From: a bacterium
Lineage (GTDB): Bacteria; DUMJ01
DNA: 64,000 nucleotides
Assembly (NCBI GenBank): GCA_012839925.1
Contig: DUMJ01000042.1
Coordinates: forward strand, 31,441 to 95,440
Direction of reading: 5' to 3'
In this document: one piece after another, positions 1 through 64,000 of the stretch
How the letters are laid out: the number at the start of each line of letters is the position of its first letter
Numbering within the stretch: position 1 is the stretch's first letter
Made by a program: the position numbers and the translations under genes
The notes under the pieces: model-generated
The model's database searches: none
Told to the model about the DNA's origin: nothing
Seen by the model: the letters and a program-made list of their open reading frames with translations, nothing else

Positions 1-580
1 GATGTGTATGTCCATGGAGATGGACTTTGGGTTTATATTTCAGGTCAAACTCTCTGAGTACTTTAAACCCCCTGTGAGCAAGGTCTTTTGATTCTTCACA
101 GATTCCCTGTTCATTTTCTGGACATCTCTTCCCAATACCTACCGGAGATTTACATCTTCCCTGAGATTCACCTACACACATAAGAGGTGGTGAATGAGTT
201 ACAAGTATATCTATTCCTCTATTCTTCCATATCTGAGGGGTAGCCCTTAATATTTTCCACCTCATCTCTCTCTCCGTATACTGAAGCATCTCCCCACCAT
301 AGTAGATAGAGCCTTCAAACCCCAAGAGTCTCAATCCCCGGTATGTAACGACTCTTCCCTCTATACTGGTACATCCTTCTGGGGGTCTCTGATTATATAT
401 AGTGTCATGGTTTCCTCTAATATAGAATAGCGGTCCTTTTAAAACTGTAACAAGGAAAGATAAAAATTCAGGGGGAAGGTCTCCACAGGATATAGTAAAA
501 TCTATATCCTTCCATCTATCCTCATCAAAAAACTCATGTAATATCGGTTCTTCGTGGTCACTCACTACCAATATTTTCAT
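1..580 (-). CDS. Calcineurin-like metallophosphoesterase (5' part; ORF runs off window start)
   Basis: Reverse-strand translation from ATG at 578-580: MKILVVSDHEEPILHEFF...GNHDT...ILVTHSPP...HLHGHTHL; GNHD and GHxH metallophosphatase motifs; no stop before position 1. Confidence 0.7.
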   Translation of the reverse strand, partial: MKILVVSDHEEPILHEFFDEDRWKDIDFTISCGDLPPEFLSFLVTVLKGPLFYIRGNHDTIYNQRPPEGCTSIEGRVVTYRGLRLLGFEGSIYYGGEMLQYTEREMRWKILRATPQIWKNRGIDILVTHSPPLMCVGESQGRCKSPVGIGKRCPENEQGICEESKDLAHRGFKVLREFDLKYKPKVHLHGHTH

Positions 581-675
581 ATCAGTCCTGTTTATAATTT
601 TATCATAATTTACCTTTTCAAAATCATCTTTAAAGTTTTATAATAGGATAATCAAATATTGCTTTGGAGGGAAAG

Positions 676-1821
676 ATGACTAAAAGAGAAATGAATCTGA
701 GAATATTTCAAGGTAAAGATATACCATATCCTCTGTTTCAACCCAGAATAGAGTCTTGGTATAACTGGCACAGGCAGTTCAATGTGATGCCAGAGAGATA
801 CAAAGATTATTCACTCTTGGAACTGTATGATGAGCTCGATATCTCTATGAGATATATAGCTTATTATACTGAAATACCGAGTCCTGTTGGACTTAAGTAT
901 ACGGATAAGGTAAAGATAAATGAGAAAGAGGTGGATAGTGAATGTAGGCTTATAACTATAGATACTCCATATGGAGAGCTTACAAGAGAGATCAGATTGA
1001 CATCTGATAGAAACTGGAGGACTTCTAGATCTTGTATAAAGACCAGAGAGGATATTAAGAAGGCGACCTGGCTATTTAGAAATACAGAATTTTATTTTAT
1101 AGAGGAGAATTTTGATAAAGGGGATAAATTTATCGGAGATAGAGGGGAACCCCAATTCTTTCTTCCTAGAAGTCCATATCAGAGCCTTCATGTTGATAGT
1201 TCCTGGATGACACTGGAAGATTTAATCTATGCCATTACAGATCTTCCATCTGAGATAGAAGAACTTATGAATGCCATAGATGAATCTTACGACCGTCTAT
1301 ACGAAGAGATTATATCCTGCAGAGATAAGGTGAGGATAATCAACTTTGGAGAAAATATAGATGCATATCTCCTTTCCCTGAAGTATTTTGAAGAATATCT
1401 GGTACCTTTTTGGGAAAAGAGGTCTAATCAACTTAGAAGAGCTGGTATTTATACTCATATTCATATAGATGGTCATTTCAGACCAATATTAAAATATCTT
1501 AAAGACCTTCCCTTTGATGGATTAGAGGCTCTTACGCCTGAACCACAGGGAGATGTCCTCATAGAAGAGATGAAGGAGTATATTGGGGATAAGGTCCTAC
1601 TTGATGGTATTCCAGCGATTCTTTTTTTGCCGATATACTCCAGAGAAGAGCTTTATAGTTGCATGGAAAAGTTAATAAGGCTCTTCCATCCCAGATTAAT
1701 ACTTGGTATCTCTGATGAAATCCCCGAGGGGGTGGATGAAGAAGGGATAGAAAGAGTAAGGTGGATATCTGAATATTGCAAATCTTTCAAAACAGGGAAG
1801 GGGGATAGTTATGGATTATGA
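676..1821 (+). CDS. Uroporphyrinogen-decarboxylase (URO-D)-like family protein, function unknown
   Basis: ORF track 664..1821; GGAGGG RBS precedes ATG at 676 (MTKREMNL...); C-terminal half (HIDGHF...LEALTPEPQGD...LLDGIP) resembles URO-D/MtaA fold and the paralog at 59857..60918. Confidence 0.4.
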   Translation: MTKREMNLRIFQGKDIPYPLFQPRIESWYNWHRQFNVMPERYKDYSLLELYDELDISMRYIAYYTEIPSPVGLKYTDKVKINEKEVDSECRLITIDTPYGELTREIRLTSDRNWRTSRSCIKTREDIKKATWLFRNTEFYFIEENFDKGDKFIGDRGEPQFFLPRSPYQSLHVDSSWMTLEDLIYAITDLPSEIEELMNAIDESYDRLYEEIISCRDKVRIINFGENIDAYLLSLKYFEEYLVPFWEKRSNQLRRAGIYTHIHIDGHFRPILKYLKDLPFDGLEALTPEPQGDVLIEEMKEYIGDKVLLDGIPAILFLPIYSREELYSCMEKLIRLFHPRLILGISDEIPEGVDEEGIERVRWISEYCKSFKTGKGDSYGL

Positions 1822-2992
1822 TGTCGTGATAGTTGGTGGAGGTCCTATCGGATGTTTTGTGGGTGGAAATATATCTGAGAGGGGCTACAGTGTCCTTATT
1901 CTGGAAGAACATCCTGAGATAGGTGAGCCAACTCACTGTTCTGGTCTTGTTTCTAAAGACGTTATATCTTTAAGTGGTGTAGAAGAAGATGTGATTCTTA
2001 ACAGGATAGGAGGAGCCAATATATATGCCTTTGATGGGACAAAACTCTCTTTTTTAGGGGATGATACTTACGCCCTTGTTATAGATAGAGTCCTTTTCGA
2101 CAGGAAGATAGCAGAGAAGGCTGAAAAGAAGGGGGCGGAGATCCTAAAAGGTGCAAGAGCTGTAGGTGCCGAAAGAGAAGATAATAAAATAATTGTAAAG
2201 TACACTAAGGACAAGGAAGAATTCCATATAAGGTCCTCCATCCTTATAGGTGCCGATGGTGCATACTCCAGTGTTGCAAGATGGTTTGGTCTTCCTTTCC
2301 CTTCTGAAATTATATATGGGTTTCAGGTGGAGGGAGAGCTGTCCTGTAATAATTTGGCGCAGGTCAATGTTATGATTGACAACGAGACATCTCCGGGATG
2401 GTTTTCCTGGATTATTCCTGTCAAGGAAAACTATGCGAGGATTGGACTCGGGATAAATGTAAGAGAAAACCCTAGAAAATATCTAGATAAACTGTGCAAA
2501 AAATGGGAATTACTCAATACTTTCAGCGAAGATAATATAAAGAAGGTTATGGGCGGTTTGATACCTCTAGGACTTATAGGGAGAAGTTATACAGATAATG
2601 TGATACTTGTCGGTGATGCTGCTGCACAGTTGAAACCTCTCTCTGGAGGTGGATTATATCTTGGACTGCTTGCTGGTGAGATATGTAGCGATGTGGTTTT
2701 AGATGGGCTGGAAAAGAAAGATTTTTCCAGCTCTATGTTATCCAAATATCATAAGCTGTGGATGAAATCAGTGGGTAAAGAGATAAGATTAGGGCTAAGG
2801 TTAAGGAGAATATTTTTGGGACTCTCAGATGAAGAAAAGGCTGAGTTACTGGAGATACTTGATAATCAAGAGGCTAAATCCATAATACTCTCAGCAGGAC
2901 ATATAGACCATCCCTGGAAGGTAGCATATAAACTTATGACTCATATCAAAGCTCCTCTGATGGTCCGTATGTTAAAATTGGCTTTTAGTTAG
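1811..2992 (+). CDS. FAD-dependent oxidoreductase, geranylgeranyl reductase family
   Basis: N-terminal Rossmann dinucleotide motif DVVIVGGGPIGCFVG; 393 aa; overall layout typical of geranylgeranyl reductase-like flavoproteins. Confidence 0.65.
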   Translation: MDYDVVIVGGGPIGCFVGGNISERGYSVLILEEHPEIGEPTHCSGLVSKDVISLSGVEEDVILNRIGGANIYAFDGTKLSFLGDDTYALVIDRVLFDRKIAEKAEKKGAEILKGARAVGAEREDNKIIVKYTKDKEEFHIRSSILIGADGAYSSVARWFGLPFPSEIIYGFQVEGELSCNNLAQVNVMIDNETSPGWFSWIIPVKENYARIGLGINVRENPRKYLDKLCKKWELLNTFSEDNIKKVMGGLIPLGLIGRSYTDNVILVGDAAAQLKPLSGGGLYLGLLAGEICSDVVLDGLEKKDFSSSMLSKYHKLWMKSVGKEIRLGLRLRRIFLGLSDEEKAELLEILDNQEAKSIILSAGHIDHPWKVAYKLMTHIKAPLMVRMLKLAFS

Positions 2993-3003
2993 AGGTGGTT
3001 CAG

Positions 3004-4479
3004 ATGATACTGGCGAATTCAGAACTTATGAGATTGTCTGAGTCAAGGGTAATGGAGATATTTAATGTCGATGAAGAATTATTGATGGAAATAGTGGCGG
3101 TAAAGGTTGCCGATAGAATATTAAAGATTACAGGAAACGTAAAAGATAAGCATTTTTTGGTCTTTGCCGGAAGGGGTAAAAATGGTGGTGATGCTATAGC
3201 TATAGCCAGACACCTCATTCTTCAGGGGGCAAGGATATCTGCCTTTCTGATAGATGATGGGGGAGGGTCTTTTTCTCCTCTTTTACGACTTCAAATTGAT
3301 AGATTAAAGAAGATAGCTCCTGACTCCATGAGGGATTTTAATTTTCAGGAGATAAGAGGTGATTTTGTTATTGATGGACTCTTTGGGACAGGTTTTAAAG
3401 GGGAGATGAGAGAACCTTACAATTCTGTCGTCAGATATATTAATAATTTAAATATTCCGATTATATCTATAGATGTTCCTTCTGGACTGGATGCAAGTAC
3501 TGGAAGAGTTTCCAGTAACTGTATTCATGCTAATTATACATTTACACTGGGGTTAGCCAAGTTGGGGCTATTTATATACCCTGGTGCAGGGTATGGCGGT
3601 GAGATAAGCCTTATAGACCTGGGATTTCCTTTAGACAGGTACACAGATTCATCCTTTAATCTTATAGATGAATCTGTGGTTAAAGGTGTTATTACCCGGA
3701 GAAACCCCGATACTCATAAAGGAACTTATGGAAGGGTTGGAATAGTTGCCGGGTCTTACAACTACCCTGGTGCCTCTGTGCTGGTTACAAAAGGTGCCCT
3801 TGCCAGCGGGACAGGGCTTGTAACCCTGTTTATCAGTTCCAATATGTTCCCCATGATTCACTCTATAGACCCGGAGGTAACATTCTATCCGAGAGAGAAT
3901 TTCAAAGAGCTTTTCCCTGTCCTGTCATCTATAGTGGTAGGACCAGGACTTGGTAAAGTAGAGCCTTCTTTCCTAGAAGATATAATTACCTCCAGTACAG
4001 TCCCGGTATTACTGGATGCAGATGGGCTTAACAGTATAGCAGGGTCTCTTGATATACTTAAATCTTCTAATATCCCAATTGTGATAACCCCCCATCCCGG
4101 AGAGATGTCCAGACTTATTGGTAAGAGTGTAAGTTTTGTACAGGATAACAGGATAGATGTAGCATCAGATTTTAGTAGAGAATATGGGGTTATCACGATC
4201 TTAAAAGGAGCTAGAACTGTTATCGCTTCTCCATCTGGTGAGATATATATAAATCCGACAGGTAATCCATCTATGGCTACTGGCGGTATGGGGGATGTCC
4301 TCAGTGGACTTATAGGAGGTTTTATTGCCAGAGGATTATCTCCTGTATCTGCCAGCATCTTAGGGGTATATATACATGGGTTAGCTGGAGATGTTATAAG
4401 TAGAGAGAAAGAGAGGGTACTGGCTCAAGAAGTAGCCAGTGAAATTCCCAGATTACTTGGATCTATAGTGAGCGACTAG
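3004..4479 (+). CDS. nnr: Bifunctional NAD(P)H-hydrate repair enzyme Nnr (epimerase + ADP-dependent dehydratase, YjeF)
   Basis: YjeF_N features (FAGRGKNGGDAIAIARHL) and C-terminal carbohydrate-kinase-like domain (GPGLG...GGMGDVLSG); ORF track starts at GTG 2995, in-frame ATG at 3004. Confidence 0.85.
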   Translation: MILANSELMRLSESRVMEIFNVDEELLMEIVAVKVADRILKITGNVKDKHFLVFAGRGKNGGDAIAIARHLILQGARISAFLIDDGGGSFSPLLRLQIDRLKKIAPDSMRDFNFQEIRGDFVIDGLFGTGFKGEMREPYNSVVRYINNLNIPIISIDVPSGLDASTGRVSSNCIHANYTFTLGLAKLGLFIYPGAGYGGEISLIDLGFPLDRYTDSSFNLIDESVVKGVITRRNPDTHKGTYGRVGIVAGSYNYPGASVLVTKGALASGTGLVTLFISSNMFPMIHSIDPEVTFYPRENFKELFPVLSSIVVGPGLGKVEPSFLEDIITSSTVPVLLDADGLNSIAGSLDILKSSNIPIVITPHPGEMSRLIGKSVSFVQDNRIDVASDFSREYGVITILKGARTVIASPSGEIYINPTGNPSMATGGMGDVLSGLIGGFIARGLSPVSASILGVYIHGLAGDVISREKERVLAQEVASEIPRLLGSIVSD

Positions 4480-5100
4480 GATAACTCCATCTGAAACCTC
4501 TATACGGCAGGGAGATTTCTCTATCTCGTTACTTATCGTAAGGCTATTTTCCCAGTAAATCTCTGCCTCCTTCAGGGGATATTTAAGGTTGTAAGTAGTA
4601 ACACCTGAGACCTTATCGGTCAATGGTATAATGGAGATTGTCTCACTGATCTCTCCCTCTATCTCTATACTGTCTCTAAATACATATCCATCCGCTTTTA
4701 CTCCTATAGATATCTTTACCAAGTCTAGCCGTCTCTCTCTTACATATCTTCTTATTATACCGAAAGCAGATAATGTGTGGTCTATTCTTGTCCCAACTAT
4801 CCCATATATTGAAACATCTCTTATACCAGCTCTTTCAATCTCTTCTATTGCCAGATGAAAGTCTGTTTTGTCCTTGTTCCTCGGATACAGTCTGGATGGT
4901 ATATCTAGAGTTTTATAGTACTCTAAGACCTTATTATCGACTGAGTCCATATCCCCTATTATTAAATCAGGTATGATATCTGACTGGTAAGCGTAGTTAG
5001 TCCCACCGTCTATACATATAATGAACCTGTCCTCTTTTACCTCTCTTATCAGAGAGTCCCTATCAAATAGTTCACCATTAGCTATGAGTATCCCCTTCAT
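4453..5100 (-). CDS. thiN: Thiamine pyrophosphokinase
   Basis: 215 aa, ICIDGGTNYA...DLIIGDMDS...GIVGTRIDHTLS motifs of TPK; immediately downstream of thiT in same operon; 3' end overlaps nnr convergently. Confidence 0.8.
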   Translation of the reverse strand: MKGILIANGELFDRDSLIREVKEDRFIICIDGGTNYAYQSDIIPDLIIGDMDSVDNKVLEYYKTLDIPSRLYPRNKDKTDFHLAIEEIERAGIRDVSIYGIVGTRIDHTLSAFGIIRRYVRERRLDLVKISIGVKADGYVFRDSIEIEGEISETISIIPLTDKVSGVTTYNLKYPLKEAEIYWENSLTISNEIEKSPCRIEVSDGVILVAHYRSK

Positions 5101-5600
5101 CTCTTTGGAAGCCTTGGGAGTATGATGATTGTTATAACTAATGCCAGGATCGCATCAGGAAGAATTACCGATGCATTATATGTAATCGAGTAGATCCAGG
5201 GATTTATACCCTGTGGTGCATATGATGAAAAGTATACAACCCCTGAGATTATATGACTTAAAAGTCTCCCAATCATTCCCAGGATTATTCCCAGTACAGG
5301 TATATTAGGTACCATTCCTGAAAGCCCCAACAGAGAGAATGCTAGTGGATAATCTAATATAAACTGTATCGGATGGACAAAGAATGGTTCTATCAGATAT
5401 ACAAGAAGACCAAAGACTCCACCGGCAAGCATACCCGTTTTTGGTCCTCTTCTGATTGACAGTATAAATATAGGGACAAGACTTCCCGGGGTAATACGTC
5501 CCCCCTGTGGTAACTGATATAAGGGTATCATATGGAGTACAATCCCCAGAGCTAAAGTCAACCCTATCTCTGCTATCAATCTTGCATTGAGCCTGTTCAT
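5097..5600 (-). CDS. thiT: ECF-type thiamine transporter substrate-specific component ThiT
   Basis: 167-aa polytopic hydrophobic protein directly downstream of a TPP riboswitch and translationally coupled to thiN (4-bp overlap). Confidence 0.7.
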   Translation of the reverse strand: MNRLNARLIAEIGLTLALGIVLHMIPLYQLPQGGRITPGSLVPIFILSIRRGPKTGMLAGGVFGLLVYLIEPFFVHPIQFILDYPLAFSLLGLSGMVPNIPVLGIILGMIGRLLSHIISGVVYFSSYAPQGINPWIYSITYNASVILPDAILALVITIIILPRLPKR

Positions 5601-5621
5601 ACCGCATCTACCTCCTTATTA

Positions 5622-5766
5622 AAAGATAAAGGGCTGTAAGCGTGAGAGCCTACAGCCCTTTGAATTTCCGCTATGGCTCCCTACGCTGGCATTACCCAGT
5701 TCAGGTTCGGAGGGTCGAAGGGTTAACCCCTTCCTCTCAGCCTCAAATATAAAGGCTCCCCTGCCT
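5622..5766 (-). promoter_or_regulatory. TPP (THI-box) riboswitch with terminator-type expression platform
   Basis: Reverse strand reads GGGGAGC...GCTGAGAGG...ACCCTT(cgaccctcc)GAACCTGAACTGGGTAATGCCAGCGTAGGGA, matching the conserved TPP aptamer core. It is followed by hairpin AAAGGGCTGTA-12nt-TACAGCCCTTT plus a U tract (5628..5661), then RBS AAGGAGG and the thiT ATG. Confidence 0.85.
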
Positions 5767-5835
5767 GGTTATATTATATATTATGTTTGAGGCTATTGCA
5801 ATATTAAAATTTTTTGATAAAATAATATATGTTAC

Positions 5836-5911
5836 GGGTCGTTAGCTCAGTTGGTAGAGCACCTGACTCTTAATCAGGCTGTCGCGGGTTCGAGCCCTGC
5901 ACGACCCACCA
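5836..5911 (+). tRNA. tRNA-Lys (anticodon CTT)
   Basis: Cloverleaf: acceptor GGGTCGT/ACGACCC, anticodon stem CCTGA/TCAGG with loop CTCTTAA, T-loop TTCGAGC, 3' CCA encoded. Confidence 0.9.
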
Positions 5912-5920
5912 CTTAGTAGA

Positions 5921-6006
5921 GCGAGGGTGGCGGAACTGGCAGACGCGCTAGACTTAGGATCTAGTGGTTAACACCCATGCGGGTTCAAATCCCGCTCCTC
6001 GCACCA
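5921..6006 (+). tRNA. tRNA-Leu (anticodon TAG), long variable arm
   Basis: Acceptor GCGAGGG/TCCTCGC, anticodon stem CTAGA/TCTAG loop CTTAGGA, long variable arm, T-loop TTCAAAT, CCA encoded. Confidence 0.9.
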
Positions 6007-6018
6007 GTAGATAGAGAT

Positions 6019-6094
6019 GCGGAAGTGGCTCAGCGGTAGAGCATCTCCTTGCCAAGGAGAGGGTCGCGGGTTCAAATCCCGTCTTCCGCTCCAT
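6019..6094 (+). tRNA. tRNA-Gly (anticodon GCC)
   Basis: Acceptor GCGGAAG/CTTCCGC, anticodon stem TCTCC/GGAGA loop TTGCCAA, T-loop TTCAAAT, CCA encoded. Confidence 0.9.
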
Positions 6095-6160
6095 ATAGAA
6101 GATTATTCTCGATAGCGTATGCTATCGAGTTATTTTTTATTAATATTTATGGAGGTATTG

Positions 6161-7378
6161 ATGGAAAAAGAAATTGTTCATAATGGCAGTAGGGTTCAAG
6201 GAAAGATATCATACGATCAATCCGAAGTAACAAAAGCTATAGGGGAAGAATTAAGATTAAGAGCATCCAGCGTTGTGGTCCCTGGCTTCAGAAAAGGTAA
6301 GGCTCCTCTCAAGTTAGTAGAAAACTTTATCGGCAGGGAGACTATTGTAGATAGAGCAATTGATAGACTTGTAAATACTGGAATTGAGGATTTTATAAAA
6401 GAGTATGAGATAGTCCCTCTGGAGATTAGAGATATTGATATAGTGGAGAGAGGAGAGGGGAAACCTCTTGTTTTTACATTTGAGATAGACACTTATCCCA
6501 GAGTAGAGGTCGAAAATTATAGAGAATTGATCTCTGACCTTGTTTGGGAAGAGCCTGTTGTTACTGAAGAAGATGTGGATAATTTTATAGAGAATATAAG
6601 GAAGAGGATGGGAGTATGGAGGGATGTAGAGGATAGAAAGATTGTAGAGAATGGGGATTACGTCCTGATAGATATTAAAGACGACCCATCAAAGCTTGAT
6701 GAAAGTATAGAAACAGGCTCTATTATAAAGATTGGAGAAGGGCTCATCTCACCTGGAGATGATGAGTCTCTTGTTGGGAAAGGGGTTGGAGAATCGGTAG
6801 AGATAAAGACCAGATTTCCTGAGGATTACAGGGAGGAATCTTTAAGAGGTAGAGAAATAACTCTGTATGTCCTTATAAAGGGGATTAAAATATTAGAGCT
6901 ACCTCCAGTAGACGAGGAGTTTGCCAGGAAATTTAACTATCAGACGGTAGAGGAGATGAGGGAAGGATTCAAAAAGAGCATATATAGGGAGAGACTGGCC
7001 CAGAAAGAACAGGAACTGTCACAGTCTATAAGAGATCGTCTTGCTCAGGCAGTTACTGTGGAGATTCCGGAGATAATGGTAAGAGATCAGCTTGAAAGCT
7101 GGAAGAGGATGCTATATCAGAACAGAGAAGCGCCAGAAGATTTTGATGAAAAGAACTATGATTATGCCTCAGATCATATAAAGTCTACCCTGGCTCTCCG
7201 TTATATAGCGGAGAAAGAGTCTATTGAACCTACTGAAGAGGAGGTAAATAGAATTATCAGTTCCTGGAGAGTTAAGAATATTACTGAAGATGTCAGACGT
7301 AGTGCTAATAGTATAGCCAAGGAAGACAAAACCTTGAATTTTTTGATAGAATTAATAAAAGGAGAGAGAACAAAGTGA
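6161..7378 (+). CDS. tig: Trigger factor (ribosome-associated peptidyl-prolyl isomerase chaperone)
   Basis: GGAGG RBS then ATG 6161 (MEKEIVHNG...); signature GFRKGKAPL trigger-factor motif; classic tig-clpP-clpX synteny. Confidence 0.9.
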
Positions 7379-7974
7379 TGGGAGACTATCTTGTTCCAAT
7401 AGTAATAGAACAGACAAGTAGAGGAGAAAGAGCCTATGATATATACTCCAGGCTCTTAAAAGAGAGGATTATCTTTATTGGTGGTCCGATAGAGGATGAG
7501 ATTGCCAATCTGGTGATGGCTCAGCTTTTATTCTTAGAAGGAGAAAGTCCTGAGAAGGATATCTTTATATACATAAATACGCCCGGTGGATCAATCACTG
7601 CTGGGATGGCTATCTATGATACGATGCAGTATATAAAGCCAGAGATAAGTACTATATGCATAGGTCAAGCTGCCAGTATGGGTGCTGTTCTTCTGGCTGC
7701 TGGCGCTAAGGGTAAGAGATATGCCCTTCCTCACAGCAGGATAATGATTCATCAGCCAGCAATTTACGGTGGTTTACAGGGTCCGGCAACAGATATAGAT
7801 ATTCAGACAAAAGAACTCCTGAGATTGAAGAGAATAGTGAATGAAATACTTGCCAAACATACCTCTCAGCCTCTGGAAAAGGTGGAGAGAGATACCGATA
7901 GAGACTTTTTTATGAGTGCTCAGGAAGCTAAGGAGTATGGAATAATAGATGAAATAATAGAAAAGAGAATTTAG
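7378..7974 (+). CDS. clpP: ATP-dependent Clp protease proteolytic subunit
   Basis: [16 protein letters not shown]...GQAASMGA...MIHQP catalytic-triad context; ORF track 7375 (GTG) / ATG 7378. Confidence 0.95.
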
Positions 7975-7983
7975 AGGTGATAT

Positions 7984-9243
7984 ATGAAGACCAGGGATAC
8001 TCTTAGATGTTCATTTTGTGGTAAGAGTCAGGATGAGGTGAAGAAACTTATAGCTGGTCCTGGTGTTTACATCTGTGATCAGTGTGTAAGGATATGCGCA
8101 GAGATATTGGATGAAGAGGATATATCGCCTAAAAGTACCCCAGATAAACTGACCTGGGATAAGATACCCAAGCCACATGAGATATACGATAAACTTAATG
8201 AGTATGTTATCGGACAGGAAAAGACCAAGAAGATCCTCTCTGTTGCAGTTTATAACCACTATAAGAGGATATTAGCTCCGTCCGATGATAAGGATGATGT
8301 GGAGATAGGTAAGAGTAATATACTTCTGATAGGACCCACCGGTTCAGGTAAAACACTTATGGCTCAGGTTCTGGCTAAGACGCTTGATGTCCCGTTTACC
8401 ATAGCAGATGCTACAACACTGACAGAGGCTGGTTACGTCGGAGAAGATGTAGAGAATATACTTCTCAGACTTATCCAGGTTGCTAATTATGATATAAAGA
8501 GGGCAGAGAAGGGAATAGTATATATAGACGAGATCGATAAGATTGGACGCAAATCTGAGAACCCTTCTATTACCAGAGATGTTTCCGGTGAAGGGGTTCA
8601 GCAGGCGCTCTTAAAGATACTGGAGGGGACAATAGCCAACGTTCCCCCTCAAGGTGGAAGAAAACATCCCCATCAGGAATTCATTCAGATAGATACCACT
8701 AATATTCTGTTTATATGTGGTGGTTCTTTTGAAGGATTGGAGAAGATAGTAGCTTCCAGAATTAAGAAGAAGTCTATAGGGTTTACAGGTGAACTGGTAT
8801 CTGGTGAGGATGTTTATGATGTGCTGTCATACGTATTACCAGAAGACCTCATTAAATTTGGACTTATCCCTGAACTTGTAGGGAGATTACCGGTGGTTTC
8901 AACGCTTCAGAATTTGACCAGGGAAGAACTGATGAGAATACTGGTTGAACCTAAAGATGCTATACTGAGGCAGTATCAGAGATTACTGGCATTGGATGGG
9001 GTAGAACTGATCTTTACCCCAGATGTTCTCTCTGCTGTAGCTGAGGAAGCTATAAAACAGGGGACTGGTGCCAGAGGTCTTAGAAGCATAATAGAAAAGA
9101 TTATGCTGGATGTGATGTATGAGGTCCCTAAAAGACCAGATATCGTTAGATGCGTAATAGATGCAAGTGTTATAAGAGGAGAAGGCAATCCCGTGCTTTT
9201 GACCCAGAAGGAAGTAGAAAGGTTGGCTAGAGAAAGTGCCTAG
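7984..9243 (+). CDS. clpX: ATP-dependent Clp protease ATP-binding subunit ClpX
   Basis: N-terminal zinc ribbon CSFCGK...CDQC, Walker A GPTGSGKT, full-length 419 aa. Confidence 0.95.
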
Positions 9244-11578
9244 GAAGAAGAATGATATATTACCGGTATTACCCTTAAAGAATATGGTTGTCTTTCCATC
9301 CACTATAGTCCCTGTCTATGTCGGGAGGGATCCTTCTGTCAGGGCTATAGAGTTATCCAGTGAATATGATAGAAATATCTTTGTGTTAACACAGAAGGAT
9401 AACGAACTGGATGACATAAATCCTTCAGACCTGTATGATATAGGGACAGTTGGAGAGATAATACAGACGATAAAGTTACCGGATGGAAGTTATAGAGCGG
9501 TGATAGAGGCTAAATATAGGGCTAAGGTCCTTGAATGTGTCTATTCAGAGACACTCTCTGCCTTTATCGCTAAGGTGGAGAAATTAGAAGATATCAGGGA
9601 AGACTCACTGGAACTGGAAGCACTCTCCAGGATAGTTTTATCAAAATTTGATGAATATATAAGACTGAATAAGGATATTCCTGAAGAGGCATCTATAAAT
9701 CTTGAAGAGGTAAGGGATGAACCGGATAAACTCGTAGATATTATTGCTTCTAATCTTCCAATTAGAAGTTCTGTAAAACAGGACCTGCTTTCTGTAGTCT
9801 CCCCTAAAGAGAGGTTACTCAAGCTTGCCGTTATATTGGAGAGAGAACTTAAAATACTCAGAATAGAGGAAGATATACAGGTTAAGGTCCAGAGAGAGGT
9901 AGAGGAGACTCAGCGGGAATATTATCTCAGGGCTAAATTGAAGGTTATACAGGAGGAGTTAGGCGAGAAAGAAGATTCCTCTGGTGCATCTTTCTATAAG
10001 GACAAGATTAAACTTTTAGGTTTATCAGAAGATACTGAAGATAAACTCATGGAAGAGGCAGATAGATTAAATAAAGTTCCTCCTTTTTCTCCAGAGAGTG
10101 GCGTAATAAAAACCTATCTGGACTGGATTATTGGCTTACCGTGGGGTGTCTATACTAAGGATAAACTTAATCTAAAGGATGTAAGGGCTACTCTTGATAA
10201 GAACCACTATGGTCTCCAGGAGGTAAAGGAAAGGATAATAGAATATTTGGCTGTTAAGAAATATGGTGGGACCAGGAAGAGTCCTATATTGTGTTTTGTT
10301 GGTCCTCCTGGAGTAGGGAAAACATCTCTGGCTCAATCCATAAGTACTGCTCTTGGCAGAAATTTTGTCAGGATTTCGCTTGGAGGTATAAGGGATGAGG
10401 CAGAGATAAGAGGACACAGGAGAACTTATGTTGGAGCTCTCCCAGGAAGGATAATCCAGGGTATGAAGCAGGCAAGGTCTTCTAATCCTGTCTTTCTTTT
10501 AGACGAGATAGATAAACTTGGAATAGATTTTAGAGGTGATCCCGCTTCTGCCTTATTGGAGGTTCTTGACCCTGAACAGAACAAGAATTTTAGTGATCAT
10601 TACCTTGAGATACCCTATAATCTCTCGCAGGTTTTCTTCATAACAACAGCCAATACTACCCAGAATATACCCCCAGCCCTTTTAGATAGAATGGAGATAC
10701 TGGATCTGAATGGATATACAGAAGAGGAGAAGCTCAATATTGCTAGTCGCTTTCTTATACCGAGATTGTCTAAGGAGCACAATATTAATAGAAAGAATAT
10801 CCCCATGAAGGAAGATATTATATTGAAGATTATAAGAGAGTATACCCGAGAGGCTGGAGTAAGAAATCTTGAAAGAGAGTTAGCAAAGATATTCCGTAAG
10901 GTTGTGGTATCATATCTGGAGGGTAAGAAGGGAGTTTTCAAGGTTGATGAGGAGAGCCTGATAGAATTGTTAGGTCCTCCCAGATTTTTGAGTGAATCTA
11001 TAGAGAAGAAACCAGAGGTAGGACTGGCAAATGGTTTAGCTTGGACAGAAGCTGGCGGAGAAGTCCTACCCATAGAAGTTATATATATGAAGGGAAAGGG
11101 TAACCTTATCCTTACCGGTCAGCTTGGTGATGTTATGAGAGAATCTGCTCAGGCAGCTTTTAGCTTTATAAAGAATAGAAGCGTCTATCTGGATATTACT
11201 CATAACTTCAGTGAAATAGATGTTCATATACATATACCCAAGGGGGCTATACCAAAAGATGGTCCCTCAGCAGGGATTACTATGGCATCCGCTTTAGCAT
11301 CAAGCCTTTCAGGTATACCATTAAGACAGGATGTGGCTATGACTGGAGAGATTACGGTAAGAGGAAGGGTTCTTCCTGTTGGTGGTATAAAAGAAAAACT
11401 TCTGGCAGCTTATAGTGCTGGCATCAGAGAGGTAATTATACCGAGAGAAAATGAGAGTGACCTGAGCAAGATCCCTGATGAGATAAAGAAGAACTTGATC
11501 ATTAGAAAGGTTTCTCATATGGATGAAGTCTTTCCAATAATCTTCTATAAGGAGGATGTCCTTGAGAGAGTTAGCTAA
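9236..11578 (+). CDS. lon: ATP-dependent Lon protease
   Basis: 780 aa; LON N-domain, Walker [10 protein letters not shown], catalytic PKDGPSAG serine motif; GTG start overlapping clpX stop. Confidence 0.95.
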
Positions 11579-14174
11579 GGTCTATAATCCAGGAGAGATA
11601 GCTCAAAAATGGATAGATATATGGTTTAGCTCAGATATTTTTGCCCCTGATTTTAATAGGGGTAGTGAGGCATTTTCCATAGTATTACCACCTCCAAATG
11701 TAACTGGTAATCTTCACATAGGGCATGCACTTGGTTTTACCCTGGACGATGTGGTGGTTAGATATAAGAGGATGAAGGGTTTTGTAACTCTATGGGTTCC
11801 AGGTACAGACCATGCAGGGATAGCTACTCAGAATGTAGTGGAAAAAGAACTGGCTAAAGAAGGGTTGAGTAGATATGACCTTGGAAGAGAAAAGTTTTTG
11901 GAAAAGATATGGGAATGGAAAGATAGATACAGAAATAATATAGTTAACCAGCTCAGACAGATGGGCTTTAGCTGTGATTGGTCTAGAGAGAGATTTACTA
12001 TGGATGAACACTGCTCTAGAGCGGTTAGAACAGCATTTGTCTCTCTATATAAAAAAGGACTTATCTATAAAGGGGAAAGAATAATAAACTGGTGCCCCAG
12101 ATGCAAGACAGCTCTCTCTGATATAGAGGTAGAGTATGACGAGACTAAAGATAAACTATACTATATAAAATATCCATTAAAGGATGGAGGATATATTACT
12201 ATAGCTACGGTAAGACCTGAGACCATGCTGGGAGATACCGCTGTAGCAGTGAATCCTCAGGATGATAGATATAGAGGACTTATTGGTAAGATAGCTATAC
12301 TGCCACTGGTTGGTAGAGAGTTACCGATAATAGCTGATGAAGCTGTAGAATCAGATTTTGGAACGGGGGCTTTAAAGGTTACCCCTGCCCATGACCCGGC
12401 AGACTTTGAAATAGGTATCAGACACAGGCTTGATAGTATCAGAGTTATAGGTTTGGATGGCAGGATTGATTGTCCAGATATGGATACCTATACCGGTTTG
12501 GACAGGTTTGAAGCCAGAAAACTCATAGTAAGGCATCTGGAAGAGAATGGATATATAGAAAAGATAGAAGATTATACCCACAGTGTAGGGCAATGTGAGA
12601 GATGTGGAACTATAGTTGAACCCTTACTCTCATCCCAATGGTTTGTTTCAATGAAACCCCTGGCTCAAAAGGCATTAGAACGTGATAATGAGGTAAGATT
12701 TATACCAGAGAGATGGAGAAAGGTATATCATGATTGGTTGTTAAATATAAGAGACTGGTGTATTTCCAGACAGATATGGTGGGGACACAGGATACCGGTA
12801 TGGTACTGTGGGGATTGTAATGAAACCATAGTTGAAATGGAAGATCCGACTTCCTGCCCTAAGTGTGGGGGAAATAATTTAAAACAGGAAGAGGACGTTC
12901 TAGATACCTGGTTCAGTTCTGCCCTCTGGCCTATGAGTACCCTTGGCTGGCCGGATGAAACAGAGGACTTTAAGAAATTTTACCCGACTTCTCTTCTCAT
13001 AACCGGTTATGACATTATTTATTTCTGGGTAGCAAGGATGATAATGATGGGTTTGGAGTTCAGTGATAAGATGCCATTTAAAGATGTCTATATAACAGGG
13101 CTGGTTAGAGATGAGAAGGGGCGTAAGATGAGTAAATCTTTAGGGAATGTGATAGACCCTATGGAGATAGTTCGAGACCTTGGAACAGATAGTTTGAGAT
13201 TTGCCTTAACATCTCTGGTCACAGAAGGACAGGATGTAAACATAGGGAATGAAAAACTGGAAGGTGCTAGAAATTTTGCCAATAAGATATGGAATGCAGG
13301 AAGATTTATTCTTATGAGTATCTCTGATCCAGAAGTGCCATCTTCGCTTAATGAACTGGATATATTCAGTAGGTGGATATTGACAGTTATGGAAGAGACG
13401 ATAGAGAAAGCCACTATATGTTATGATAAGTATGATTTTAATGAGATAACTCAGCTTTTGTACAGCTTTTTCTGGGGTGATTTTTGTGATTGGTATATAG
13501 AGGTATCAAAGATACTCCTGAAGACTAATCCGGGTCATACAAGTTGGGTGCTACTTACTGTATTTAGAAATTATCTTAAACTCCTCCATCCCATTATGCC
13601 ATTTATTACAGAGGAACTCTGGAGTTATGTAAAGGATGAAGGAGATGATATTTTATCCCTCTCTAACTGGCCAGCTGACACAGGCTTTAAAGACCAGGAT
13701 AGCGTTAAGAAAGTTAATCTTATATTTGACATCATAAAAGCTATGAGGTCTTTAAAGCAGGAGATGGGGATACCGTTTGAAAAGAAGATAGCTGGTTTTG
13801 TGCATAGCAGGATGTATAATGAGCTCCTTTTATCCAATGTTCGTGTTATTTCTACCTTAGCCAGGATAGAACCGATAGATATACTACCAGAGTTATTACC
13901 CCCTCGGAAAGGGATTATCTCTAATATACAGCCAGACTTTGAAGTATATCTTGAGGTTGGCGGGGTAATAAATATAGATGAAGAGATAGAGAGACTTAAG
14001 AAGAAAATGGAAGAGATAGATTTGCAGATATGTAAGATTGAATCAAGACTTAGCAACAGGGATTTTCTTTTAAAAGCCAGGGAAGAAGCAAAAGAGAAAG
14101 AGAGGAATAGAAGAGAGAATTTATTAAAAGAGAAAGAAAAACTCTTACAGAGGTTAGCTCTTCTATCTTCCTAA
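11556..14174 (+). CDS. valS: Valine--tRNA ligase
   Basis: 872 aa; class I HIGH ([13 protein letters not shown]) and KMSKS (KMSKSLGN) motifs, C-terminal coiled coil; AAGGAGG RBS before ATG 11556. Confidence 0.95.
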
Positions 14175-14177
14175 TAG

Positions 14178-15479
14178 ATGGATATATCGTATCAGGATGC
14201 CATAGAGATTATAGAGGGTCTCTCTAATTTTGGCTCAAAGCTGGGTTTGGACCGTATCAAGAGGCTTCTGGATAGATTAGATAATCCTCAGGATAAGATA
14301 CCCGTTATTCATATTGGTGGAACAAACGGAAAAGGTTCTGTCTCAAGGATGATCTCATCTGTACTTACCAGAGCTGGCTATAAGGTTGGACTTTATACAT
14401 CTCCTCACCTTCATTCGATACGGGAAAGGATACAGATTAATAATAGATTAATAGACAAAGATTCTTTTGTAAATACATTAAAGATTCTGCTCCCCTATAT
14501 AGAAGAGCTCACTGATGAAGATGCCGATTTTTATCTTACCGAGTTTGAGATACTGACCGCTATGGCGTTCCTGTACTTTTATATGTCTAAGGTAGACGTA
14601 GTAGTTTTGGAAGTTGGACTGGGTGGGAGATTAGATGCTACCAATGTGGTAAATAATGTTTTGGTCTCAGTGATTACCAATGTGGATTGGGACCATATGG
14701 ATAGATTGGGTAATACTTTAAGTCTCATAGGTAGAGAGAAGGCTGGGATAATAAAGAGAGGAGTCCCGGTTGTTACAGGAGCCAGGGGAGAAGGGTTAGA
14801 TGTAATAGCTGATACTGCTAAGAAGCTGGATTCAAATCTATATATCTTGGGAAGAGATTTCTCAGCAGATTGGTATGTGCTATCTCAGGCTGGTACTGAG
14901 ATGGGTTTTAGAAATGAGATAAAGAGAGAAGAGCTTTTTACCGGGCTCAGAGGTACATATCAGGTAGACAATATGTCCATCGCTATGATGGGATTAGAGA
15001 TAATAAAAAATAGTTTACATTTTTCAGATTCTAGTCTTTTTCAGGGTTTGGCTGAGACATTCTGGCCAGGGAGGATGGAGATTGTTTCAAGAGACCCGTT
15101 AGTATTACTTGATGGTGCTCATAATAAGGGAGGAGCTGAAAAATTTGCCAGTTCTCTGAAGATTCTATTCGATATTAAACCCACACTGGTTGTAGGAATG
15201 CTTAAAGATAAAGATTCCTATGGTATAATAAGTTCAGTACTATCTCTGGCAAAAGAAGATGTTGTTGTAACGTCACCTAGGAATAGCAGAGCTCTCGATG
15301 CAGAAGCTTTGGGTAAAGTGGTTAAGGATCTGGGAGGTAATCCTATAGTTGTTCCTGATGTGAAAGAAAGTGTTAAGATGGCGATTCAGTTGGACTCTGA
15401 CTTTATCTCTGTTATGGGCTCTCTATATGTAGTTGCAGAAGCCCGAGAGGTATTTGTAAATGGGATAGAGAGAGACTAA
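14178..15479 (+). CDS. folC: Bifunctional folylpolyglutamate synthase / dihydrofolate synthase
   Basis: Mur-ligase P-loop HIGGTNGKGS, 433 aa. Confidence 0.9.
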   Translation: MDISYQDAIEIIEGLSNFGSKLGLDRIKRLLDRLDNPQDKIPVIHIGGTNGKGSVSRMISSVLTRAGYKVGLYTSPHLHSIRERIQINNRLIDKDSFVNTLKILLPYIEELTDEDADFYLTEFEILTAMAFLYFYMSKVDVVVLEVGLGGRLDATNVVNNVLVSVITNVDWDHMDRLGNTLSLIGREKAGIIKRGVPVVTGARGEGLDVIADTAKKLDSNLYILGRDFSADWYVLSQAGTEMGFRNEIKREELFTGLRGTYQVDNMSIAMMGLEIIKNSLHFSDSSLFQGLAETFWPGRMEIVSRDPLVLLDGAHNKGGAEKFASSLKILFDIKPTLVVGMLKDKDSYGIISSVLSLAKEDVVVTSPRNSRALDAEALGKVVKDLGGNPIVVPDVKESVKMAIQLDSDFISVMGSLYVVAEAREVFVNGIERD

Positions 15480-15499
15480 ATACATGAGGTGAATCAATA

Positions 15500-15835
15500 A
15501 TGAAATTAAAAGACCTTGAAGAATTACTGTCTGCTAAAGTATTATATGGAGAGTCCCTGCTCGATAAGGATGTGGATTATTTCTATGCCTCAGACCTTAT
15601 GAGTGATATATTAGCCACAGTTAAGGAACCAGGTGTTTTGATCACCGCTATGGTTCAACCTCAGGTAATGAGGACTATTCAGATGCTGGACCTTATTGGA
15701 GTTATCTTTGTAAATGGTAAGTGTCCGCCAGAAGATACGCTCAGGCTAGCCAGATCTATTGAAATTCCAGTACTGGTTACCAGATGTTCTATGTTTGAGA
15801 CCTGTGGAAAGATATATATGTCTCTGGTAAAATGA
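15500..15835 (+). CDS. DRTGG domain protein (hydrogenase-cluster associated)
   Basis: 111 aa; paralog of 17978..18313 (shared ...TLCGKIY / ...FETCGKIY C-terminus); DRTGG proteins typically accompany [FeFe]-hydrogenase regulatory genes. Confidence 0.6.
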   Translation: MKLKDLEELLSAKVLYGESLLDKDVDYFYASDLMSDILATVKEPGVLITAMVQPQVMRTIQMLDLIGVIFVNGKCPPEDTLRLARSIEIPVLVTRCSMFETCGKIYMSLVK

Positions 15836-16698
15836 GAGAAATCGAAAGAGATTTTTATGCCCTTTTAACACTTCCAGTCTCACTTATAATGAATTCTAAT
15901 ATGCCAAAGATCTTGCCTGATAGAAAGGTCTCACAGGTAAGAGAGATACTGCGGATAAATCAACTGGATGGAGTCGCTATAACCGATGAGGAGAGTAGGC
16001 TGGTGGGTATAGTCACCATGTATGACCTTCTCAAGGCTATAGAGGAAAATAAGAGGGACGTTCCTGTCGAAGAGATAATGACTGAGGATGTTATAACTCT
16101 TTCTCCTCATAATACTTTAGCGGACGCCATAGAGTATTTTCGTGTCTATGGGTATGGAAGATTTCCTGTTGTCGATGAGAATAAGGTTTTCCTTGGTATG
16201 GTAACCCCTTTAGACATAGTTATAAGACTTCCCAGTTTGAAAGAAGAGAAGGAAGAGATTAAAGAGGAGGAAAAGAGCAGGGTAGTAAGGCTTGAATTCT
16301 CAATTGAGGGTGGAGATTTTATTAATGGTGGAGAGGCTTCAAGTAAGATAAAAAGATACCTCCAAAATTTGGGATTACCCAATCATATTATTAGAAGAGT
16401 AGCTGTCGCCAGTTATGAAATGGAGATGAATATGGTAATACATGCCTATAGAGGTAAATTACTTATTGAGATATCTTCTGACAAGATTGTTATAAAGGCT
16501 ATAGATGAGGGACCTGGTATAGAAGACGTGGAGAAAGCCAAACAGCCTGGCTATTCGACCGCCTCTCCAAAAGTGAGAGAGTTAGGATTTGGTGCCGGGA
16601 TGGGACTTCCAAATATAATCTCCTGTTCAGATGAGTTTGATATAAAGAGTGCTGTTGGGGTGGGCACAGAAGTAACATCAATAATATATATAAGGTAG
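15832..16698 (+). CDS. CBS-pair + HATPase_c (RsbW-like serine kinase/anti-sigma-type) regulatory protein
   Basis: N-terminal tandem CBS-like segments, C-terminal GHKL ATPase motifs (IDEGPGI...GFGAGMGLP). Confidence 0.6.
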   Translation: MREIERDFYALLTLPVSLIMNSNMPKILPDRKVSQVREILRINQLDGVAITDEESRLVGIVTMYDLLKAIEENKRDVPVEEIMTEDVITLSPHNTLADAIEYFRVYGYGRFPVVDENKVFLGMVTPLDIVIRLPSLKEEKEEIKEEEKSRVVRLEFSIEGGDFINGGEASSKIKRYLQNLGLPNHIIRRVAVASYEMEMNMVIHAYRGKLLIEISSDKIVIKAIDEGPGIEDVEKAKQPGYSTASPKVRELGFGAGMGLPNIISCSDEFDIKSAVGVGTEVTSIIYIR

Positions 16699-16699
16699 G

Positions 16700-17974
16700 A
16701 TGAATGTTATGAGTATGATAAGGATAAACAAGGACCTGTGTAAGGGGTGTGTAAACTGTATAAGGGTTTGTCCCACGGAAGCTTTGAGGGTAAGATTTGG
16801 TAAGGTGGTTCTTTTAGAGGATAGATGTATAGATTGCGGTGAGTGTATAATAGCCTGTCCTGAACATGCCATAGAAGCAGAGACAGAAGAGGTCAGGGAT
16901 ATGTCTAACTATAGGATGAAGGTTGCTCTTGTAAGTTCTGTCCTTTATGCCCAGTTTGGATTGGATGTATCACCATACCTTATAAGGTCCGCTGTAAAAG
17001 AGATGGGTTTTGACCTTATTATGGATGTGGCTTTTGGCACTGAGGTTTCTACCCTCTATCTCAGAGAGTTAGTAAGAGAAAATCCTGAAAAACTTTATAT
17101 ATCTTCAATGTGTCCTTCAGTTGTTAAATTGATACAGATCAGATTCCCTTCTCTGGTAGAGTGTCTTACCCCTATAGCCTCACCTGAAGAGATATCAGCC
17201 AGATATATAAAAGAAAAGCTTATATCTGAAGGTTACAGGGAAGATGAGGTTGGAGTATTCCTTATTACTCCCTGTACTGCCAAAAGTGCAGATATAAAAG
17301 AGGGGAGAGGCTCTCATTATATAAATGGTACCATATCAGTCTCTGAGGCTTACAAATATATAATAAAGTCTCTTAAGACAGTAAAAGAGGATCGTAGTGG
17401 TCCTATCTTTGGGGAAGGAATAAGCTGGGTGAGAGATGGAGGAGAGGCTAAGAGCCTTGGCATATTAAATTACCTGGTTGTCGATGGGGTGAAGAATGTA
17501 CTGAAAGTTTTGGATGACCTGGAGCTGGGTAAACTGAGAGGAATAAATTTTATTGAGGGAAGAATGTGTGGGGGAGGTTGTGTTGGTGGTCCTTTAAATG
17601 TTCAGAACCCGTATCTTGCCAGGGTAAAGATAAGGATGTTAGAGGATACCTACAAGGAGAGTATAGATAAATCTCTATATGAATATCTGGAAGCTAATGA
17701 CTACTTTGCTGGAGAGGAAATCAGGGTTGATTCTTCTCCATACAAATTAGGTGAAGACGTCAGCAGTGCTATAGAGAGGATGCAGGAACTGGAGGAGATA
17801 CTAAAAACTTTACCCGGTATCGATTGTGGCTCCTGTGGAGCTCCAACCTGCAGGGCTTTGGCAGAGGATATAGTAAGTGGAGATGCCAGAATAACAGACT
17901 GTATCTTTAAGCTTAAAGACAATATTGAAGAGTATGCCAGAAGTTTATTAAAAATGATTAGAGAGGTAAAATAA
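16700..17974 (+). CDS. hydS: [FeFe]-hydrogenase-like protein, putative sensory (HydS-type, group C)
   Basis: Two N-terminal 4Fe-4S motifs (CKGCVNCIRVCP, CIDCGECIIACP). H-cluster motifs are modified: L1 SSMCPS (canonical TSCCP), L2 PCTAK, L3 EGRMCGGGCVGGP. C-terminal CGSCGAPTC-x16-C (Cx2Cx4Cx16C) accessory cluster motif. Confidence 0.75.
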   Translation: MNVMSMIRINKDLCKGCVNCIRVCPTEALRVRFGKVVLLEDRCIDCGECIIACPEHAIEAETEEVRDMSNYRMKVALVSSVLYAQFGLDVSPYLIRSAVKEMGFDLIMDVAFGTEVSTLYLRELVRENPEKLYISSMCPSVVKLIQIRFPSLVECLTPIASPEEISARYIKEKLISEGYREDEVGVFLITPCTAKSADIKEGRGSHYINGTISVSEAYKYIIKSLKTVKEDRSGPIFGEGISWVRDGGEAKSLGILNYLVVDGVKNVLKVLDDLELGKLRGINFIEGRMCGGGCVGGPLNVQNPYLARVKIRMLEDTYKESIDKSLYEYLEANDYFAGEEIRVDSSPYKLGEDVSSAIERMQELEEILKTLPGIDCGSCGAPTCRALAEDIVSGDARITDCIFKLKDNIEEYARSLLKMIREVK

Positions 17975-17977
17975 TAT

Positions 17978-18313
17978 ATGACGTTTAGAGAATTACTTGG
18001 GAATTTGCCATTAGAAAACCTGGGGGATGATTTTGATCTGGATAAGTCCCCCAGGGGTGGGTATGTGGGAGACCTGCTCAGTAACGTAATGAGATTTGCC
18101 AAAGAGGGCAATGTCTGGATCACTGTTCAAACTCATATAAATGTTATAGCGGTTGCTACTCTGGTTGGCATAAGTGGGATAATATTCCCCTGTGGAGTAG
18201 AACCTCCAGAAGAGACTATAAAGAAAGCCAGGGAGGAACATATAGCTCTCCTTACCACAAAGTTAGATGCCTTTACACTCTGTGGTAAAATATATGAGTT
18301 AGGTATTAGATGA
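17978..18313 (+). CDS. DRTGG domain protein (second paralog)
   Basis: 111 aa, similar length and C-terminal motif to 15500..15835. Confidence 0.6.
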   Translation: MTFRELLGNLPLENLGDDFDLDKSPRGGYVGDLLSNVMRFAKEGNVWITVQTHINVIAVATLVGISGIIFPCGVEPPEETIKKAREEHIALLTTKLDAFTLCGKIYELGIR

Positions 18314-19059
18314 GATTTGCTTTGGACCTCCATATACATACTCTTTTATCTCCCTGTGCGGGGATAGAGATGATACCTGTAAATATAGTGAGGAGAGTGC
18401 AGGAAGTAGGAATTGATATAATGGCTGTTACTGACCATAATGCAGTGGGTAATGCTGAAAGTGTGATAAAGTCCGCATTAAAGTATGCACCGGGTCTTGG
18501 GGTCTTTCCAGGGATTGAGGTCACCTCTAAAGAAGAGGTTCATATATTGGGGATTCTACCCTCGGTGGAATCTGCCAGGAAACTTGAATCTATGATACAC
18601 TCCCACCTGGTTAATCCTCCGGTAAAAGATTCTCTCGCTGAACAATTGATAGTTGATGAAGATGCAAACTTTATTAGATATGAAGAACATTTTCTTATGG
18701 GGGCGACAGACTTTTCTGTAGAAGAAGTATCAGATCTGATTCACTCTTTTGATGGGATAGTTATACCTGCTCACATTGACAGAGAGTCCTTTGGTCTTAT
18801 ATATAATCTTGGGTTATTTCCTCCCGATCTTGAGGTAGATGCAGTAGAGGTTTCCAAATTTGCTAAAGAAAGCACTTTAGTAAACCTTAGACGTCTTATC
18901 CCTCCGGATGTTCCGGTATTATTTTCCAGTGATGCCCATTTCCTGGATGATATAGTTCCTCCCAGAAGTTTCTTAGAATTGATGGATAAGAGTTTTGATT
19001 CATTAAAAGAAGCATTAAAAAATTATGGATATGTCAGGAATCATAAAACAGGAGGTTAA
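18310..19059 (+). CDS. PHP-domain metal-dependent phosphoesterase
   Basis: N-terminal LDLHIHTLLS...AVTDHN PHP signature; 249 aa. Confidence 0.7.
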   Translation: MRFALDLHIHTLLSPCAGIEMIPVNIVRRVQEVGIDIMAVTDHNAVGNAESVIKSALKYAPGLGVFPGIEVTSKEEVHILGILPSVESARKLESMIHSHLVNPPVKDSLAEQLIVDEDANFIRYEEHFLMGATDFSVEEVSDLIHSFDGIVIPAHIDRESFGLIYNLGLFPPDLEVDAVEVSKFAKESTLVNLRRLIPPDVPVLFSSDAHFLDDIVPPRSFLELMDKSFDSLKEALKNYGYVRNHKTGG

Positions 19060-19061
19060 AG

Positions 19062-19523
19062 ATGGATTCGACTCAGATAAGGCAGTTAAATGAAATAATA
19101 TCCAGATGGACAGGTAAACCTGGAGCCTTGATGCCAGTTCTTCAGGAGATTCAGGAGAAGTTTGGATATATCCCTGAAGATGCGATGAAAGAAGTATCTG
19201 CAAAATTGAATATTCCATTACCTGAGGTATACGGTGTGGTGACCTTCTATCATTTCTTCTCACTGAAACCCAAGGGGAAATATAAGATTCAAGTATGTGA
19301 AGGGACGGCATGCTATGTAAAGGGTGCAAAAAGGGTGTTAGAGAAGTTTGAAGAGGTTTTAGGTATAAAAGTTGGAGACGTCACTCCTGATGGCAAGTTT
19401 TCTATAGAGAGTGTAAGGTGTATAGGAGCGTGCAGCCACGCACCAGCTGTTATGATAAATGACCAGGTGTATGGTCGTATGAATTCGGAAAAAGTATCAC
19501 AGTTGATAAAGACACTCAAATGA
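19062..19523 (+). CDS. hydC: NuoE-like [2Fe-2S] subunit (HydC-type) of NADH-linked bifurcating module
   Basis: 153 aa; thioredoxin-like 2Fe-2S cysteines CEGTACYVKG...CIGACSHAP. Confidence 0.85.
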   Translation: MDSTQIRQLNEIISRWTGKPGALMPVLQEIQEKFGYIPEDAMKEVSAKLNIPLPEVYGVVTFYHFFSLKPKGKYKIQVCEGTACYVKGAKRVLEKFEEVLGIKVGDVTPDGKFSIESVRCIGACSHAPAVMINDQVYGRMNSEKVSQLIKTLK

Positions 19524-20062
19524 TGGAAGAACTTTCCCTGCATATTCTGGATATAGCTGAGAATGGTATAAATGCCGGGGCGAACTGTGTAGAGATAGAA
19601 GTGGATATTGAGAAAAGTAAGGACCTTATGACTATAAAGGTCAGGGATAACGGTAAGGGGATGGACTCTGAAATTCTGGATAAGATAAGAGACCCTTTTT
19701 TCACAACCAGAACTACCCGTAAGGTGGGGCTGGGAGTATCCTTTTTAGACGAACTGGCAGAGCTTACTGGGGGAAGACTTGATATAGATTCTACGCCGGG
19801 TATAGGGACCACTGTCAGGTTGGAGCTTCCTATCAGTCATCCAGATAGACCACCTTTAGGGGATATCATCTCCACTCTTATAACTTTATCTATGATCAAT
19901 ACTGAAGTAAGGATAACTTATGTTGAAAGGAGAGATGATAAGGTCTGGTCCTTTGACTCTGATCAGATTAAGGATTTTCTGACTGACTACTCCTTATTGG
20001 GGAAAATAAAAGAAATATTATATAATAGTTATAAAGATTTTATTGGAGGTGAACTAATTTGA
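19520..20062 (+). CDS. Histidine-kinase-like ATPase (HATPase_c only; HydD-type)
   Basis: 180 aa; GHKL motifs RDNGKGMD, GLGVSF; this gene sits between nuoE- and nuoF-like genes in [FeFe]-hydrogenase operons of thermophilic Firmicutes/Thermotogae. Confidence 0.65.
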   Translation: MMEELSLHILDIAENGINAGANCVEIEVDIEKSKDLMTIKVRDNGKGMDSEILDKIRDPFFTTRTTRKVGLGVSFLDELAELTGGRLDIDSTPGIGTTVRLELPISHPDRPPLGDIISTLITLSMINTEVRITYVERRDDKVWSFDSDQIKDFLTDYSLLGKIKEILYNSYKDFIGGELI

Positions 20063-20430
20063 AATCTTTAGAAGATTTAAAAAGAATAAGAGAGCAGGCG
20101 CAGGCTCAGATAAAACTTAGAACTCAGGAAGCTAACACAAAGATAATAGTTGGGATGGGAACCTGTGGTATAGCCGCAGGTGCAAGAGAGACCCTTATGG
20201 CTATCCTGGATGAGTTATCAAAGAGAAATATTCAGGATGTGGTGGTTACTCAGACTGGATGTGTAGGATTATGCGAGTATGAACCTCTGGTAAACGTTGT
20301 AAAGCCAGGACAACCAAAAATTACCTATATGAAAGTAACTCCAGAGAGAGCAAGACAGATAGTTGCAAGTCACATAGTAAATGACCAGATTATAAATGAA
20401 TGGGTATTGAGTACAGAAGAAGGAGCATAG
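20059..20430 (+). CDS. Thioredoxin-like [2Fe-2S] ferredoxin
   Basis: 123 aa, GMGTCGIAAG...GCVGLCEYEP cysteine pattern. Confidence 0.7.
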   Translation: MKSLEDLKRIREQAQAQIKLRTQEANTKIIVGMGTCGIAAGARETLMAILDELSKRNIQDVVVTQTGCVGLCEYEPLVNVVKPGQPKITYMKVTPERARQIVASHIVNDQIINEWVLSTEEGA

Positions 20431-20431
20431 T

Positions 20432-22243
20432 ATGGCTATAATAAGGACGAATGTTCTGATATGTGCTGGTAGTGCCTGTGTATCATCAAGGGCATACGAT
20501 TTTAAAACCGCACTTTTAGAGGCATTAGAAGAGGCTGGGATAAAAGAAGAAGTAAATGTTGTTGATACTGGATGTATAGGAACCTGTGATTTGGGTCCGG
20601 TAGCTATTGTATATCCAGATGGAATCTTTTATGTCCATCTTAAACCAGAAGATGCCAAGGTTATAGTTAATGAGCATCTTCTAAAAGGCAGGGTGGTTAA
20701 TAGGCTCCTTTATCAGCAACCTATGACAAAAGAGGTATTTCCATCACTTTCAGAGATAGATTTTATAGTAAGACAGAAAAGAATAGTTTTAAGAAATATG
20801 GGGGTTATAGACCCGGAGAGTATAGAAGAGTATATAGCTAAAGAGGGATACCAGGCTCTGGCTAAAGCTCTTACTATGAGTCCTGAAGATGTTATAGACA
20901 CTGTTAAAAAGTCAGGACTGAGAGGAAGAGGTGGGGCAGGTTTCCCTACCGGATTAAAATGGGAGCTTACCCGTAAAGCGACCGGTAATCCCAAATATGT
21001 AATATGCAATGGTGATGAAGGAGACCCAGGTGCATTTATGGATAGAAGTGTACTGGAAGGTGACCCTCATAGCATTATTGAAGGGATGATGATCGCTGGT
21101 TATGCGGTAGGGGCCAGTAAAGGATTCTTCTATGTGAGAGCTGAGTATCCGCTGGCTATAAAGAGGATTGAGAATGCTCTTGAACAGGCAAGGAGTTATG
21201 GGCTTATTGGAGAGAATATACTTGGGACAGATTTTTCTTTTGATATAGAGCTTAGAAGAGGGTCAGGTGCTTTTGTATGTGGAGAAGAAACAGCTCTCAT
21301 CGCCTCCATTGAAGGTGGAAGAGGAGAGCCACGTCCACGTCCACCTTATCCAGCTAACAGAGGATTATGGGATAGTCCAACAGTGATAAATAATGTGGAG
21401 ACACTGGCTAATATTTCTCCCATAATCTTAAATGGTGCTGAATGGTTTAGCAGTACAGGTACAGAGAAGAGTAAGGGGACAAAGGTTTTTGCCCTTGCGG
21501 GTAAGGTCAATAATACCGGTCTTATTGAAGTCCCATTTGGAACTACACTTGGAGAGATTATCTTTGATGTTGGGGGTGGGATACCAGGTGGGAAAAAATT
21601 TAAGGCAGCCCAGACAGGTGGACCATCTGGTGGCTGTATACCTGCAGAGTATCTAGATCTTCCTATAGATTATGAGTCTTTAAAACAGATAGGAGCTATA
21701 GTAGGTTCAGGTGGTCTTATCATTATGGATGAGGATACCTGTATGGTTGATGTGGCAAGATTCTTCCTGGAATTTACTCAGAGTGAGTCCTGTGGTAAAT
21801 GTCCACCATGTCGTGTAGGGACAAGAAAGATGCTGGATATCCTGGAGAGAATAGTAAATGGTGAAGGGGAAGAGGGAGATATAGAAAGACTGATAGAGTT
21901 AGGTGAAGAGATAAGAAGAGATTCATTGTGTGGTCTCGGTCAGACCGCTCCAAATCCCGTGCTGAGTACTATAAGATTCTTCAGGGATGAGTATGAGGCT
22001 CATATTAGAGAGAAGAGATGTCCTGCTAAATCTTGTCGGGCTCTTATCGCATATCAGGTAATACCGGATAAGTGCAGAGGATGTGGTATATGTGCCAGGG
22101 TTTGTCCGGTAGGTGCAGCTCAGGGTAAACCCAGAGAGATTTATCATATAGACACGGGATTATGTATAAAGTGTGGAGACTGCTTTGCCAAGTGTCCTTT
22201 TGGAGCGATAGAAAAGGCAGATCTTGTTTTAGAAAAAGTTTAA
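20432..22243 (+). CDS. hydB: NuoF-like NADH-binding flavoprotein (HydB-type) with N-terminal 2Fe-2S and C-terminal 2x[4Fe-4S] domains
   Basis: 603 aa; GLRGRGGAGFPTGLKWE FMN/NADH motif, ESCGKCPPCRVGT 4Fe-4S, C-terminal CRGCGICARVCP...CIKCGDCFAKCP. Confidence 0.9.
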   Translation: MAIIRTNVLICAGSACVSSRAYDFKTALLEALEEAGIKEEVNVVDTGCIGTCDLGPVAIVYPDGIFYVHLKPEDAKVIVNEHLLKGRVVNRLLYQQPMTKEVFPSLSEIDFIVRQKRIVLRNMGVIDPESIEEYIAKEGYQALAKALTMSPEDVIDTVKKSGLRGRGGAGFPTGLKWELTRKATGNPKYVICNGDEGDPGAFMDRSVLEGDPHSIIEGMMIAGYAVGASKGFFYVRAEYPLAIKRIENALEQARSYGLIGENILGTDFSFDIELRRGSGAFVCGEETALIASIEGGRGEPRPRPPYPANRGLWDSPTVINNVETLANISPIILNGAEWFSSTGTEKSKGTKVFALAGKVNNTGLIEVPFGTTLGEIIFDVGGGIPGGKKFKAAQTGGPSGGCIPAEYLDLPIDYESLKQIGAIVGSGGLIIMDEDTCMVDVARFFLEFTQSESCGKCPPCRVGTRKMLDILERIVNGEGEEGDIERLIELGEEIRRDSLCGLGQTAPNPVLSTIRFFRDEYEAHIREKRCPAKSCRALIAYQVIPDKCRGCGICARVCPVGAAQGKPREIYHIDTGLCIKCGDCFAKCPFGAIEKADLVLEKV

Positions 22244-22258
22244 GAAAGGAGTAGACCT

Positions 22259-23185
22259 ATGGATCAGAAACTGTATGTATCTGCTCCACCACATATCAGG
22301 TCTGATACAGATGCAAAATTTCTCATGCGCCAGGTGATAATAGCTCTATTAGCTCCAACTGTAGCGGGTGTGATATTTTTTGGCGGCAGGGCTCTCCTGA
22401 TTTTAGTTATATCTGTGTTGAGTTCAATTTTTTGGCAGAGATTGATGATATACATCAAGAAAGAAAAGAGACCCTTAGATGGCAGTGAAGTGGTAACAGG
22501 ACTTCTCATTGGTCTTAATCTCTCCCCACTGGTGCCGTGGTGGATACCTGTAGTGGGAACATTTATAGCTATAGTGCTGGCTAAAGAACTTTTTGGCGGT
22601 CTGGGTTTCAACATCTTTAATCCGGCACTTATAGCCAGAGCATTCCTTTTAGCCTCCTGGCCTATGGAAATGACAACCTGGGCTGCTCCATTTACTGGGG
22701 TAACTCAGGCTACACCTTTAGCACTTTTAAAGTTACAACATGTATCTACCCCTTATATCAGTCTTTTCCTGGGTAATAGAGGAGGGTGTATTGGAGAGAC
22801 CTCTGTTCTGGCACTACTTATTGGTGCTGCTTATCTTTTTTATAAAGGGGTTATTGATTGGAGGACACCGATTCCATATATCCTTACTGTGGGTGTCTTA
22901 TCCCTTATTTTTGGACAGGACCCGCTGTTTCACATGATGTCAGGAGGACTTGTCCTTGGGGCATTTTTTATGGCTACTGATTATACAACCACCCCTGTTA
23001 CCAAGTCTGGAAGGATAATCTTCGGTATAGGGTGCGGAGTTATAACTATACTTATAAGGCTCTTTGGAGGATATCCTGAGGGTGTATCTTACAGTATTCT
23101 CTTTATGAATGCTATGACACCCTTAATAGACCGCTGGACTATCCCTAAGCCTTTTGGCTATAGGGTTGAAAGGAGGAGAGTATGA
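22259..23185 (+). CDS. rnfD: RnfD/NqrB-family membrane subunit
   Basis: 308 aa polytopic; GGLGFNIFNPALIARAF motif and TDYTTTPVT flavinylation-type motif near C-terminus. Confidence 0.8.
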   Translation: MDQKLYVSAPPHIRSDTDAKFLMRQVIIALLAPTVAGVIFFGGRALLILVISVLSSIFWQRLMIYIKKEKRPLDGSEVVTGLLIGLNLSPLVPWWIPVVGTFIAIVLAKELFGGLGFNIFNPALIARAFLLASWPMEMTTWAAPFTGVTQATPLALLKLQHVSTPYISLFLGNRGGCIGETSVLALLIGAAYLFYKGVIDWRTPIPYILTVGVLSLIFGQDPLFHMMSGGLVLGAFFMATDYTTTPVTKSGRIIFGIGCGVITILIRLFGGYPEGVSYSILFMNAMTPLIDRWTIPKPFGYRVERRRV

Positions 23186-23772
23186 AGTTTCTTCGTCCTC
23201 TGATAAATGGAATATGGAAAGAAAATCCCATACTTGTCCTTATGATAGGACTCTGTCCGACACTGGCTGTCTCAACTGCGGCTATAAATGGTATATATAT
23301 GGGATTAGCAGCCACCTTTGTTTTGGCAGGGTCAAACCTGATAATATCCCTTATTAGAAAATGGGTTCCAGATCAGGTCCGTATACCTATCTTTATCACC
23401 ATAATAGCCGCTTTTGTTACTGTAGTGGATATGGTTATGCATGCCTATGTTCCTGAGATGTATAAAATACTGGGGATTTTTATTCCATTAATCGTTGTTA
23501 ACTGTATAATACTTGGCAGGGCAGAAGCCTTTGCCTACCAGAATGGACCTATTGAATCTTTAGGGGATGGGATAGGTATGGGGATAGGTTTTACTCTTAT
23601 TTTACTGATTCTTGGTAGTATAAGAGAACTGTTAGGTAATGGAACAATTTTTGGATTTCAGATTATGCCAGTAACTTATAAACCTGTATTACTAATGATA
23701 CTTCCTCCTGGTGCCTTTCTAACTATTGGTTTCTTACAGGCTCTACAGAGATATAGAGGAGGTAAAGAATAA
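23182..23772 (+). CDS. rnfE: RnfE/NqrD-family membrane subunit
   Basis: 196 aa; LVLMIGLCPTLAVST...; 4-bp overlap with rnfD. Confidence 0.8.
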   Translation: MKFLRPLINGIWKENPILVLMIGLCPTLAVSTAAINGIYMGLAATFVLAGSNLIISLIRKWVPDQVRIPIFITIIAAFVTVVDMVMHAYVPEMYKILGIFIPLIVVNCIILGRAEAFAYQNGPIESLGDGIGMGIGFTLILLILGSIRELLGNGTIFGFQIMPVTYKPVLLMILPPGAFLTIGFLQALQRYRGGKE

Positions 23773-24356
23773 TGTTTTCTCATCTTCTTCTCTTATTTAT
23801 AGGGGCGCTACTGGTAAATAATATACTACTTATAAGATTTATAGCTTTATGCGCTTTCTTTGGTGTATCAAACTCGATGAGTACATCGATAGGTATGGGT
23901 ATGGCAGTGACATTTGTTATGGTCCTCACATCATCTGTAACCTGGATTCTCTGGAATTTTGTTCTTGTACCTCTTCATCTTGAATATCTCCAGATATCCG
24001 TATTTATTCTTACCATCGCTGCTTTAGTACAGTTTGTTGAATTATTCCTTAAGAAGAATAGCCCTTCGTTATATAGGGCTATGGGTATATATCTACCTCT
24101 AATTACCACAAACTGTGCTATACTTGCAGTAGCTTTCATACATGTCTCAAGTAATTTTAATTTTATAGAGACGATTGTATATACTATAGGTGTGAGTGGG
24201 GGTTATACCCTTGCCATCGTTATGTTTGCAGGTATAAGGGAGAGATTGGCTTCTGCACCTGTACCCAGGGCATTCCAGGGTTACCCTCTTGCCTTTATAA
24301 CTGCAAGTCTTATGTCTCTGGCTTTTTTGGGATTTAAGGGGTTGTTTGGACTATAG
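23772..24356 (+). CDS. rnfA: RnfA/NqrE-family membrane subunit
   Basis: 194 aa; LLVNNILLIRFIALCAFFGVS..., start overlaps rnfE stop. Confidence 0.8.
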   Translation: MFSHLLLLFIGALLVNNILLIRFIALCAFFGVSNSMSTSIGMGMAVTFVMVLTSSVTWILWNFVLVPLHLEYLQISVFILTIAALVQFVELFLKKNSPSLYRAMGIYLPLITTNCAILAVAFIHVSSNFNFIETIVYTIGVSGGYTLAIVMFAGIRERLASAPVPRAFQGYPLAFITASLMSLAFLGFKGLFGL

Positions 24357-24373
24357 AAAGGAGGAGAATAGAA

Positions 24374-24610
24374 ATGGCTGAGAATAGTGATTGGAGATTA
24401 GCAGATTTTATTGGGATAAAAGCCCTGGAGAACGGGGTTACGATAATCGGTCTTACCAGAGGAAAGGAAACCAGAATCAGTCATACAGAGAAACTCGATG
24501 CCGGGCAGGTTATGTTTGCACAGTTTACTGAGAATGTTTCAGCTATGAAGATTGAAGGAAAGGCTGAGATATACACCAAGTTTGGGAAGATAACTAGCGG
24601 AGATATCTAA
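24374..24610 (+). CDS. Small hypothetical protein (78 aa)
   Basis: Strong RBS AAGGAGGAG 7 nt before ATG; 17 nt after rnfA stop, 15 nt before glmS; no recognisable motifs. Confidence 0.4.
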   Translation: MAENSDWRLADFIGIKALENGVTIIGLTRGKETRISHTEKLDAGQVMFAQFTENVSAMKIEGKAEIYTKFGKITSGDI

Positions 24611-24625
24611 AGGAGGAAATTTTAG

Positions 24626-26455
24626 ATGTGTGGAATTGTTGGTTATTTAGGTAAGAAAAAGGCTGTCCCTATACTTATAGACAATCTGAAGAGACTGGAG
24701 TATAGAGGGTACGATTCAGCAGGAGTAGCGATAATCGAAGATTCATCTCTTATTGTGGAGAAGAGTGTGGGTAAATTATCAAAACTAGAATCTATAGTGA
24801 TCCCAAAGGATTTTCCTTCCACTATTGGTATAGGGCATACCAGATGGGCAACTCATGGTAAACCTTCAGATATAAATGCACATCCACATACTGATTGCAA
24901 GGGTGAGATAGCCCTGGTTCACAATGGGATCATAGAAAATTATACAGATTTGAAAGATGAGCTTATATCAGAAGGTCACAGGTTCCTCTCTGAAACAGAT
25001 ACAGAAGTGATAGTTCATCTGGTAGAGAAGTACTACGCTGGAGACCTCCTGGAAGCTGTAAGAATGGCGATTAAAAGGTTGGAAGGTTCTTATGCTATAG
25101 CTGTGATTTCTTCTAAAGAGCCAGAAAAGATTGTAGTTGCCAGAAAGGATAGCCCATTAGTGCTTGGAATAGGTGAAGGGGAATACTTTGTAGCTTCAGA
25201 TATACCAGCAGTCTTAAACTATACCCGTAATATATGGATCTTGGAAAATGGCGAGATGGGAGAGCTTTCTCCTTCAGGCTGTAAGGTATATGATCTGGAT
25301 GGCAATGAGAAGAAGAAAGAGACAATGGTCGTATCGTGGGATATATCTATGGCAGAAAAAGGTGGATATCCCCACTTTATGATAAAAGAGATCCATGAAC
25401 AACCAAATGCGCTGAGAGAAACATTTAGAGGAAGGGTTGGAAGTGATGGTCTGGTTAAACTCGACCTTAAAAGTGTTACTATTGATGACTTGAGAAATCT
25501 TAGAAAACTCTATTTTGTTGCCTGTGGAACAGCCTATCATGCAGGACTTGTAGGTAAATATCTAACAGAGAGATTTGTTCGAATTCCAGTAGAGGCAGAT
25601 ATAGCAAGTGAGTTTAGATACCGAGACCCAATTTTTGAAAAGAATAGCTTAATGATTGTTATCAGTCAGTCTGGAGAAACAGCAGATACCCTGGCAGCAT
25701 TACGTATGGCTAAGGAGAACGGAGTTAAGGTCGTGGCGATATGTAATGTGGTTGGAAGTTCAATCGCCAGAGAGTCTGATGATGTTCTGTATACATATGC
25801 TGGACCTGAGATTGCTGTTGCATCCACCAAAGCATATACCTCGCAGCTTATGGTGATATATCTGTTTATGCTACTTCTAGCACAGATAAAAGGGACCTTA
25901 CCACTAGATAAGATTAAAGAGTTTGTCGAAGACCTCAGGAAAATACCTGAAGTAGCCAGTGAGGTTTTAAATAAATTGGAGCCTGCAATTATAGACCTCT
26001 CCAGGAGATATTATAAGGCTCATGACGTATTCTTTATTGGAAGAGGTTTGGATTACGCCCTTAGCCTGGAGGGGGCGTTAAAGCTTAAAGAAATATCTTA
26101 TATTCATGCCGAGGCTTATGCTGCAGGAGAATTAAAACATGGTCCATTATCACTTTTAGAAGAAGGTGTCCCTGTGGTATGCCTGGCTACTCAAGGTTAT
26201 CTGCTGGATAAGATGGTAAGCAATATAAAAGAGGTAAAAGCCAGAGAGGCTATCGCCATTGGTTTTGGAATAGAGGGGAATGAAGGACTAAAAAATGTAT
26301 GTGATGAGACATTCTTTATTCCCAAGATAAACGATATATATGCCTCTGTAATTACTGTGATTCCACTTCAGCTCCTTGCCTATTATATGGCAAAGGAGAG
26401 AGGTTGTGATATAGACCAGCCAAGAAACTTGGCAAAGTCAGTTACTGTAGAATAA
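24626..26455 (+). CDS. glmS: Glutamine--fructose-6-phosphate aminotransferase (isomerising)
   Basis: MCGIVGY N-terminal Ntn-amidotransferase Cys, two SIS domains, 609 aa. Confidence 0.95.
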   Translation: MCGIVGYLGKKKAVPILIDNLKRLEYRGYDSAGVAIIEDSSLIVEKSVGKLSKLESIVIPKDFPSTIGIGHTRWATHGKPSDINAHPHTDCKGEIALVHNGIIENYTDLKDELISEGHRFLSETDTEVIVHLVEKYYAGDLLEAVRMAIKRLEGSYAIAVISSKEPEKIVVARKDSPLVLGIGEGEYFVASDIPAVLNYTRNIWILENGEMGELSPSGCKVYDLDGNEKKKETMVVSWDISMAEKGGYPHFMIKEIHEQPNALRETFRGRVGSDGLVKLDLKSVTIDDLRNLRKLYFVACGTAYHAGLVGKYLTERFVRIPVEADIASEFRYRDPIFEKNSLMIVISQSGETADTLAALRMAKENGVKVVAICNVVGSSIARESDDVLYTYAGPEIAVASTKAYTSQLMVIYLFMLLLAQIKGTLPLDKIKEFVEDLRKIPEVASEVLNKLEPAIIDLSRRYYKAHDVFFIGRGLDYALSLEGALKLKEISYIHAEAYAAGELKHGPLSLLEEGVPVVCLATQGYLLDKMVSNIKEVKAREAIAIGFGIEGNEGLKNVCDETFFIPKINDIYASVITVIPLQLLAYYMAKERGCDIDQPRNLAKSVTVE

Positions 26456-26486
26456 TATTATTGGGGGGTAGGTAGGTCAATAGAAT

Positions 26487-26810
26487 TCAGTCTTTTATCT
26501 GTTCCCTATGGTGCAGCCCTACCAGTTCAGACACTAAAAAAGTAAATATGATACCGGTACCTGGTTCGTTAAGCCTACCTACTTTAATAATAGTATCATA
26601 TATGGGTTTATATTTATCAATCTCGCTAAGTATCAAGATGATTTCTTTCGATGCTTCAATATGAATATTAAAAAACTCTAATGCTTCCGCTTGTCCTGTC
26701 CCTCTCCCATAAAGAATAGTAGCTCCTTTTGCTCCTGCCTTTTTTGCCATATCTACAATTTTATCTGCTTTCCCTCTTTCGACAATAGCAACTATACATT
26801 TAATATCCAT
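26487..26810 (-). CDS. PII-like (GlnB-fold) signalling protein
   Basis: 107 aa; ...IVAIVERGKADKIVDMAKKAGAKGATILYGRGTG... pattern typical of PII-like/DUF190-type proteins; downstream of membrane protein in same operon. Confidence 0.55.
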   Translation of the reverse strand: MDIKCIVAIVERGKADKIVDMAKKAGAKGATILYGRGTGQAEALEFFNIHIEASKEIILILSEIDKYKPIYDTIIKVGRLNEPGTGIIFTFLVSELVGLHHREQIKD

Positions 26811-26827
26811 ATAACTCCATCCTCCTA

Positions 26828-27529
26828 TTATATCCTTGTAAGTATTCCTAATACTAACACTGATATTACTACTCCAATAGAAGTAAGTCCTACTGTGCCA
26901 AAACCAAACAGCAGAGGATCGACTCCTTCCAGTATTTTTGCTAGTCCCACCGATAAAGCTGTGATCAGTGGAACATTTACTGGACCCGTTGTTGCGCTTG
27001 CTGAATCCATTGCGATGGATATAAATTCCTCTGGAGAAAAATAGATTAACACGGTAATCAATAAAATTAGAGGGAGCACAACCTTTATATAAGGTATATT
27101 ATTCAACGTTTTATATACCCCTATGCTCATTCCAGTACCAACACCGATGGCAACAGCGTAAACTAGAATTCTATTAGATATGGCTCCTATAGATATCTCC
27201 TCAACCTCCAAAGCCAGTGCTTTTAGAGCTGGTTCTACAAGAGTGCTGAATACACCTATTACGAAAGTTATAATAATTATCAACCATTTTCTCTCTAATA
27301 CTACTAAATTCTCCCCAACTGAATCCCCTAAAGGGAAAATACTCATGGAAATACCCTTTAGAAAGAGATGCAAACCAAATATACTGAGCAGAAGTCCTAT
27401 ACTAAATTCTTTAACATTTTCAATGGGTTTCTTTAATATCACCAGCTGAAAGAAAATCAGAGTGAAAACTAAGGGAAGTATACTTCTTGCAGTTTCTAAT
27501 AAATCGCTCAAACCTTTTAATTCTTTCAT
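26828..27529 (-). CDS. Polytopic membrane protein (DUF1538-like putative transporter) partnered with PII-like protein
   Basis: 233 aa, about 7 hydrophobic segments; 17-nt gap to PII-like gene. Confidence 0.45.
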   Translation of the reverse strand: MKELKGLSDLLETARSILPLVFTLIFFQLVILKKPIENVKEFSIGLLLSIFGLHLFLKGISMSIFPLGDSVGENLVVLERKWLIIIITFVIGVFSTLVEPALKALALEVEEISIGAISNRILVYAVAIGVGTGMSIGVYKTLNNIPYIKVVLPLILLITVLIYFSPEEFISIAMDSASATTGPVNVPLITALSVGLAKILEGVDPLLFGFGTVGLTSIGVVISVLVLGILTRI

Positions 27530-27647
27530 TTCATCCTCCTTGTAAAGGGTAGATAATCCTTATCCTCAGAGTACATCCGATCCCTACGAATATTATTTAT
27601 GACAAGATGTCTTCTATGCTCTTCTTTTCACGCATCACCCCTTTCAT

Positions 27648-27875
27648 TCTATGTTCATCTATCGATGTGTGCCTGCATTACCCTTCAAGCCTCAATGTAC
27701 CATAAACTACTCTGGAAACTTATAAGTAAAGGTATACCTAATTTTTGATAATAAGGTACCCCATAAAGAGGGATACTTAACTTCGTACAGGATATAGATG
27801 CTATCTATTATAGAGTAGATAAGCCTCTTTCTCAAGAACCTTTCGATATTAATCGTTGGAAATGATTGGCTAGCG
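27648..27875. repeat. Repeat copy A (two conserved blocks ~54 and ~45 nt)
   Basis: 27648..27701 is ~83% identical to 33142..33195; 27831..27875 is ~85% identical to 33231..33276, same order and orientation. Confidence 0.7.
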
Positions 27876-27888
27876 TAACTTACTTCTG

Positions 27889-29907
27889 CTATGACTTTAA
27901 TATCGATCTTATATTCTCCACCACCTTATCTAGAACTTCTGATCTTGTGTCAGAATAAATAAAGATAGGTATACGCTCTAGCGGGGCAGTATACTTGGAG
28001 AATTCATATGGACCTTTAAATATTTTCTCGTTCCACAGGTCATTCCATTCCCCAGAAGGTAAATAAATATCGCGTTTATTGGAATCTTCGAGTACAGGGG
28101 CAACTAATAATCCATCTCCAAGCATATACTCATCTTCGATCCCTCTAACTTTCTCATCTTCAGGGAATTCTAGGTACAGATGTCTTACAAGTGGGATACC
28201 AGTATCGGAGGAAATACGGGCTTGCTCTATCAGATATGGAATCAATGCATAATGAATCTTTGAATAAAGCCTGTAGATATCTATTATTTCAGGAGAGAAG
28301 TCATAAGGTCTTGTTACTGTGCCGTGTGTTTCCATATTTACAGTGAAACACGCCAATTCTGTCCCCCTTATAAAGACCTCTTCTTCTATGTTCCTTTCTT
28401 TATCTCTTGCTGGCATATAACCAGCCAGGTCATGACACATAAATGGAATTCCAGAGACCCCAGAACTCAATATGGCGGACAGGATAGCCTTTAAAAAGCG
28501 AAATTCCCTTAACTGGTCTCCACACCATAAGTACGGATATCTCTGAGCACCAATTCCTCCTCCTCTAGCCCAGCAGATTCCACCTTCTGGACGCATCTTC
28601 TGGTAGAGGTTATACATCATTGTACCATATTTCACAGCATGATAATGGTGCATTCCTTTAATAGACCTTCCCGAAAAAAGCTTAAGATTCTCATCCTCGG
28701 GAAATTCTTCACCAAAGTCAATCTTTGCTCCATCCAATCCTATGTCTACTAGAAGTCTCTTCCATACATAATTTTGCCACCAATCTAAGGTCTCAGGGTT
28801 TGTAAGGTCTAAAAAGCAACTTAATCTTCTATCTGGCGCATCAACAGGATTATAAAGTGGAGCTTCTTTAATAAGAGTATTCCCCGAACTATCTTTGACA
28901 AAGAAGTCTTCCTTTGCCTTATGAGTTTCCCAGTATTCTTTATCAAGTCTTCCACATCTCTCATAGACGAGGACCTTTTTCCCCTTTTTATGAAGTTCAT
29001 CGACAATCTTTTTCAGATCTTCATAGGTTGATGTGTCATAGGTGTTCCACCCTTCAATAATTACAGTAGTCCAGGGCAGATCATTCTCTTCCATCTTCCT
29101 TGCCATCTCTCTAATTCCTTCAATAGTGGCAAACTCTCGCAATCTTCCATGTCTGCTAACAAAGATTCCGAAACTCCATTCTGGAGGCATAGGTGAGAAC
29201 CCTGATAGTTCAGCATAGTCCCTTAGAATCTCCTTAGGAGAATCTTCGATAAATACATACAGATCTAACGGGGCGTCCTTAAGAGTGATGGACCATCTAT
29301 CAGGAGTATTTTCTCCCAAATCAAAAAATGAATACTCATAACGATTCATGAAAAGGGCATATCCTTCTGTACTCAGAACAAATGGAATCGGTACATAGCT
29401 GTTACCTTCTGTCTGACACCATCTATCTTCAGACCATATATGAGCAGATTTTCCTCTCTGGTTAGCACCATTGAATCTTTCTCCTAACCCATAAGTAAAC
29501 TCATTGTTTTTTAATGAACCAGAGATGGTAATAGAAGCTTCATCAAAAGATATATCATCTATTGTGCATTTAGTTTTTCCTGTTTTATCTAAAAAAAGAA
29601 TATGAAAGGGAGATAAATTAATTTGTATAGATGTACTATTTACAGCACTCTCTATCTGAAAACTGGTATCAGACTTCTCTTTTATATCTAAGGGTAAGAT
29701 ATTTTCATTCGATGGTTCATTAAATTCTTCCTTTAAAAGCTGGACTGCTCCTAAATTATCAAATTCCTCCTTAACATCCGCACTCTGTAACCTCCATACA
29801 TTAGCTTTAGAGGATGCAATCCTAAGATAGACTTTTTTCCCATTCTCTCTGGAAAGAATCAACTCAACTCTATCAGGGTTTTTTATGATCTCCAGAATAT
29901 CTGTCAT
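27889..29907 (-). CDS. Glycoside hydrolase family 31 (alpha-xylosidase/alpha-glucosidase-like)
   Basis: 672 aa; GLDGAKIDFGEEFPED nucleophile-region motif resembling YicI-type KTDFGE; overall GH31 layout. Confidence 0.65.
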   Translation of the reverse strand: MTDILEIIKNPDRVELILSRENGKKVYLRIASSKANVWRLQSADVKEEFDNLGAVQLLKEEFNEPSNENILPLDIKEKSDTSFQIESAVNSTSIQINLSPFHILFLDKTGKTKCTIDDISFDEASITISGSLKNNEFTYGLGERFNGANQRGKSAHIWSEDRWCQTEGNSYVPIPFVLSTEGYALFMNRYEYSFFDLGENTPDRWSITLKDAPLDLYVFIEDSPKEILRDYAELSGFSPMPPEWSFGIFVSRHGRLREFATIEGIREMARKMEENDLPWTTVIIEGWNTYDTSTYEDLKKIVDELHKKGKKVLVYERCGRLDKEYWETHKAKEDFFVKDSSGNTLIKEAPLYNPVDAPDRRLSCFLDLTNPETLDWWQNYVWKRLLVDIGLDGAKIDFGEEFPEDENLKLFSGRSIKGMHHYHAVKYGTMMYNLYQKMRPEGGICWARGGGIGAQRYPYLWCGDQLREFRFLKAILSAILSSGVSGIPFMCHDLAGYMPARDKERNIEEEVFIRGTELACFTVNMETHGTVTRPYDFSPEIIDIYRLYSKIHYALIPYLIEQARISSDTGIPLVRHLYLEFPEDEKVRGIEDEYMLGDGLLVAPVLEDSNKRDIYLPSGEWNDLWNEKIFKGPYEFSKYTAPLERIPIFIYSDTRSEVLDKVVENIRSILKS

Positions 29908-29927
29908 ATATCTTGCCTCCTATTATA

Positions 29928-29956
29928 AGGGGGGCATCTAAAAGATGCCCCCCTTT
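29928..29956. terminator. Perfect hairpin AAGGGGGGCATC-TAAAA-GATGCCCCCCTT between SBP gene and GH31 gene
   Basis: 10-12 bp GC-rich stem; on minus strand followed by TTATAATAGGAGG (RBS of GH31); likely intra-operon attenuator/terminator. Confidence 0.5.
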
Positions 29957-29963
29957 GTGATAT

Positions 29964-31958
29964 TTACTTCTTTATAAAGAACTGACAGGTGTTAACAGGA
30001 GCATGAGTTGGGAATTGCCCACTCTCATAAGCCTCCGGGACATTCCTAAAATTGTTCTTAGTAATTATAAATTGAGGTGGAATCGTACATATACCCATCA
30101 CATAGAGATTCTTAGCCTGCACATCAAGGATCTGCTTAAATAGCTGATTTTGTTTTGCTGGATCTGTAGCAACTGTAATCTGATCATAAAGAGCCATTTG
30201 ATGTCTTACCTCTGGAGGTGGAACTTCTCCAGATTTCCCACCAGATTGGTACCAAAGTGCCCATTGGGGCGCCTGTCTCGAATCTGGATACATCCATGGG
30301 AAATACCAGTATGGCATTATTAATGGCTCATATCCTGTTCCAGAATCTCCCCACCAACTTGTAACATCATACTCAGCGGCGGCAGTCCTTATATCCCATA
30401 GAGTTCTGTCTTCTCCTTTTACTGCTACTTTTATCCCGACCGCCTGCCAATATTTTCTAACCATCTCCCAAATATCCCCAGGAATACCAGATATTTCTAT
30501 AGTTATCTCTAGAGTCTTTCCATCTGGACGCAGCCTAAAACCATCCCTATCTCTTTTAGTTAGACCTATCTCGTCTAAGAGTTGATTGGCCTTCTTAGGG
30601 TCATATTCGGTATAATTCTTAGCAGCGGCCTCATGGAAAAGTGGAGTTCCCCTTTGCGGAGATATCTGCCAAGGTTCAGCTAGTCCTAAAAAGACCAAGT
30701 CTATAATTTCCTGTCTGTTTATAGCATGAGAAAGGGCTATTCTGAATCTCCTATCATTAAATAGTTTCCTTAGGACAGGGTCTTTATGATTTAGGTTAAA
30801 TATTATTGTGTGCTGATTCATAGAAGTATGCGTCTGCCTTATAAGTCTATAATCCCCTTTTTCTCTATTCTCCATAAAGAGAGGATAGTCAGCTATGTTC
30901 TGTCCAATCCCCCTACTTTGCATATCTATTTCTCCATTAAGGGCTTTCATCTTCGAAACCTCACCACTTTCCACTATATCAGCGGTGACCCTGTCTATAT
31001 ATGGAAGTTGATTTCCTGCTGTATCAACCTTCCAGTAATAAGGATTTCTCTCAAGAGAAACCCTTGTACCTGTACCAATGGGGGTAACAACCTTCCAGGC
31101 ATTTAAGACAGGGAGTTCCGGATTCATCCAGGGGTCATTTTTGTTGCTAAACAAGTTGATCCAGGTATTGAGTTTTTCTTTCTTTATAAGTTCTTCTAGC
31201 TTGTCTTTAGTCACATAGTTTGGATGAAATTGTTTAAGATAGTGAGAAGGGGTAATTAAATTTCTTCCTGAGGTTGTGGCAAGCATTGGTAGAAAGAGTC
31301 CTGCAGGTTTTTTAAAACTGAATCTAACAGTGTAATTATCAAGTTTTTCTACCTTTGCTACTTCCTCTTCACTGGTGAGCCATTTTGGTGGAACAGGAGT
31401 CAGTTCTTTATTTAGTAAGATATCTTTATACCAGAACATAATATCGTCAGCTGTGAATGGCTCTCCATCAGACCACTTTAATCCTTTTCGGAGATAGAAG
31501 GTAAATGTCCTCCCATTTCCTCCAATCTTCCAGCTTTCTGCTACTCCAGGAAGAACGATAGAAAGAGTTGGGTCTATTCTCACGAGCCCCTCATAATCTA
31601 TCTCTCTAACAAGAAGCATCGTGTCACCTCTTCCAGACATAGCCATTCTCCAAGTACCACCATACTGACCTACTTCTTCTACTGGAACTACTACTATTGG
31701 TTTTTCTGGTAATCTCTTATCTATTGAAGGAAGTTTTCCCTGTTTTACCAGGTCTGCTAGTTGTGGGGCTTCGCTAAACTTAGTTATCTTCTTCCCTACA
31801 GCCTTTTCGTAGTCAGAAGGACTGTTATACTGTGATGGAGAAGGGGGCTTAGGTGCAGGTGCGAATGAAATTTGTTGAGCAAAAGCCAATGAACTTAAAG
31901 TAAATACCAATAGTAAACTCAAAACTAATAAAAATCTTTTCATGCTATTTACCTCCAT
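29964..31958 (-). CDS. ABC transporter substrate-binding protein, family 5 (oligopeptide/oligosaccharide type), secreted
   Basis: 664 aa; Sec signal MKRFLLVLSLLLVFTLSSLAFAQ; shares KITKFSEAPQLA(D/E)LVKQGKLP...YGGTW motif with paralogs at 40392 and 54245. Confidence 0.8.
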   Translation of the reverse strand: MEVNSMKRFLLVLSLLLVFTLSSLAFAQQISFAPAPKPPSPSQYNSPSDYEKAVGKKITKFSEAPQLADLVKQGKLPSIDKRLPEKPIVVVPVEEVGQYGGTWRMAMSGRGDTMLLVREIDYEGLVRIDPTLSIVLPGVAESWKIGGNGRTFTFYLRKGLKWSDGEPFTADDIMFWYKDILLNKELTPVPPKWLTSEEEVAKVEKLDNYTVRFSFKKPAGLFLPMLATTSGRNLITPSHYLKQFHPNYVTKDKLEELIKKEKLNTWINLFSNKNDPWMNPELPVLNAWKVVTPIGTGTRVSLERNPYYWKVDTAGNQLPYIDRVTADIVESGEVSKMKALNGEIDMQSRGIGQNIADYPLFMENREKGDYRLIRQTHTSMNQHTIIFNLNHKDPVLRKLFNDRRFRIALSHAINRQEIIDLVFLGLAEPWQISPQRGTPLFHEAAAKNYTEYDPKKANQLLDEIGLTKRDRDGFRLRPDGKTLEITIEISGIPGDIWEMVRKYWQAVGIKVAVKGEDRTLWDIRTAAAEYDVTSWWGDSGTGYEPLIMPYWYFPWMYPDSRQAPQWALWYQSGGKSGEVPPPEVRHQMALYDQITVATDPAKQNQLFKQILDVQAKNLYVMGICTIPPQFIITKNNFRNVPEAYESGQFPTHAPVNTCQFFIKK

Positions 31959-32172
31959 TTATAATATCAAGATTTTCTAAAACTCTTAATACTCTTCTAT
32001 CTTCCCCTGTTTTACCCCCCCTAAGATCGCTATCCAAATCTACCATTTTGGGTTAACTTGACTGGATCACCTTCCTCCTTGTTTAGGTAAATTTTCGGAA
32101 ACTCCGAAAACCTCTTGTAGTCTCACTTTCATTCGTAGCCTTACTACTTCTCACCTCCACAGCCCAACTATC

Positions 32173-32814
32173 TTGACTTCTACCTTACCACCCCCTTATC
32201 CTATAAGAAAAATCTTGAATAAGAAGGCGATAAACATGCTTAAACCACAACACTTTTTACAGCATTCATTATACCAGAAAAATCTTATTAGTTCACTCAA
32301 AAGCCTCTTACCCTTATATAGAGATAGGATTGAAGAATATTCTGAGCTTATAGATAAGCTCTTCTACTTTAACTTAGACCCTGCTTACAATATCCTATCC
32401 CCTCTCTACTCTAACACTGGCAGACCTGCTAAGTATCAAGCTGAAATACTTCGCTCCCTCGTCGCTATGACCCACCTTAAAATCCATAGCATCACTAACT
32501 GGGTTAAGAAACTCAGAACCGATAGAGTCCTCGCTATCATCTGTGGCTTTGACCCTGATGACATCCCAGGTGTCGGTACCTTCTATGACTTCCTGAGTAG
32601 AGTCTGTCCATCTGATGGCGAACCTGGCAAGATTAGGTCCCCTCATCAAAACCCTGGTAAGAACCTTAAAAAGGGTGAGAAACTTCCTCCTAAACATCCA
32701 AACGTCATTTCTCTGATCCTTCAGCCAGGTGGGGTTGGGATAGTTGAAAGATGCATGAAACGTATATTGATAGACTATGAACTAGAGAAAGCCAGAGTTT
32801 ACAGCAGGAAGTAG
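32173..32814 (+). pseudogene. Truncated IS4/IS5-family transposase (N-terminal InsH-like domain only)
   Basis: GRPAKYQAEILRSLVAMTHL...DRVLAIICGFDPDDIPGVGTFYDFLSRV matches transposase N-terminal domain pattern (GRPa...L...CGF..d.iPd.sT...FR); only 213 aa, no DDE domain, no ORF downstream. Confidence 0.5.
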
Positions 32815-33141
32815 TGGATATGGAGGATAGCTCTTATATGTATAAACATCCATCTAGACGCCTGGGTAGACTATACTAGACCTAACATAGTTGGGTACCT
32901 TACCAGTTGGGCTGAAGAAGCAGGTTAGACGTAAGTTAATTGAAAGCTTAGACGTAGAAAATAAGAGAGACTACAAAAAGGTCTCTTAGTAGCTAATTAT
33001 TATCTTTACTCCAATATTCACTTTTCAAGGTACGTACCCCTTATTTATAGGCTCTTATAGCCCGGGATAATTTAACTCTCACTTTAAATTTACCTATATT
33101 TTACCCCCCACATTTCTGTCAAGGGGTTTCCGAGAGACTAC

Positions 33142-33276
33142 TCTATGCTTATCTATCAAGGTGTGCTTGCCTTACTCTTCAAGCCTCAATACACCGTTAT
33201 AGGAATAATAATACTATAGATATCAAAATACTACAAGAACTTTCTGAATATTAATCGTTGGAAATGATTAGCCAGG
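33142..33276. repeat. Repeat copy B
   Basis: See copy A; ends 10 nt before start of 33286 ORF. Confidence 0.7.
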
Positions 33277-33285
33277 AAAAATCTT

Positions 33286-33681
33286 TTGAGATATAATATA
33301 GGGCATATGAAAAGAGCTTTGAGTTCAACATATTATATAGAGGATAATAAATATAGCTTTGGTTTACTGTTCCGATATATTTTGATACCTTTTCTTATTA
33401 TTCTATTTCTGGTAGAGCCGGTCTATGCAAATTCAAATATTAAGGGATTATTTACTGCTGTCCCCTGGGACAAGCAGCTTCACTTTACCTGGGGGTTTGT
33501 CTTGACAGTAACCCTCGTAGCTTTAACAGGCTCTTTTACTACAGGGATATTTACTGTTATCCTTCTTGGATTAACCAAAGAATATTTCATAGATGATTTC
33601 CCTGACATGGAAGATTTTATATATACCTTTTGCGGAACTCTTCTTGGATGTTTGATCACCAGCACATTGATACAGAGGTAG
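33286..33681 (+). CDS. Small membrane protein, VanZ-like (tentative)
   Basis: 131 aa, 3-4 TM helices, C-terminal ...KEYFIDDFPDMEDFIYTFCGTLLG resembling VanZ-family pattern. Confidence 0.35.
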   Translation: MRYNIGHMKRALSSTYYIEDNKYSFGLLFRYILIPFLIILFLVEPVYANSNIKGLFTAVPWDKQLHFTWGFVLTVTLVALTGSFTTGIFTVILLGLTKEYFIDDFPDMEDFIYTFCGTLLGCLITSTLIQR

Positions 33682-33727
33682 AGAAATTTACATGCTAGAA
33701 TATTGTCCTGGGACTTTTCATAAATCT

Positions 33728-33756
33728 TTGACTATCCTTATAGAAATTAGTATAAT
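33728..33756 (+). promoter_or_regulatory. Consensus sigma-70 promoter for metYXW (TTGACT-17-TATAAT)
   Basis: TTGACT 33728..33733, 17-nt spacer, TATAAT 33751..33756, 37 nt upstream of metY ATG. Confidence 0.6.
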
Positions 33757-33792
33757 TTCGTTACAAAATACTATAAGATTCAGGAGGTAATT

Positions 33793-35073
33793 ATGGAAAG
33801 AAAGTGGAGTTTTGAAACATTAGCTTTACATGGAGGACAGGAGGTCGATCCGTACACCTTGTCCAGATCGGTACCTATATACCAGACCACGTCTTATTTA
33901 TTCAAAGATGCCGAACACGCTGCAAGATTATTTGCAGTTGAAGAGGAAGGTTATACATACTCCAGGATGATGAATCCTACTGTTAATACATTCGAGAAAA
34001 GGGTTGCTCTACTTGAAGGTGGGGTTGGGGCATTAGCTACAGCTTCAGGTCAGGCGGCAGAACTTATCGCTATTTTAAATATAGCCAAGGAGGGGGATGA
34101 GATTGTCTCCAGTTTTAGCCTGTATGGAGGAACATATAATCTTTTTGCCTCTACATTTAAGAGATTAGGTATAACTGCTAAATTTGTAGACCCTTCTGAT
34201 CCTGAGAACTTTAGGAAAGTTCTTACTTCCAGGACAAAAGCTATTTACGCTGAGACGCTTGGAAATCCAAAGCTTGATACACTTGATATAGAAGCAGTTG
34301 CTGATATAGCTCATAATGCAGGGGTTCCTCTCATTATAGATAATACTATCCCTTCGCCGTATCTGGTGAGACCTGTAGAATATGGTGCCGATATAGTGAT
34401 TCATTCCGCCACAAAGTTTATTGGTGGACACGGGACATCAATTGGTGGAATAATTGTTGACAGTGGTAAATTTGACTGGAAGAATGGGAAATTCCCTGAG
34501 ATTGCGGAGCCAGACCCTACATATCACGGATTGAATTATATAGAAAAGTTTGGAGAGGCTGCGTATATTTCTAAGGCAAGGTTACAATTGATGAGAGACT
34601 TAGGGGCTTGCATGAGTCCATTCAACGCTTTTCTCTTCTTGCAGGGACTTGAGACATTACCGATAAGAATGGAAAGACACAGTCAGAATGCTATGGAAGT
34701 CGCTCAATTTCTGAAGAATCATCCTAAGGTCAGCTGGGTTAATTATCCTGGTCTTCCTGATAACCCATACTACAACACAGCTAAGAAATATTTCAATCGT
34801 AATCTCTTCGGTGCTATGATCGGGTTTGGAGTTAAAGGAGGCTTGGAGGCTGGCAAGAAGTTTGTAAATAATGTGAAATTATTGTCTCATCTTGCCAATA
34901 TAGGAGATGCCAAGTCTTTGGTAATTCATCCCGCTAGCACTACTCATGCCCAGCTCACTCCGGAGGAGCAGCTGGCAGCAGGAGTAACCCCTGACTTTAT
35001 AAGACTTTCCATCGGATTGGAAGGTATAGATGATATAATTTATGATATAGATCAGGCTTTGAGTAAGGCATAG
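33793..35073 (+). CDS. metY: O-acetylhomoserine sulfhydrylase (PLP-dependent)
   Basis: 426 aa; PLP-lysine context [12 protein letters not shown]; Cys/Met-metabolism PLP family. Confidence 0.85.
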
Positions 35074-35077
35074 AAGA

Positions 35078-36211
35078 ATGGAAGAGGTTTTTTATGTAGA
35101 GACACAGTACTATACCTTTGCACATCCACCAGACGAATTGGTACTGGAAAGTGGAGAAAAATTAGGACCGATAACACTGGCGTATGAAACCTATGGAGAA
35201 CTTGATAAAGGTAAAAAGAATGCCATACTTATACTGCATGCTCTTTCCGGGGATGCCCATGTAGCAGGGTACCATAAGGGTGATAGAAAGCCTGGCTGGT
35301 GGGACAATATGGTTGGTCCAGGTAAGGCTTTTGATACAAATAAATACTTTGTCATATGCTCCAATGTGATTGGTGGATGTAAGGGTTCGACAGGTCCATC
35401 TTCTATTAATCCAGCCACAGGTAAACCTTATGGGCTTGAATTCCCCGTGATAACAATAAAAGATATGGTTAATGCCCAAAAATATCTTATAGATTACCTC
35501 GGTATTGAGAAGATATTATGTATCGCCGGTGGTTCAATGGGTGGAATGCAGGTCCTTCAATGGACTGTAAGTTATCCCCAGCTGGTAAGGTCTGCCATAC
35601 CGATAGCAACAGCCAGCAAGAACAGAGCCATGCAGATTGCCTTCAATGAGGTTGGAAGGCAGGCTATAATGAGTGATCCAAACTGGAATAAGGGTGATTA
35701 CTATGGTAAGTCTCATCCTGATACAGGTTTGGCGATTGCCCGTATGGTTGGTCATATCACATATTTAAGTGAAGTTTCTATGGAGCAAAAGTTTGGCAGG
35801 AGATTACGTCAGAAAGAGAGGTATGGGTATGATTTCTCGGTAGATTTCGAGGTGGAAAGTTATTTACACCATCAGGGGTTGAGTTTCACACAGAGATTTG
35901 ATGCTAACAGCTATCTGTATATTACAAAGGCTATAGATTACTTTGACCTTGCAAATGGGTATGGTTCTCTCTTTGAGGCGTTCAGCAATTCTGGTGATAC
36001 AAAGTTTCTTGTAATATCTTTTACTTCAGACTGGCTCTATCCACCAGTTCAGTCCAAGGAGATAGTTCGTGCGCTGGAGGCAAATGGTATAGATGTTACT
36101 TATAGGGAGATAGAGTCAAATTACGGACATGACGCATTTTTACTTGAGGAAGATGAACAGACCCGTATAATAAGTAGCTTCCTTGAGCATGTTTATAGAG
36201 GGATAAGATGA
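35078..36211 (+). CDS. metX: Homoserine O-acetyltransferase
   Basis: 377 aa alpha/beta hydrolase with nucleophile elbow GGSMGGMQ; typical MetX N-terminus. Confidence 0.85.
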
Positions 36212-36795
36212 GGAGAGACTACGAGATTATAGTGGGTCTTATAGATAAAAATGCCAGGGTTCTAGACCTGGGCTGTGGAAATGGTGAGCTGCTTGCTCTG
36301 TTAGAGAAGGAGAAGAATATAAGGGGGAAGGGGATAGAGATAAACGGGAAAAGGGTATCTGAAAGTATTTCAAGAGGGATATCTGTCTATCAGGGTGATA
36401 TGGAAGAAGTTCTGCCTGAGTATCCGGATAAATCGTATGACTACATTATAATAAGTCAGACACTTCAAGAGATTAGAAACCCTGAACTGGTAATAACTCA
36501 TTCACTGAGGGTATCCAGATTCGTTATCGTTAGCCTTCCAAACTTTGGATATTGGAGGATAAGACTATCTATCCTATTTAAAGGGCAGATCCCCTCTTCT
36601 ATAGGAGACTTTGTCTACACCTGGTATGAAACTCCGGACGTTCATCCCCTCAGTATAAGAGATTTTGAAGATTACTGTAAGATAAAAGGTATAAGAATAG
36701 TCAAGGCATATTATCTGGCTCACGACAGGATGATCAGTATATGCCCTAACCTCTTTGCCACCCTGGGGATATATATGCTGACTCAGTCTTCGTAG
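36208..36795 (+). CDS. metW: Methionine biosynthesis protein MetW
   Basis: 195 aa; SAM-MTase-like [11 protein letters not shown]; translationally coupled to metX as in metXW operons. Confidence 0.8.
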
Positions 36796-37709
36796 AGTTC
36801 GGTAGATAGATATCTCTCACCTGTATCAGGTAGAATTACCACGATGAGTTTACCCTCGTTTTCTTCTCTCTTTGCTATCTGAATTCCTGCGTAAACTGCT
36901 GCTCCACTTGATATACCCGCCAATACTCCTTCCTCCTTAGCTAATCTTCTGGCGGTCTCTATCGCTGATTCATCACTTACTCTTATAACTTCATCTATGA
37001 TGTCTCTATTCAGAACCTCTGGGATGAATCCTGCACCAATGCCCTGAATCTTATGTTTCCCCGGTTTTCCTCCGGATAGTACCGGAGATTTTTCAGGTTC
37101 AACAGCTATAGCCCTGAACGATGGTTTTCTTGGCTTTATAACTTCTGCTATCCCTGTAATTGTCCCTCCACTTCCTACTCCGGCAACCACAATATCCACT
37201 TTGCCATCCGTATCTCTCCATATCTCTTCTGCAGTCGTTTTTCTGTGTATTTCAGGATTGGCTGGATTTTTGAATTGATATGGAATAAAATAGCTAGGAT
37301 TAGTACCGGCTAATCTCTCTGCCTCTTCTATAGCTCCTTCCATACCCTTTTCTCCAGGAGTAAGAATGATTTCTGCACCAAATGCCTTCAATAATTTTCT
37401 CCTCTCGATACTCATAGTGTCAGGCATTACCAGTATACATCTATACCCTTTTAATGCACATACCCATGCCAATGCTATCCCGGTATTTCCACTGGTGGGT
37501 TCTATTATTATTGAATCTTTATTTATCTTCCCCAATCTTTCTGCTTCTTCAATCATACTCACCCCTATTCTATCTTTTATGCTCCCAGCGGGGTTGAAGA
37601 ATTCCAATTTTGCCACCAGGCTAGCCCTTATATCTCCTCCAATTTTATTCAGCCTAACTAACGGGGTATTCCCTATGAGGTCTCTCATACTTTCAGCTAT
37701 TTTCATCAA
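36783..37709 (-). CDS. cysK: Cysteine synthase A (O-acetylserine sulfhydrylase)
   Basis: 308 aa; NTPLVRL, PLP lysine in [14 protein letters not shown] nucleotide-like loop. Confidence 0.85.
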
Positions 37710-37862
37710 AGATTCCTCCTCTGTCTTATGGAAATCTTATCGATTATATCATATTTATATCAATTTTACCTGAAAATACTTGATATATTTTCTACAATCT
37801 ATAAAATTATTATAATTACATAATTAAAACGGTAAGAATAAAATTTGGAGGTGTAAACTTTA

Positions 37863-39023
37863 ATGGAAGTACCTATTGGTAAAGGTAGATGGGCAACAAG
37901 GTCTTATGGTTTTGAAGAGATATCCATAGTACCAGGGGATATAACCGTTGACCCTGAACTGGTAGATGTTTCTCTGGAGATAGGTGATTTTAAATTTGAA
38001 ATTCCGATAATTGCAGCAGCTATGGATGGGATTGTAGACCCAAACTTTGCTGAAGTGATGGGAAAACTTGGAGGATTGGCGGTACTGAACCTTCAGGGAA
38101 TCCAGACCAGGTATGAAAATCCTAAAGAAGTACTGGAGGAAATCGTCTCTGCTCCTCCTGAAAAGGCTACTGAAATAATGCAGAAGATTTATAAGGAACC
38201 GGTAAGGGATGAGCTGGTATATAAAAGGATAAAGGAGATGAAAGACTCAGGGATTGTTACTGCCTGTTCTTCTATCCCCCAGGAAGCAGAGAGAATGGTA
38301 AAGATAGCTGTAGAGGCAGGAGTTGATATCTTTGTAGTCCAGTCTACGGTTATTACCGAGAGACATAAGGCTAAGAGTTATACCCCATTAAGTCTGGCAA
38401 AATTCACCAGAGAAACATCTGTTCCTGTTGTGGTTGGTAATGTTGTAAGCTTCAGTGCTGCCACGGAGTTGTTTGAGACAGGGATAAGCGGTATTCTGGT
38501 TGGAGTTGGTCCAGGTGGAGCCTGTACTACCAGGCAGGTCCTGGGGATAGGTGTGCCACAGGTAACTGCTATTGCAGATGTGGCTTACGCCAGGGATATC
38601 TTTTACCATAGAACCGGGAAATACATACCTGTGATAGGGGACGGAGGGATGAATACAGGTGGAGATATAGCTAAAGCTATTGCCTGCGGTGCAGATGGAG
38701 TAATGCTGGGGCAGGCACTGGCTCGAGCTGAAGAAGCCTTTGGTAGAGGCTATCACTGGGGTATGGCTATGAGTCACTCTGCTCTCCCGAGGGGAACAAG
38801 GGTACATACTGGGACAACAGGAACACTTAAGGAGATACTCTTTGGTCCGGCTAAAACGGATGATGGGACTCAGAATCTTGTTGGTGCATTGAAGAATTCT
38901 TTAGGGGTCTGTGGTGCTCTGAATCTCAAAGAGATGCATCAGGTAGAGATTGTTATAGCTCCTTCTATAAAGACTGAAGGTAAGATACTTCAACAGGCTC
39001 AAAAAGTGGGAATGGGAAAATAA
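37863..39023 (+). CDS. IMP dehydrogenase/GMP reductase family protein lacking CBS subdomain
   Basis: 386 aa; catalytic loop GVGPGGACTTRQVLGIGVPQ; no Bateman insert. Confidence 0.65.
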   Translation: MEVPIGKGRWATRSYGFEEISIVPGDITVDPELVDVSLEIGDFKFEIPIIAAAMDGIVDPNFAEVMGKLGGLAVLNLQGIQTRYENPKEVLEEIVSAPPEKATEIMQKIYKEPVRDELVYKRIKEMKDSGIVTACSSIPQEAERMVKIAVEAGVDIFVVQSTVITERHKAKSYTPLSLAKFTRETSVPVVVGNVVSFSAATELFETGISGILVGVGPGGACTTRQVLGIGVPQVTAIADVAYARDIFYHRTGKYIPVIGDGGMNTGGDIAKAIACGADGVMLGQALARAEEAFGRGYHWGMAMSHSALPRGTRVHTGTTGTLKEILFGPAKTDDGTQNLVGALKNSLGVCGALNLKEMHQVEIVIAPSIKTEGKILQQAQKVGMGK

Positions 39024-39132
39024 ATTATTTTAGAATACCAGTATTATATCCAGTAGCTTCTCCACTCTTTAATTTTTACGTGAAGTTACATCTCTTACTT
39101 TTATAATGCTCCTCTAAGAAGAAAAGGATATT

Positions 39133-39157
39133 CCCCTCTCCATCTCAGGGAGAGGGG
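39133..39157. repeat. GC-rich hairpin CCCCTCTCC-ATCTCAG-GGAGAGGGG (probable terminator; member of a repeated hairpin family)
   Basis: 9-bp G/C stem in AT-rich spacer after IMPDH-like gene; same stem sequence recurs at 52021..52047. Confidence 0.5.
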
Positions 39158-39206
39158 GTAATCTTAGTAAGGTTTTATTGATGTCTGACAATTTTGGGAA
39201 AAGCTA

Positions 39207-39250
39207 TTGACAAAAATCTTTAATACTTTATACTGTTAATATTAACAGTA
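39207..39250 (+). promoter_or_regulatory. Promoter (TTGACA-16-TATACT) overlapped by perfect 20-bp palindrome TACTGTTAATATTAACAGTA (candidate LacI-family operator)
   Basis: -35 39207..39212, -10 39229..39234; palindrome 39231..39250; a third half-site ATTAACAG at 39281..39288 just before the regulator ATG. Confidence 0.55.
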
Positions 39251-39291
39251 TTTAGCTGGAATAATTTAATTTGTGAGGATAACATTAACAG

Positions 39292-40326
39292 ATGGCTACT
39301 ATAAAGGATGTTGCTGAGAAAGCTGGAGTATCGGTAATGACCGTCTCCAGGGTGATAAATAATAATAAATATGTGAGCCAAGAGACAAGAGAAAAAGTAG
39401 AGCAGGCGATGGAAGAACTTGGTTATATTCCCAACGCTCTGGCTCATGGATTGATTACCAAGAAGACTCATGTACTAGGCTTGATAGTCTCCGATATTAC
39501 TAACCCTTTCTTTACAACGATAGCTAGAGGAGTAGAAGATACAGCTATTAAGAATGGATTTAACACTATACTTTGCAATTCAGATGAAGATGTAGAGAAG
39601 GAAGAGAGATATATAGAACTTTTGCTAAGAAAAAGAGTAGAGGGAATTATTCTTAGCCCTGCAGACTGTGATAAGAGGAGAAGAATAGAACAGATAATAT
39701 CCAGAAAGATCCCGCTGGTTCTTATAGATAGACGTATCAGTGGACTACAGATTGACCGTGTATATAGTGATAGTATAAATGGAGCTTATGAGTTAACAAA
39801 ATATCTAATAGATCTTGGGCATAGAAGAATAGGCATTATAATAGGACCAAGAAGGATATCTACAGCAGTAGATAGAGTGGAAGGATATAAAAGAGCTCTT
39901 CAGGAAGAGGGGATTTCAATGGAAGAAGAGCTGATAAGATGGGGAAAGAAATATAGTAGAGAAGATGGATATTTAAATGCAATAGAGTTATTAACTCTTG
40001 AGCACCCTCCTACTGCGATATTTGGAGGAAATAGACTGATAACGGTGGGTATACTTAGAGCTATTAGAGAGTTGAAGCTTAGAATTCCTGATGATATTTC
40101 TGTGGTTTCTTTTGATGAGGTGGAAGATATATCGGTAACAAATCCATTTCTTACTGTGATAAGCCAGAATTCGTATGTTATGGGAGTGGTAGCTACCGAA
40201 CAGCTTTTAGAAAGAATAAGGGGGAATAATAAATCTCCGGAAGACCTGCAGGAAATTGTATTACAGCCAAGATTAGTTATAAGAAAGTCCTGTGGGAGCC
40301 CAAAGGAGGAGGTGATGAAAGAATAG
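39292..40326 (+). CDS. LacI-family transcriptional regulator
   Basis: N-terminal HTH MATIKDVAEKAGVSVMTVSRVINN, periplasmic-binding-fold effector domain; 344 aa. Confidence 0.9.
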   Translation: MATIKDVAEKAGVSVMTVSRVINNNKYVSQETREKVEQAMEELGYIPNALAHGLITKKTHVLGLIVSDITNPFFTTIARGVEDTAIKNGFNTILCNSDEDVEKEERYIELLLRKRVEGIILSPADCDKRRRIEQIISRKIPLVLIDRRISGLQIDRVYSDSINGAYELTKYLIDLGHRRIGIIIGPRRISTAVDRVEGYKRALQEEGISMEEELIRWGKKYSREDGYLNAIELLTLEHPPTAIFGGNRLITVGILRAIRELKLRIPDDISVVSFDEVEDISVTNPFLTVISQNSYVMGVVATEQLLERIRGNNKSPEDLQEIVLQPRLVIRKSCGSPKEEVMKE

Positions 40327-40391
40327 GGCTAGATGGCTGTGGAGATAAAAGCAGATTATCGAAAATATTTTATTAGAGGAGGTATTAAAAG

Positions 40392-42386
40392 ATGGAGAAG
40401 TTTTTGAGGATTTTATTGTTAATATCATTGTCTTTGTTCCTAGTCTCTGAGCCAATATCTTTTGTGTATGCTCAGAAAGGATTGTCGATAGGACAGTATG
40501 AAATTAAAGAGTACGAGCAGTTAACAAGTAAAAAAATAACCACAATTAAAGAGGCACCAATGCTGTCAGAACTGGTAAAGCAGGGTAAACTTCCTCCAGT
40601 AAAGGAGAGACTTCCTGAAGAGCCATTAGTAGTGGAACCTTATGAAGAGACAGGACAATATGGCGGGACCTGGCATATATCCGAACCAATTAACTATAAT
40701 ATCTATCAACTTCGACATGAGTTGCTTTTAAGATTTGATGATCCAGCTGCCAGAGGAGAAAAAGGGCAACCTGTGATTCGCCCTAATCTAGCGGTGAATT
40801 GGCAGATTTCAAAGGATGCTAAGATTTATACAGTCCACCTTAGAAAAGGAGTAAAATGGTCGGATGGAGGACCGTTTACTGCGGATGACCTTATATTCTG
40901 GTACGAAGATGTACTTCTTAATAAGGATCTTACTCCTATTATACCAGAATGGTTTCGAACTAAAGATGCGGTAGGAAAGGTAGAAAAGATAGACCAGTAT
41001 ACCGTTAAATTTACTTTTCGTAATCCAAACCCTATCTTTTTAGAAACTCTATACTCTAATTCCAGTGAGCCAATAGTCAGTTATCCTAAACATTACTTGA
41101 AACAGTTCCATCCTAAATATACCTCAGCAGATGACCTTAATAAAGTATTGAAGTCAGAAGGATTTTCTGCATGGAATCAGCTGTTTTTACAGAAAGCAGA
41201 CTATAAGGTAAATCCTGACTTGCCTGTACTGGTCCCCTGGCAGCTTAAGACAAAGCCTGGTCAACCGGTTCAAATTATGGAGAGGAATCCTTATTACTTT
41301 AAAATAGATCCAGCTGGAAACCAATTACCCTATATAGATAGGATAGCACTTGAAATAGTTTCTGATGCAAATGTTGCTCTTATGAAAGCCTTGTCAGGCG
41401 CAACAGATTGGGGATGCCATTTTATTGGTGGACTAAATGATCTGCCAGTCTTAATAGAAGGCGCAGAAAAAGGAGGTTATGATGTAGCTATTAGATACAC
41501 GTTGGATGGTATAACGGCAGTAGCTCTGTTTATCAATCAAAATGTTAAGGATTCGCAGCTTCGTAAGCTCTTCCGTGATAAACGCTTTAGATTAGCCTTA
41601 TCTCTTGCGGTTGATAGAGATGCAATAAGTAAGATTCTTTATGCTGGACAGAGTGAGAAAAGACTTTTGGTGATGCCTGAAAGTTCTCCTTATTATTCTC
41701 CAGAACAACTTAAATCTGCATCAAAATATGTAGACTATGATCCCAAAAAAGCTAACCAATTGTTAGATCAGTTGGGTCTTACTAAAAGAGATAAAAATGG
41801 TATTAGACTCTTTCCGGATGGGACTCCGGTTGAGATACTGGTGGAATATCGTCATTCACCTGGTTCCTATCAGGGTGATACTCCGGAATTAATAGCTAAG
41901 TATTTAACTGATGTTGGAATTAAAGTAGCCTTGAAATATGAAAGCTCATCACTACTTTCCACAAGAACTGCTGCCAATGAACATCAAGTAGTAGCGATTA
42001 ACATAAGTGGACCCTGGCATTCTATACTAGGATATGGATTTCTTCCGAGTTCAAATCCTACAACTCTATACTGGGCTCCTCTATGGTATAGATGGTTTAT
42101 TTCTAACGGTAAAGAAGGAGAAGAGCCTCCTGCAGTCTTTAAGAAGCTTGTAACATTAGGGGATGGAATCTTAGGAGGACTTACTATTGAAGCTAGAAGA
42201 AAGATGGTTACAGAGATTCTTAGACTCCATAACGAGAACCTCTGGATAATACCTATAACCACTTACCCAGGTGAAGCTCATGTAATAAAGAAGAATTTCA
42301 GGAATACTCCCAGAAAAGTTACCGGTTTACAGAATTTTTATCACCGTCAACCTCTATATCCTGAGCAGTTCTTTATAAAGCAATAA
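40392..42386 (+). CDS. ABC transporter substrate-binding protein, family 5, secreted (paralog 2)
   Basis: 664 aa; signal peptide; shares N-terminal motif with the SBPs at 29964 (-) and 54245 (+). Confidence 0.8.
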   Translation: MEKFLRILLLISLSLFLVSEPISFVYAQKGLSIGQYEIKEYEQLTSKKITTIKEAPMLSELVKQGKLPPVKERLPEEPLVVEPYEETGQYGGTWHISEPINYNIYQLRHELLLRFDDPAARGEKGQPVIRPNLAVNWQISKDAKIYTVHLRKGVKWSDGGPFTADDLIFWYEDVLLNKDLTPIIPEWFRTKDAVGKVEKIDQYTVKFTFRNPNPIFLETLYSNSSEPIVSYPKHYLKQFHPKYTSADDLNKVLKSEGFSAWNQLFLQKADYKVNPDLPVLVPWQLKTKPGQPVQIMERNPYYFKIDPAGNQLPYIDRIALEIVSDANVALMKALSGATDWGCHFIGGLNDLPVLIEGAEKGGYDVAIRYTLDGITAVALFINQNVKDSQLRKLFRDKRFRLALSLAVDRDAISKILYAGQSEKRLLVMPESSPYYSPEQLKSASKYVDYDPKKANQLLDQLGLTKRDKNGIRLFPDGTPVEILVEYRHSPGSYQGDTPELIAKYLTDVGIKVALKYESSSLLSTRTAANEHQVVAINISGPWHSILGYGFLPSSNPTTLYWAPLWYRWFISNGKEGEEPPAVFKKLVTLGDGILGGLTIEARRKMVTEILRLHNENLWIIPITTYPGEAHVIKKNFRNTPRKVTGLQNFYHRQPLYPEQFFIKQ

Positions 42387-42395
42387 ATTTAATTT

Positions 42396-42437
42396 CCCCC
42401 AGACAATTCAAGACTAATAGCTAGATTGTCTGGGGGG
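42396..42437 (+). terminator. Hairpin CCCCAGACAAT-loop-ATTGTCTGGGG after SBP gene
   Basis: 11-bp stem, ~19-nt loop, followed by AT-rich tract; likely partial terminator/attenuator before dehydrogenase gene. Confidence 0.45.
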
Positions 42438-42466
42438 ATATTATTACTTGAAAGGAGTTGAAAATT

Positions 42467-43480
42467 ATGTCTAATAAACCTAAAGTTCTATTAGCAATGC
42501 ATAGAAACCTTGGAGAACAGATCTTTAACAAAAAAGATCTCGAGTATTTTAAGACATTTGTAGAAGTTAACAATGTTGGTTCTCTTCCAGAAAAGATAGA
42601 TGAGTCATTTATAAAAGATAATATAAGAGGTGTAGATATCTGTGTTACCTGTTGGGGGACCCCTCCTTTTGGTAAAGAGATTCTAGATAATGCTGATAAT
42701 TTAAAGCTTATAGCACACTCTGCCGGTTCTGTTAAACCCATAGTAACAGATTATGTATGGGAAAGAGGTATTAGAGTAACTAGTGCTGCCCCGGCTATAG
42801 CAGTTGCGGTAGCAGAGATGACTTTAGGGCTTATGATTATATCTTTACGGAGGATATTTCACTTTAATGAACTTACTCATAAAGGGTTTTGGAAATCAGA
42901 TGAAGAGATATCCAAGACTAGGTCCCTCTACTGTGTTACAGTAGGTGTAGTGGGTGCCAGCAATGTAGGTAGAAATGTTATAAAACTCTTAAAGAACTTT
43001 CAGGTAGAGATACTCCTTTATGACCCCTATGTAACTCAAGAGGAAGCAGATAAACTTGGAGTAAAACTTGTATCTTTAGAAGAACTTATGTCAAAATCAG
43101 ATGTAGTATCTCTTCATGCCCCAAGTATCCCTGAGACATACCATATGATAAATAAGAATAATATAAGTCTCTTAAAGCCAGGCTCCATAATTATAAATAC
43201 TGCAAGAGGTTCATTGATCGATGAAGCCTCTCTCATAGAGAGGCTTGCTAGGGGAGATATCTTTGCCTGTCTAGATGTTACAGACCCTGAACCTCCAGAT
43301 ATCAATAGTCCATTGAGGAGATTACCCAATGTCATTCTTACTCCACATATAGCAGGAGGAAATTCAGTGACAGATAGATGGAGACAGGGTAGATATATTA
43401 TAGATCAGATATATAAATTTATTACCCAGGGCACTATGGATTATGAGGTTACGAAAGATATGCTTACGAGAATAGCTTAG
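42467..43480 (+). CDS. D-isomer-specific 2-hydroxyacid dehydrogenase family protein (NAD-binding)
   Basis: GxGxxG VGVVGASNVGRNV, catalytic-domain layout; RBS AAAGGAG 9 nt before ATG 42467. Confidence 0.75.
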   Translation: MSNKPKVLLAMHRNLGEQIFNKKDLEYFKTFVEVNNVGSLPEKIDESFIKDNIRGVDICVTCWGTPPFGKEILDNADNLKLIAHSAGSVKPIVTDYVWERGIRVTSAAPAIAVAVAEMTLGLMIISLRRIFHFNELTHKGFWKSDEEISKTRSLYCVTVGVVGASNVGRNVIKLLKNFQVEILLYDPYVTQEEADKLGVKLVSLEELMSKSDVVSLHAPSIPETYHMINKNNISLLKPGSIIINTARGSLIDEASLIERLARGDIFACLDVTDPEPPDINSPLRRLPNVILTPHIAGGNSVTDRWRQGRYIIDQIYKFITQGTMDYEVTKDMLTRIA

Positions 43481-43489
43481 GACTTTAAG

Positions 43490-44230
43490 ATGAGAGAAAA
43501 GACTCTTAAGCTTAACCTCAGAAGTAGAGTAAGAGTAGCCGAAGATATCTGGGAAGAGAGGATAGATGCGAAGAGTTTTAATATAGATAAAACAGCTATA
43601 CTTCTCTGTGATATATGGGATAATCACTGGTGCAGTGGAGCTAAAAAAAGAGTAGACATACTTGCCCCCAGGATTAATAGAGTAGTCAGCGTAGCAAGAG
43701 AAAATGGGATTCAGATCATACATTCTCCATCAGATACTATGGATTTTTATAAGGGTACTGTGTATAGAAAGAGAATCTTAGAGGTACCCAGAATAGAACC
43801 AGTGGAGTTATTGTCTTTTTATGAGCCTCCTCTTCCCATAGATGACTCAGATGGGGGATGTGATTCTGGAGAAAAACCCTGGTATAAAGCCTGGACAAGA
43901 GAACATCCAGCGATAGAGATAAGAGGAAACGATGTGATATCTGATAATGGTATAGAAATATACAGCTTTCTAAGATACTTAAACATAGATACCCTTATCT
44001 ATATAGGTTTTCACACAAATATGTGTATACTCAAGAGACCTTTCGGAATAAGAAACATGAAAAGATACGGTATAAACTGCATTTTGGTTAGAGACCTTAC
44101 AGATGCTATGTACAATCCCGATATGCCTCCATACGTATCTCATGAAAAAGGTACTGAGTTAGTAATTCAGCATATAGAAAAATATCTCTGCCCCACTATA
44201 TTGAGCGAAGACTTGGAGAAATTATATTAG
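43490..44230 (+). CDS. Isochorismatase-like cysteine hydrolase family protein (tentative)
   Basis: 246 aa; AILLCDIWDNHWC...K...C arrangement reminiscent of isochorismatase/CSHase fold. Confidence 0.35.
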   Translation: MREKTLKLNLRSRVRVAEDIWEERIDAKSFNIDKTAILLCDIWDNHWCSGAKKRVDILAPRINRVVSVARENGIQIIHSPSDTMDFYKGTVYRKRILEVPRIEPVELLSFYEPPLPIDDSDGGCDSGEKPWYKAWTREHPAIEIRGNDVISDNGIEIYSFLRYLNIDTLIYIGFHTNMCILKRPFGIRNMKRYGINCILVRDLTDAMYNPDMPPYVSHEKGTELVIQHIEKYLCPTILSEDLEKLY

Positions 44231-44241
44231 GAGGGATAAAA

Positions 44242-45036
44242 ATGGAAAAGAAATATGTCTTTTCGGTATTTACAAAACCATGGCAGAATATGCCGGTGAA
44301 GGAATTGGGGGAGTTTGTAAGTAAACTGGGTTTTGATGCCATCGAGTTTCCTGTAAGACCAGGTTATCAGGTAGAACCTGAGAATGTAAAAGAAGGATTA
44401 CCGAAACTTGCCAGAGAGTTAAAGAGTTTTGGAATAGATATAGCCAGTATAGCAGGACCTACAGATGAGGATACCTTTATAGCCTGTGCAACAGCCGGGA
44501 TACCTGTAATCAGGGTTATGTGTAGAGTAGAAGAAGATGGCTATCTTGCATCTGAAAAGAAGGCAAGAAAGGACCTTGAATCGCTTCTACCTTTATGTGA
44601 AAAGTACAATGTAAAGATAGGAGTTCAGAATCACTATGGTAAGTTTGTGTCTCCAAATTCAGCTGGACTTATGAGACTTGTAGAGAAATTTGATCCAAAT
44701 TATATAGGAATTATCTGGGATGCAGCTCACAATGCACTGGGTGGAGAAGAGCCAGAGATGGGACTTGATATAGTATGGTCGCATCTCTGTATGGTTAATC
44801 TAAAAAATGCTTTTTGGAGAAGAAAGACAGGACCTGAATTAGAAGCAGAGTGGGAAATATACTGGACCAGCGGGAAGCAAGGTCTTGCCAGCTGGAGAAG
44901 GGTTGCTGAATATCTTAAGAAGAGGAACTACAGAGGAGTTATATGTTTAACTGCAGAGTATACAACTAAAGACGAGGTGGATAGACTGATAGCTGAAGAT
45001 ATAAAATTTGCCCGATCACTATTTTATGAGGATTAA
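44242..45036 (+). CDS. Sugar phosphate isomerase/epimerase (xylose-isomerase-like TIM barrel)
   Basis: 264 aa; GFDAIEF...typical AP-endonuclease-2/TIM-barrel pattern. Confidence 0.6.
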   Translation: MEKKYVFSVFTKPWQNMPVKELGEFVSKLGFDAIEFPVRPGYQVEPENVKEGLPKLARELKSFGIDIASIAGPTDEDTFIACATAGIPVIRVMCRVEEDGYLASEKKARKDLESLLPLCEKYNVKIGVQNHYGKFVSPNSAGLMRLVEKFDPNYIGIIWDAAHNALGGEEPEMGLDIVWSHLCMVNLKNAFWRRKTGPELEAEWEIYWTSGKQGLASWRRVAEYLKKRNYRGVICLTAEYTTKDEVDRLIAEDIKFARSLFYED

Positions 45037-45037
45037 G

Positions 45038-46006
45038 ATGGAAGACTCAAAGGTTAGAATCGCCTTTATAGGTTGTGGAGTAATGGCTAATAAAGTTCAT
45101 TATCCATCTCTAACATCTTTTTCTGATGTGGAGATTGTTGCCATATGTGATGTAGATACAGAAAGACTTAATACTACTGGCGACAAATATAATATCGAGA
45201 AGCGATACGCAGATTATAAAAAGATGATAGAAGAAACTTCCCCCGATGCTGTATACGCCATAGGTCAACCACATATAATGTACGATATCTGGATGTGGTG
45301 TCTAAAGGAGGGACTTAATTTATACATAGAAAAACCTATGGGTATAACTATACATCAGGCAAGAATGCTTGCCTATATGGCAGAGAAGAAAGGTTGCATT
45401 ACTCAGGTAAGTTTCCAAAGAAGAGCTGTTCCGTTATTAGTAAAACTTAAAGAGGAGTGTCTAAAACATGGACCTGTAGTTCATGCGGTCTGTGAATTTT
45501 ATAAATATAACATAGAACCATATTTAGAGGCTAGAGACCATATGATGGATGACGGTGTGCATGCAATAGATACACTCAGATGGATATGCGCAGGAGAAGT
45601 AAAGAGGATACTCAGTGTAACCAGGAACGTTTTAGTCCCTGATATCAACCTTATATCAGCAATACTTGAATTTGATAATGGTTCTATCGGAGTTATGATA
45701 AATAGCTGGACAAGTGGAAGAAGGATATTTAGAGTCCAGATGCATGCTCCAGGGATATGGGTTGAAGCGGACCCTGAGGATAAAGGACGTTTATATATAA
45801 ATGGTGATACAAATGGGATTGAGTATGATACAAAAGAGGTGGCAGGAAGTAGCGAGTTCTATGTCTATGCAGGCTTTCAGGCTAAGAACAGAGAATTTAT
45901 CGATTGTTTAAAACTAAAGAAACAGCCAGGCTCAAACTTTTCTGACGCCCTTAAGACTATGGAGGTAGCAGAAAAAATATTGGCAAAGGCGCTATTGGAG
46001 GATTAA
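45038..46006 (+). CDS. Gfo/Idh/MocA family NAD(P)-dependent oxidoreductase
   Basis: VRIAFIGCGVMA Rossmann N-terminus; ATG 45038 after RBS. Confidence 0.8.
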   Translation: MEDSKVRIAFIGCGVMANKVHYPSLTSFSDVEIVAICDVDTERLNTTGDKYNIEKRYADYKKMIEETSPDAVYAIGQPHIMYDIWMWCLKEGLNLYIEKPMGITIHQARMLAYMAEKKGCITQVSFQRRAVPLLVKLKEECLKHGPVVHAVCEFYKYNIEPYLEARDHMMDDGVHAIDTLRWICAGEVKRILSVTRNVLVPDINLISAILEFDNGSIGVMINSWTSGRRIFRVQMHAPGIWVEADPEDKGRLYINGDTNGIEYDTKEVAGSSEFYVYAGFQAKNREFIDCLKLKKQPGSNFSDALKTMEVAEKILAKALLED

Positions 46007-46008
46007 AT

Positions 46009-47409
46009 ATGGAGTATGTAAAGCCGGTAAAGATAGAATTATACTTTATACCAGTTAAAACCCGTATTCCGCTTAAATTTGGACCAGAAATTTTGACATC
46101 TGTTAACTGTGCCAGGGTCCATATGTTTGTCTCTGATAATAAAGGTAAGGTTATGGATGGCTGGGGAGAGACACCTCTGAGTGTTCAGTGGGGATGGCCA
46201 AGCAGTATAAGTTATGATACAAGAGACAGAGATATGAAAGAATTTTCTAAGTTATTAGCCAATGAATGGGTAAATTTGAATCTAGCAGGACATCCTGTCG
46301 AGATAGGGGACATATTCTTGAAATATGCCCTGCCCCTTACTGTTATAAGGTTTAACTCCAGCCTGAAGGAGAGCAGTGAAAACCTGCCATGGTTAGCAGC
46401 ACTGATATGTAACTCTGCTTTTGATATAGCATTTCACGATGCATATGCAAAGTATCTGGGATTACCAGTATACAGGATATATAGTAAACAGTTTATGGAG
46501 AATGACCTGTCACATTATCTAGAACCTGCTAATGATACTCAGGTCTCATTTAAAGATAAATATATAGAAGATTATCTACGAATACCACCAAGAGATAGAC
46601 TTTTAGCGTGGCATCTGGTAGGAGGTACAGACCCTATAGATAGAGATGAACTTACCGGTAACGAGCCAGATGACGGTTATCCTGTCCTTCTAGAAGACTG
46701 GATAAAACAAGATGGACTTAGGTGTCTGAAGATAAAACTTAGGGGAAACGATTTTAGCTGGGACTACAGTAGAATAGTTAAGGTGGCAAGGACAGGAATA
46801 AAAAATAATGTCCTGTGGTTTTCCATAGACTTTAACTGTACAGTAAAAGACCCAGGGTATGTGGTAGAGATGCTGGATAAACTTTTATACGATGAACCTG
46901 AGATTTATGCTAGAACCCTCTATATAGAACAACCATTCCCCTATGATCTGGAATCAAACCCCATTGATGTGAGATGCATATCTGGTAAAAAGCCGATCTT
47001 TATGGATGAGAGTGCCCATGACTGGAAGCTCATACTTTATGGTAGAGAGCTGGGATGGAGCGGAGTAGCGCTGAAAACCTGCAAGACACAGACATCTGCC
47101 CTATTATCTTACTGTTGGGCAAAGAGTTATGGAATGAGTGTTATGGTTCAGGACCTTACCAATCCAATGTTAGCCCAGATACCACATGTATTACTGGCAT
47201 CATATATAGATACCATTATGGGGGTAGAGAGTAATTCCATGCAGTTTTATCCCTCAGCGTCAGAACCAGAAGCAAAAGTCCATCCAGGGCTATATAGAAG
47301 AAGAGATGGGATGCTGGATCTGAGTTCTATAAAGGGTCCTGGATTTGGTTATCGTATAGAGGAGATAAAGAGAGAATTACCTGAGCCTGACTTTATAATA
47401 GGAGAATGA
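46009..47409 (+). CDS. Enolase-superfamily (mandelate racemase/muconate lactonising enzyme subgroup) protein, putative sugar-acid dehydratase
   Basis: 466 aa; KxK (LKIKLRG), metal ligands in FSIDFN, YIEQP, FMDES. Confidence 0.55.
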   Translation: MEYVKPVKIELYFIPVKTRIPLKFGPEILTSVNCARVHMFVSDNKGKVMDGWGETPLSVQWGWPSSISYDTRDRDMKEFSKLLANEWVNLNLAGHPVEIGDIFLKYALPLTVIRFNSSLKESSENLPWLAALICNSAFDIAFHDAYAKYLGLPVYRIYSKQFMENDLSHYLEPANDTQVSFKDKYIEDYLRIPPRDRLLAWHLVGGTDPIDRDELTGNEPDDGYPVLLEDWIKQDGLRCLKIKLRGNDFSWDYSRIVKVARTGIKNNVLWFSIDFNCTVKDPGYVVEMLDKLLYDEPEIYARTLYIEQPFPYDLESNPIDVRCISGKKPIFMDESAHDWKLILYGRELGWSGVALKTCKTQTSALLSYCWAKSYGMSVMVQDLTNPMLAQIPHVLLASYIDTIMGVESNSMQFYPSASEPEAKVHPGLYRRRDGMLDLSSIKGPGFGYRIEEIKRELPEPDFIIGE

Positions 47410-47419
47410 GGATTTCAAT

Positions 47420-48481
47420 ATGAATAGATTGGAGAAAGATAAGGTTCAGTTTGGTATCATAGGTTGTGGAGCCATAGCCAACATACATGCCATGGCGATT
47501 AAGGCTATAGAGAATGCTGAACTAAAGGCAGTTGCTGATGTTAATATAGATAATGCGCGGAAGTTTGCTGAGAGGCATAATATAAAAGAATATTACTCAG
47601 ACTACAGAGAGCTACTTAAAGATAGAGATATAGACATAGTGAATATATGCACACCCAGCGGGTTAAGGGAAGATGTAGCGATAGCATCTGCCAGGGCTGG
47701 GAAACATATAATAGCAGAAAAACCTGTAGAGGTAACTGTAGAGAAGATAGATAGAATTATAGCTGAGTGCAAAAGACATAACGTAGCTCTAGCGGGTATA
47801 TTTAATTATAGATACAATAAGAACTACAGGATTATATATGACACAATCCAGAAGGGTAGATTTGGGAGACTTATCCTGGGAGATGTCTATATAAAGTGGT
47901 ACAGGGATAAGGAATACTATACCAGTTCTGGGTGGAGAGGGACCTGGAAATTTGATGGTGGTGGGGCATTGATGAATCAATCGATCCATTTTATAGACCT
48001 TCTCCAGTGGTATATGGGACCAGTTGAAAGTGTGAAAGCCTATACTGCTCAGGCTGTACATAGATATATAGAGACAGAAGACCTGGGTATAGCCATAGTG
48101 AAGTTTAAGAATGGGGCACTTGGAGTGATCGAAGGGAGTACTGCAATCTATCCTGGTTTATACGATAGGGTGGAGATACATGGAGAGAACGGAAGTGTAT
48201 TGATAGAGGATAGTAGAATAGTCAGATGGGAATTCAGGGATCAGGAACCTTTAGACCAGAAAATAATAGAAGAGAAGGGGTTAGAGACTTTCGATCTGGG
48301 TAGCTCAAGAGATCCAATGGAAATCCCATATGAATTACATAAAAGAGAGATAGAAGACATAATAAATTCTCTGAAAGAGGGCAAGAATCCATCTATAGAC
48401 GGTTACGAGGCGAGGAAAGCGGTAGAGATAATTACTGCTATTTACAGGGCGGGTGAAACAGGAGAAGAAGTCAGACTGTAG
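47420..48481 (+). CDS. Gfo/Idh/MocA family oxidoreductase
   Basis: VQFGIIGCGAIANIHA N-terminus; 353 aa. Confidence 0.8.
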   Translation: MNRLEKDKVQFGIIGCGAIANIHAMAIKAIENAELKAVADVNIDNARKFAERHNIKEYYSDYRELLKDRDIDIVNICTPSGLREDVAIASARAGKHIIAEKPVEVTVEKIDRIIAECKRHNVALAGIFNYRYNKNYRIIYDTIQKGRFGRLILGDVYIKWYRDKEYYTSSGWRGTWKFDGGGALMNQSIHFIDLLQWYMGPVESVKAYTAQAVHRYIETEDLGIAIVKFKNGALGVIEGSTAIYPGLYDRVEIHGENGSVLIEDSRIVRWEFRDQEPLDQKIIEEKGLETFDLGSSRDPMEIPYELHKREIEDIINSLKEGKNPSIDGYEARKAVEIITAIYRAGETGEEVRL

Positions 48482-48619
48482 AGTGAAATGATATATGGAT
48501 AAATAGAGTATCAAAACGGGGGCTCCTGAGAGAGTCCTTTAATTTGTGAATTATTTAGAGCAATAGCTGTATAATAGTATAGAAAAAGTTAATAAAGGGA
48601 TGATAGTGAGGTTAAAACT

Positions 48620-49411
48620 ATGAATATATATGTTCTGGTAAAACAGGTTCCTGCCACCGATAAGGTTAAAATAGATGAGACAACAGGTACTATGAAAAGG
48701 GAAGAAGTTGAAGCGGTTATCAATCCTCTGGATCTCTATGCTATTGAGGGGGCTTTGCGGATAAGAGAGATTTATAATGATAGCCATATAACTGCAGTAT
48801 CTATGGGTCCGTCCAAGGCAGAAGAGGTCTTAAAAGAGGCTATTTCTATGGGGTGTGACCATGGAATACTTCTCTCAGACAGGGCATTTGCAGGGGCAGA
48901 TACCTGGGCTACCTCGTATACTATAGCCAGTCTTATAAAAAAGATGGGAGATTTTTCTCTTATCATTACAGGGGAGAAAGCTACTGATGGAGAAACCGGG
49001 CAGGTTGGACCAAGTCTTGCCGGACAATTGAATCTTCCGATAGTGACCTATGTCGGCAGTATAGTAGAAGTAAGGGATGATTATATCGTGGTGGAAAGAG
49101 AGATTGAATATGGAACCGAGGTTGTTAGAGTAAAATTACCGGCGGTTATATCTGTGGTGAAAGCTATAGGTGAGCCAAGACTTCCAACCCTCAGAGGTAA
49201 GATACGGGCTAGAGAGACCAGGATAGATGTGTACAATCTTGAAAGTCTGGGACTTAATAGAGAAGAGGTAGGGCTGTCAGGTTCTCCTACAAGAGTGGTG
49301 AAAGTTTTTTATCCCAGGATATCAAGGGAGGGGAAGAAGGTTAAGACTTCAACTCCTGATGAAGCGGTAAATAGTATTATACAATTTCTGGAGATAAGGG
49401 GAATCCTATGA
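48620..49411 (+). CDS. etfB: Electron transfer flavoprotein beta subunit
   Basis: MNIYVLVKQVPATDKVKIDE... 263 aa. Confidence 0.9.
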   Translation: MNIYVLVKQVPATDKVKIDETTGTMKREEVEAVINPLDLYAIEGALRIREIYNDSHITAVSMGPSKAEEVLKEAISMGCDHGILLSDRAFAGADTWATSYTIASLIKKMGDFSLIITGEKATDGETGQVGPSLAGQLNLPIVTYVGSIVEVRDDYIVVEREIEYGTEVVRVKLPAVISVVKAIGEPRLPTLRGKIRARETRIDVYNLESLGLNREEVGLSGSPTRVVKVFYPRISREGKKVKTSTPDEAVNSIIQFLEIRGIL

Positions 49412-50397
49412 GTAAAGATGTCATTATATTAGGAGAAACAAAGGGAGAAAAAATACATCCTGTAACATATGAGTTACTGGCATGGGGCAAAGGGCTTTCG
49501 GAAAAACTAAATTCTAATCTATCAGTTGTAATCCTCGGGAAAAATCTGGAAGGCGTTGAGGAGATTATATACTACGGAGCTGATAAAGTATACTATTTTG
49601 AACATTCAGCCCTGGATATATTTAATGTTGAGATATACTCTGAGGTATTGGTTCCATTTATAAAGAAGATGCAGCCGGAGATCGTCCTGGCAGGAGCCAC
49701 CACTACAGGAAGAACTATTATGCCCTATCTGGCAGGAAAACTCAAGACAGGATTAACAGCAGATTGTACCTCTCTGGATATAGAAGAAAAAACGGGGTTA
49801 TTATTGCAAACCAGACCAGCTATAGGTGGGAATGTACTGGCTACCATAAAAACACCACTTCACAAACCACAAATGGCGACGGTAAGACCCAAGGGGAAAA
49901 GACCACTGGAGAGAGATCCAAACCGAAAAGGTGATATAGAGATTATAAGACCAGAAATCAATATAAATTCGAGAATAGAAAGACTTGACTTTAAGACAAG
50001 AGAGGAAGAGGTCTCGCTGGTAGATGCAGAAATTGTAGTATCAGGAGGAAAGGGATTAAAAGACCCACAAAACTTCTCAATGTTATTTGAAATCTCTAGG
50101 ATACTTGGGGCTGCGGTGGGAGCTTCCAGATCGGTAGTGGATATGGGATGGGTAGAATATCCTCATCAGGTTGGTCTGAGCGGGAAGACGGTCAATCCCA
50201 GGGTATATATTGCTATTGGGATATCAGGAGCGGTACAACATCTGGCTGGAATGATGAACTCTGAAAGTATAATTGCGATAAATAAAGATCCGGAAGCACC
50301 AATATTTCAGGTGGCAGACCTGGGAATAGTAGGAGACGCATTGGAAATACTCCCTGTTCTGAAGAAGAGACTGGAGGAGAGAAAGAGAAATGTTTAA
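49408..50397 (+). CDS. etfA: Electron transfer flavoprotein alpha subunit
   Basis: 329 aa, C-terminal FAD-binding ...IAIGISGAVQHLAGM... Confidence 0.9.
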   Translation: MSKDVIILGETKGEKIHPVTYELLAWGKGLSEKLNSNLSVVILGKNLEGVEEIIYYGADKVYYFEHSALDIFNVEIYSEVLVPFIKKMQPEIVLAGATTTGRTIMPYLAGKLKTGLTADCTSLDIEEKTGLLLQTRPAIGGNVLATIKTPLHKPQMATVRPKGKRPLERDPNRKGDIEIIRPEININSRIERLDFKTREEEVSLVDAEIVVSGGKGLKDPQNFSMLFEISRILGAAVGASRSVVDMGWVEYPHQVGLSGKTVNPRVYIAIGISGAVQHLAGMMNSESIIAINKDPEAPIFQVADLGIVGDALEILPVLKKRLEERKRNV

Positions 50398-51793
50398 TAA
50401 AGTCGATGAAAGAATTATAGATAACCTGATAGGGATCTGTGGGACGAATGATGTACTTATAGAAGAGGAAGAATTGGAAAGATATTCCCAGGATGAATCT
50501 GGTAGATTCTATGCCCATATGCCAGAAGTAGTAATCAGAGCCGAAAATACAGAAGAGATATCTAAGGTCCTGAAACTTGCCAATGAAAATCTCATACCGG
50601 TAACCCCGAGAGGTGCAGGAAGCGGGGTAGTAGGGGGAGCGGTCCCTGTATATGGTGGGATACTACTTTCTCTTGAGAAGATGAATCAGATCTTGGAGAT
50701 AGATAAGGTCAACCTGGTGGCTATAGCTGAACCGGGAGTGGTAACTAACGATCTCTGCAAAAAAGTGGCTGAAGAAGGTTTATTCTATCCAGGATATCCG
50801 ATGAGTGTGGAGACGAGTTTCCTGGGGGGAAATGTGGCAACAAATGCTGGTGGAAGCAAGGTAATAAAGTATGGAAATACTGGACACCATATCCTGGGGC
50901 TTGAAGTAGTTTTTCCCTCAGGAGAGGTCCTTCCCCTTGGTGGAAAGAGAAGAAAAGACTCAAGTGGATATAACCTTTTAAATCTTATGGTTGGCTCAGA
51001 AGGAACCCTTGGGGTATTCAGTAAGATCACTGTAAATCTTATACCTCTTCCACTCTATACCGTAGACCTCCTTGTTCCTTTTTCAACAGTAGAATCTGCT
51101 ATACAAACTGTCCCAGAGGTTATAAGAGAAAGTAAGGTTTTACCCTGCGCTGTTGAGTTTCTCGATAGACTATCAGTAGAGCTGGCGAGTATATATACAA
51201 AGTGCAGATGGGAGTATCAGGAACAGGCAGAGGCATATCTTCTCATTCAATTTGATGGGAACAGTAAAGTGCAGTTAGAAGAATCGTATATAAGAGCTGG
51301 AGAAGCCTGTTTAAAGTTTGGAGCATTAGAGGTCTTTGTGGCAGAAAATCCATTTGCATCTGAGAGATTATGGAGACTCAGGAGAAATTATCTGGAGGCT
51401 ATAAAAGCGGTGGATCCATATGTAGTTACTGGAGATGCAGTGGTCCCTACCTCTTTAATTCCCAGAATGTTAAAGAGAATAAAGGAGATAGGAGATGAAT
51501 ATGGAACAGATATACTATGTGCAGCACATGCAGGTGATGGAAATATACACTCTGCTCCCCTAAGACCTGAGAATATTCCTCCAGAAGAATGGCAATCAAT
51601 ACAGGAAGAGATTCTAGATAAGATAGCGGTAGAGGCTAGCTCACTTGGGGGAGCTCCAAGTGGAGAACATGGAATAGGGTATGTAAAAAAGAAGGCGTTG
51701 TATATATCAAAGAAGAGAGAGATTCCTGTGATGAGAGAGGTCAAAAAGGTCTTTGACCCTAACGGGATTATGAATCCAGGGAAGATCTTCTAG
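50390..51793 (+). CDS. FAD-linked oxidase (GlcD/D-lactate dehydrogenase family)
   Basis: 467 aa; FAD_binding_4 motif PRGAGSGVVGG; coupled to etfBA (overlapping starts). Confidence 0.85.
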   Translation: MFNKVDERIIDNLIGICGTNDVLIEEEELERYSQDESGRFYAHMPEVVIRAENTEEISKVLKLANENLIPVTPRGAGSGVVGGAVPVYGGILLSLEKMNQILEIDKVNLVAIAEPGVVTNDLCKKVAEEGLFYPGYPMSVETSFLGGNVATNAGGSKVIKYGNTGHHILGLEVVFPSGEVLPLGGKRRKDSSGYNLLNLMVGSEGTLGVFSKITVNLIPLPLYTVDLLVPFSTVESAIQTVPEVIRESKVLPCAVEFLDRLSVELASIYTKCRWEYQEQAEAYLLIQFDGNSKVQLEESYIRAGEACLKFGALEVFVAENPFASERLWRLRRNYLEAIKAVDPYVVTGDAVVPTSLIPRMLKRIKEIGDEYGTDILCAAHAGDGNIHSAPLRPENIPPEEWQSIQEEILDKIAVEASSLGGAPSGEHGIGYVKKKALYISKKREIPVMREVKKVFDPNGIMNPGKIF

Positions 51794-51897
51794 ATAATAT
51801 ATTCCATTTTTTCTTTTTAAGAAAATATAGGTACTGTCAATAGTCTGTAAAAATGTCAGGGGAAGGAAATAAAACATATGAGATTAATTTGTATCCC

Positions 51898-51938
51898 GTA
51901 GGGGCAATTCATGAATTGCCCCTACAATTTCGTCTTTT
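51898..51938 (+). terminator. Rho-independent terminator of etf/oxidase operon
   Basis: 28-bp perfect palindrome GTAGGGGCAATTCA|TGAATTGCCCCTAC followed by AATTTCGTCTTTT. Confidence 0.7.
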
Positions 51939-52020
51939 ATAATAAAAACCCCATGCCTTTATCCTTCCTCCCCCACCTCGGGGGAGGATAGAGATGGGGG
52001 CACTATCTTACTTCTCACCC

Positions 52021-52047
52021 TCCCCTCTCCCGTCAAGGGAGAGGGGA
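52021..52047. repeat. GC-rich hairpin TCCCCTCTCCC-GTCAA-GGGAGAGGGGA (same stem as 39133 element); neighbouring hairpin 51967..51987 CCTCCCCC-ACCTC-GGGGGAGG
   Basis: Seen directly; unusual G/C runs in AT-rich 357-nt spacer. Confidence 0.5.
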
Positions 52048-52098
52048 ATAGGTCAGAACTATTTACCCATGACAATATCATAGAACGTTAACAGGCAC

Positions 52099-52127
52099 TT
52101 GACACTGGTAAAAAATCGATATATAAT
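52099..52127 (+). promoter_or_regulatory. Consensus sigma-70 promoter (TTGACA-17-TATAAT) for ROK regulator operon
   Basis: TTGACA 52099..52104, TATAAT 52122..52127, 24 nt before ORF start. Confidence 0.6.
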
Positions 52128-52150
52128 TTCTTTGTGAGGAAAAATTATAT

Positions 52151-53374
52151 ATGAGAGCAATAAATATTAAAAGTATGCATGAATCGAATATATCACTGAT
52201 CCTTAACATAATAAGGACTAGTGATGGTATCTCTCGCTATGAGATTTCGAAAATTACAAGATTAAGTCCTTCAGCAGTATCCAACGTTGTTGATCTTCTT
52301 ATTGAAGAAGGTTTTGTCTCAGAAACTCCCGGGGAGACGAAAAATGTAGGTAGAAGACCTATGAGACTATCTTTAAATAATGATGTACACTTCCCTGTGG
52401 GTATAGAGATAGAGAACGATAAGATAACAGGAGTAGTGATAAACTTAGCTGGAGAGATGGTAAAGCAGACTACAAAATATATTTCTACAGATATGGATCA
52501 TAATAAAATATTGGAAGAAGTAATTGATGTGTTTTATCTCCTATCACAAGATTTTTCTCCTGAGCAGATTATGGGTCTGGGGATTGCTATCCCAGGCATT
52601 GTGGACAGTAAAAATGGCATCTCTATACTTTCAGAAAATCTAGGTTGGCGGAATGTAGCTGTAAAGGAAATTCTTAAAACAAAGATAGATGTCCCCATGT
52701 TTATAGAACAAAATATAAGAGCGGTTACTCTTGGAGAATTATGGTATGGATCAGGCATAGGGAAGAATAATCTTATATGTGTTAGGGTTGGTAGTGGGGT
52801 AAGTGCAGGCTTTGTAATAAATGGAAGTATCTATAGAGGTTCAGCTGGGATAGTGGGTGAATTAGGTCATACGGTTGTAGAATCAGATGGAAATAGATGC
52901 AGATGTGGCAGTCAGGGATGTCTAGAAAGTTACGTCTCCACTCAGGTTCTTATCAGTAAGGTTCTGGAAGGATTAAATAACAGGATCTATTCTCAGGTTT
53001 CATTAGAAGGTAAAAATAGAGACGAGCAACTGGAAGAAATTTTTTCTGCGGGTAAAAAAGGAGACAGGTTTATCCTGAATATATTCGAAGAGATGGGTAA
53101 ATACCTGGGTATAGGTATCTCTAATCTTATAAATCTGTTTAACCCTGAGTTAGTTGTAATAGCAGGAGGTCTATCAAGAGCAGAGGAACTTTTACTTGAA
53201 CCAGTTATAAGAACAGTTAAACTCCATACATTTCCTCCTATTCCAGAATTCAGTATACCTGAGATTACCATATCTAAACTGGGAGCTTTTACCTGTGCCA
53301 CGGGTGTAGCTACTTTTGTCATAGAGGATGTATTTTTACATCCAGAGAAAAAACTGAGGAGGATTAAGGTATGA
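52151..53374 (+). CDS. ROK-family transcriptional repressor (HTH + sugar-kinase-like domain)
   Basis: N-terminal wHTH (ISRYEISKITRLSPSAVSNVV), ROK zinc motif CRCGSQGCLESY. Confidence 0.85.
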   Translation: MRAINIKSMHESNISLILNIIRTSDGISRYEISKITRLSPSAVSNVVDLLIEEGFVSETPGETKNVGRRPMRLSLNNDVHFPVGIEIENDKITGVVINLAGEMVKQTTKYISTDMDHNKILEEVIDVFYLLSQDFSPEQIMGLGIAIPGIVDSKNGISILSENLGWRNVAVKEILKTKIDVPMFIEQNIRAVTLGELWYGSGIGKNNLICVRVGSGVSAGFVINGSIYRGSAGIVGELGHTVVESDGNRCRCGSQGCLESYVSTQVLISKVLEGLNNRIYSQVSLEGKNRDEQLEEIFSAGKKGDRFILNIFEEMGKYLGIGISNLINLFNPELVVIAGGLSRAEELLLEPVIRTVKLHTFPPIPEFSIPEITISKLGAFTCATGVATFVIEDVFLHPEKKLRRIKV

Positions 53375-54054
53375 TAGAAAACTGGCAAAGGATACTTGTA
53401 TTTAGTGCCCACCCTGATGATGAGATACTGGGGGTTGGAGGGACAATAGCTAAACTCTCTAAATCAGGCAAAGAGGTCTATGTGGTTACCTTCGCTATAG
53501 GAGAGACAAGTTATAGCTCTATTGAAATGAAAGAGAAGATGAGAGAGTTGAGATTAAAAGAAGCTGAAGAATGTAATAAGGTCCTGGGGATAAAGGAGAG
53601 GATAATACTATATAAACCAAATCAGGGGATTACAAATGATAGAGAAACGTATCAGGAATGTGTAAAGATAATAAGAAAATACAAGCCTGATGTAATCTTT
53701 ACACATTATAAAGAAGACAAACATAGAGACCATAGAGCGGTCTGGGAGATTACAGACGAGGCCAGATGGAAGGCAGCCGAAAATGTTCTTGCAGACTTTG
53801 GAACTCCCTGGTATACCCCAGAGCTCTACTACTATGAAGTAATAGAACTCTTTACATATCCATCACTTCTTATAGATATAACCGATACTTTGGATAGAAA
53901 GGTAGAAGCTATGAAGACACAGAGTAGTCAATTCCCTGTTCTTCCAGGGGTTATTGAGTATATAGAGGGTTTGGGAAAAGTACGAGGTTACCTGAGGGGG
54001 ACAAAATATGCAGAGGCGTTTCTGTCTTCAAACTTTATAGCAAGGCTGGAATAG
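53371..54054 (+). CDS. PIG-L/LmbE-family N-acetylglucosaminyl deacetylase
   Basis: VFSAHPDDE motif, 227 aa, HxxH later. Confidence 0.8.
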   Translation: MIENWQRILVFSAHPDDEILGVGGTIAKLSKSGKEVYVVTFAIGETSYSSIEMKEKMRELRLKEAEECNKVLGIKERIILYKPNQGITNDRETYQECVKIIRKYKPDVIFTHYKEDKHRDHRAVWEITDEARWKAAENVLADFGTPWYTPELYYYEVIELFTYPSLLIDITDTLDRKVEAMKTQSSQFPVLPGVIEYIEGLGKVRGYLRGTKYAEAFLSSNFIARLE

Positions 54055-54244
54055 GGGGAGAGCTTGGAGATGGACTTATAGAGGTTACAGGGATAAATGC
54101 GTTGGAAGAGTTAAGTAGACGCGCCTTGAAAAGTTTAGTAAGAAAGGGAGGTGATGTTTAGAGAAAAAGATATAAGGGAATAAAAATCAAGAAGAGATTT
54201 TAGAGTTTTCGAGAGATTAAAATTATTTAGTAGGAGGGATAAAA

Positions 54245-56203
54245 ATGAGAAAGATTATATCTATACTAGCTTGTCTAGCGATATTGATAAATTTGGTATT
54301 AGATACAGGTATCTCTTTTGCTCAAGAGAAAGTGGCTCCTGGAGGATTATATAATCTCTCAGATTATCAGAAGCTCACAGGCAAAAAGATTACAAAGTTT
54401 AGTGAGGCTCCTCAGCTTGCAGAACTAGTGAAGCAGGGAAAACTTCCACCGGTAGAGAAAAGGCTACCAAAAGAGCCTGTTGTAGTCGAACCTTATGAAA
54501 AAATCGGTCGGTATGGTGGAACATGGGAAGAACCTATTGGCAAAGTAGGGCAAACTAATCATATGACTACCTATCCATATGATGGATTGGTAACCTGGGA
54601 CGCAGAGGGGAAAAGACTTATCCCGAATATTGCAAAAAGTTGGAGAGTATTAAATGGAGGTAAGGTATGGGAATTCAAGCTTAGAGAAGGTATGAAGTGG
54701 TCAGATGGAGCCCCGTTTACCGCAGATGATATAGTATTTTGGTACGAAGATATTGTTCTTAACAAGGACCTTACGCCAGTTTCCCCTATATACTTAACAA
54801 TTGAAAATCAGGTAGGTAGGGTGGAAAAGGTTGATGATTATACTGTAAGATTTATCTTCCCATTGCCAAAGGCTAATCTTTTGGAACAAATGTTAGACAT
54901 ACCAGCTTATTTAACTCCCAAGCATTATCTAAAACAGTTTCATCCTAAGTATGTTCCAATAGAGAAGTTAAATGAGATGGCTAAGAAAGAAGGATTAGAC
55001 CAATGGTACCAACTCTTTGGGAGAAAAAATGCTTTGTATGAGAATACTAATCCTGACCTTCCAACTTTAAAACCCTGGGTACCAAGGACTGAATCTCCAG
55101 CTACTCGATATATATATGAACGTAATCCATATTACTGGAAGATTGATCCCGCTGGTAACCAACTTCCATATATAGACCGAGTGGCACAAACTTTGGTGGA
55201 AGGTACAGAAATGGTTAATATGAAAGCAATGATGGGAGAAGCAACTCTCGTAGAATGGGGACTAACTCTCTCAAATTATACACTCTTTATGGAAAATAGA
55301 GAAAAGGGGAACTATCGAGTACTTTTATGGCCTAAGGATGAAATCTCTAATGTGACCTTATTTATAAACCAGAACTATAAAGATCCAGTATTGAAAAAAT
55401 TGTTTAGAGATCGAAGATTCCGTCAAGCACTTTCTCTAGCTATAAATCGAGAAGAGGTAAATAAGTTCTGCTATTTAGGGCTTGGAGTACCAAGGCAGGC
55501 TACTGTTCTTTCAACTTCACCTTACTTCAAGGAAGAATATGCCAAAGCTTATGCAGAATATAATCCCAATAAGGCAAATGAACTTTTAGACCAGCTGGGA
55601 CTTACTAGGCGTGATAAAGAAGGATCTCGTCTAAGATCTGATGGCAAACCTCTTGAGTTAATAATTGAGACACCAGGAGAAAATCCTACTGAAGTGGATG
55701 TCTTAGAGTTAGTATCTAAATATTGGAGGAATATAGGTATCAAAGTAGCAGTAAAACCATCCGAAAGAACTCTTTACCGTATGCGCATGCTGACTGGAGA
55801 AGCTCAAATAGGTACCTGGTTCCTAATGGGGGGACAGGAGCCAACTCTTGAACCTCATTGGTATATACCTACGACCACTCAGACTTACTGGGCTCCTATG
55901 TGGGGTCAATGGTATCAAGCTGGAGGTAAAGCAGGAGAAAATCCTCCGCAGGATATTAAAAAGCTCCAGCACACATGGGACCTTATTCAGAAAACTTTTG
56001 ATCCTGCCAGAAGAAGAATTCTTTGGCAGCAAATACTTGATGTACATGCTCAGGAAGTATATATGATAGGAATTGTAGGAGAGGTTCCTCAACCAATTAT
56101 AGTAAAAAATAGTATGCATAATGTCCCTCAAAAATGTTTACATTCATGGCCTGTAGGACATTATTTAGGTCTTGCGCGAGTAGTTCAATTTTATATTGAA
56201 TGA
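54245..56203 (+). CDS. ABC transporter substrate-binding protein, family 5, secreted (paralog 3)
   Basis: 652 aa; signal peptide; KITKFSEAPQLAELVKQGKLPPVEKRLP...YGGTWE nearly identical to N-terminal block of other two SBPs. Confidence 0.8.
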   Translation: MRKIISILACLAILINLVLDTGISFAQEKVAPGGLYNLSDYQKLTGKKITKFSEAPQLAELVKQGKLPPVEKRLPKEPVVVEPYEKIGRYGGTWEEPIGKVGQTNHMTTYPYDGLVTWDAEGKRLIPNIAKSWRVLNGGKVWEFKLREGMKWSDGAPFTADDIVFWYEDIVLNKDLTPVSPIYLTIENQVGRVEKVDDYTVRFIFPLPKANLLEQMLDIPAYLTPKHYLKQFHPKYVPIEKLNEMAKKEGLDQWYQLFGRKNALYENTNPDLPTLKPWVPRTESPATRYIYERNPYYWKIDPAGNQLPYIDRVAQTLVEGTEMVNMKAMMGEATLVEWGLTLSNYTLFMENREKGNYRVLLWPKDEISNVTLFINQNYKDPVLKKLFRDRRFRQALSLAINREEVNKFCYLGLGVPRQATVLSTSPYFKEEYAKAYAEYNPNKANELLDQLGLTRRDKEGSRLRSDGKPLELIIETPGENPTEVDVLELVSKYWRNIGIKVAVKPSERTLYRMRMLTGEAQIGTWFLMGGQEPTLEPHWYIPTTTQTYWAPMWGQWYQAGGKAGENPPQDIKKLQHTWDLIQKTFDPARRRILWQQILDVHAQEVYMIGIVGEVPQPIIVKNSMHNVPQKCLHSWPVGHYLGLARVVQFYIE

Positions 56204-56277
56204 AGGATTCTTATCCATTTCTCTTAAAGAGAAAAAAATATATTGAGAGTTTTTGAGATTTTTATCTTAAGTTAGAA

Positions 56278-56322
56278 AGCTCTTACTCTCCCTGTTTTAT
56301 TATTACGGGGAGAGTAAGAGCT
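56278..56322 (+). terminator. 15-bp-stem hairpin AGCTCTTACTCTCCC-15nt-GGGAGAGTAAGAGCT after SBP gene
   Basis: Seen directly; no strong U-tract on + strand. Confidence 0.4.
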
Positions 56323-56406
56323 ATAAAGAAAGAACGATAGAATTGAGAGTATATGAAACAGTTATGATTTTGAAGATGTCTTCTATTTTATAGAAAGGAG
56401 TAAAAA

Positions 56407-57618
56407 ATGGACCGATATGTGTTAATTGATCCTGAAGAACTTCGGAAATCCCTTCAGTTAGCCTGCAAATGGCTTGTTGAAATAGCTCAAGTTAAAACTG
56501 AAGGGCTTGCTATTGAGAAGAACTCAAAAAAACATCTCCATCAAACTTGGAAGGGATCTATACGAGGAGAGTATAGTGTAGCTAAGAATGAATGGGATTT
56601 CTTCTGCCCTGTTTGGCACACAGGACAAGCCATAAAAGCACTTGTTGCAGCTTATAAGGTTTTGGGAGAAAACAGACTCCTTCAAGCGGCAATGTTTTCA
56701 GCTGATTTCTTAGGTAGGGAACGTGTCTCAGAAAAAGGGAATGAGCATCACGGACTTATATTTGCATTTGAGGATAGGGGAGATATGGTTAATACATCGG
56801 CAATTTTAGAGTGTTTAGATGGACTGATAAGCCTAAGTGAGGTTTCTGGAGATATTTCCTACTGGGGATGGGTTGTTGATGCTCTTAAATGGGTTGCAAA
56901 GAGAGCTTATATTACGGATGAAGGTCTATTTAGAGATTGTTTTTCAATAAAGACCTGGCAATTCGAGCCTCCGCCCTGGAGAAATCCACAGGGGTGGCCT
57001 GGCAGACCACTTCTAGATGATGGAGTGTTTCTTAAAGCGTATCATTATACAGGTAACCCTGAGTTTCGCCGAATCTTCTATGAAACCGCTAATCGACTTC
57101 TTAAAGAAGAGGAACCGCCAGGCAATTGGATCCGATTTACCCCTTGTAATGTTGAGACTGGTAGTATACACCCTCGACATGCCTATTGGTGGGGAAGACC
57201 AATGCTTATGGCCTATAGGGATAGTGGTGAAGCAAAGTATCTTGAGTGTGCTATAAGGTCTGGGCAGTGGTATATAGATGCACAGAGAGTAGATGGCGGA
57301 CTTTTCCGCGGAACATATCGGAATTTTAAGACAGATTCTTTTGGACATGCTACAAGTGGGATTGCCTGCGCTTCAATTTTGTGGCATGAACTCTGGGAGA
57401 TAACTGGTGATGATCGTTGGCTTAAGTCGATAGAGAAGGCTATGGCATATTGTATGAAAATGCAGTTCCGTAACACTAAGGACTCCAACTTACAAGGAGC
57501 TATTCTGGAAAAGGTCCTCCCTCCTGATGGTACGGACAGTTCTCCTTACCATATAAGAGATCTCGGAACGATATTCTTTATTCAAGCAGCATCAAGGATT
57601 TTATATGATACGATTTAA
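56407..57618 (+). CDS. Hypothetical protein, possibly (alpha/alpha)6-toroid glycoside hydrolase/epimerase-like
   Basis: 403 aa, no signal peptide; W/aromatic-rich repeats consistent with six-hairpin fold; assignment tentative. Confidence 0.3.
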   Translation: MDRYVLIDPEELRKSLQLACKWLVEIAQVKTEGLAIEKNSKKHLHQTWKGSIRGEYSVAKNEWDFFCPVWHTGQAIKALVAAYKVLGENRLLQAAMFSADFLGRERVSEKGNEHHGLIFAFEDRGDMVNTSAILECLDGLISLSEVSGDISYWGWVVDALKWVAKRAYITDEGLFRDCFSIKTWQFEPPPWRNPQGWPGRPLLDDGVFLKAYHYTGNPEFRRIFYETANRLLKEEEPPGNWIRFTPCNVETGSIHPRHAYWWGRPMLMAYRDSGEAKYLECAIRSGQWYIDAQRVDGGLFRGTYRNFKTDSFGHATSGIACASILWHELWEITGDDRWLKSIEKAMAYCMKMQFRNTKDSNLQGAILEKVLPPDGTDSSPYHIRDLGTIFFIQAASRILYDTI

Positions 57619-57681
57619 GAAGATTTAAAATGGGTAGATATTGCATGAAGATAGTTTTAGGACAAAAGGAGGAGATAAAAA

Positions 57682-59613
57682 ATGATATCTCAGAGTAACA
57701 TTAGAGAAGATAATTTGGCTTCTGGTAAAGATGTGGGTGGTAAAAAAGAACTATCGCAAATTGTAGAAAAAAATTATTGTTTTTATAATATACAGGTATG
57801 CGGGACTCTTGACGGTTTCAATACAGTTTATTATTTGGACACTTATGGTGGTCATAAAAGAGAAGAAGTTAAATTCGAACCTAATGTAGCTCTTATAATA
57901 GAGAATATTGGAGACACTGATGTAATAGCACCTAGAATTATAATAAATGGGAAAAGAAACTGGTACTCAGTAGATGATATTCTAAATGAGATAATAAATG
58001 ATTCTATGAATGAAGAAGAAAAAACCTTAGCAATTTTTCGTTTTATAAGTGATATCAGTATCAATGCACATGATAATAACTTAAGAGTCAGTCCTCCTTA
58101 TCCAGATGAGGAATCAAATCCTTCAAAGAACCAGTTTAAGGAACGTGCTAATCCAGTAAAAGCTGTAAACTGTTTTTATTGTAGCGGATGTTCACTATCG
58201 GCAGCTAACTTCGTAATATTATGTCGGCATGCAGGTTTGGAAGCACGTGCTATTTGGATGTCAGAAAGATATATATATCATTGTGTAGCTGAGGTTAAGT
58301 ATAATGGTAAATATCACCTCTTTGATCCAGAGCAAAATGCCTTCTTCCTAGATCTAGGCGATACTACTATTGCTTCTTATGAAGAAGTTTATAGATGTCC
58401 TGAAATCAAAATGAGAACGCATATGTGTGGGTTCGCTCAAAAAGAGGAAAATTATCCTGGAGAATCTTATTGTAGTATATATCCCCCTTATTCTATGCCT
58501 GTTGAAGATTGGGTTACCACTATGGATATTATTCTAAGACCCGGTGAATCTTTTATCAAAAGATGGGATAATGTGGGTAAGTTTGGTAGGGTCTTTAACT
58601 CACGGAATAATGGTCAGAGACCTCCATATCGGCTCGCTAATGGGAAATTTGTTTATAAGCCTGATCTCTCTAGAAATATTTATCGAAAAGGTATGGTATT
58701 TGAAAGAAATGTAAAGTCCCTCGAAGATGATGGAGTGAAACCTAACTTACATATGGATACCATAGAGCAACCTTCTATTATTATGTATAAAGTTACTTCT
58801 CCCTATCCTATCGTGGGAGGAATAGTAGGCGGTATTTTTTATAGGAAAAATCAGGATGACGTGATAAAGGTTTATTTTTCGTCCGGAGATCAAGATTGGG
58901 TTGAAATTTGGTCAGTTAAAGAAGCCAGCCTACCAGGGAAAAACCTTGGGGTATTCGAAGCATATGAAGACATATCATACCAGAATGTAGGTGGTAGTAG
59001 AGGGTTGGATAGTAAATTTGAAGTATCCCTAATTGACCCTTTAAATACAGCCCCAAAATATGAATATTATATTAAATATGAATTCCACAGTAATATTTCC
59101 CCTTATGATGTGGGGATAGAGAATATATATTTAGAAACCATTGTCCAAATGAGTAATACCTCACTTCCTGCACTTTCAGTAGGAGAAAATAAAATAGAGT
59201 ATACAGATAAAACTAAGGGATCTCGTCATGTGAAAATCACTCATGTATGGCACGAGAGTTCAGAATCGATTCCTCCAGAGCCACCCTCTGCCCCAGTTTC
59301 CCCTAGAGATAATCAAGAGATTTCCTTAGTATCTCTTAAATATCTTGAATGGGAACCTTCTGCTGATCCTGACGGGAAGGGGATACTTGATTATCATCTC
59401 CAGGTAAGTCTTTCCCCAAATTTTTTAGCTCCAGTGTCACCGAATTTTGATCGCCTTACCCGAGATGAGCAACCTAAATGGAAAATCCCTGAGGGATGGC
59501 TAGTAGGAGGAAGGACATATTATTGGAGAGTAAAGGCAAGAAATCAATGGGGAGCTTGGAGTAATTGGAGTAAGCCATGGAGTTTTACTGTTATAAAAGA
59601 GGAATATAGATGA
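57682..59613 (+). CDS. Transglutaminase-like cysteine-protease-fold protein with C-terminal fibronectin type III domain
   Basis: CSGCSLSAANFVILCRHAGLEARAIW and HCVAEVKYNGKYHLFDP (Cys-His-Asp TGase core); C-terminal ...YYWRVKARNQWGAWSNWS FN3-like; no signal peptide. Confidence 0.55.
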   Translation: MISQSNIREDNLASGKDVGGKKELSQIVEKNYCFYNIQVCGTLDGFNTVYYLDTYGGHKREEVKFEPNVALIIENIGDTDVIAPRIIINGKRNWYSVDDILNEIINDSMNEEEKTLAIFRFISDISINAHDNNLRVSPPYPDEESNPSKNQFKERANPVKAVNCFYCSGCSLSAANFVILCRHAGLEARAIWMSERYIYHCVAEVKYNGKYHLFDPEQNAFFLDLGDTTIASYEEVYRCPEIKMRTHMCGFAQKEENYPGESYCSIYPPYSMPVEDWVTTMDIILRPGESFIKRWDNVGKFGRVFNSRNNGQRPPYRLANGKFVYKPDLSRNIYRKGMVFERNVKSLEDDGVKPNLHMDTIEQPSIIMYKVTSPYPIVGGIVGGIFYRKNQDDVIKVYFSSGDQDWVEIWSVKEASLPGKNLGVFEAYEDISYQNVGGSRGLDSKFEVSLIDPLNTAPKYEYYIKYEFHSNISPYDVGIENIYLETIVQMSNTSLPALSVGENKIEYTDKTKGSRHVKITHVWHESSESIPPEPPSAPVSPRDNQEISLVSLKYLEWEPSADPDGKGILDYHLQVSLSPNFLAPVSPNFDRLTRDEQPKWKIPEGWLVGGRTYYWRVKARNQWGAWSNWSKPWSFTVIKEEYR

Positions 59614-59856
59614 TCCTTTCCGCAAAACTGAATATAGCGTTATTGAAGTGTTAGAGATTGCTCCTATAAGAGCTATTAACTACTTCCATTGAAGAGGAGC
59701 GAGAGTTGGAAAAAGAAGAGCATAGAAATTGTAGGGGAGCAAAAGAAATTAGGCCATAGGGGAGGGGTGAATAATAAAATTATAGTTCTTTAGCTTGTGA
59801 CTATAAGATTAGAGTTTCTGAAAAACTTGGTATATAGAATAAGGAGGTTTCCTTTT

Positions 59857-60918
59857 ATGTCTGATATACTTTTTAAAAGAGGCCGAGTCATAGAAGCGCT
59901 AAACTGCAAACCGGTAGATAGACCACCTATATATGATCTTATAAGGAATGATGCTCTTATAGAATACTTTACTGGTAGGAAACTCATGGTAGAAAATGGT
60001 GTAGATGATGCTTTGTTTGCCATGAGTCAATTTCTAGATGCTACTAAACAATTTATTCGCTTCCCCCAGAAGGAAAGAATAGAGAGGGATGTAGAATATA
60101 AAAGATGGACATCTTGGAAGATTAAAGAAGAAAGGTATGACTTAACTGAACTTGCTCAAAGGATTAAAGAGTATGTTTATTCTTGGAAAGGATGGAATAG
60201 AAACGAACAGGAAGTCTTAGATGTTCAATTAGCTGATCTATATTGGAAACAGTCCAAGTTAGGTGATACAGTAGTATTCCTAAATGGTTGGATGGGAGGG
60301 ATTTATTCTTTTGCTGACTTTGTGGGAGGATGGGACAAGTTTTCTTATCTCTTAATAGATGAACCTAAATTTGTTAGCGAGGGTTTAGATGTTATGTTCC
60401 AAAGAGCATTAGAGTATGCTCGACATTTGCCTGATAATCTATATACTCCCGCAGTTTTTGTAGGAGAAGATATAGCATATAAAAATGGTCTTATTATTTC
60501 TCCAAAGTTACTTAGGGAAGAGTTTATGCCAAGATTAAAAAAGATAGTTGAAGTGTATCATGGTAAAGGATTAAAAGTGATATTCCACTCTGATGGCAAT
60601 CTCTGGGATATTATGGATGATTTAGTAGATTGTGGAATAGATGCATTAAACCCAATTGAAAGTTTTGCCGGTATGGATATAGAGAAACTACGCAAAAGAT
60701 ACCCCAAATTAGTATTAATAGGAGGAATCGACTGTAGTGAGTTATTACCATTTGGTTCTCCGTATGGTGTAAGATGCACAGTAAAAAAGGCTATAGAAGA
60801 TTCAAAATATGGTTATTTTGTAGGCTCCTCAAGCGAATTGCATAACGAAATCCCATTAGTAAATATATTAGCAATGTATACAGAAGTGTTACGATATTTA
60901 GAGAGAATTACAAACTAG
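59857..60918 (+). CDS. URO-D-like family protein (second paralog)
   Basis: ORF track 59797 (GTG); AGGAGG RBS then in-frame ATG (MSDILFKRG...); C-terminal HSDGNLWDIMDDLVDCGIDALNPIE typical of URO-D/MtaA family. Confidence 0.5.
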   Translation: MSDILFKRGRVIEALNCKPVDRPPIYDLIRNDALIEYFTGRKLMVENGVDDALFAMSQFLDATKQFIRFPQKERIERDVEYKRWTSWKIKEERYDLTELAQRIKEYVYSWKGWNRNEQEVLDVQLADLYWKQSKLGDTVVFLNGWMGGIYSFADFVGGWDKFSYLLIDEPKFVSEGLDVMFQRALEYARHLPDNLYTPAVFVGEDIAYKNGLIISPKLLREEFMPRLKKIVEVYHGKGLKVIFHSDGNLWDIMDDLVDCGIDALNPIESFAGMDIEKLRKRYPKLVLIGGIDCSELLPFGSPYGVRCTVKKAIEDSKYGYFVGSSSELHNEIPLVNILAMYTEVLRYLERITN

Positions 60919-60929
60919 GAGGTATTATT

Positions 60930-61823
60930 ATGAAGATCAGCTGCTGCTGGTTGTATGCAATAAGCAAGTATGGGTATCCGCCACGTATGGAGAATGTCTT
61001 TAAGGCATTAAAAGAAATGGCAGATATGGGGTTTGAATATGTAGAACTGGAAGGGGTAAGGGAAGAGAATCTGAAAGAGGTATACAGTAATAGAGAAAAG
61101 ATAAAGGACCACTGTGAAAATCTGGGGGTAAAGATAATAAACTTCTGTCCTATTATACCAGATATCGTAAGCCTGGATGATGATAAAAGGGAAAAAGCTA
61201 AAGATCTATTCCTGCTGGCGATAGACATAGCCAGATATTTTAATTGTGAAACTATTCAAACTGATAGTTATACCCCACCATTGGAGTTTATAGGAGAGGC
61301 TCCATATAAGGAGAGTATAAGTTATGGAAAGCAGTATAAGGTAAAGATCGATCCAGACTTTAGCTGGGAAAAACTCTGGGATGTACTGGTCAATAGTTTC
61401 AGGTTTGCCAGTGAAACTGCTAAAGAAGCAGGATTAAAATTCTGCCTGGAGCCCAGAGTAGGTGAGATAATAAGCAATACTGATGCCATTCTCAGGCTTA
61501 TGGACCATGTAAAAAGTGATAACTTTGGAGCAGTTTTAGATACAGGTCATCAAAATGCACAAAAAGAGATTCTGCCATTGTCTGTAGAAAAATTAGGGAA
61601 CAGGATATTCTACCTCCATGTATCAGACAATGATGGGAAAATCAATGAGCATCTCCCTTTAGGGAAAGGTAATATAGACTGGGAGGGGATATTCCTGGCA
61701 TTAAAGAAACATAACTATCAGGGGTATGTAGCTATAGATATTGGTAATGTTCCAGATATAGAGAAGGCGTATATGGATTCAAAGAGGTTCTTAGAAGATT
61801 TAGGGAAAAGGATTGATATATAG
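60930..61823 (+). CDS. Sugar phosphate isomerase/epimerase (xylose-isomerase-like TIM barrel)
   Basis: 297 aa; GFEYVEL..., LEPRVGE..., metal-binding Glu/Asp/His pattern of the family. Confidence 0.6.
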   Translation: MKISCCWLYAISKYGYPPRMENVFKALKEMADMGFEYVELEGVREENLKEVYSNREKIKDHCENLGVKIINFCPIIPDIVSLDDDKREKAKDLFLLAIDIARYFNCETIQTDSYTPPLEFIGEAPYKESISYGKQYKVKIDPDFSWEKLWDVLVNSFRFASETAKEAGLKFCLEPRVGEIISNTDAILRLMDHVKSDNFGAVLDTGHQNAQKEILPLSVEKLGNRIFYLHVSDNDGKINEHLPLGKGNIDWEGIFLALKKHNYQGYVAIDIGNVPDIEKAYMDSKRFLEDLGKRIDI

Positions 61824-61831
61824 GAGGACAT

Positions 61832-63805
61832 ATGTTCAGACCATTTCTGGATGGATATTATGATGTAGAGAATCAGCTACCTGAGTATGTAAAGAGGAAG
61901 GCATTCGAATACTTCAAAAGAGAGGAAGAGGAGAAGAGCAGTATAAAAAGTATCGAGGAGTTTGAAAAGAGAAGAAACAGAATTAGAGAATATTTTATAG
62001 ATGCTATAGGGGGATTAGATATCGAGAAGACAGACCTGAAGGCTAAGATTACAGGCACTGTAGAAAGAGAGAACTATATTATAAATAAAATTGTATATCA
62101 GAGTATTCCTGGTTTCTATGTGACTGCAAATCTATATCTCCCAAAAGAGATAGAAGAAAAGTCTCCTGCTGTATTATTTGCCTGTGGGCATTGGGAATGG
62201 GCAAAAACTGCGCCTGAGTACCAAAGAATATGCATAGAACTTGTAAATAATGGTTTTGTAGTTTTAGCTGTTGACCCTATCGGTCAGGGAGAGAGGATGC
62301 AGTACTATGATAAATTTTTAAAGAGAACCCTGGTGAGATGGGGAACGATGGAGCACTCTTACGCTGGACTTCAATGTACACTGACAGGTGCTGGTATAGC
62401 AAGATACTTTACATGGGACTTAATAAGGGCTATCGACCTGTTAGAATCTCTTCCAGATGTTGATAATGAGAGGATAGGTATAACTGGAAACTCTGGAGGA
62501 GGAACCCAGACGTCTTATATGCTGTTAGTCGAGCCCAGACTGAAAGTAGCTGTTCCCTGTACCTATATTACATCGAGAGAAGAGTATATGAAGACAGGAC
62601 AGGCTCATGATAATGAACAGAACATATTTAAGGCTATCTCAATGGGATTAAACTATGATGACTTTGTTACTGGCTTTGCTCCAAAACCAGTGATGATAGG
62701 TGCTGTTGATTCAGACTTCTTCTGTATAGAAGGGACACTCAGGTCTTACGAGAGAGCAAAAGCGATTTATAAACTCTATGGTAAGGAAGAAGACATAAAA
62801 CTGTATGTAACGAAAGGTACCCACAGCTACAACGATGAACTCAGAGAAGAAGCGGTAGGGTGGTTTGTAAAATATTTAAAAGGAGAAAAGAGGAGTAAAA
62901 GTTCAGATATAAAAGTTGAAGAGGATGAGACCCTGAGATGTACAATATCCGGGCAGGTACTTGCAGAATTTGATGATGCAAAGAATATAACCGAACTGAA
63001 TTATGACTACTTCAAAAAATATCATAAGGAGATATCAGGTAAGGAAAATATAAGAGAGAAACTCCTTGAGATTTTAAACCTGCCACAGGATAAAAGACCT
63101 CTCTATCCGAGGACGATAGAATCAGGGTCTTTTAATGGGTTCCCCTATAAGAAGGTATTTATGTTTACAGAAACAGACATAACAACAGCTGGAGTATATT
63201 TCTCTGGAGAAGGTAGTAATCTATGCACATTGTTACTTTTAGATAATGGAACAGAAGATGTATTGAAAGAATTTGATTTGATAAGGAGTTTCCTATCTAG
63301 AGGAGATGTATTTGTATATGACCCTAGAGGAATTGGTTCAGTAAAGTGTAGAGATATAAATCTTCATGGATTTTATGAGTATTACGGAACTGAGTATAAG
63401 TTGAATTTTGATCTAATAATGCTAGGGACATCTATGACTGCCTTGAGAGTTTTTGATATCTTGAGAGCTTTCGAATACGTTAAAGAGGTTAATCCAAAAG
63501 CTACTCTTTCTATAGCTGGGAAAGGAGTAAGCTCCATATATGCGCTATTTGCCAGTGTGATTGATGAAAGTGTAAAAGAGATATACCTGGAAGATATTCT
63601 CTATTCTTATGAGGAGTTAATCTCTTCCAGATACTACAGGTATGACCCTAGACTTGAGATATATGGAATAGCAAGATATTTCGATATTAAAGATCTTATA
63701 TCCTGTATAAGCGATAGAAATGTTGTTCTGGTAAACCCAAGAGATAGCAGGGGAGAGATAGCTAATATAGAGGAACTTGGAGGAGTAAAAGCCTACAGGT
63801 ACTAG
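61832..63805 (+). CDS. Alpha/beta-hydrolase (putative carbohydrate esterase/peptidase S9-like)
   Basis: 657 aa; nucleophile elbow GITGNSGGG, later Asp/His candidates. Confidence 0.5.
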   Translation: MFRPFLDGYYDVENQLPEYVKRKAFEYFKREEEEKSSIKSIEEFEKRRNRIREYFIDAIGGLDIEKTDLKAKITGTVERENYIINKIVYQSIPGFYVTANLYLPKEIEEKSPAVLFACGHWEWAKTAPEYQRICIELVNNGFVVLAVDPIGQGERMQYYDKFLKRTLVRWGTMEHSYAGLQCTLTGAGIARYFTWDLIRAIDLLESLPDVDNERIGITGNSGGGTQTSYMLLVEPRLKVAVPCTYITSREEYMKTGQAHDNEQNIFKAISMGLNYDDFVTGFAPKPVMIGAVDSDFFCIEGTLRSYERAKAIYKLYGKEEDIKLYVTKGTHSYNDELREEAVGWFVKYLKGEKRSKSSDIKVEEDETLRCTISGQVLAEFDDAKNITELNYDYFKKYHKEISGKENIREKLLEILNLPQDKRPLYPRTIESGSFNGFPYKKVFMFTETDITTAGVYFSGEGSNLCTLLLLDNGTEDVLKEFDLIRSFLSRGDVFVYDPRGIGSVKCRDINLHGFYEYYGTEYKLNFDLIMLGTSMTALRVFDILRAFEYVKEVNPKATLSIAGKGVSSIYALFASVIDESVKEIYLEDILYSYEELISSRYYRYDPRLEIYGIARYFDIKDLISCISDRNVVLVNPRDSRGEIANIEELGGVKAYRY

Positions 63806-63817
63806 GAGGGAGAAAAG

Positions 63818-64000
63818 ATGAAACGCTATGTAATGGTTGGTGCAAGTAGCAGAGGATTCTATATGTATGCCATCCCAATAACTGAGAGATTCAAGGACTA
63901 TGCAAAATTAGTAGGTATATTCGATATAAATAGGAAGAGGGCAGAATATGTAAGTAATTACTGCGGAGGGGTCCCAGTCTTTGACGACTTTGATAAGATG
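63818..64000 (+). CDS. Gfo/Idh/MocA family oxidoreductase (N-terminal part; runs off window)
   Basis: AGGAGG RBS, ATG 63818, MKRYVMVGASSRGFYMY... Rossmann-like start. Confidence 0.6.
   Translation, partial: MKRYVMVGASSRGFYMYAIPITERFKDYAKLVGIFDINRKRAEYVSNYCGGVPVFDDFDKM

Follow-up and report, generated by a model that had tools for sequence, protein, structure and literature searches.

What does a putative hydrogen-sensing cassette act on when the genes that follow it encode no [FeFe] hydrogenase? The question arises from a 64,000-nucleotide stretch of bacterial DNA (the window), the plus strand of which is packed with genes from the trigger factor gene through glmS. Within this run, a five-gene cassette encodes a DRTGG protein, a CBS plus RsbW-like ATPase, an [FeFe]-hydrogenase-like protein, a second DRTGG protein, and a PHP protein, in that order. 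A sequence-only reading took it for an H2 or redox sensor wired to a non-hydrogenase energy-conserving complex, and all of the sequence features listed in that reading were found where it had placed them. The explanation favored here, with slightly better than even confidence, is that a group D sensor cassette is joined to a BC core belonging to a split bifurcating hydrogenase of the NiFe-HydABCSL type and is co-expressed with Rnf membrane genes.

A hydrogenase-like protein with group D architecture

The third cassette gene (positions 16700 to 17974, plus strand) encodes a 424-amino-acid [FeFe]-hydrogenase-like protein of the M2e/group D type, as judged by Pfam, alignment to CpI, and an NJ tree; because homologues begin at M4, its start is probably at 16709. 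Pfam placed a Fer4 dicluster at residues 6 to 59, Fe_hyd_lg_C at residues 78 to 298 (E 5e-31), and the PF04060 "FeS" domain at residues 371 to 403 (E 1e-14), and detected no PAS domain in the 424 residues. The parts are two [4Fe-4S] clusters, an H-domain, and a C-terminal FdI-like domain carrying the proposed HydS-like Cx2Cx4Cx16C motif (C376-x2-C379-x4-C384-x16-C401), which was invariant across 86 relatives. This C-terminal domain matched the RnfB FdI domain (NCBIfam rnfB models; 9ERI_B). An AF2 model of the protein (pLDDT 80) had [FeFe] hydrogenases as its best fold matches, with a TM score of about 0.6.

All four H-cluster cysteines are kept in the H-domain. In the HMMER alignment with CpI, ISSMCPS replaced FTSCCPG, changing C299 to Met and retaining the C300 ligand; ITPCTAK replaced VMPCTSK, changing M353 to Thr and retaining C355 and K358; and FIEGRMCGGGCVGG replaced FIEVMACHGGCVNG, retaining C499 and C503 and changing M497 to Arg. 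The claims of noncanonical motifs and of a proton-relay Cys exchanged for Met were thus borne out. Met at the C299 position was restricted to the window clade (5 of 86 proteins), other relatives having mostly Ala or Ser, and across all M2e proteins compared the position was variable but never Cys. Identity was 38 to 43% to 80 to 84 M2e relatives versus 20 to 24% to group A HydA, and in an NJ tree of M2e proteins and group A HydA the protein grouped with the M2e set, the window clade forming a separate deep branch.

The published definition of group D comprises two N-terminal clusters and Cx2Cx4Cx16C without PAS, a nonconserved C299, and replacement of M353 by Ser or Thr (PMC8163306). By these sequence characters, the protein was confirmed as a nonprototypical HydS-like [FeFe] hydrogenase of M2e/group D with TamHydS-type architecture. 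Thermotoga maritima HydS, named earlier as the characterized HydS for an alignment, belongs to group C and carries a PAS domain, unlike the window protein.

The other cassette genes and a HydBC core

The first cassette gene (15500 to 15835, plus strand) encodes a 111-residue single-domain DRTGG protein that scored slightly under the Pfam gathering cutoff (E 5e-5, 23.5 bits), kept this position in most of the 80 loci compared, and showed a dN/dS of 0.04. A second 111-residue single-domain DRTGG protein (17978 to 18313, plus strand; Pfam E 3e-6, 27.4 bits), also conserved in position, was 37% identical to the first over 86 residues (E 9e-19), making the two true paralogues, as had been proposed. 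Between DRTGG 1 and the M2e gene lies a gene for a 288-residue protein (15832 to 16698, plus strand) in which a CBS pair (Pfam E 2.4e-25) is fused to an ATPase of the SpoIIAB/RsbW type (HATPase_c_2, E 1.4e-9). The ATPase matched the NCBIfam anti-sigma F model (spIIAB) under the model cutoff (E 1.7e-13) and anti-sigma F in the PDB (E 2e-4). The fusion protein is a putative serine kinase equipped to sense adenine nucleotides. Most comparators have a shorter homologue of 125 to 175 residues that consists of the ATPase alone, and fusion to CBS was confined to the window clade and L085. The last cassette gene (18310 to 19059, plus strand) encodes a 249-residue PHP-family phosphoesterase, the putative cassette phosphatase, with a Pfam score of 26.3 bits against a cutoff of 26.4 (E 1.1e-5), a readable HIH motif at its N terminus, and a position conserved among comparators. 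The domains named for both flanking enzymes were therefore found, albeit with spIIAB and PHP scores under cutoffs. Calling them a "typical H2-sensing signalling set" went beyond current knowledge; group D hydrogenases are still called functionally undefined (PMC11216029), and the literature searched contained neither an account of a DRTGG/PHP cassette nor an experiment showing H2 sensing by any group D protein.

The seven genes downstream of the cassette, encoding NuoE-like, HATPase_c, 2Fe-2S ferredoxin, NuoF-like, RnfD, RnfE, and RnfA proteins, do not include HydA. The NuoE-like [2Fe-2S] subunit (19062 to 19523, plus strand; 153 residues; Pfam 2Fe-2S_thioredx, E 1.5e-56) is HydC/BfuC, and its best PDB matches (E 1e-46 to 1e-49) are the HydC subunits from T. 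kivui, A. woodii, and the NiFe enzyme of Acetomicrobium mobile. A small HATPase_c protein follows (19520 to 20062, plus strand; 180 residues; Pfam E 1e-19), in the same position as in comparators and as the positional counterpart of "HisK" in bifurcating hydrogenase operons. Next is a HydD-like thioredoxin-like [2Fe-2S] ferredoxin (20059 to 20430, plus strand; 123 residues; NCBIfam 2Fe-2S ferredoxin, E 7.5e-9), whose gene shows the strongest conservation in the cluster (91 to 94% identity, dN/dS 0.015 to 0.04). HisK and HydD genes are both reported in the A. mobile operon (PMC8880783). The 603-residue NuoF-like protein (20432 to 22243, plus strand), identified by Pfam and PDB matches as HydB/BfuB, has an N-terminal [2Fe-2S] domain, an FMN/NADH site, and C-terminal 2x[4Fe-4S]; its full length matched both 7Q4V_B, which is A. 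woodii HydB (881 bits), and 7T2R_B, subunit B of the A. mobile NiFe hydrogenase (880 bits), and it was 55 to 66% identical to HydB of comparator loci. A generic NADH dehydrogenase identity for "NuoE/NuoF" was rejected, as the full-length HydC and HydB matches identify a BfuBC core, which handles NADH and ferredoxin in electron-bifurcating enzymes.

What this core serves varies among genomes. Of 80 loci from other phyla, most carried the five-gene cassette, and it was syntenic with HydC-HisK-HydD-HydB in numerous Bacillota loci and in one locus each from Armatimonadota and Ignavibacteria; in Spirochaete and Atribacterota loci, a partial or whole cassette occurred without HydCB. Where the region past HydB was visible in comparator loci, HydB was followed by FeFe HydA in 27, by a selenocysteine formate dehydrogenase plus FocA in 3 (L008, L009, and L011), by BfuA-like plus NiFe small and large subunits in 1 (L079), by canonical Rnf in 1 (L066), and by nothing in 4. 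In L085, a complete rnfCDGEAB operon follows the cassette directly.

For the window, a likely catalytic partner was found outside it. A contig that shares 12,992 bp with the window at 100% identity extends upstream and carries, 3.0 to 6.7 kb before window base 1, [NiFe] HydA-like, small-subunit, large-subunit, and hyp genes. These encode a NuoG-like, HydA-like protein of 552 residues (best PDB match NiFe subunit A, 7T2R_A, E 2e-79), a 180-residue small subunit, a 475-residue large subunit (best match 7T2R_D, E 3e-185) with intact RICGICPVSH and DPCLSCSTH motifs, and hypA, hypB, and hypF. Neighboring genes for HydB or HydC are absent. The module lies about 20 kb upstream of hydC and hydB, on the opposite strand and in a different transcription unit; we infer that HydBC most likely uses it as catalytic partner. 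The description of a complex lacking a catalytic hydrogenase thus holds for the operon and probably not for the enzyme, because an [NiFe] set needing such a core lies upstream. Likewise, placement of the cassette beside non-hydrogenase redox modules does recur, at the formate dehydrogenase and Rnf loci above, but an NiFe partner is most likely here.

Any H-cluster needs the HydEFG maturases. A genome check proposed earlier for these and for a true hydA yielded, across the window and about 20 kb of flanking sequence (about 84 kb of genome inspected), no hydE, hydF, or hydG, together with the upstream NiFe HydA-like set. With NiFe the only catalytic hydrogenase seen, the M2e protein might do no H2 chemistry in this lineage and serve as an iron-sulfur sensor of redox state, for example, of the ferredoxin pool, or as an electron-transfer accessory, its hydrogenase-like fold a relic. 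The clade-limited Met at C299, the exchange of M497 for Arg, and the company the cassette keeps elsewhere with formate dehydrogenase and Rnf modules agree with such a relic. We consider it distinctly improbable: the cluster cysteines, K358, and the Thr at M353 are kept under strong purifying selection (dN/dS 0.05 to 0.08), Met at C299 is no sign of decay since that position is variable and never Cys in M2e proteins, and the maturase absence rests on about 84 kb of genome.

An rnfD-rnfE-rnfA set without rnfC, rnfG, or rnfB

The reported "NuoEF-Rnf" components are, on the Rnf side, D, E, and A only. RnfD (22259 to 23185, plus strand; 308 residues; Pfam NQR2_RnfD_RnfE, E 9e-114) begins 15 nt past the hydB stop codon, matches Clostridium tetanomorphum RnfD (7ZC6_D, E 2e-100), retains the flavin-attachment motif GVTxATPL together with the SxxPHIR arm at its N terminus, and has a dN/dS of 0.03 to 0.05. 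The RnfE gene (23182 to 23772, plus strand; 196 residues; Pfam Rnf-Nqr, E 4e-70) shares 4 nt with the end of rnfD, leaving no space for an rnfG between them, and overlaps by 1 nt the gene for RnfA (23772 to 24356, plus strand; 194 residues; Pfam Rnf-Nqr, E 1e-54). Each protein has two cysteines, in LCPT and NCIILG at half-helix positions in RnfE and in LCAFFG and NCAILA in RnfA. The genes after rnfA are a TRAP-like open reading frame and glmS rather than rnfB, and no rnfC, rnfG, or rnfB was found in the roughly 84 kb. Among about 78 other RnfD loci, rnfC adjoins rnfD wherever sequence extends that far, and rnfG is beside rnfD in all but three, which are RnfG-less RnfCDEAB loci; the others are canonical C-D-G-E-A-B as far as sequence extends.

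This arrangement is not an assembly artifact, because the window gene order recurs in five further metagenome loci from independent assemblies (L001 to L004 and L092), each with the HydCB core followed by rnfD-rnfE-rnfA alone and with M2e proteins 70 to 78% identical to that of the window. All cluster genes showed dN/dS values of 0.015 to 0.15 against two relatives, indicating purifying selection. The RnfDEA-only set is the real oddity of the locus.

One alternative would make the oddity the point: HydC-HydD-HydB could dock on RnfD, RnfE, and RnfA as a new membrane "Bfu-Rnf" complex without a hydrogenase subunit, with HydB in the place of RnfC and the M2e cassette regulating an ion-pumping NADH/ferredoxin module. 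The tight gene junctions, their conservation in six loci with saturated dS (dN/dS 0.03 to 0.08 for rnfDEA), and the departure from the other RnfD loci all fit this idea, as does HydB being the sole RnfC-like protein in the region (RnfC HMM, E 2e-18). Membrane-bound Bfu enzymes (Mbh-Bfu and Nuo-Bfu) have been proposed earlier, although not of an Rnf type (PMC9304861). Set against this, the solved Rnf electron path runs from RnfAE through RnfG-FMN to RnfD (PMC9588780), and RnfG is missing. RnfD keeps the arm that is buried inside canonical RnfC, suggesting a real RnfC somewhere; HydB carries no added domain and has not diverged from its soluble counterparts; an orphan NiFe module needing HydBC is nearby; and no reaction is known for a Bfu core that lacks a third-substrate branch of the BfuA type. 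We regard such a complex as unlikely. The 15-nt hydB-rnfD junction, conserved in the clade, is nevertheless no less compatible with a physical HydBC-RnfDEA link than with co-regulation.

The M2e protein is itself the sole RnfB-like protein in the region (RnfB HMM, E 4.6e-18), and its FdI-like domain corresponds to the module proposed to pass electrons to RnfAE (PMC9588780). It could thus be a working low-rate hydrogenase subunit, substituting for HydA on HydBC or docked on RnfA/E by way of that domain, and linking H2 to NAD+ and/or ion translocation; it retains the H-cluster cysteines and K358, and TamHydS converts H+ and H2 reversibly at low rates (PMC8163306). Such a role is highly doubtful. 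The same architecture, FdI-like domain included, is present in dozens of loci with a true HydA and no Rnf, so these features are not specific to the window context; the protein lacks both the NuoG-like N-terminal domain that HydA/BfuA uses to bind HydBC and an RnfB-like transmembrane anchor, two regulatory-type genes separate it from hydC, and Met stands in place of the proton relay.

Proposed working and likeness to known systems

Under the favored split NiFe-HydABCSL explanation, HydBC and the upstream [NiFe] module would together form the bifurcating hydrogenase. The M2e protein would bind an H-cluster and, lacking a proton relay, turn over H2 slowly, reporting H2 pressure or ferredoxin redox state via its accessory clusters, chiefly the C-terminal one; this sensing role is suggested by analogy with TamHydS biochemistry. 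The kinase-like ATPase and PHP phosphoesterase may pass the signal to the DRTGG proteins by changing their phosphorylation or partner-switching state, with a CBS energy-charge module added to the ATPase in the window lineage. Output would fall on the BfuBC core instead of DNA, given that no DNA-binding protein is encoded in the cassette and that the cassette is considered always to accompany BfuBC whatever the catalytic partner. Co-expression of rnfDEA with hydB may reflect the NADH and ferredoxin pools that Rnf and bifurcating hydrogenases share, and the missing Rnf C, G, and B partners would be encoded elsewhere or replaced.

Among the closest known systems is TamHydS of Thermoanaerobacter mathranii, a putative sensory enzyme (group D/M2e; PMC8163306), likened here to a protein about 40% identical to sampled M2e relatives and on its own deep branch. 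Both have two [4Fe-4S] clusters, an H-domain, and Cx2Cx4Cx16C without PAS, lack the proton-relay Cys, carry a hydroxyl residue at M353, and are encoded upstream of hydC/hydB-type genes beside a histidine-kinase-like ATPase. The window differs in Met rather than Ala or Ser at C299, Arg at M497, a kinase with a CBS pair, and a downstream enzyme that lacks FeFe HydA and runs into rnfDEA. Group C/M2f proteins (TmHydS of T. maritima; HfsB/HydS of Thermoanaerobacterium and Ruminococcus) share an H-domain with a noncanonical pocket, N-terminal clusters, and a C-terminal four-Cys motif, but are separated by architecture, having a C-terminal PAS domain. Their proposed H2 sensing is linked to Ser/Thr protein kinase and phosphatase partners (PMC5707799), compared with DRTGG, RsbW-like ATPase, and PHP proteins here.

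Relative to Rnf (RnfABCDGE; C. tetanomorphum 7ZC6, A. woodii 9ERI), the window preserves the RnfD flavin motif and arm and the paired RnfE/RnfA cysteines in a locus without C, G, and B. The NiFe-HydABCSL enzyme of A. mobile (7T2R/7T30; PMC8880783) was among the best or equal-best solved matches for HydB, HydC, the HydA-like protein, and the large subunit, and its operon has the HisK-like and HydD-like genes. However, its five subunits are encoded in one operon, whereas the genes compared here are split; its HydA has 692 residues against 552 for the HydA-like protein encoded upstream of the window, and only residues 4 to 297 align; and the NiFe-HydBC complex proposed here is a putative one. The FeFe-HydABC operons with an upstream M2e cassette (27 loci in Bacillota and other phyla) have the identical nine-gene order from DRTGG to hydB, with hydA (about 580 residues, TSCSPGW type) as the tenth gene where the window instead has rnfD-rnfE-rnfA.

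The group D-type hydrogenase-like protein

Five tightly packed genes on the plus strand (window 15500 to 19059) encode, in order, a DRTGG protein of 111 aa, a 288-aa protein in which two CBS domains are joined to a HATPase_c_2 domain of the SpoIIAB/RsbW type, a 424-aa [FeFe]-hydrogenase-like protein (16700 to 17974), a second 111-aa DRTGG protein paralogous to the first (E = 9e-19), and a 249-aa PHP phosphoesterase. According to Pfam, the hydrogenase-like protein consists of an N-terminal Fer4 dicluster (residues 6 to 59), a Fe_hyd_lg_C domain (residues 78 to 298; E = 5e-31), and a PF04060 "FeS" domain (residues 371 to 403; E = 1e-14). Its Fer4 cysteines are invariant across the M2e alignment, and a C-terminal Cx2Cx4Cx16C motif is made up of C376, C379, C384, and C401. 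Only 23 residues follow C401, and no PAS domain was matched in the protein by Pfam at an E value of 0.01 or below.

HMMER alignment to the clostridial enzyme CpI placed the four H-cluster ligands (C300, C355, C499, and C503) at C138, C192, C290, and C294, all invariant in 86 relatives. Each pocket motif departs from the CpI sequence. ISSMCPS replaces FTSCCPG, putting Met137 at the position of C299 while retaining the C300 ligand; ITPCTAK replaces VMPCTSK, putting Thr190 at the position of M353; and EGRMCGGGC replaces EVMACHGGC, exchanging M497 for Arg while retaining C499 and C503. Among the aligned M2e proteins, the C299 position is Ala in 62, Ser in 11, another residue in the rest, and Cys in none, with Met found only in the window clade, and the M353 position is Thr in 56 and Ser in 29. 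The sequence-only reading had noted a relay cysteine replaced by Met, noncanonical motifs, the four-Cys motif, and the flanking DRTGG, kinase, and phosphoesterase genes, and the alignment to CpI uncovered no hidden relay cysteine. Since all motif and domain checks agreed, every sequence statement in that reading was correct.

Group D (M2e) hydrogenases were defined from TamHydS as having two N-terminal clusters plus Cx2Cx4Cx16C, lacking PAS, having lost C299 along with the rest of the proton pathway, and conserving Ser or Thr at M353 (Land et al., PMC8163306). The 424-aa protein agrees with the TamHydS type in all of these sequence features, which make it a group D-type protein. Thermotoga maritima HydS, named earlier as the characterized comparison, is of a different type: TmHydS/HfsB-type group C (M2f) proteins carry a C-terminal PAS domain after the four-Cys motif. 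Group D was still called "functionally undefined" in a 2024 survey (PMC11216029).

A database search returned more than 7,600 homologues. Sixteen homologue clusters, all from metagenomic bacteria, were 70 to 96% identical to the window protein, and the remaining homologues, for the most part from Bacillota, were at most 46% identical. In a set of 84 M2e proteins and 29 group A HydA proteins from the fetched loci, which held no group C sequences or reference group labels, the protein was 38 to 43% identical to other M2e proteins versus 20 to 24% to group A HydA. A neighbor-joining tree of these M2e and group A sequences only put it, together with four clade relatives, on a separate deep branch with M2e and apart from HydA, so that placement inside group A was not seen. 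The AlphaFold model (pLDDT 80) matched solved [FeFe] hydrogenases at a TM score of about 0.6 and 17 to 22% identity, and no group C or group D structure was among the 50 fold matches listed.

Cassette order and downstream partners in other lineages

Gene order was compared in 80 loci from GTDB genome contigs among the M2e-profile matches listed, none of them from the window clade. These were mostly from Bacillota, with some from Atribacterota, Spirochaetes, Armatimonadota, and Ignavibacteria. Most have the order DRTGG, ATPase, M2e, DRTGG, PHP, often continued by NuoE-like, HATPase_c, 2Fe-2S ferredoxin, and NuoF-like genes. Where the sequence reaches beyond the NuoF-like gene, 27 loci continue with an FeFe HydA of about 580 aa, 3 (L008, L009, and L011) with a selenocysteine-split formate dehydrogenase and FocA, 1 (L079, Ignavibacteria) with a BfuA-like polyferredoxin and then the small and large NiFe subunits, 1 (L066) with a canonical rnfCDGE operon, and 4 with nothing related. 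The cassette also stands alone in some loci. Recurrence of the cassette order with such varied genes after the NuoF-like gene indicates that the conserved unit is the cassette plus the NuoEF-like pair and that the catalytic partner is exchangeable. The window cassette is ordinary for group D. No description of a DRTGG/PHP cassette, or of DRTGG with a hydrogenase, was found in the literature searched.

One locus from another lineage (L085, 5258 to 13732) has DRTGG, CBS-ATPase, M2e-like, and DRTGG-like genes but neither HydBC nor PHP, and a complete rnfCDGEAB operon follows them immediately. Its RnfD, about 59% identical to the window RnfD, is among the closest relatives listed from outside the clade. 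Among the loci examined, the ATPase is fused to a CBS pair in the window clade and L085 alone.

Two further features of the comparators deserve mention. In L008 (15710 to 19336), L009, and L011, an in-frame stop, presumably a selenocysteine codon, interrupts the formate dehydrogenase gene, and a gene for a FocA-type formate channel comes next; here the cassette with its sensor-type hydrogenase seems to be connected to a formate enzyme. Group A HydA proteins encoded behind M2e cassettes in L007 (15674 to 17419) and 26 other comparators have TSCSPGW rather than TSCCP, with Ser at CpI position 300 by gapless alignment, and the same motif is present in the solved Acetobacterium woodii HydA1 (7Q4V_A).

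The bifurcating core and the NiFe module

Behind the cassette lie genes for a 153-aa HydC and a 603-aa HydB, called NuoE and NuoF in the sequence-only reading. HydB aligned over its full length with HydB of the A. woodii FeFe-HydABC complex (7Q4V_B, 881 bits) and with the B subunit of NiFe-HydABCSL from Acetomicrobium mobile (7T2R_B, 880 bits), and the best matches of HydC were HydC proteins of T. kivui, A. woodii, and A. mobile. Pfam domains of HydB were an N-terminal [2Fe-2S] site, the FMN/NADH site, NADH_4Fe-4S, and a C-terminal 2x[4Fe-4S] region; HydC had a [2Fe-2S] domain. A NuoG-like BfuA normally links the Bfu core to a third-substrate module and is encoded in the same operon. No such gene is present in the window operon, and the sole candidate, encoding a 552-aa protein, lies on the opposite strand about 20 kb upstream. 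Judged by homology, the NuoE/NuoF-like pair is BfuBC, which forms the core of bifurcating enzymes of the Bfu family (PMC9304861).

Exact-protein look-ups near both ends of the window identified biogas-fermenter contigs that were 100% identical over 12 to 13 kb. The contig continuing the window upstream (L090) carries a [NiFe] hydrogenase set on its minus strand at 1 to 5177, about 3.0 to 8.2 kb upstream of window base 1. This set encodes, at 3.0 to 6.7 kb upstream, the 552-aa NuoG-like HydA, which has no H-cluster (best solved match, 7T2R_A, NiFe hydrogenase subunit A; E = 2e-79), a 180-aa NiFe small subunit (Oxidored_q6), and a NiFe large subunit of 475 aa in which both CxxC motif pairs (RICGICPVSH and DPCLSCSTH) are intact and whose best match is 7T2R_D (E = 3e-185), then a 116-aa ORF, hypA, hypB, and hypF. 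No hydB or hydC lies beside the set in L090. By similarity to the solved complex, the set is identified as the HydA, S, and L portion of a bifurcating NiFe hydrogenase like that of A. mobile, and the B and C subunits for such a portion are of the kind whose genes follow the M2e cassette at a distance of about 20 kb. HydBC and the NiFe subunits may pair into one complex coupling H2, NAD, and ferredoxin. The earlier proposal that the target lacks a hydrogenase probably holds for the operon only, the contig identical to the window encoding HydA-like, small, and large subunits about 20 kb upstream.

An H-cluster requires HydE, HydF, and HydG, and H-cluster binding and H2 reaction by the M2e protein are putative. 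The window plus about 20 kb of flanks showed no hydE, hydF, hydG, group A hydA, or additional Rnf genes, the Pfam search in the window having covered the 46 largest of 56 ORFs.

The source is a deep-branching, uncultured, saccharolytic lineage of biogas reactors, labeled "Dictyoglomi" in NCBI. Its ValRS is 100% identical to proteins of metagenome-assembled genomes labeled "Dictyoglomi bacterium" or "bacterium" and shares no more than about 54% identity with any other named lineage. From 6119 to 26455 on the plus strand, the window encodes trigger factor, clpP, clpX, lon, valS, folC, the cassette, hydCB, rnfDEA, a TRAP-like ORF, and glmS, with genes spaced by 0 to 20 nt or overlapping. Promoter and terminator scans gave counts equal to those in shuffled sequence, and no consensus terminators were found between 6119 and 26455. 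Just before this run are a TPP riboswitch (5661 to 5772, minus strand, 72 bits), preceding genes for a YuaJ/ThiT thiamine transporter and for thiamine pyrophosphokinase, and three tRNA genes (5836 to 6090, plus strand). Three plus-strand ORFs of 385, 403, and 643 aa (664 to 1821, 56407 to 57618, and 57682 to 59613) matched no Pfam family at an E value of 1e-6 or below, the latter two lying in a sugar utilization neighborhood (ROK, SBP_bac_5, URO-D-like, and AXE1).

The rnfDEA set and the proposed target of the cassette

The hydB gene ends at 22243 and rnfD begins at 22259; rnfD and rnfE overlap by 4 nt, which leaves no gap for rnfG between them, and rnfE and rnfA by 1 nt. The sequence-only description of a NuoEF-Rnf operon without HydA was right in that the operon has no hydA, but NuoEF is HydC/HydB and Rnf is represented by D, E, and A only. 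The same order of cassette, hydCB, and rnfDEA occurs in five loci from independent assemblies (L001 to L004 and L092, the last being the one window clade member among the RnfD-profile matches listed from metagenome contigs). An assembly chimera at the hydB-rnfD junction was ruled out, the junction being common to six loci of independent assembly with M2e proteins 70 to 78% identical.

Compared with two clade relatives, dS was saturated and dN/dS was 0.015 to 0.15 for every gene, with values of 0.03 to 0.08 for rnfD, rnfE, and rnfA. The membrane core of RnfD, RnfE, and RnfA is present with its cofactor-binding residues. RnfD (E = 2e-100 against C. tetanomorphum RnfD) retains the GVTxATPL flavin attachment motif as well as the N-terminal arm, which RnfC encloses in the solved Rnf structure, and the paired cysteines are retained in RnfE and RnfA, as read from the sequence. 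Intact ORFs, these dN/dS values, and conserved cofactor motifs rule out decaying remnants.

HMMs for RnfC, RnfG, and RnfB, built from 44 to 72 sequences, were searched against every open stretch of at least 40 aa in the window and about 20 kb of flanks, and against the clade loci. In this search space RnfG had no match at an E value of 1 or below, the only RnfC match was HydB, and the only RnfB match was the M2e protein. Nearly all of about 78 other RnfD loci among the matches listed have the canonical C-D-G-E-A-B order as far as their sequence reaches. In three loci of an unrelated lineage (L157, 8605 to 12986; L160; and L166), the order is rnfC-rnfD-rnfE-rnfA-rnfB with rnfD and rnfE overlapping, and no RnfG was found by HMM anywhere in them; RnfG-less Rnf operons therefore exist outside the window clade.

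The conserved hydB-rnfD junction and the complete absence of rnfC, rnfG, and rnfB nearby leave some room for a physical HydBC-RnfDEA complex, which we nevertheless consider improbable. We give still less credence to a new membrane complex in which HydBC would stand in for RnfC and M2e for RnfB on an RnfD/E/A core without RnfG, where the FdI-like cluster domain at the C terminus of M2e would bind RnfA/E and H2, or H2 sensing, would be wired directly to an ion pump. Many loci with no Rnf genes nearby encode M2e proteins of the same architecture, which makes substitution for RnfB unlikely. The RnfC, RnfG, and RnfB partners may be encoded elsewhere in the genome or may have been replaced.

Adjacency of Bfu and Rnf genes recurs in unrelated metagenomic lineages, as in L102 (3993 to 12205) and L105 (3948 to 13675), where ferredoxin, NuoE, NuoF, and BfuA-like genes lie immediately upstream of canonical rnfCDGEAB. 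Nothing relevant to a NuoEF-RnfDEA cluster was found in the literature searched. Between rnfA and glmS (24374 to 24610, plus strand) is a 78-aa ORF that is 87 to 90% conserved in the clade. Its counterparts in L001 to L003 match the Pfam family of the trp RNA-binding attenuation protein, TRAP (TrpBP). Bacillus is the best-known source of TRAP, and a TRAP-like ORF is odd both in a deep lineage and at this position.

The best-supported reading joins a sensor-type group D cassette to the BC core of a NiFe bifurcating hydrogenase with split genes, rnfDEA being co-expressed. The M2e protein would sense H2, the kinase, PHP, and DRTGG proteins would relay the signal, and the output would be directed at BfuBC; co-expression of rnfDEA would make sense given that NADH and ferredoxin are common to Rnf and the bifurcating enzyme. 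That the cassette travels with BfuBC whatever the partner (FeFe, NiFe, formate dehydrogenase, Rnf, or nothing) suggests that this core is what is regulated, rather than a promoter or the subunit that makes H2. The earlier interpretation is supported in part, its underlying observation being confirmed. To our knowledge, a single group D [FeFe] hydrogenase has been studied in vitro, and no signaling target of the group is known.

What is unusual here is the apparent pairing of an FeFe sensor with a NiFe enzyme, together with the conserved RnfDEA-only set. Both are natural experiments: an FeFe-type "sensor" ahead of what appears to be a NiFe bifurcating enzyme, and an RnfDEA trio maintained by purifying selection with C, G, and B missing, which calls the current model of the Rnf electron path into question if the partners exist nowhere else. 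Compared with known systems, the operon of A. mobile was reported to include HisK and HydD genes (PMC8880783), and their counterparts by position are the HATPase_c and ferredoxin genes between hydC and hydB in the window. The combination of HydCB, BfuA-like, and NiFe genes is contiguous in L079, from another phylum, whereas in the window lineage it is divided between two separate loci.

Follow-up and report, generated by a model that had tools for sequence, protein, structure and literature searches.

The window, a 64,000-nucleotide stretch of the genome of an uncultured bacterium from a biogas reactor, contains at positions 15500-24356 a single, tightly packed array of genes, all co-directional on the forward strand. 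The array opens with a putative H2-sensor/regulator module, consisting of a DRTGG-domain protein (15500-15835), a regulator with a CBS pair and a HATPase_c_2 domain that resembles anti-sigma-type Ser kinases (15832-16698), a HydS-like [FeFe]-hydrogenase (16700-17974), a second DRTGG-domain protein (17978-18313) and a PHP-domain phosphoesterase-like protein (18310-19059). The PHP match (E=1.1e-05, 26.3 bits) falls marginally below the gathering cut-off of 26.4 bits; a PHP gene holds the same position in an operon of Dictyoglomus (locus L179). The HydS-like protein contains two Fer4 domains, an Fe_hyd_lg_C domain and a C-terminal FeS domain (PF04060), with the motifs SSMCPS, PCTAK, MCGGGCVGG and CGSCGAPTCx16C. 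Putative sensory hydrogenases of group D (M2e) are recognized by N-terminal 2x[4Fe-4S] clusters, an H-domain without the relay cysteine C299, a C-terminal Cx2Cx4Cx16C motif, the absence of a PAS domain and a position upstream of a bifurcating hydrogenase core (PMC8163306). All of these features are found here, including the Cx2Cx4Cx16C motif and an SSMCPS sequence in place of TSCCP, in which the proton-relay cysteine (C299 of CpI) is replaced, and the protein fits TamHydS as described in the same work. The protein is therefore assigned to the putative sensors and not to the catalytic HydA type. The same sensor module precedes hydrogenase operons (L085, L179) as well as canonical rnf operons (L003, L180), and the CBS-HATPase_c_2 protein is 42% identical to its counterpart at L003.

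The module is followed by four genes of the kind found in electron-bifurcating hydrogenase operons. The first encodes a [2Fe-2S] subunit of the NuoE/HydC/BfuC type (19062-19523; 2Fe-2S_thioredx, PF01257, E=1.5e-56), with a dN/dS of about 0.04-0.09 within the clade described below. It is followed by the 'hisK' of hydrogenase operons, encoding a HATPase_c protein (19520-20062), and by a HydD/HndB-like small protein (20059-20430). The latter, of 123 residues, was originally taken for a 2Fe-2S ferredoxin; a thioredoxin-like 2Fe-2S fold is indeed matched, weakly (2Fe-2S_thioredx, E=0.002), but the protein has three cysteines, not four, and resembles hydD/hndB products, its matches in the Protein Data Bank (PDB) being the N-terminal domains of BfuB-type subunits. 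Its gene is the most conserved of the block, with 91-96% identity to the window (91-97% over all pairs) and a dN/dS of about 0.02-0.04. The fourth gene encodes a NuoF/HydB/BfuB-type flavoprotein (20432-22243), and BfuC and BfuB are thus encoded together, a feature of the Bfu family.

The TAA stop of the nuoF-like gene at 22243 is followed by GAAAGGAG, 15 nt up to the ATG of rnfD at 22259. The rnfD gene (22259-23185) overlaps rnfE (23182-23772) by 4 bp (ATGA), and rnfE overlaps rnfA (23772-24356) by 1 bp (TAATG); the rnf genes retain strong Shine-Dalgarno sites and their translational coupling. Pfam assignments and junction sequences agree with the gene order and overlaps of the original prediction, and its view that rnfDEA stands directly behind a hydrogenase-operon prefix, without rnfG, rnfC or rnfB, is borne out as well; Desulfofundulus kuznetsovii has the same prefix, followed by hydA. 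The proposal that the next open reading frame, of 78 codons (24374-24610, forward strand), encodes an accessory subunit did not hold. Its product is a homologue of TRAP (MtrB), matching TrpBP (PF02081) with E=9.4e-34 over profile positions 3-68 of 69 (66/69). The gene, present at every clade locus, is merely a neighbour and encodes a subunit of neither complex. The spacing of 15 bp between nuoF and rnfD is nothing special, because the unrelated genes folC, mtrB and glmS are packed into the same array equally tightly, with gaps of 15-20 bp; adjacency alone is therefore a weak sign of a complex.

The order nuoF-rnfDEA recurs in no fewer than 10 independent assemblies, all from a single narrow clade of uncultured bacteria (loci L001, L002, L005-L007 and L086-L089, from JGI, ENA and NCBI assemblies). 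This recurrence rules out chance or misassembly as the source of the arrangement. No description of a nuoEF-rnfDEA architecture was found in a review of Rnf/Nqr, a survey of the Bfu family, a flavinylation survey or full-text searches, which agrees with the initial impression that it is undescribed. The set of rnfDEA alone is a real, unreported anomaly.

The RnfDEA core and its missing partners

The three membrane proteins are clearly assigned. RnfD matches NQR2_RnfD_RnfE (PF03116) with E=9e-114, and its best PDB match is 7zc6_D (339 bits). The flavinylation residue Thr152 is kept in the sequence TQATPL, a motif variant that occurs in canonical RnfDs too, together with the riboflavin site. RnfE and RnfA match Rnf-Nqr (PF02508) with E=4e-70 and E=1e-54, respectively, and retain all four cysteines of the shared intramembrane Fe-S centre, two in each protein (Cys25 and Cys108 in RnfE, Cys27 and Cys114 in RnfA). 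Deviations at conserved columns lie within the canonical range for RnfD (2-5 of 79), RnfE (0-1 of 44) and RnfA (2-3 of 38). The RnfD arms are also conserved, with VSxPPHI at the N-terminus and PLIDRWTxPKPFG at the C-terminus; in the structure 7ZC6 both arms are buried in or attached to RnfC (PMC9588780). With dN/dS values of 0.04-0.10, comparable with those of GlmS and NuoE, and synonymous sites near saturation, RnfD, RnfE and RnfA are under strong purifying selection, with their cofactor ligands all kept. The genes are thus predicted to encode an intact, canonical-looking Rnf membrane core.

The peripheral subunits are absent from the region. Pfam searches detected no RnfC_N, FMN_bind, RnfB-type, ApbE or group A HydA protein among the open reading frames of at least 150 residues in the whole window, nor among the shorter ones at positions 15000-27500. 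Profile HMMs derived from 61-71 canonical RnfC, RnfG and RnfB sequences were run against all open frames of at least 50 residues in the window and its flanks (∼92 kb in total) and detected no true member, as the original prediction had stated for the window. The RnfG profile, of 67 sequences, matched nothing in these ∼92 kb. The RnfC profile, for a protein with RnfC_N, a NuoF-like FMN domain and 2x[4Fe-4S], matches only the HydB-type NuoF, with 61 bits versus about 650 bits for a real RnfC. The RnfB profile matches in the window only the group D HydS (56 bits) and NuoF (23 bits); neither has the N-terminal membrane anchor expected of RnfB, which combines a TM helix with a PF04060 FdI domain and ferredoxin domains. 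The flanks of the other clade loci likewise contain no rnfC, rnfG, rnfB, FMN_bind or ApbE gene. Among the best 80 matches, each of the clade's three GTDB genomes is represented by this RnfD locus only. In all of the roughly 150 non-clade loci examined rnfC adjoins rnfD/G, and split rnf operons are unusual; clusters of the order rnfC-D-E-A-B in which rnfG is missing (L155, L157, L161, L168) form a precedent for an rnfG outside the operon.

The BfuBC flavoprotein and a NiFe hydrogenase cluster upstream

The NuoF-like protein contains an N-terminal thioredoxin-like 2Fe-2S domain, Complex1_51K, SLBB and NADH_4Fe-4S domains and two Fer4 domains, and accordingly has an FMN/NAD(H) site, an N-terminal 2Fe-2S site, an N3-type 4Fe-4S site and a C-terminal 2x[4Fe-4S] region. 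This is the BfuB architecture, and the protein aligns over its full length with its top PDB matches, HydB of a FeFe hydrogenase (7q4v_B, 881 bits) and subunit B of the NiFe-HydABCSL complex of Acetomicrobium mobile (7t2r_B, 880 bits). In A. mobile, H525 and the cysteine ligands of the B2 [2Fe-2S] cluster mark a bifurcating BfuB (PMC9304861); these hallmark residues are present here as His524 and Cys437/530/535 and are invariant across 113 homologues. Where A. mobile has C476 the protein has Val/Ile, which is not discriminating, because 109 of the 113 closest HydB homologues have Thr/Val there.

The original prediction that hydA is missing is correct within the 64-kb window, but not beyond its left edge. 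Two contigs (L172 and L169) match the ends of the window at 100% identity, and show that, on the same chromosome, genes for a HydA-type (NuoG-like) protein and for both [NiFe] subunits, small and large, lie 3-7 kb before the window begins. The operon on L172 encodes a NuoG-like protein of 552 residues, a small subunit of the Oxidored_q6 type and a NiFe large subunit of 475 residues, followed by hypA/B/F, and contains no NuoE or NuoF gene. The best solved relatives of its products are chains of A. mobile NiFe-HydABCSL: 7t2r_A for the NuoG-like protein (2e-79), of which only residues 4-297 align, and 7t2r_D for the NiFe subunit (3e-185, full length). The HoxH-like protein is 85-100% identical within the clade, after which identity drops to at most 71%, a pattern also shown by RnfD and NuoF. 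Lone clusters of a NuoG-like protein with S and L subunits also occur in Dictyoglomaceae and Caldisericia. The BfuBC genes have no adjacent BfuA homologue, and the NuoG-like BfuA candidate, with the NiFe S and L subunits, is encoded ∼22 kb away on the opposite strand.

Because this NiFe A/S/L cluster lacks NuoE and NuoF, and its best relatives are NiFe-HydABCSL chains, NuoEF most likely forms the BfuBC core of a split NiFe hydrogenase, a physical pairing suggested by complementarity and homology. For the same reason, the 'missing hydA' most likely has an ordinary explanation, and the empty hydA slot needs no Rnf. A hydrogenase operon can, moreover, end at nuoF, since in Dictyoglomus (L179) the module ends there and a gene for an MFS transporter follows.

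Possible functions of the gene array

The reading that we favour, with about an even chance of being right, is an operon fusion, in which BfuBC serves the split NiFe hydrogenase and RnfDEA works with partners encoded in trans. The genes at 15500-24356, presumably co-transcribed, would presumably be controlled by the H2-sensing regulator module (DRTGG, CBS-HATPase_c_2, group D HydS, DRTGG and PHP). NuoE and NuoF, with the passengers hisK and hydD, would contribute the BfuC/BfuB core of an electron-bifurcating hydrogenase, with its FMN, NAD(H) site and ferredoxin site, whereas the electron-feeding half most likely consists of the NuoG-like HydA and the [NiFe] small and large subunits. The HisK-like protein is not expected to have a place in the holoenzyme, by analogy with A. 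mobile, where the NiFe-HydABCSL operon includes hisK and hydD, both of which are outside the holoenzyme (PMC9304861). Together the two halves would constitute a NiFe-HydABCSL enzyme like that of A. mobile, but with its genes divided between two operons, as in Dictyoglomus. RnfDEA, judged by its retained residues, would still form the core of an ion-translocating ferredoxin:NAD+ oxidoreductase, with RnfC-, RnfG- and RnfB-type peripheral subunits supplied from elsewhere in the genome. If so, a hydrogenase and Rnf, two systems that balance ferredoxin and NADH, would share a single H2-responsive control.

Counting against the favoured reading are the negative searches of the ∼92 kb and of the clade flanks, the single RnfD locus per genome among the best 80 matches and the rarity of split rnf operons; moreover, BfuBC could provide precisely what the Rnf set lacks, an NAD(H)/FMN module and ferredoxin-type clusters. 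The original prediction proposed a hybrid NuoEF-RnfDEA complex. In an extended form of this idea, BfuBC would dock on the cytoplasmic face of RnfDEA and replace RnfC and RnfB, giving a membrane-bound, possibly ion-translocating ferredoxin/NADH enzyme that is perhaps wired to the NiFe module too. The underlying prefix and its adjacency to rnfDEA stand, and the losses are complementary, comprising exactly rnfC, rnfB and hydA, while BfuB has an FMN domain resembling that of RnfC, and a pair of [4Fe-4S] clusters at its C-terminus. The nuoF-rnfD junction has been kept in all of the assemblies mentioned above even though synonymous sites are saturated, and BfuBC is known or predicted to occur with many modules, including two of the membrane (Mbh and Nuo), and in 'type 4' forms that lack BfuA (PMC9304861). 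Clade NuoF also departs from the consensus at 8-10 of 259 highly conserved columns, near the top of the canonical range, and bears a C-terminal tail of 7-10 residues. The RnfD arms can be read either way: they are partner-binding arms that have been retained, and the NuoF-like subdomains of RnfC occur in BfuB too, but it is RnfC that they bind in the solved complex (PMC9588780), and BfuB has no RnfC_N domain as judged by Pfam. In addition, the Fe-S centre of RnfAE and the FMN of RnfD are 29 Å apart in the blocked state, with RnfG acting as the shuttle (PMC9588780), so that a complex lacking RnfG would have no known electron link between the two; D, A, E and G are called strictly conserved in a 2025 review of Rnf/Nqr. 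NuoF shows no sign of a switch of partner: it has 65-69% identity with the ordinary HydB/HndC proteins found in Firmicutes and Dictyoglomus, and is equally close to subunit B of the NiFe-Bfu enzyme. With a better-fitting partner 22 kb away, a Dictyoglomus version of the operon that ends at nuoF, and tight spacing throughout the array, the hybrid is possible but not the best-supported reading, and we consider it rather unlikely. Partners of RnfDEA encoded elsewhere are accordingly favoured over their replacement by BfuBC, to which we assign a minor share.

A third explanation, which appears quite improbable, is one-way transmembrane electron export, from NAD(P)H or ferredoxin through NuoEF to RnfD (riboflavin, FMN) and/or RnfAE, and on to an extracytosolic flavinylated acceptor encoded elsewhere, with no return loop. 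This would resemble the partial 'NQR/RNF-like' systems documented bioinformatically (PMC8238504), and is consistent with the retained flavinylation threonine of RnfD and the lack of RnfG at the locus. Such systems, however, are defined by nearby ApbE/FMN_bind genes, of which there are none in the ∼92 kb here, and use RnfD alone, whereas RnfE and RnfA are here under equally strong selection; RnfD has, in addition, kept its arms for RnfC. That rnfDEA is a functionless remnant of a deleted hydA-rnfC...rnfB region is very improbable and close to refuted by the selection analysis: deletions in a tandem hydCBA-rnfCDGEAB, as present in other lineages (hydC-hydB-hydA immediately followed by rnfCDGEAB in L097, L099 and L102), could yield this order, but none of the three genes is disrupted in any of the clade members examined, dN/dS values are low, and cofactor ligands, conserved columns, Shine-Dalgarno sites and coupling are preserved as described above.

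Comparison with known systems

RnfD, RnfE and RnfA are clear orthologues of the subunits of the Rnf complexes of Clostridium tetanomorphum (7ZC6) and Acetobacterium woodii (9ERI), and resemble them in ligands, core columns and the RnfC-binding arms of RnfD. They differ from these systems in that rnfC, rnfG and rnfB are found neither in the operon nor in the ∼92 kb, and that the gene ahead of rnfD is of the HydB type. At the loci of the closest relatives of RnfD (L003 and L180, at 60% identity), a canonical rnfCDGEAB operon stands immediately behind the same sensor module; together with the hydCBA-rnfCDGEAB tandems of other lineages, this suggests a route by which the proposed operon fusion could have evolved. 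The partial NQR/RNF-like systems described by Meheust et al. (2021) consist of a single RnfD/NqrB-like membrane domain joined to a NAD-binding domain of the NqrF type, and are paired with FMN-binding proteins, with ApbE or FMN_bind genes nearby (PMC8238504). They share with the window the combination of a subset of the Rnf/Nqr membrane parts with a non-canonical cytoplasmic NAD(P)H module, but the window encodes no ApbE or FMN_bind protein, and has three separate membrane subunits and a NuoEF-type module.

Among hydrogenase operons, the FeFe operon of Desulfofundulus kuznetsovii has the same sensor module and the same order hydC-hisK-hydD-hydB, with a HydB that is 69% identical to NuoF, and differs in having a group A hydA (574 residues) behind hydB, where the window has rnfD. 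Dictyoglomus sp. (L179) shows the identical order from the sensor module, including the CBS-HATPase_c_2 gene, through PHP to hydC-hisK-hydD-hydB, with no hydA downstream; the gene behind nuoF is that of the MFS transporter instead of rnfD, and no close RnfD from Dictyoglomota is present among the best 80 genome matches. The A. mobile NiFe-HydABCSL complex (7T2R/7T30) resembles the window in its subunit B, to which NuoF corresponds over the full length, and in the presence of hisK and hydD beside hydC/hydB. Its NuoG-like subunit has 692 residues, compared with 552 in the present organism. Unlike in A. mobile, the genes are here distributed over two operons on opposite strands, and the BfuBC half lies behind a group D [FeFe] sensor module and ahead of rnfDEA.

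Gene organization from the sensor module to glmS

The plus strand between 14178 and 26455 holds one continuous, densely packed gene array. Pfam searches identify, all on this strand, a DRTGG protein (15500-15835), a CBS plus HATPase_c_2 protein (15832-16698), a 424-residue protein with two Fer4 domains, an Fe_hyd_lg_C domain and a PF04060 'FeS' domain (16700-17974), a second DRTGG protein (17978-18313) and a PHP protein (18310-19059). These are followed by a NuoE-like protein (19062-19523), a HATPase_c protein (19520-20062), a 123-residue protein without significant Pfam match (20059-20430) and a NuoF-like protein (20432-22243), which begins with a thioredoxin-like 2Fe-2S domain and has two 4Fe-4S motifs at its C-terminus. 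The array continues with RnfD (22259-23185), RnfE (23182-23772), RnfA (23772-24356), a 78-residue TrpBP protein (24374-24610) and GlmS (24626-26455). Read directly, the nuoF stop codon TAA is followed by GAAAGGAG, with 15 nt up to the rnfD ATG, and the rnfD/rnfE and rnfE/rnfA overlaps are formed by ATGA and TAATG, respectively. These junctions agree with the original prediction, and Pfam scans of the large ORFs confirm that rnfC, rnfG, rnfB and a catalytic hydA are absent from the 64 kb; apbE is absent as well. A promoter and terminator scan of 13500-27800 gave counts equal to those of shuffled sequence, with a terminator at no gene junction.

Two small proteins had been assigned differently. 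The gene at 20059-20430, taken for a ferredoxin gene, is indeed present, but its product belongs with the HydD/HndB-like thioredoxin-fold proteins and contains only three cysteines. The 78-residue ORF, proposed as an accessory Rnf subunit, is a TRAP/MtrB homologue by Pfam (E=9e-34), which rules that role out. Its gene, with a strong Shine-Dalgarno site, lies between rnfA and glmS at every readable locus of the narrow uncultured lineage that shares the window gene order (hereafter the clade).

The 424-residue protein has two N-terminal 4Fe-4S motifs, a replacement of the proton-relay Cys299 in the H-domain (SSMCPS), a C-terminal Cx2Cx4Cx16C motif and no PAS domain, and it is encoded upstream of a bifurcating hydrogenase core. 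This is the complete feature set given for putative sensory [FeFe]-hydrogenases of group D (M2e), HydS, such as TamHydS (PMC8163306). HydS was also considered as the missing catalytic HydA and rejected, as it lacks the C299 relay Cys and a NuoG-type N-terminus and ends in Cx2Cx4Cx16C. At one clade locus (L002) HydS is called as two ORFs, 4470-5183 (237 aa) and 5237-5734 (165 aa), which points to a frameshift or stop; the remaining block is intact.

Further genes were noted elsewhere in the window. On the minus strand at 26487-27529, convergent with glmS, a 107-residue P-II-like protein is encoded beside a DUF1538 membrane protein. A 213-residue ORF (32173-32814, plus strand) with only a weak transposase-domain match (DUF772, E=0.001) sits where gene orientation switches and may be an IS remnant. 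Genes for EtfB, EtfA and an FAD-linked oxidase are consecutive at 48620-51793 (plus strand), arranged as in the electron-confurcating lactate dehydrogenase/Etf system; this system needs reduced ferredoxin in acetogens.

The flavoprotein core and a nearby NiFe cluster

HydB/HndC proteins of Firmicutes and Dictyoglomus share 65-69% identity with the NuoF-like protein. Of the residues characteristic of bifurcating BfuB, the NuoF-like subunit of Bfu enzymes, it has the conserved His and three of the four Cys that ligate the B2 cluster. Possible signs of a partner switch are weak, with 8-10 of 259 conserved columns changed, mostly conservatively; the C-terminal tail is short and poorly conserved. 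In Desulfofundulus kuznetsovii the genes for DRTGG, HATPase_c_2, HydS, DRTGG, NuoE, HATPase, Fd and NuoF are followed directly by a 574-residue group-A hydA. The window shares this order, so that its description as the conserved prefix of bifurcating-hydrogenase operons was correct, but in the window hydA does not follow NuoF.

Biogas-fermenter contigs found via the first and last genes of the window reach past both of its ends and match window positions 1-12992 and 51832-64000 with 100% identity. The left one (L172) carries a minus-strand operon at 1524-5177, which is 3.0-6.7 kb outside the left edge of the window. It encodes a 552-residue NuoG-like protein (Fer2_4, NADH-G_4Fe-4S_3, Fer4_Nqo3, Molybdop_Fe4S4), a 180-residue small subunit (Oxidored_q6) and a 475-residue [NiFe] large subunit, followed by hypA, hypB and hypF; the operon contains no NuoE or NuoF genes. 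Among solved structures, the NuoG-like protein is closest to chain A (2e-79) and the large subunit to chain D (3e-185, full length) of the electron-bifurcating NiFe-HydABCSL complex of Acetomicrobium mobile. The window NuoF matches chain B of this complex with 880 bits, compared with 881 bits for FeFe HydB. In the A. mobile operon hisK and hydD, the HATPase and small thioredoxin-fold genes, are present, their products lying outside the holoenzyme (PMC9304861). The large subunit displays the same clade pattern as RnfD and NuoF, with identities of 85-100%, a gap, and then at most 71%.

The window locus contains BfuC (NuoE-like) and BfuB without the NuoG-like BfuA, and the locus 22 kb away BfuA, S and L without BfuBC; judged by sequence, the two together appear to make up a complete NiFe-Bfu set. 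The NuoG-like gene of the NiFe operon is a nearby and ordinary candidate for the missing hydA. In a Dictyoglomus MAG the operon (DRTGG, CBS-HATPase_c_2, HydS, two small ORFs, PHP, NuoE, HATPase, Fd, NuoF) is identical to that of the window through NuoF and ends there; the next gene encodes an MFS transporter, whereas in the window it is rnfD. Lone clusters of NuoG-like, small and large subunit genes also occur in Dictyoglomaceae (L177) and Caldisericia (L178). The hydA-less hydC-hisK-hydD-hydB operon is therefore a recurring arrangement, and the gene after nuoF need not encode a partner. The split NiFe-Bfu arrangement would be common to the clade, Dictyoglomus and Caldisericia.

Conservation of the rnfDEA core

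RnfD homologues sharing 76-99% identity make up a tight clade whose members all stem from metagenomes or MAGs; the nearest others are at 60%. The order from valS to glmS, including NuoE-HATPase-Fd-NuoF-RnfD-RnfE-RnfA-TRAP, is the same in every readable clade locus (L001, L002, L005-L007 and L086-L089, from JGI, ENA and NCBI assemblies). In contrast, rnfC adjoins rnfD or rnfG in all of about 150 non-clade RnfD loci drawn from 185,579 species genomes and metagenomes, where rnfC-D-G-E-A-B and rnfC-G-D-E-A-B are the commonest orders. Hence, the rnfDEA-only architecture is confined to a single narrow lineage, and it is not an artefact of assembly. Three GTDB clade genomes each have one RnfD locus among the best 80 of at least 599 pattern matches.

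Profile HMMs built from 61-71 canonical RnfC, RnfG and RnfB sequences reveal none of these genes in the window and its extensions (~92 kb). The only matches are weak ones, of NuoF to the RnfC profile and of HydS and NuoF to the RnfB profile, HydS being the best RnfB match of the window (56 bits). HydS and RnfB have a PF04060 FdI-type cluster domain and a 2x[4Fe-4S] domain in common; HydS has no membrane anchor. According to a 2025 Rnf/Nqr review, conservation of D, A, E and G is strict. Four metagenome contigs of another lineage (L155, L157, L161 and L168) carry rnfC-D-E-A-B (8605-12986 in L155) with overlapping rnfD and rnfE and no rnfG (FMN_bind) within 16 kb, demonstrating that rnfG can be missing from an rnf operon. 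A 214-residue ORF behind rnfB in L155 was rejected as a displaced RnfG; it is an Arg-rich antisense frame with no Pfam match even at E<=10.

The pairwise Nei-Gojobori dN/dS values of RnfD, RnfE and RnfA (0.04-0.10, at synonymous difference proportions of 0.6-0.77, near saturation) resemble those of GlmS and NuoE. RnfD keeps the flavin-attachment Thr (TQATPL, a motif variant that occurs in canonical RnfDs too), and the Fe-S cysteines are kept in RnfE (Cys25/Cys108) and RnfA (Cys27/Cys114). At columns conserved in at least 90% of canonical sequences, the clade deviates in 2-5 of 79 (RnfD), 0-1 of 44 (RnfE) and 2-3 of 38 (RnfA), within the canonical range.

Possible function and relation to known Rnf systems

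The favoured reading, given about an even chance, is an operon fusion, in which NuoEF would be the BfuBC core of a NiFe-Bfu hydrogenase split over two loci. The rnfDEA genes would encode a canonical Rnf membrane core that shares the H2-responsive control of NuoEF, with the peripheral Rnf subunits encoded elsewhere in the genome. In the nearest RnfD outgroups (60% identity) a group-D sensor module (DRTGG, CBS-HATPase_c_2, HydS, DRTGG) lies directly upstream of canonical rnfCDGEAB (L003 5258-13732, L180 5281-13804), which suggests H2-responsive control of Rnf, beyond hydrogenases alone. Such modules thus precede rnf operons as well as hydrogenase operons, and the window module shows similar identities to the rnf-linked copy in L003 and the hyd-linked copy in L085, favouring neither operon type as its donor. 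In other lineages (L097, L099 and L102, ~3900-13700) rnfCDGEAB begins immediately behind hydC-hydB-hydA and runs in the same direction, a tandem hydrogenase-Rnf super-operon. It is plausible that a sensor-controlled hydCB operon fused to an rnf operon, after which rnfC, rnfG and rnfB were lost or relocated. The closest outgroups (59-60%; L003, L180 and L181) are all canonical and show no intermediate architecture. In L180 (1-3441), several kb before the sensor module and rnfCDGEAB, a gene for a 1039-residue NuoF-like plus GltD/Pyr_redox fusion is followed by one for a 593-residue group-A HydA. L181 (3299-9909) has an rnfC-D-G-E-A cluster, a 102-residue RnfB comprising only the PF04060 FeS (FdI) domain, similar to the shortened RnfB of Thermotoga maritima (PMC9588780), and apbE nearby.

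Alternatively, as originally proposed, BfuBC could replace RnfC and RnfB on an RnfG-less RnfD-RnfE-RnfA core; an extended form of this idea would also couple it to the NiFe subunits. The absent functions complement one another, modularity is a known property of BfuBC cores, and rnfC, rnfG and rnfB were not found within ~92 kb around the locus. The RnfD N-terminal arm VSxPPHI and C-terminal arm PLIDRWTxPKPFG are conserved in the clade. In Clostridium tetanomorphum RnfC encloses the first 20 residues of RnfD and also carries its C-terminal arm (PMC9588780), and the conserved arms argue that an RnfC-like partner still binds. In that complex a mobile RnfG shuttle links the RnfAE iron centre to the RnfD FMN, over 29 Å in the blocked and 8 Å in the conducting state (PMC9588780). 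Tight spacing like that of nuoF/rnfD also separates unrelated neighbours in the array (folC to DRTGG, rnfA to mtrB, mtrB to glmS). Such a hybrid is considered rather unlikely. One-way electron export, as for partial NQR/RNF-like clusters (PMC8238504), is decidedly improbable. That rnfDEA is a dead, decaying remnant is very unlikely and the least probable reading, in view of the low dN/dS, the kept Thr and Cys ligands and the few deviations at conserved columns.

An rnfDEA-only cluster or an Rnf-linked BfuBC is not described in the Rnf/Nqr review, the Bfu survey or the flavinylation survey, nor in full-text literature searches, including those for 'rnfDEA', incomplete or partial Rnf and RnfG-less Rnf. 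If the partners are encoded elsewhere, an Rnf can be split into separately encoded and regulated parts, a caution for MAG pathway calls, in which an 'incomplete Rnf' is usually scored as absent. If the hybrid exists, the Rnf membrane core can be driven by another cytoplasmic module over another electron path. Ion translocation would then be tied directly to the chemistry of NADH, of ferredoxin and perhaps of H2, with bearing on the redox-to-ion-transport coupling of the pump and on BfuBC modularity. Rnf and Nqr are regarded as six-subunit machines, with a coupling mechanism built on electron shuttling by RnfG outside the membrane. In the clade D, E and A alone are retained, strongly selected and encoded behind a bifurcating flavoprotein core, and the electron path of a hybrid would be unlike that of any solved Rnf or Nqr. 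Under any of these explanations, the locus is a variant of known systems and not a new kind.

Follow-up and report, generated by a model that had tools for sequence, protein, structure and literature searches.

The locus at positions 39207–51793 of the window (the whole stretch of 64,000 nucleotides analysed) comprises, with a probability of about 0.6, two adjacent, genetically separable units on the same strand, a sugar-derivative operon (Unit A) and a general lactate-oxidising module (Unit B). Unit A (39207–48540) is likely to be a LacI-autoregulated operon acting on a putative sugar-derivative substrate, and Unit B (about 48568–51925) is probably an etfB-etfA-lctD operon, translationally coupled and provided with a separate promoter and terminator. 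The trio looks like an already known kind of energy-coupling system (LctBCD-like lactate dehydrogenase/Etf), and its position beside Unit A in this genome would reflect the chance adjacency of a general module.

Gene organisation and transcription signals

All 11 co-directional ORFs were present at 39292–51793 and the stated family was confirmed for each by Pfam, bearing out the gene content of the first-pass annotation with small corrections. The gene set was the same, but the order given there, two Gfo/Idh/MocA genes and then the enolase gene, was found to be Gfo, enolase-like, Gfo. The overlapping start and stop codons described for the trio were real (ATGA between etfB and etfA; 8 bp between etfA and lctD). 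The same window also carries genes for Rnf subunits and ferredoxin-type redox proteins.

All genes and signals described here lie on the plus strand, the palindromic operator being given without strand. Promoters and terminators are called here from consensus alone, the number of sites in the scan not exceeding that in shuffled sequence. The start coordinate of the locus, 39207, corresponds to the −35 element of a near-consensus promoter of predicted sigma-70 type ahead of the LacI-headed operon (TTGACA-16-TATACT, 39207–39234, 11 of 12 consensus positions), and a TTGACA/TATACT-like pair was also observed upstream of the lacI ortholog in locus L083. Overlapping the −10 region is a probable LacI operator, the perfect 18-bp palindrome ACTGTTAATATTAACAGT (39232–39249), which is unique in the window and has a degenerate second copy at 39277–39290; the lacI orthologs of L083 and L081 are likewise preceded by its core, TGTTAATGTTAACA. 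The proposed control by LacI was supported by the position of lacI at the head of the locus and by this conserved operator upstream of it. A strong hairpin directly 3′ of the binding-protein gene (42394–42438; −26 kcal/mol, z = −4.1), equalled in stability by none of 200 shuffles, might serve to attenuate transcription or to stabilise the transcript.

The second Gfo gene and etfB are separated by a non-coding gap of 138 bp. Past the last gene of Unit A the terminator scan placed a weak terminator-like hairpin with a T-rich tract behind it (48518–48539; 8-bp stem, about −10 kcal/mol, an energy that alone does not separate it from shuffles). It is followed by an extended −10 element, TGTATAAT (48568–48575), a putative promoter of etfB-etfA-lctD suggested by sequence and alignment; its counterpart in the alignment is GCTGTTAAAAT, with TTTACA in front, which lies ahead of etfB in the stand-alone trios of L013, L015 and L016. 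No LacI operator was found before etfB, its occurrence in the window being confined to the promoter and leader ahead of lacI. The trio is closed by a strong intrinsic terminator (51898–51925; 12-bp stem with 6 GC pairs, region z = −2.45). Transcription may well continue from Unit A into etfB, given the shared strand, short gap and weak hairpin.

Gene products of Unit A

The LacI-family regulator (39292–40326) matched the Pfam LacI HTH (92 bits) and Peripla_BP_1/3 families and reached no NCBIfam equivalog. The next gene encodes a secreted family-5 solute-binding protein of 664 aa with an N-terminal signal peptide (40392–42386; SBP_bac_5, 214 bits), which would capture the substrate; no permease genes were found near it, and in L080 and L081 it is accompanied by the isochorismatase-like gene. 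The D-isomer-specific 2-hydroxyacid dehydrogenase (42458/42467–43480; Pfam 2-Hacid_dh) is PGDH/glyoxylate-reductase-like, its best solved relative being phosphoglycerate dehydrogenase 1wwk (7.5e-45), and all its NCBIfam scores were below cut-off. The divergent cysteine hydrolase of isochorismatase-like fold (43490–44230; weak Pfam Isochorismatase, 33 bits) showed no sequence relative among solved structures; D41 and C179 were invariant, and its AF2 model (pLDDT 93.8) had triuret hydrolase, RutB and biuret hydrolase as top folds. It is a probable amidohydrolase.

The xylose-isomerase-like TIM-barrel enzyme (44242–45036; AP_endonuc_2, 74 bits) had neither an NCBIfam match nor a solved sequence relative, and in relatives its gene was always paired with the next one. 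The latter encodes the Pfam-assigned Gfo/Idh/MocA oxidoreductase A (45038–46006; 322 aa from ATG, alternative TTG start at 45008), which showed weak similarity to inositol 2-dehydrogenase and DgpA. The enolase-superfamily protein (466 aa, 46009–47409) was recognised by a weak Pfam MR_MLE_C match and MLE-type catalytic motifs (invariant residues K241/K243, D274, E307, D333 and K356/K359); neither NCBIfam nor the solved structures gave a sequence match. Its homologs number more than 8000, about 60% identical across phyla, and its AF2 model (pLDDT 89) has the enolase fold with 12–19% identity to all subgroups, suggesting a large, new subgroup of the superfamily. The earlier label of enolase-superfamily dehydratase held as to the superfamily, while "dehydratase" was an assumption rather than a finding. 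Gfo/Idh/MocA oxidoreductase B (47420–48481; Pfam and solved relatives) resembles sugar 3-dehydrogenases. Its best solved relatives were 3q2k (2.6e-60) and 3q2i (2.1e-57), deposited only as oxidoreductase/dehydrogenase and which we take to be WlbA, followed by glucuronide 3-dehydrogenase, 6a3f (presumably levoglucosan dehydrogenase) and DgpA. An ortholog was present in 32 of 80 metagenome loci carrying the enolase-like gene, mostly about 2.3 kb downstream of it.

The captured substrate would be processed by the cysteine amidohydrolase-like protein, the TIM-barrel enzyme, the two Gfo-type sugar dehydrogenases, the PGDH-like 2-hydroxyacid dehydrogenase and the enolase-superfamily enzyme, the last of which, judging by the chemistry of these families, would have to abstract a proton alpha to a carboxylate. 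Unit A could plausibly yield a 2-hydroxyacid, as a D-2-hydroxyacid dehydrogenase and a carboxylate-acting enzyme are present. No gene of Unit A was recognisable as coding for an aldolase, an aldehyde dehydrogenase or another enzyme that forms lactate.

Separate distribution of the two units

The trio was surveyed in 31 other loci fetched under tblastn thresholds (LctD identity 37–88%), with up to 10 kb on each side; 28 of these (46–88%) were from Dictyoglomota, Thermotogota, Atribacterota, Synergistota, Caldisericota and unclassified MAGs. Orthologs of Unit A were found in none of the 31, the only related matches being weak Gfo-family ones (23–30% identity), which three loci carry on the opposite strand, and a 33% 2-Hacid_dh that L021 has downstream of the trio. 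In the nearest relatives (85–88%) the trio was alone, with unrelated genes on either side. Likewise, within the same reach of up to 10 kb, neither Etf nor LctD was present in any of the 80 metagenome loci carrying the enolase-like ortholog, and the closest versions of Unit A (75–86% identity; L008, L009 and L081–L083) end without the trio.

It is rather unlikely that the trio is the terminal step of Unit A, which would then make D-lactate or another D-2-hydroxyacid, by Gfo oxidation, enolase-type dehydration or elimination and cleavage, or by release of a lactyl substituent, for oxidation by LctD-EtfAB with NAD+ and reduced ferredoxin. Such a role would suit the co-directional genes, the 138-bp gap with its weak hairpin, and the PGDH-like and carboxylate-activating enzymes of Unit A. 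In six Thermotogota loci, moreover, an orthologous trio closes an L-rhamnose operon (rhaI-kinase-LarA-AldA-etfBA-lctD), and the absence of LarA here would fit a pathway giving the D-isomer directly. The mutual absence of the units from the 31 and 80 loci and from the five closest relatives of Unit A argues against it, as do the promoter-like element common to stand-alone trios, the missing operator before etfB and the want of a recognisable lactate-forming enzyme in Unit A. The first-pass annotation had taken the embedding of the trio as a sign of a sugar-pathway role; this was not supported, since in no related locus fetched do the trio and the sugar genes occur together and the trio has its own promoter-like element with no LacI operator. 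The embedding indicates no dedicated sugar-pathway function, and two separable units remain the preferred reading.

The LctD-EtfAB module and its known relatives

The last gene of the trio (50390–51793; FAD_binding_4 and FAD-oxidase_C) encodes an LctD-like FAD-dependent 2-hydroxyacid dehydrogenase, the substrate of which is most likely D-lactate. By far its best solved relative was A. woodii LctD (7qh2_C, 1.1e-100). A canonical glycolate oxidase, considered earlier, was tested for and rejected (GlcD score 378 against a cut-off of 568; no GlcE or GlcF).

Oxidation of a different D-2-hydroxyacid, such as D-2-hydroxyglutarate, glycolate, D-malate or D-glycerate, is improbable. D-2-hydroxyglutarate recycling would be one example, as WlbA-type and PGDH-type dehydrogenases (WbpB/WlbA, SerA) form this compound when reoxidising NADH with 2-oxoglutarate, and Gfo B and the 2-hydroxyacid dehydrogenase are nearest to 3q2k/3q2i and a PGDH, respectively. 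However, loci pairing a GlcD-like gene with 2-Hacid_dh, taken as SerA-linked D-2-hydroxyglutarate dehydrogenases, carry the signature R-E-S-K...N, against R-R-L-T...A in the clade of the window. Human D-2-hydroxyglutarate dehydrogenase, too, shows clear homology (1.7e-51) and the pocket differs from that of A. woodii LctD, including an extra Arg332, but the far closer match to the latter and the failed GlcD assignment count against another substrate. In favour of lactate, orthologs with the identical active-site signature occur in GntR-etfBA-lctD-LarA operons (L023 and L024) and in the L-rhamnose operons of Thermotogota. The lactate-racemase cut-off is reached by none of the LarA neighbours, and the L023 one, nearest to a general 2-hydroxyacid racemase family, would suit another substrate, against which stand the Thermotogota orthologs beside an AldA-type lactaldehyde dehydrogenase and a LarA-family racemase.

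EtfB (small subunit, 48620–49411; Pfam ETF) matched CarD (2.6e-62), 4kpu_B (2.2e-55) and LctB (2.2e-54) far better than human ETF-beta (7e-24), and EtfA (large subunit, 329 aa, 49408–50397; ETF and ETF_alpha) gave 1e-74 to 1e-82 with bifurcating Etf-alpha chains versus 3e-45 with the human protein. EtfB Gly124 aligns with A. fermentans Gly123, a glycine that leaves space for the second FAD and tells bifurcating Etfs from canonical ones, which are bulky there (PMC12630350). The GSPTRV of EtfB and the conserved RPAIGGN of EtfA match the bifurcating-Etf motifs GSPTxV and RPxxGG, the latter with its arginine (PMC10734219). The sequences support an Etf of the bifurcating type; the bifurcating-FAD signature proposed as a check on EtfB is retained, and the suggested likeness of the trio to LctBCD was confirmed.

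The chance is slight that the Etf is functionally canonical and passes LctD electrons to another acceptor, as in Fusobacterium nucleatum Ldh-ETF-Bcd, one of the known lactate dehydrogenase systems with a canonical ETF (PMC12630350). The lack of a ferredoxin relay domain in EtfA and the change of RxGV to REEV would agree with this, but the diagnostic glycine is kept, bifurcating Etfs outscore canonical ones by 30 to 40 orders of magnitude, no gene for Bcd or another acceptor lies next to the trio, and Bcd-EtfAB complexes bifurcate without a ferredoxin domain (PMC9232219). Unit B would instead encode a flavin-based electron-confurcating lactate dehydrogenase/EtfAB complex, in which LctD would draw electrons from (D-)lactate at its FAD/metal site and these would pass to the FAD of EtfA and on to the second FAD in EtfB, there reducing NAD+ together with those of reduced ferredoxin. 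We infer activity, stereospecificity and ferredoxin dependence from the family assignments and signature residues observed.

The catalytic His, three metal ligands, Arg and Asp of the A. woodii LctD site (PMC9232219) are all kept in the LctD-like protein (conserved Arg331, Asp349, His380, His387, Glu426 and His427), whereas three substrate-pocket positions differ (G329→R, E344→T and Y386→A). Unlike A. woodii LctC, whose ferredoxin domain is needed for confurcation, its removal abolishing the activity (PMC9232219), EtfA has no such N-terminal domain; the match begins at LctC residue 83, and no Cys occurs in EtfA residues 1–40. Most group-2 Etfs have RxGV, whereas EtfB has REEV. In the Thermotogota L-rhamnose operons rhaI, kinase, larA and aldA lie beside the trio, whereas no LarA is present here. 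As the trio ends those operons, its clade appears to oxidise sugar-derived lactate elsewhere, and by this precedent the trio here might at most serve as a sink for lactate from sugar pathways.

Organization of the locus and its transcription signals

The LacI-headed operon for a sugar derivative (Unit A, 39207–48540) and the etfB-etfA-lctD trio that follows it (Unit B, 48620–51793; ∼48568–51925 with its putative promoter and terminator) are best read as two neighboring units, the trio being a general lactate-oxidizing module, probably coupled to ferredoxin and NAD+; from sequence comparison, this reading is given a probability of roughly 0.6. The first-pass annotation had placed both in a single LacI-controlled sugar locus, with the LctBCD-like EtfAB and oxidase as its hydroxyacid-oxidizing end. 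The window belongs to a 101-kb metagenomic contig of biogas-fermenter origin (ENA ERZ925055); its GC content is ∼0.40 across the whole length, and the composition does not shift at the locus. Eleven ORFs run in one direction from 39292 to 51793, and Pfam searches recovered all the gene families that had been named for them, the isochorismatase and enolase matches being weak (33 and 36 bits). The gene order needed correction in the middle of the operon, where the true order is Gfo/Idh/MocA oxidoreductase (GfoA, 45038–46006), enolase-like protein (46009–47409), and a second Gfo/Idh/MocA oxidoreductase (GfoB, 47420–48481). The overlapping start and stop codons reported inside etfB-etfA-lctD were found as an ATGA (4 bp) and an 8-bp overlap. 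Position 39207, given as the start of the locus, falls at the −35 box of a promoter close to consensus; the gene upstream (37863–39023) encodes a GuaB3-family IMP-dehydrogenase-related protein and lies outside the locus. The trio is followed in the window by a ROK regulator, a PIG-L deacetylase, and another SBP_bac_5 protein.

The window harbors three large SBP_bac_5 paralogs (650–664 aa), at 29964–31958 (−), 40392–42386 (+), and 54245–56203 (+), each beside different sugar-related genes, namely, GH31, Unit A, and ROK/PIG-L, respectively. Secretion was checked for the one at 40392–42386, which has a signal peptide; no permease gene was found near it, and no ABC permease or ATPase gene was found anywhere in the 64-kb window. 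After the downstream paralog, the region 56407–59613 encodes a 403-aa protein that matches GH88/GH76 faintly and a 643-aa protein whose sole match is a Rha78A-like Ig domain; the two may be novel glycoside hydrolases. The ORFs at 664–1821, 18310–19059, and 32173–32814 (385, 249, and 213 aa) had no Pfam match at E ≤ 1e-5. A redox cluster at 15832–24356 contains a CBS/HATPase protein, a sensory-type FeFe-hydrogenase-like protein (16700–17974), a NuoE-like protein (19062–19523), a HATPase (19520–20062), and a NuoF/HydB-like protein (20432–22243), directly followed by RnfD and two RnfA/E-type subunits; neither RnfG nor RnfB was recognized in the cluster, and the combination is unusual. The Rnf subunits together with the NuoE/NuoF-like and hydrogenase-like proteins fit an anaerobe with a ferredoxin-based energy metabolism.

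At the lacI promoter, the −10 region coincides in part with a perfect palindrome, ACTGTTAATATTAACAGT; a degenerate copy lies just upstream of the lacI start codon, and the palindrome core is also present ahead of the lacI orthologs of two related loci, L083 and (in two copies) L081. This recurrence supports an operator role, with TGTTAATATTAACA as the predicted LacI operator. The earlier proposal of LacI control thus stands as a prediction, the regulator combining an HTH with a periplasmic-binding fold and carrying the candidate operator at its own promoter. No LacI operator was found ahead of either etfB or the 2-hydroxyacid dehydrogenase gene. Within the 138 bp between GfoB and etfB are an 8-bp GC-rich hairpin, with TTTAATTT after it, and an extended −10 element, TGTATAAT, which aligns with GCTGTTAAAAT, the promoter element of stand-alone trios, and a strong terminator is predicted after lctD. 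Read-through from Unit A into etfB is possible because these promoter and terminator calls are pattern matches at the consensus level and the hairpin before etfB is weak. Alignment of the region downstream of GfoB with L009, a related Unit A locus, testing the hairpin as a native operon terminator, revealed no meaningful conservation. A further, very stable hairpin (42394–42438; −26 kcal/mol, z = −4.1) comes directly behind the SBP_bac_5 gene, within the presumed operon; a transcript of lacI and the SBP gene may terminate there, or the hairpin may tune how much binding protein is made relative to the enzymes.

Scanning genomes with LctD yielded 68 loci, in 31 of which EtfB, EtfA, and LctD are contiguous and in the same order. 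LctD identity is 46–88% in 28 of these trio loci, which belong to unclassified hot-spring and digester MAGs, Dictyoglomota, Thermotogota, Atribacterota, Synergistota, and Caldisericota, and 37–46% in three more distant ones (Lachnospiraceae, Eubacterium, and a Sphaerochaeta MAG). As judged with tblastn thresholds on flanks of ≤10 kb (relatives may carry the other unit elsewhere in the genome), none of the 31 has Unit A orthologs (2-hydroxyacid dehydrogenase, hydrolase, TIM barrel, Gfo, enolase-like) beside the trio; the sole related matches were weak opposite-strand Gfo-family genes (23–30% identity) in three loci and a 33%-identical 2-Hacid_dh gene downstream of the trio in L021. In the closest relatives (L013, L015, and L016; 85–88%), the trio stands alone, with a divergent B12/radical-SAM gene upstream. 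As in the window, PIG-L deacetylase follows the trio in L014 and L017, with L014 also carrying ROK and L017 carrying a second SBP_bac_5; the downstream genes being common to these loci and the window, the upstream junction is the variable one. No Etf or LctD homolog was found near the enolase-like gene in any of 80 metagenome loci carrying its orthologs (57–80% identity). The closest versions of Unit A (75–86% identity) are mosaics, consisting of the 2-hydroxyacid dehydrogenase, TIM barrel, GfoA, and enolase-like genes in L008, L082, and L083; TIM barrel, GfoA, enolase-like, and GfoB genes in L009; LacI, SBP5, hydrolase, TIM barrel, and GfoA genes in L081; and SBP5 and hydrolase genes alone in L080; the trio is found at the end of none of these. 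The reading in which the trio is the sugar locus's own final step gains no support from these two sets of loci and the missing operator before etfB, and is the less likely one. The same-strand adjacency appears to have been over-read, and the trio is probably a mobile, self-contained module that occurs in many genomic contexts.

The electron-transferring trio and its likely substrate

LctD belongs to the FAD_binding_4/FAD-oxidase_C families (Pfam). Its best solved relative is Acetobacterium woodii LctD of the Ldh-EtfAB complex (7qh2_C, 1.1e-100), followed by glycolate oxidase (9qgz, 3.3e-74) and then by mitochondrial D-lactate and D-2-hydroxyglutarate dehydrogenases. The key residues of A. woodii LctD, i.e., the catalytic base His423, the metal ligands His377, His384, and Glu422, and the carboxylate binder Arg328 (PMC9232219), were all found to be kept in a residue-by-residue alignment, as His427, His380, His387, Glu426, and Arg331, and three second-shell pocket positions are changed (G329→R, E344→T, and Y386→A). 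A canonical glycolate oxidase (GlcDEF), which the first-pass annotation had named as telling against its reading, was rejected since the TIGR00387 (GlcD) score of 378.5 bits misses the cut-off of 567.9 and neither GlcE nor GlcF is present beside LctD, its neighbors being the Etf subunits and the ROK regulator. The ten-position pocket signature of the window LctD, R-R-L-T-D-H-H-A-E-H, is kept exactly or with one substitution in all orthologs down to 58% identity. Another signature, R-E-S-K-D-H-H-N-E-H, is carried by distant homologs in which a GlcD-like gene is paired with a 2-Hacid_dh gene, a set chosen by gene context only and with the partner taken as SerA; as this signature is not shared, a SerA-linked D-2-hydroxyglutarate dehydrogenase was rejected for LctD.

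EtfB and EtfA match five structurally characterized bifurcating Etfs (CarDE, A. fermentans, C. difficile, LctBC, and T. maritima) at 1e-50 to 1e-82, against 7e-24 and 3e-45, respectively, for the canonical human ETF. A 2025 study separated bifurcating from canonical Etfs in lactate clusters by one position, Gly (Gly123 in A. fermentans) vs. a bulky residue (PMC12630350); Gly124 of the window EtfB (in TDGET) aligns with Gly123 and is kept in all 32 of 32 orthologs. Three motifs near the bifurcating FAD have been described for group-2 Etfs, RPxFGG, GxxSPTxV, and RxGV (PMC10734219). The window subunits contain RPAIGG (an arginine-bearing RPxxGG) and GSPTRV, and the RxGV position reads REEV, being R-x-E-x in most of the clade. 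The LctBCD-like reading of the first-pass annotation had hinged on a bifurcating-FAD signature in EtfB; the signature is present and favors that reading. Together with the LctD match to 7qh2_C, the Etf scores and Gly124 support the assignment of an LctBCD-like trio with an Etf of the bifurcating type. EtfA (329 aa) aligns from residue 83 of LctC onward and is devoid of the N-terminal [4Fe-4S] ferredoxin domain of LctC, with no Cys in its first 40 residues, and the same is observed in nearly all orthologs. Truncation of this domain in A. woodii LctC abolishes confurcation, and Bcd-associated bifurcating Etfs likewise have no ferredoxin domain (PMC9232219). Owing to its absence from other proven bifurcating Etfs, the domain defines the A. 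woodii enzyme and not the mechanism.

The neighbors of orthologous trios point to the substrate. The order GntR/FCD regulator, etfB, etfA, lctD, and LarA-family racemase is found in L023 and L024, and a LarA-family racemase also lies downstream of the trio in L034. Six Thermotogota loci (L025, L026, L027, L030, L033, and L035) share the order FGGY kinase, LarA-family racemase, aldehyde dehydrogenase, etfB, etfA, and lctD. In the complete genome of Athalassotoga saccharophila NAS-01 (L027; AP019551, 47–11407), the kinase is rhamnulokinase-like, the aldehyde dehydrogenase is of the AldA type (847 vs. a cut-off of 500), and the kinase is preceded by a GH106-like rhamnosidase and the L-rhamnose isomerase RhaI (NCBIfam equivalog, 557 vs. 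531). The module would thus close L-rhamnose operons in Thermotogota, with a readable anaerobic route from lactaldehyde to pyruvate in which rhamnose would be converted to L-lactaldehyde, L-lactate, D-lactate, and finally pyruvate, the last step by the Etf-coupled dehydrogenase. This route supports lactate as the substrate of the trio; as the LarA neighbors of orthologous trios score below the lactate-racemase cut-off, the predicted substrate is well supported, short of proof. A trio at the end of a sugar operon, as the first-pass annotation had it, therefore has a precedent in Thermotogota, but the hydroxyacid there would be lactate, and the lactate-making enzymes present there are absent from the window operon. 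No account of such a link between rhamnose operons and LctBCD was found in a literature search.

Enzymes of the LacI-headed operon

The AF2 model of the enolase-like protein (pLDDT 89) showed an enolase-superfamily fold, which comprises a capping domain and a modified TIM barrel, with a Foldseek probability of 1.0 to many members (TM 0.6–0.78 on the target). Sequence identity is alike, at 12–19%, to dipeptide epimerases, muconate-lactonizing enzymes (MLE), hydroxyproline-betaine epimerases, acid-sugar dehydratases, and o-succinylbenzoate synthases (OSBS), and neither a solved chain at E ≤ 0.01 nor an NCBIfam match was found. Membership in a characterized subgroup (acid-sugar dehydratase, dipeptide epimerase, MLE, or OSBS) was rejected at the sequence level on these identities. 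The invariant residues KVK 241–243 (K241/K243), D274, E307, D333, and K356/K359 look like an MLE-type set of three acidic metal ligands and general-base lysines, their placement on the barrel strands being predicted; such a set suggests that the protein acts on a carboxylate by alpha-proton abstraction. The proposed enolase-superfamily dehydratase is therefore borne out in its fold, dehydration being only one possible outcome. The protein has >8000 homologs, with ∼60% identity kept over a range that extends from Dictyoglomota-like bacteria to Planctomycetes; its partners across phyla are Gfo and TIM-barrel genes, the triad of enolase-like, TIM-barrel, and GfoB-like genes occurring in roughly 25–40% of the 80 loci. 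In L010 (2638–4059) and L011 (1354–2775), a 68%-identical ortholog lies beside octopine-dehydrogenase-like, LarA-like (Lar_N), Fumerase_C, and 2-hydroxyacid dehydrogenase genes, a context that hints at a hydroxy-acid as the substrate of the family.

The best solved relatives of GfoB are 3q2k (2.6e-60) and 3q2i (2.1e-57), which are deposited only as oxidoreductase/dehydrogenase and which we take to be WlbA UDP-GlcNAcA 3-dehydrogenases, followed by glucuronide 3-dehydrogenase, 6a3f (presumably levoglucosan dehydrogenase), and DgpA; all of them oxidize sugars at C3. The 2-hydroxyacid dehydrogenase is PGDH/glyoxylate-reductase-like. The isochorismatase-like protein (model pLDDT 93.8) resembles cysteine amidohydrolases, namely, triuret hydrolase, biuret hydrolase, RutB, and N-carbamoylsarcosine amidase, with invariant Asp41 and Cys179. 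The enolase-like, isochorismatase-like, and TIM-barrel proteins have no solved structure with sequence similarity; as three conserved enzyme families with no characterized relative, they lend themselves well to function discovery. No Unit A enzyme reached an NCBIfam equivalog in profile searches, and the inositol (IolG, 169 vs. 355), levoglucosan (LGDH, 126 vs. 650), and xylose-dehydrogenase readings were rejected as memberships, all being far below the cut-offs. LRA-type non-phosphorylative deoxyhexose pathways yield pyruvate and lactate via an enolase-superfamily dehydratase; such a pathway was not adopted for Unit A, as the SDR, FAH, and aldolase components are all absent.

In L083, the slot of the window hydrolase (43490–44230) is taken by a carbon–nitrogen hydrolase of the nitrilase superfamily (4601–5506) and a URO-D/MtaA-like protein, and an SBP_bac_1 ABC transporter lies ahead, where the window has SBP_bac_5. 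Two different C–N hydrolase folds in the same slot suggest a substrate with an amide or carbamoyl group. The URO-D/MtaA-like (methyltransferase-like) gene recurs beside Gfo and TIM-barrel genes: in the downstream part of the window, where a TIM barrel and an AXE1-like esterase accompany it (59797–63805), inside the sugar operon of L083 (5516–6658), and near the enolase-like gene in the Planctomycete-type loci L004 (17518–18543) and L006 (20221–21258).

No paper on a cluster in which Gfo and xylose-isomerase-like genes accompany an enolase-superfamily gene turned up in a literature search. One possibility is that Unit A encodes a widespread oxidative pathway that has so far gone undescribed, acts on a sugar derivative bearing an N-substituent or a carboxylate, and centers on a new subgroup of the enolase superfamily, with its D-2-hydroxyacid end product passing directly, in this organism, to a ferredoxin-domain-less confurcating LctD-EtfAB. 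This linked reading is considered improbable; if true, it would tie sugar-acid catabolism to ferredoxin/NAD+ energy coupling. Two neighboring units remain the preferred reading.

Relation to known systems

To our knowledge, enolase-superfamily enzymes, cysteine hydrolases, and 2-hydroxyacid dehydrogenases are not part of the known 3-keto-sugar pathways. The predicted logic of Unit A is nearest to the oxidize–eliminate–hydrate–reduce pathways, i.e., levoglucosan LgdA/B1/B2/C (PMC7676230), the O-/C-glycoside beta-eliminases (PMC10628242), and the gut alternative glycosidase cluster (bioRxiv 10.1101/2024.03.25.586180), with membership reached in none of them. Similar to the Lgd, Dgp, and BT2156-2160 type pathways, Gfo-type dehydrogenases are paired with xylose-isomerase-like (AP_endonuc_2) TIM barrels; however, Unit A falls far below all NCBIfam cut-offs, a DUF1080 hydratase is absent, and its TIM barrel has no solved sequence relative. 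The enolase-like protein shares the fold, the invariant KxK, the D/E/D set, and the later Lys with the MLE subgroup (dipeptide epimerases, muconate-lactonizing enzymes, and o-succinylbenzoate synthase) and the acid-sugar dehydratases, but is ∼100 residues longer and has Gfo and TIM-barrel genes as its conserved genomic partners.

The trio agrees with A. woodii LctBCD (Ldh-EtfAB; PDB 7QH2; PMC9232219) in its three subunit families, gene order, and translational coupling, as well as in the catalytic His, the His/His/Glu metal site, and the Arg of LctD and the second-FAD glycine of EtfB. It deviates in the missing ferredoxin domain of EtfA, in the three pocket residues, and in its surroundings, as the regulator lctA (GntR), the permease lctE, and the racemase lctF are absent from the window, unlike the orthologous trios of L023, L024, L034, and Thermotogota, which are accompanied by GntR and/or LarA-family genes. 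The window EtfB is no closer to A. woodii LctB than to CarD or the Bcd-associated Etfs. EtfA resembles the ferredoxin-domain-less bifurcating Etfs of A. fermentans (4KPU), C. difficile Bcd-EtfAB (5OL2), and T. maritima EtfABCX (7KOE) in its length of ∼330 aa and, with EtfB, in the RPxxGG and GSPTxV motifs (EtfA, 4.9e-82 to 7KOE_B and 7.3e-82 to 4KPU_A), but the partner dehydrogenase is LctD-like and not an acyl-CoA dehydrogenase or an EtfCX quinone reductase. This ferredoxin-domain-less LctBCD-like clade spans thermophilic and anaerobic phyla (Dictyoglomota, Thermotogota, Atribacterota, Synergistota, and Caldisericota) and would show whether lactate confurcation needs the A. woodii relay domain. 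The Thermotogota rhaI-rhamnulokinase-larA-aldA-etfB-etfA-lctD operons (e.g., L027) serve sugar catabolism and end in an orthologous trio with 59–60% LctD identity and an identical active-site signature; the window operon differs from them in having no rhamnose isomerase, AldA-type aldehyde dehydrogenase, or LarA-family racemase.
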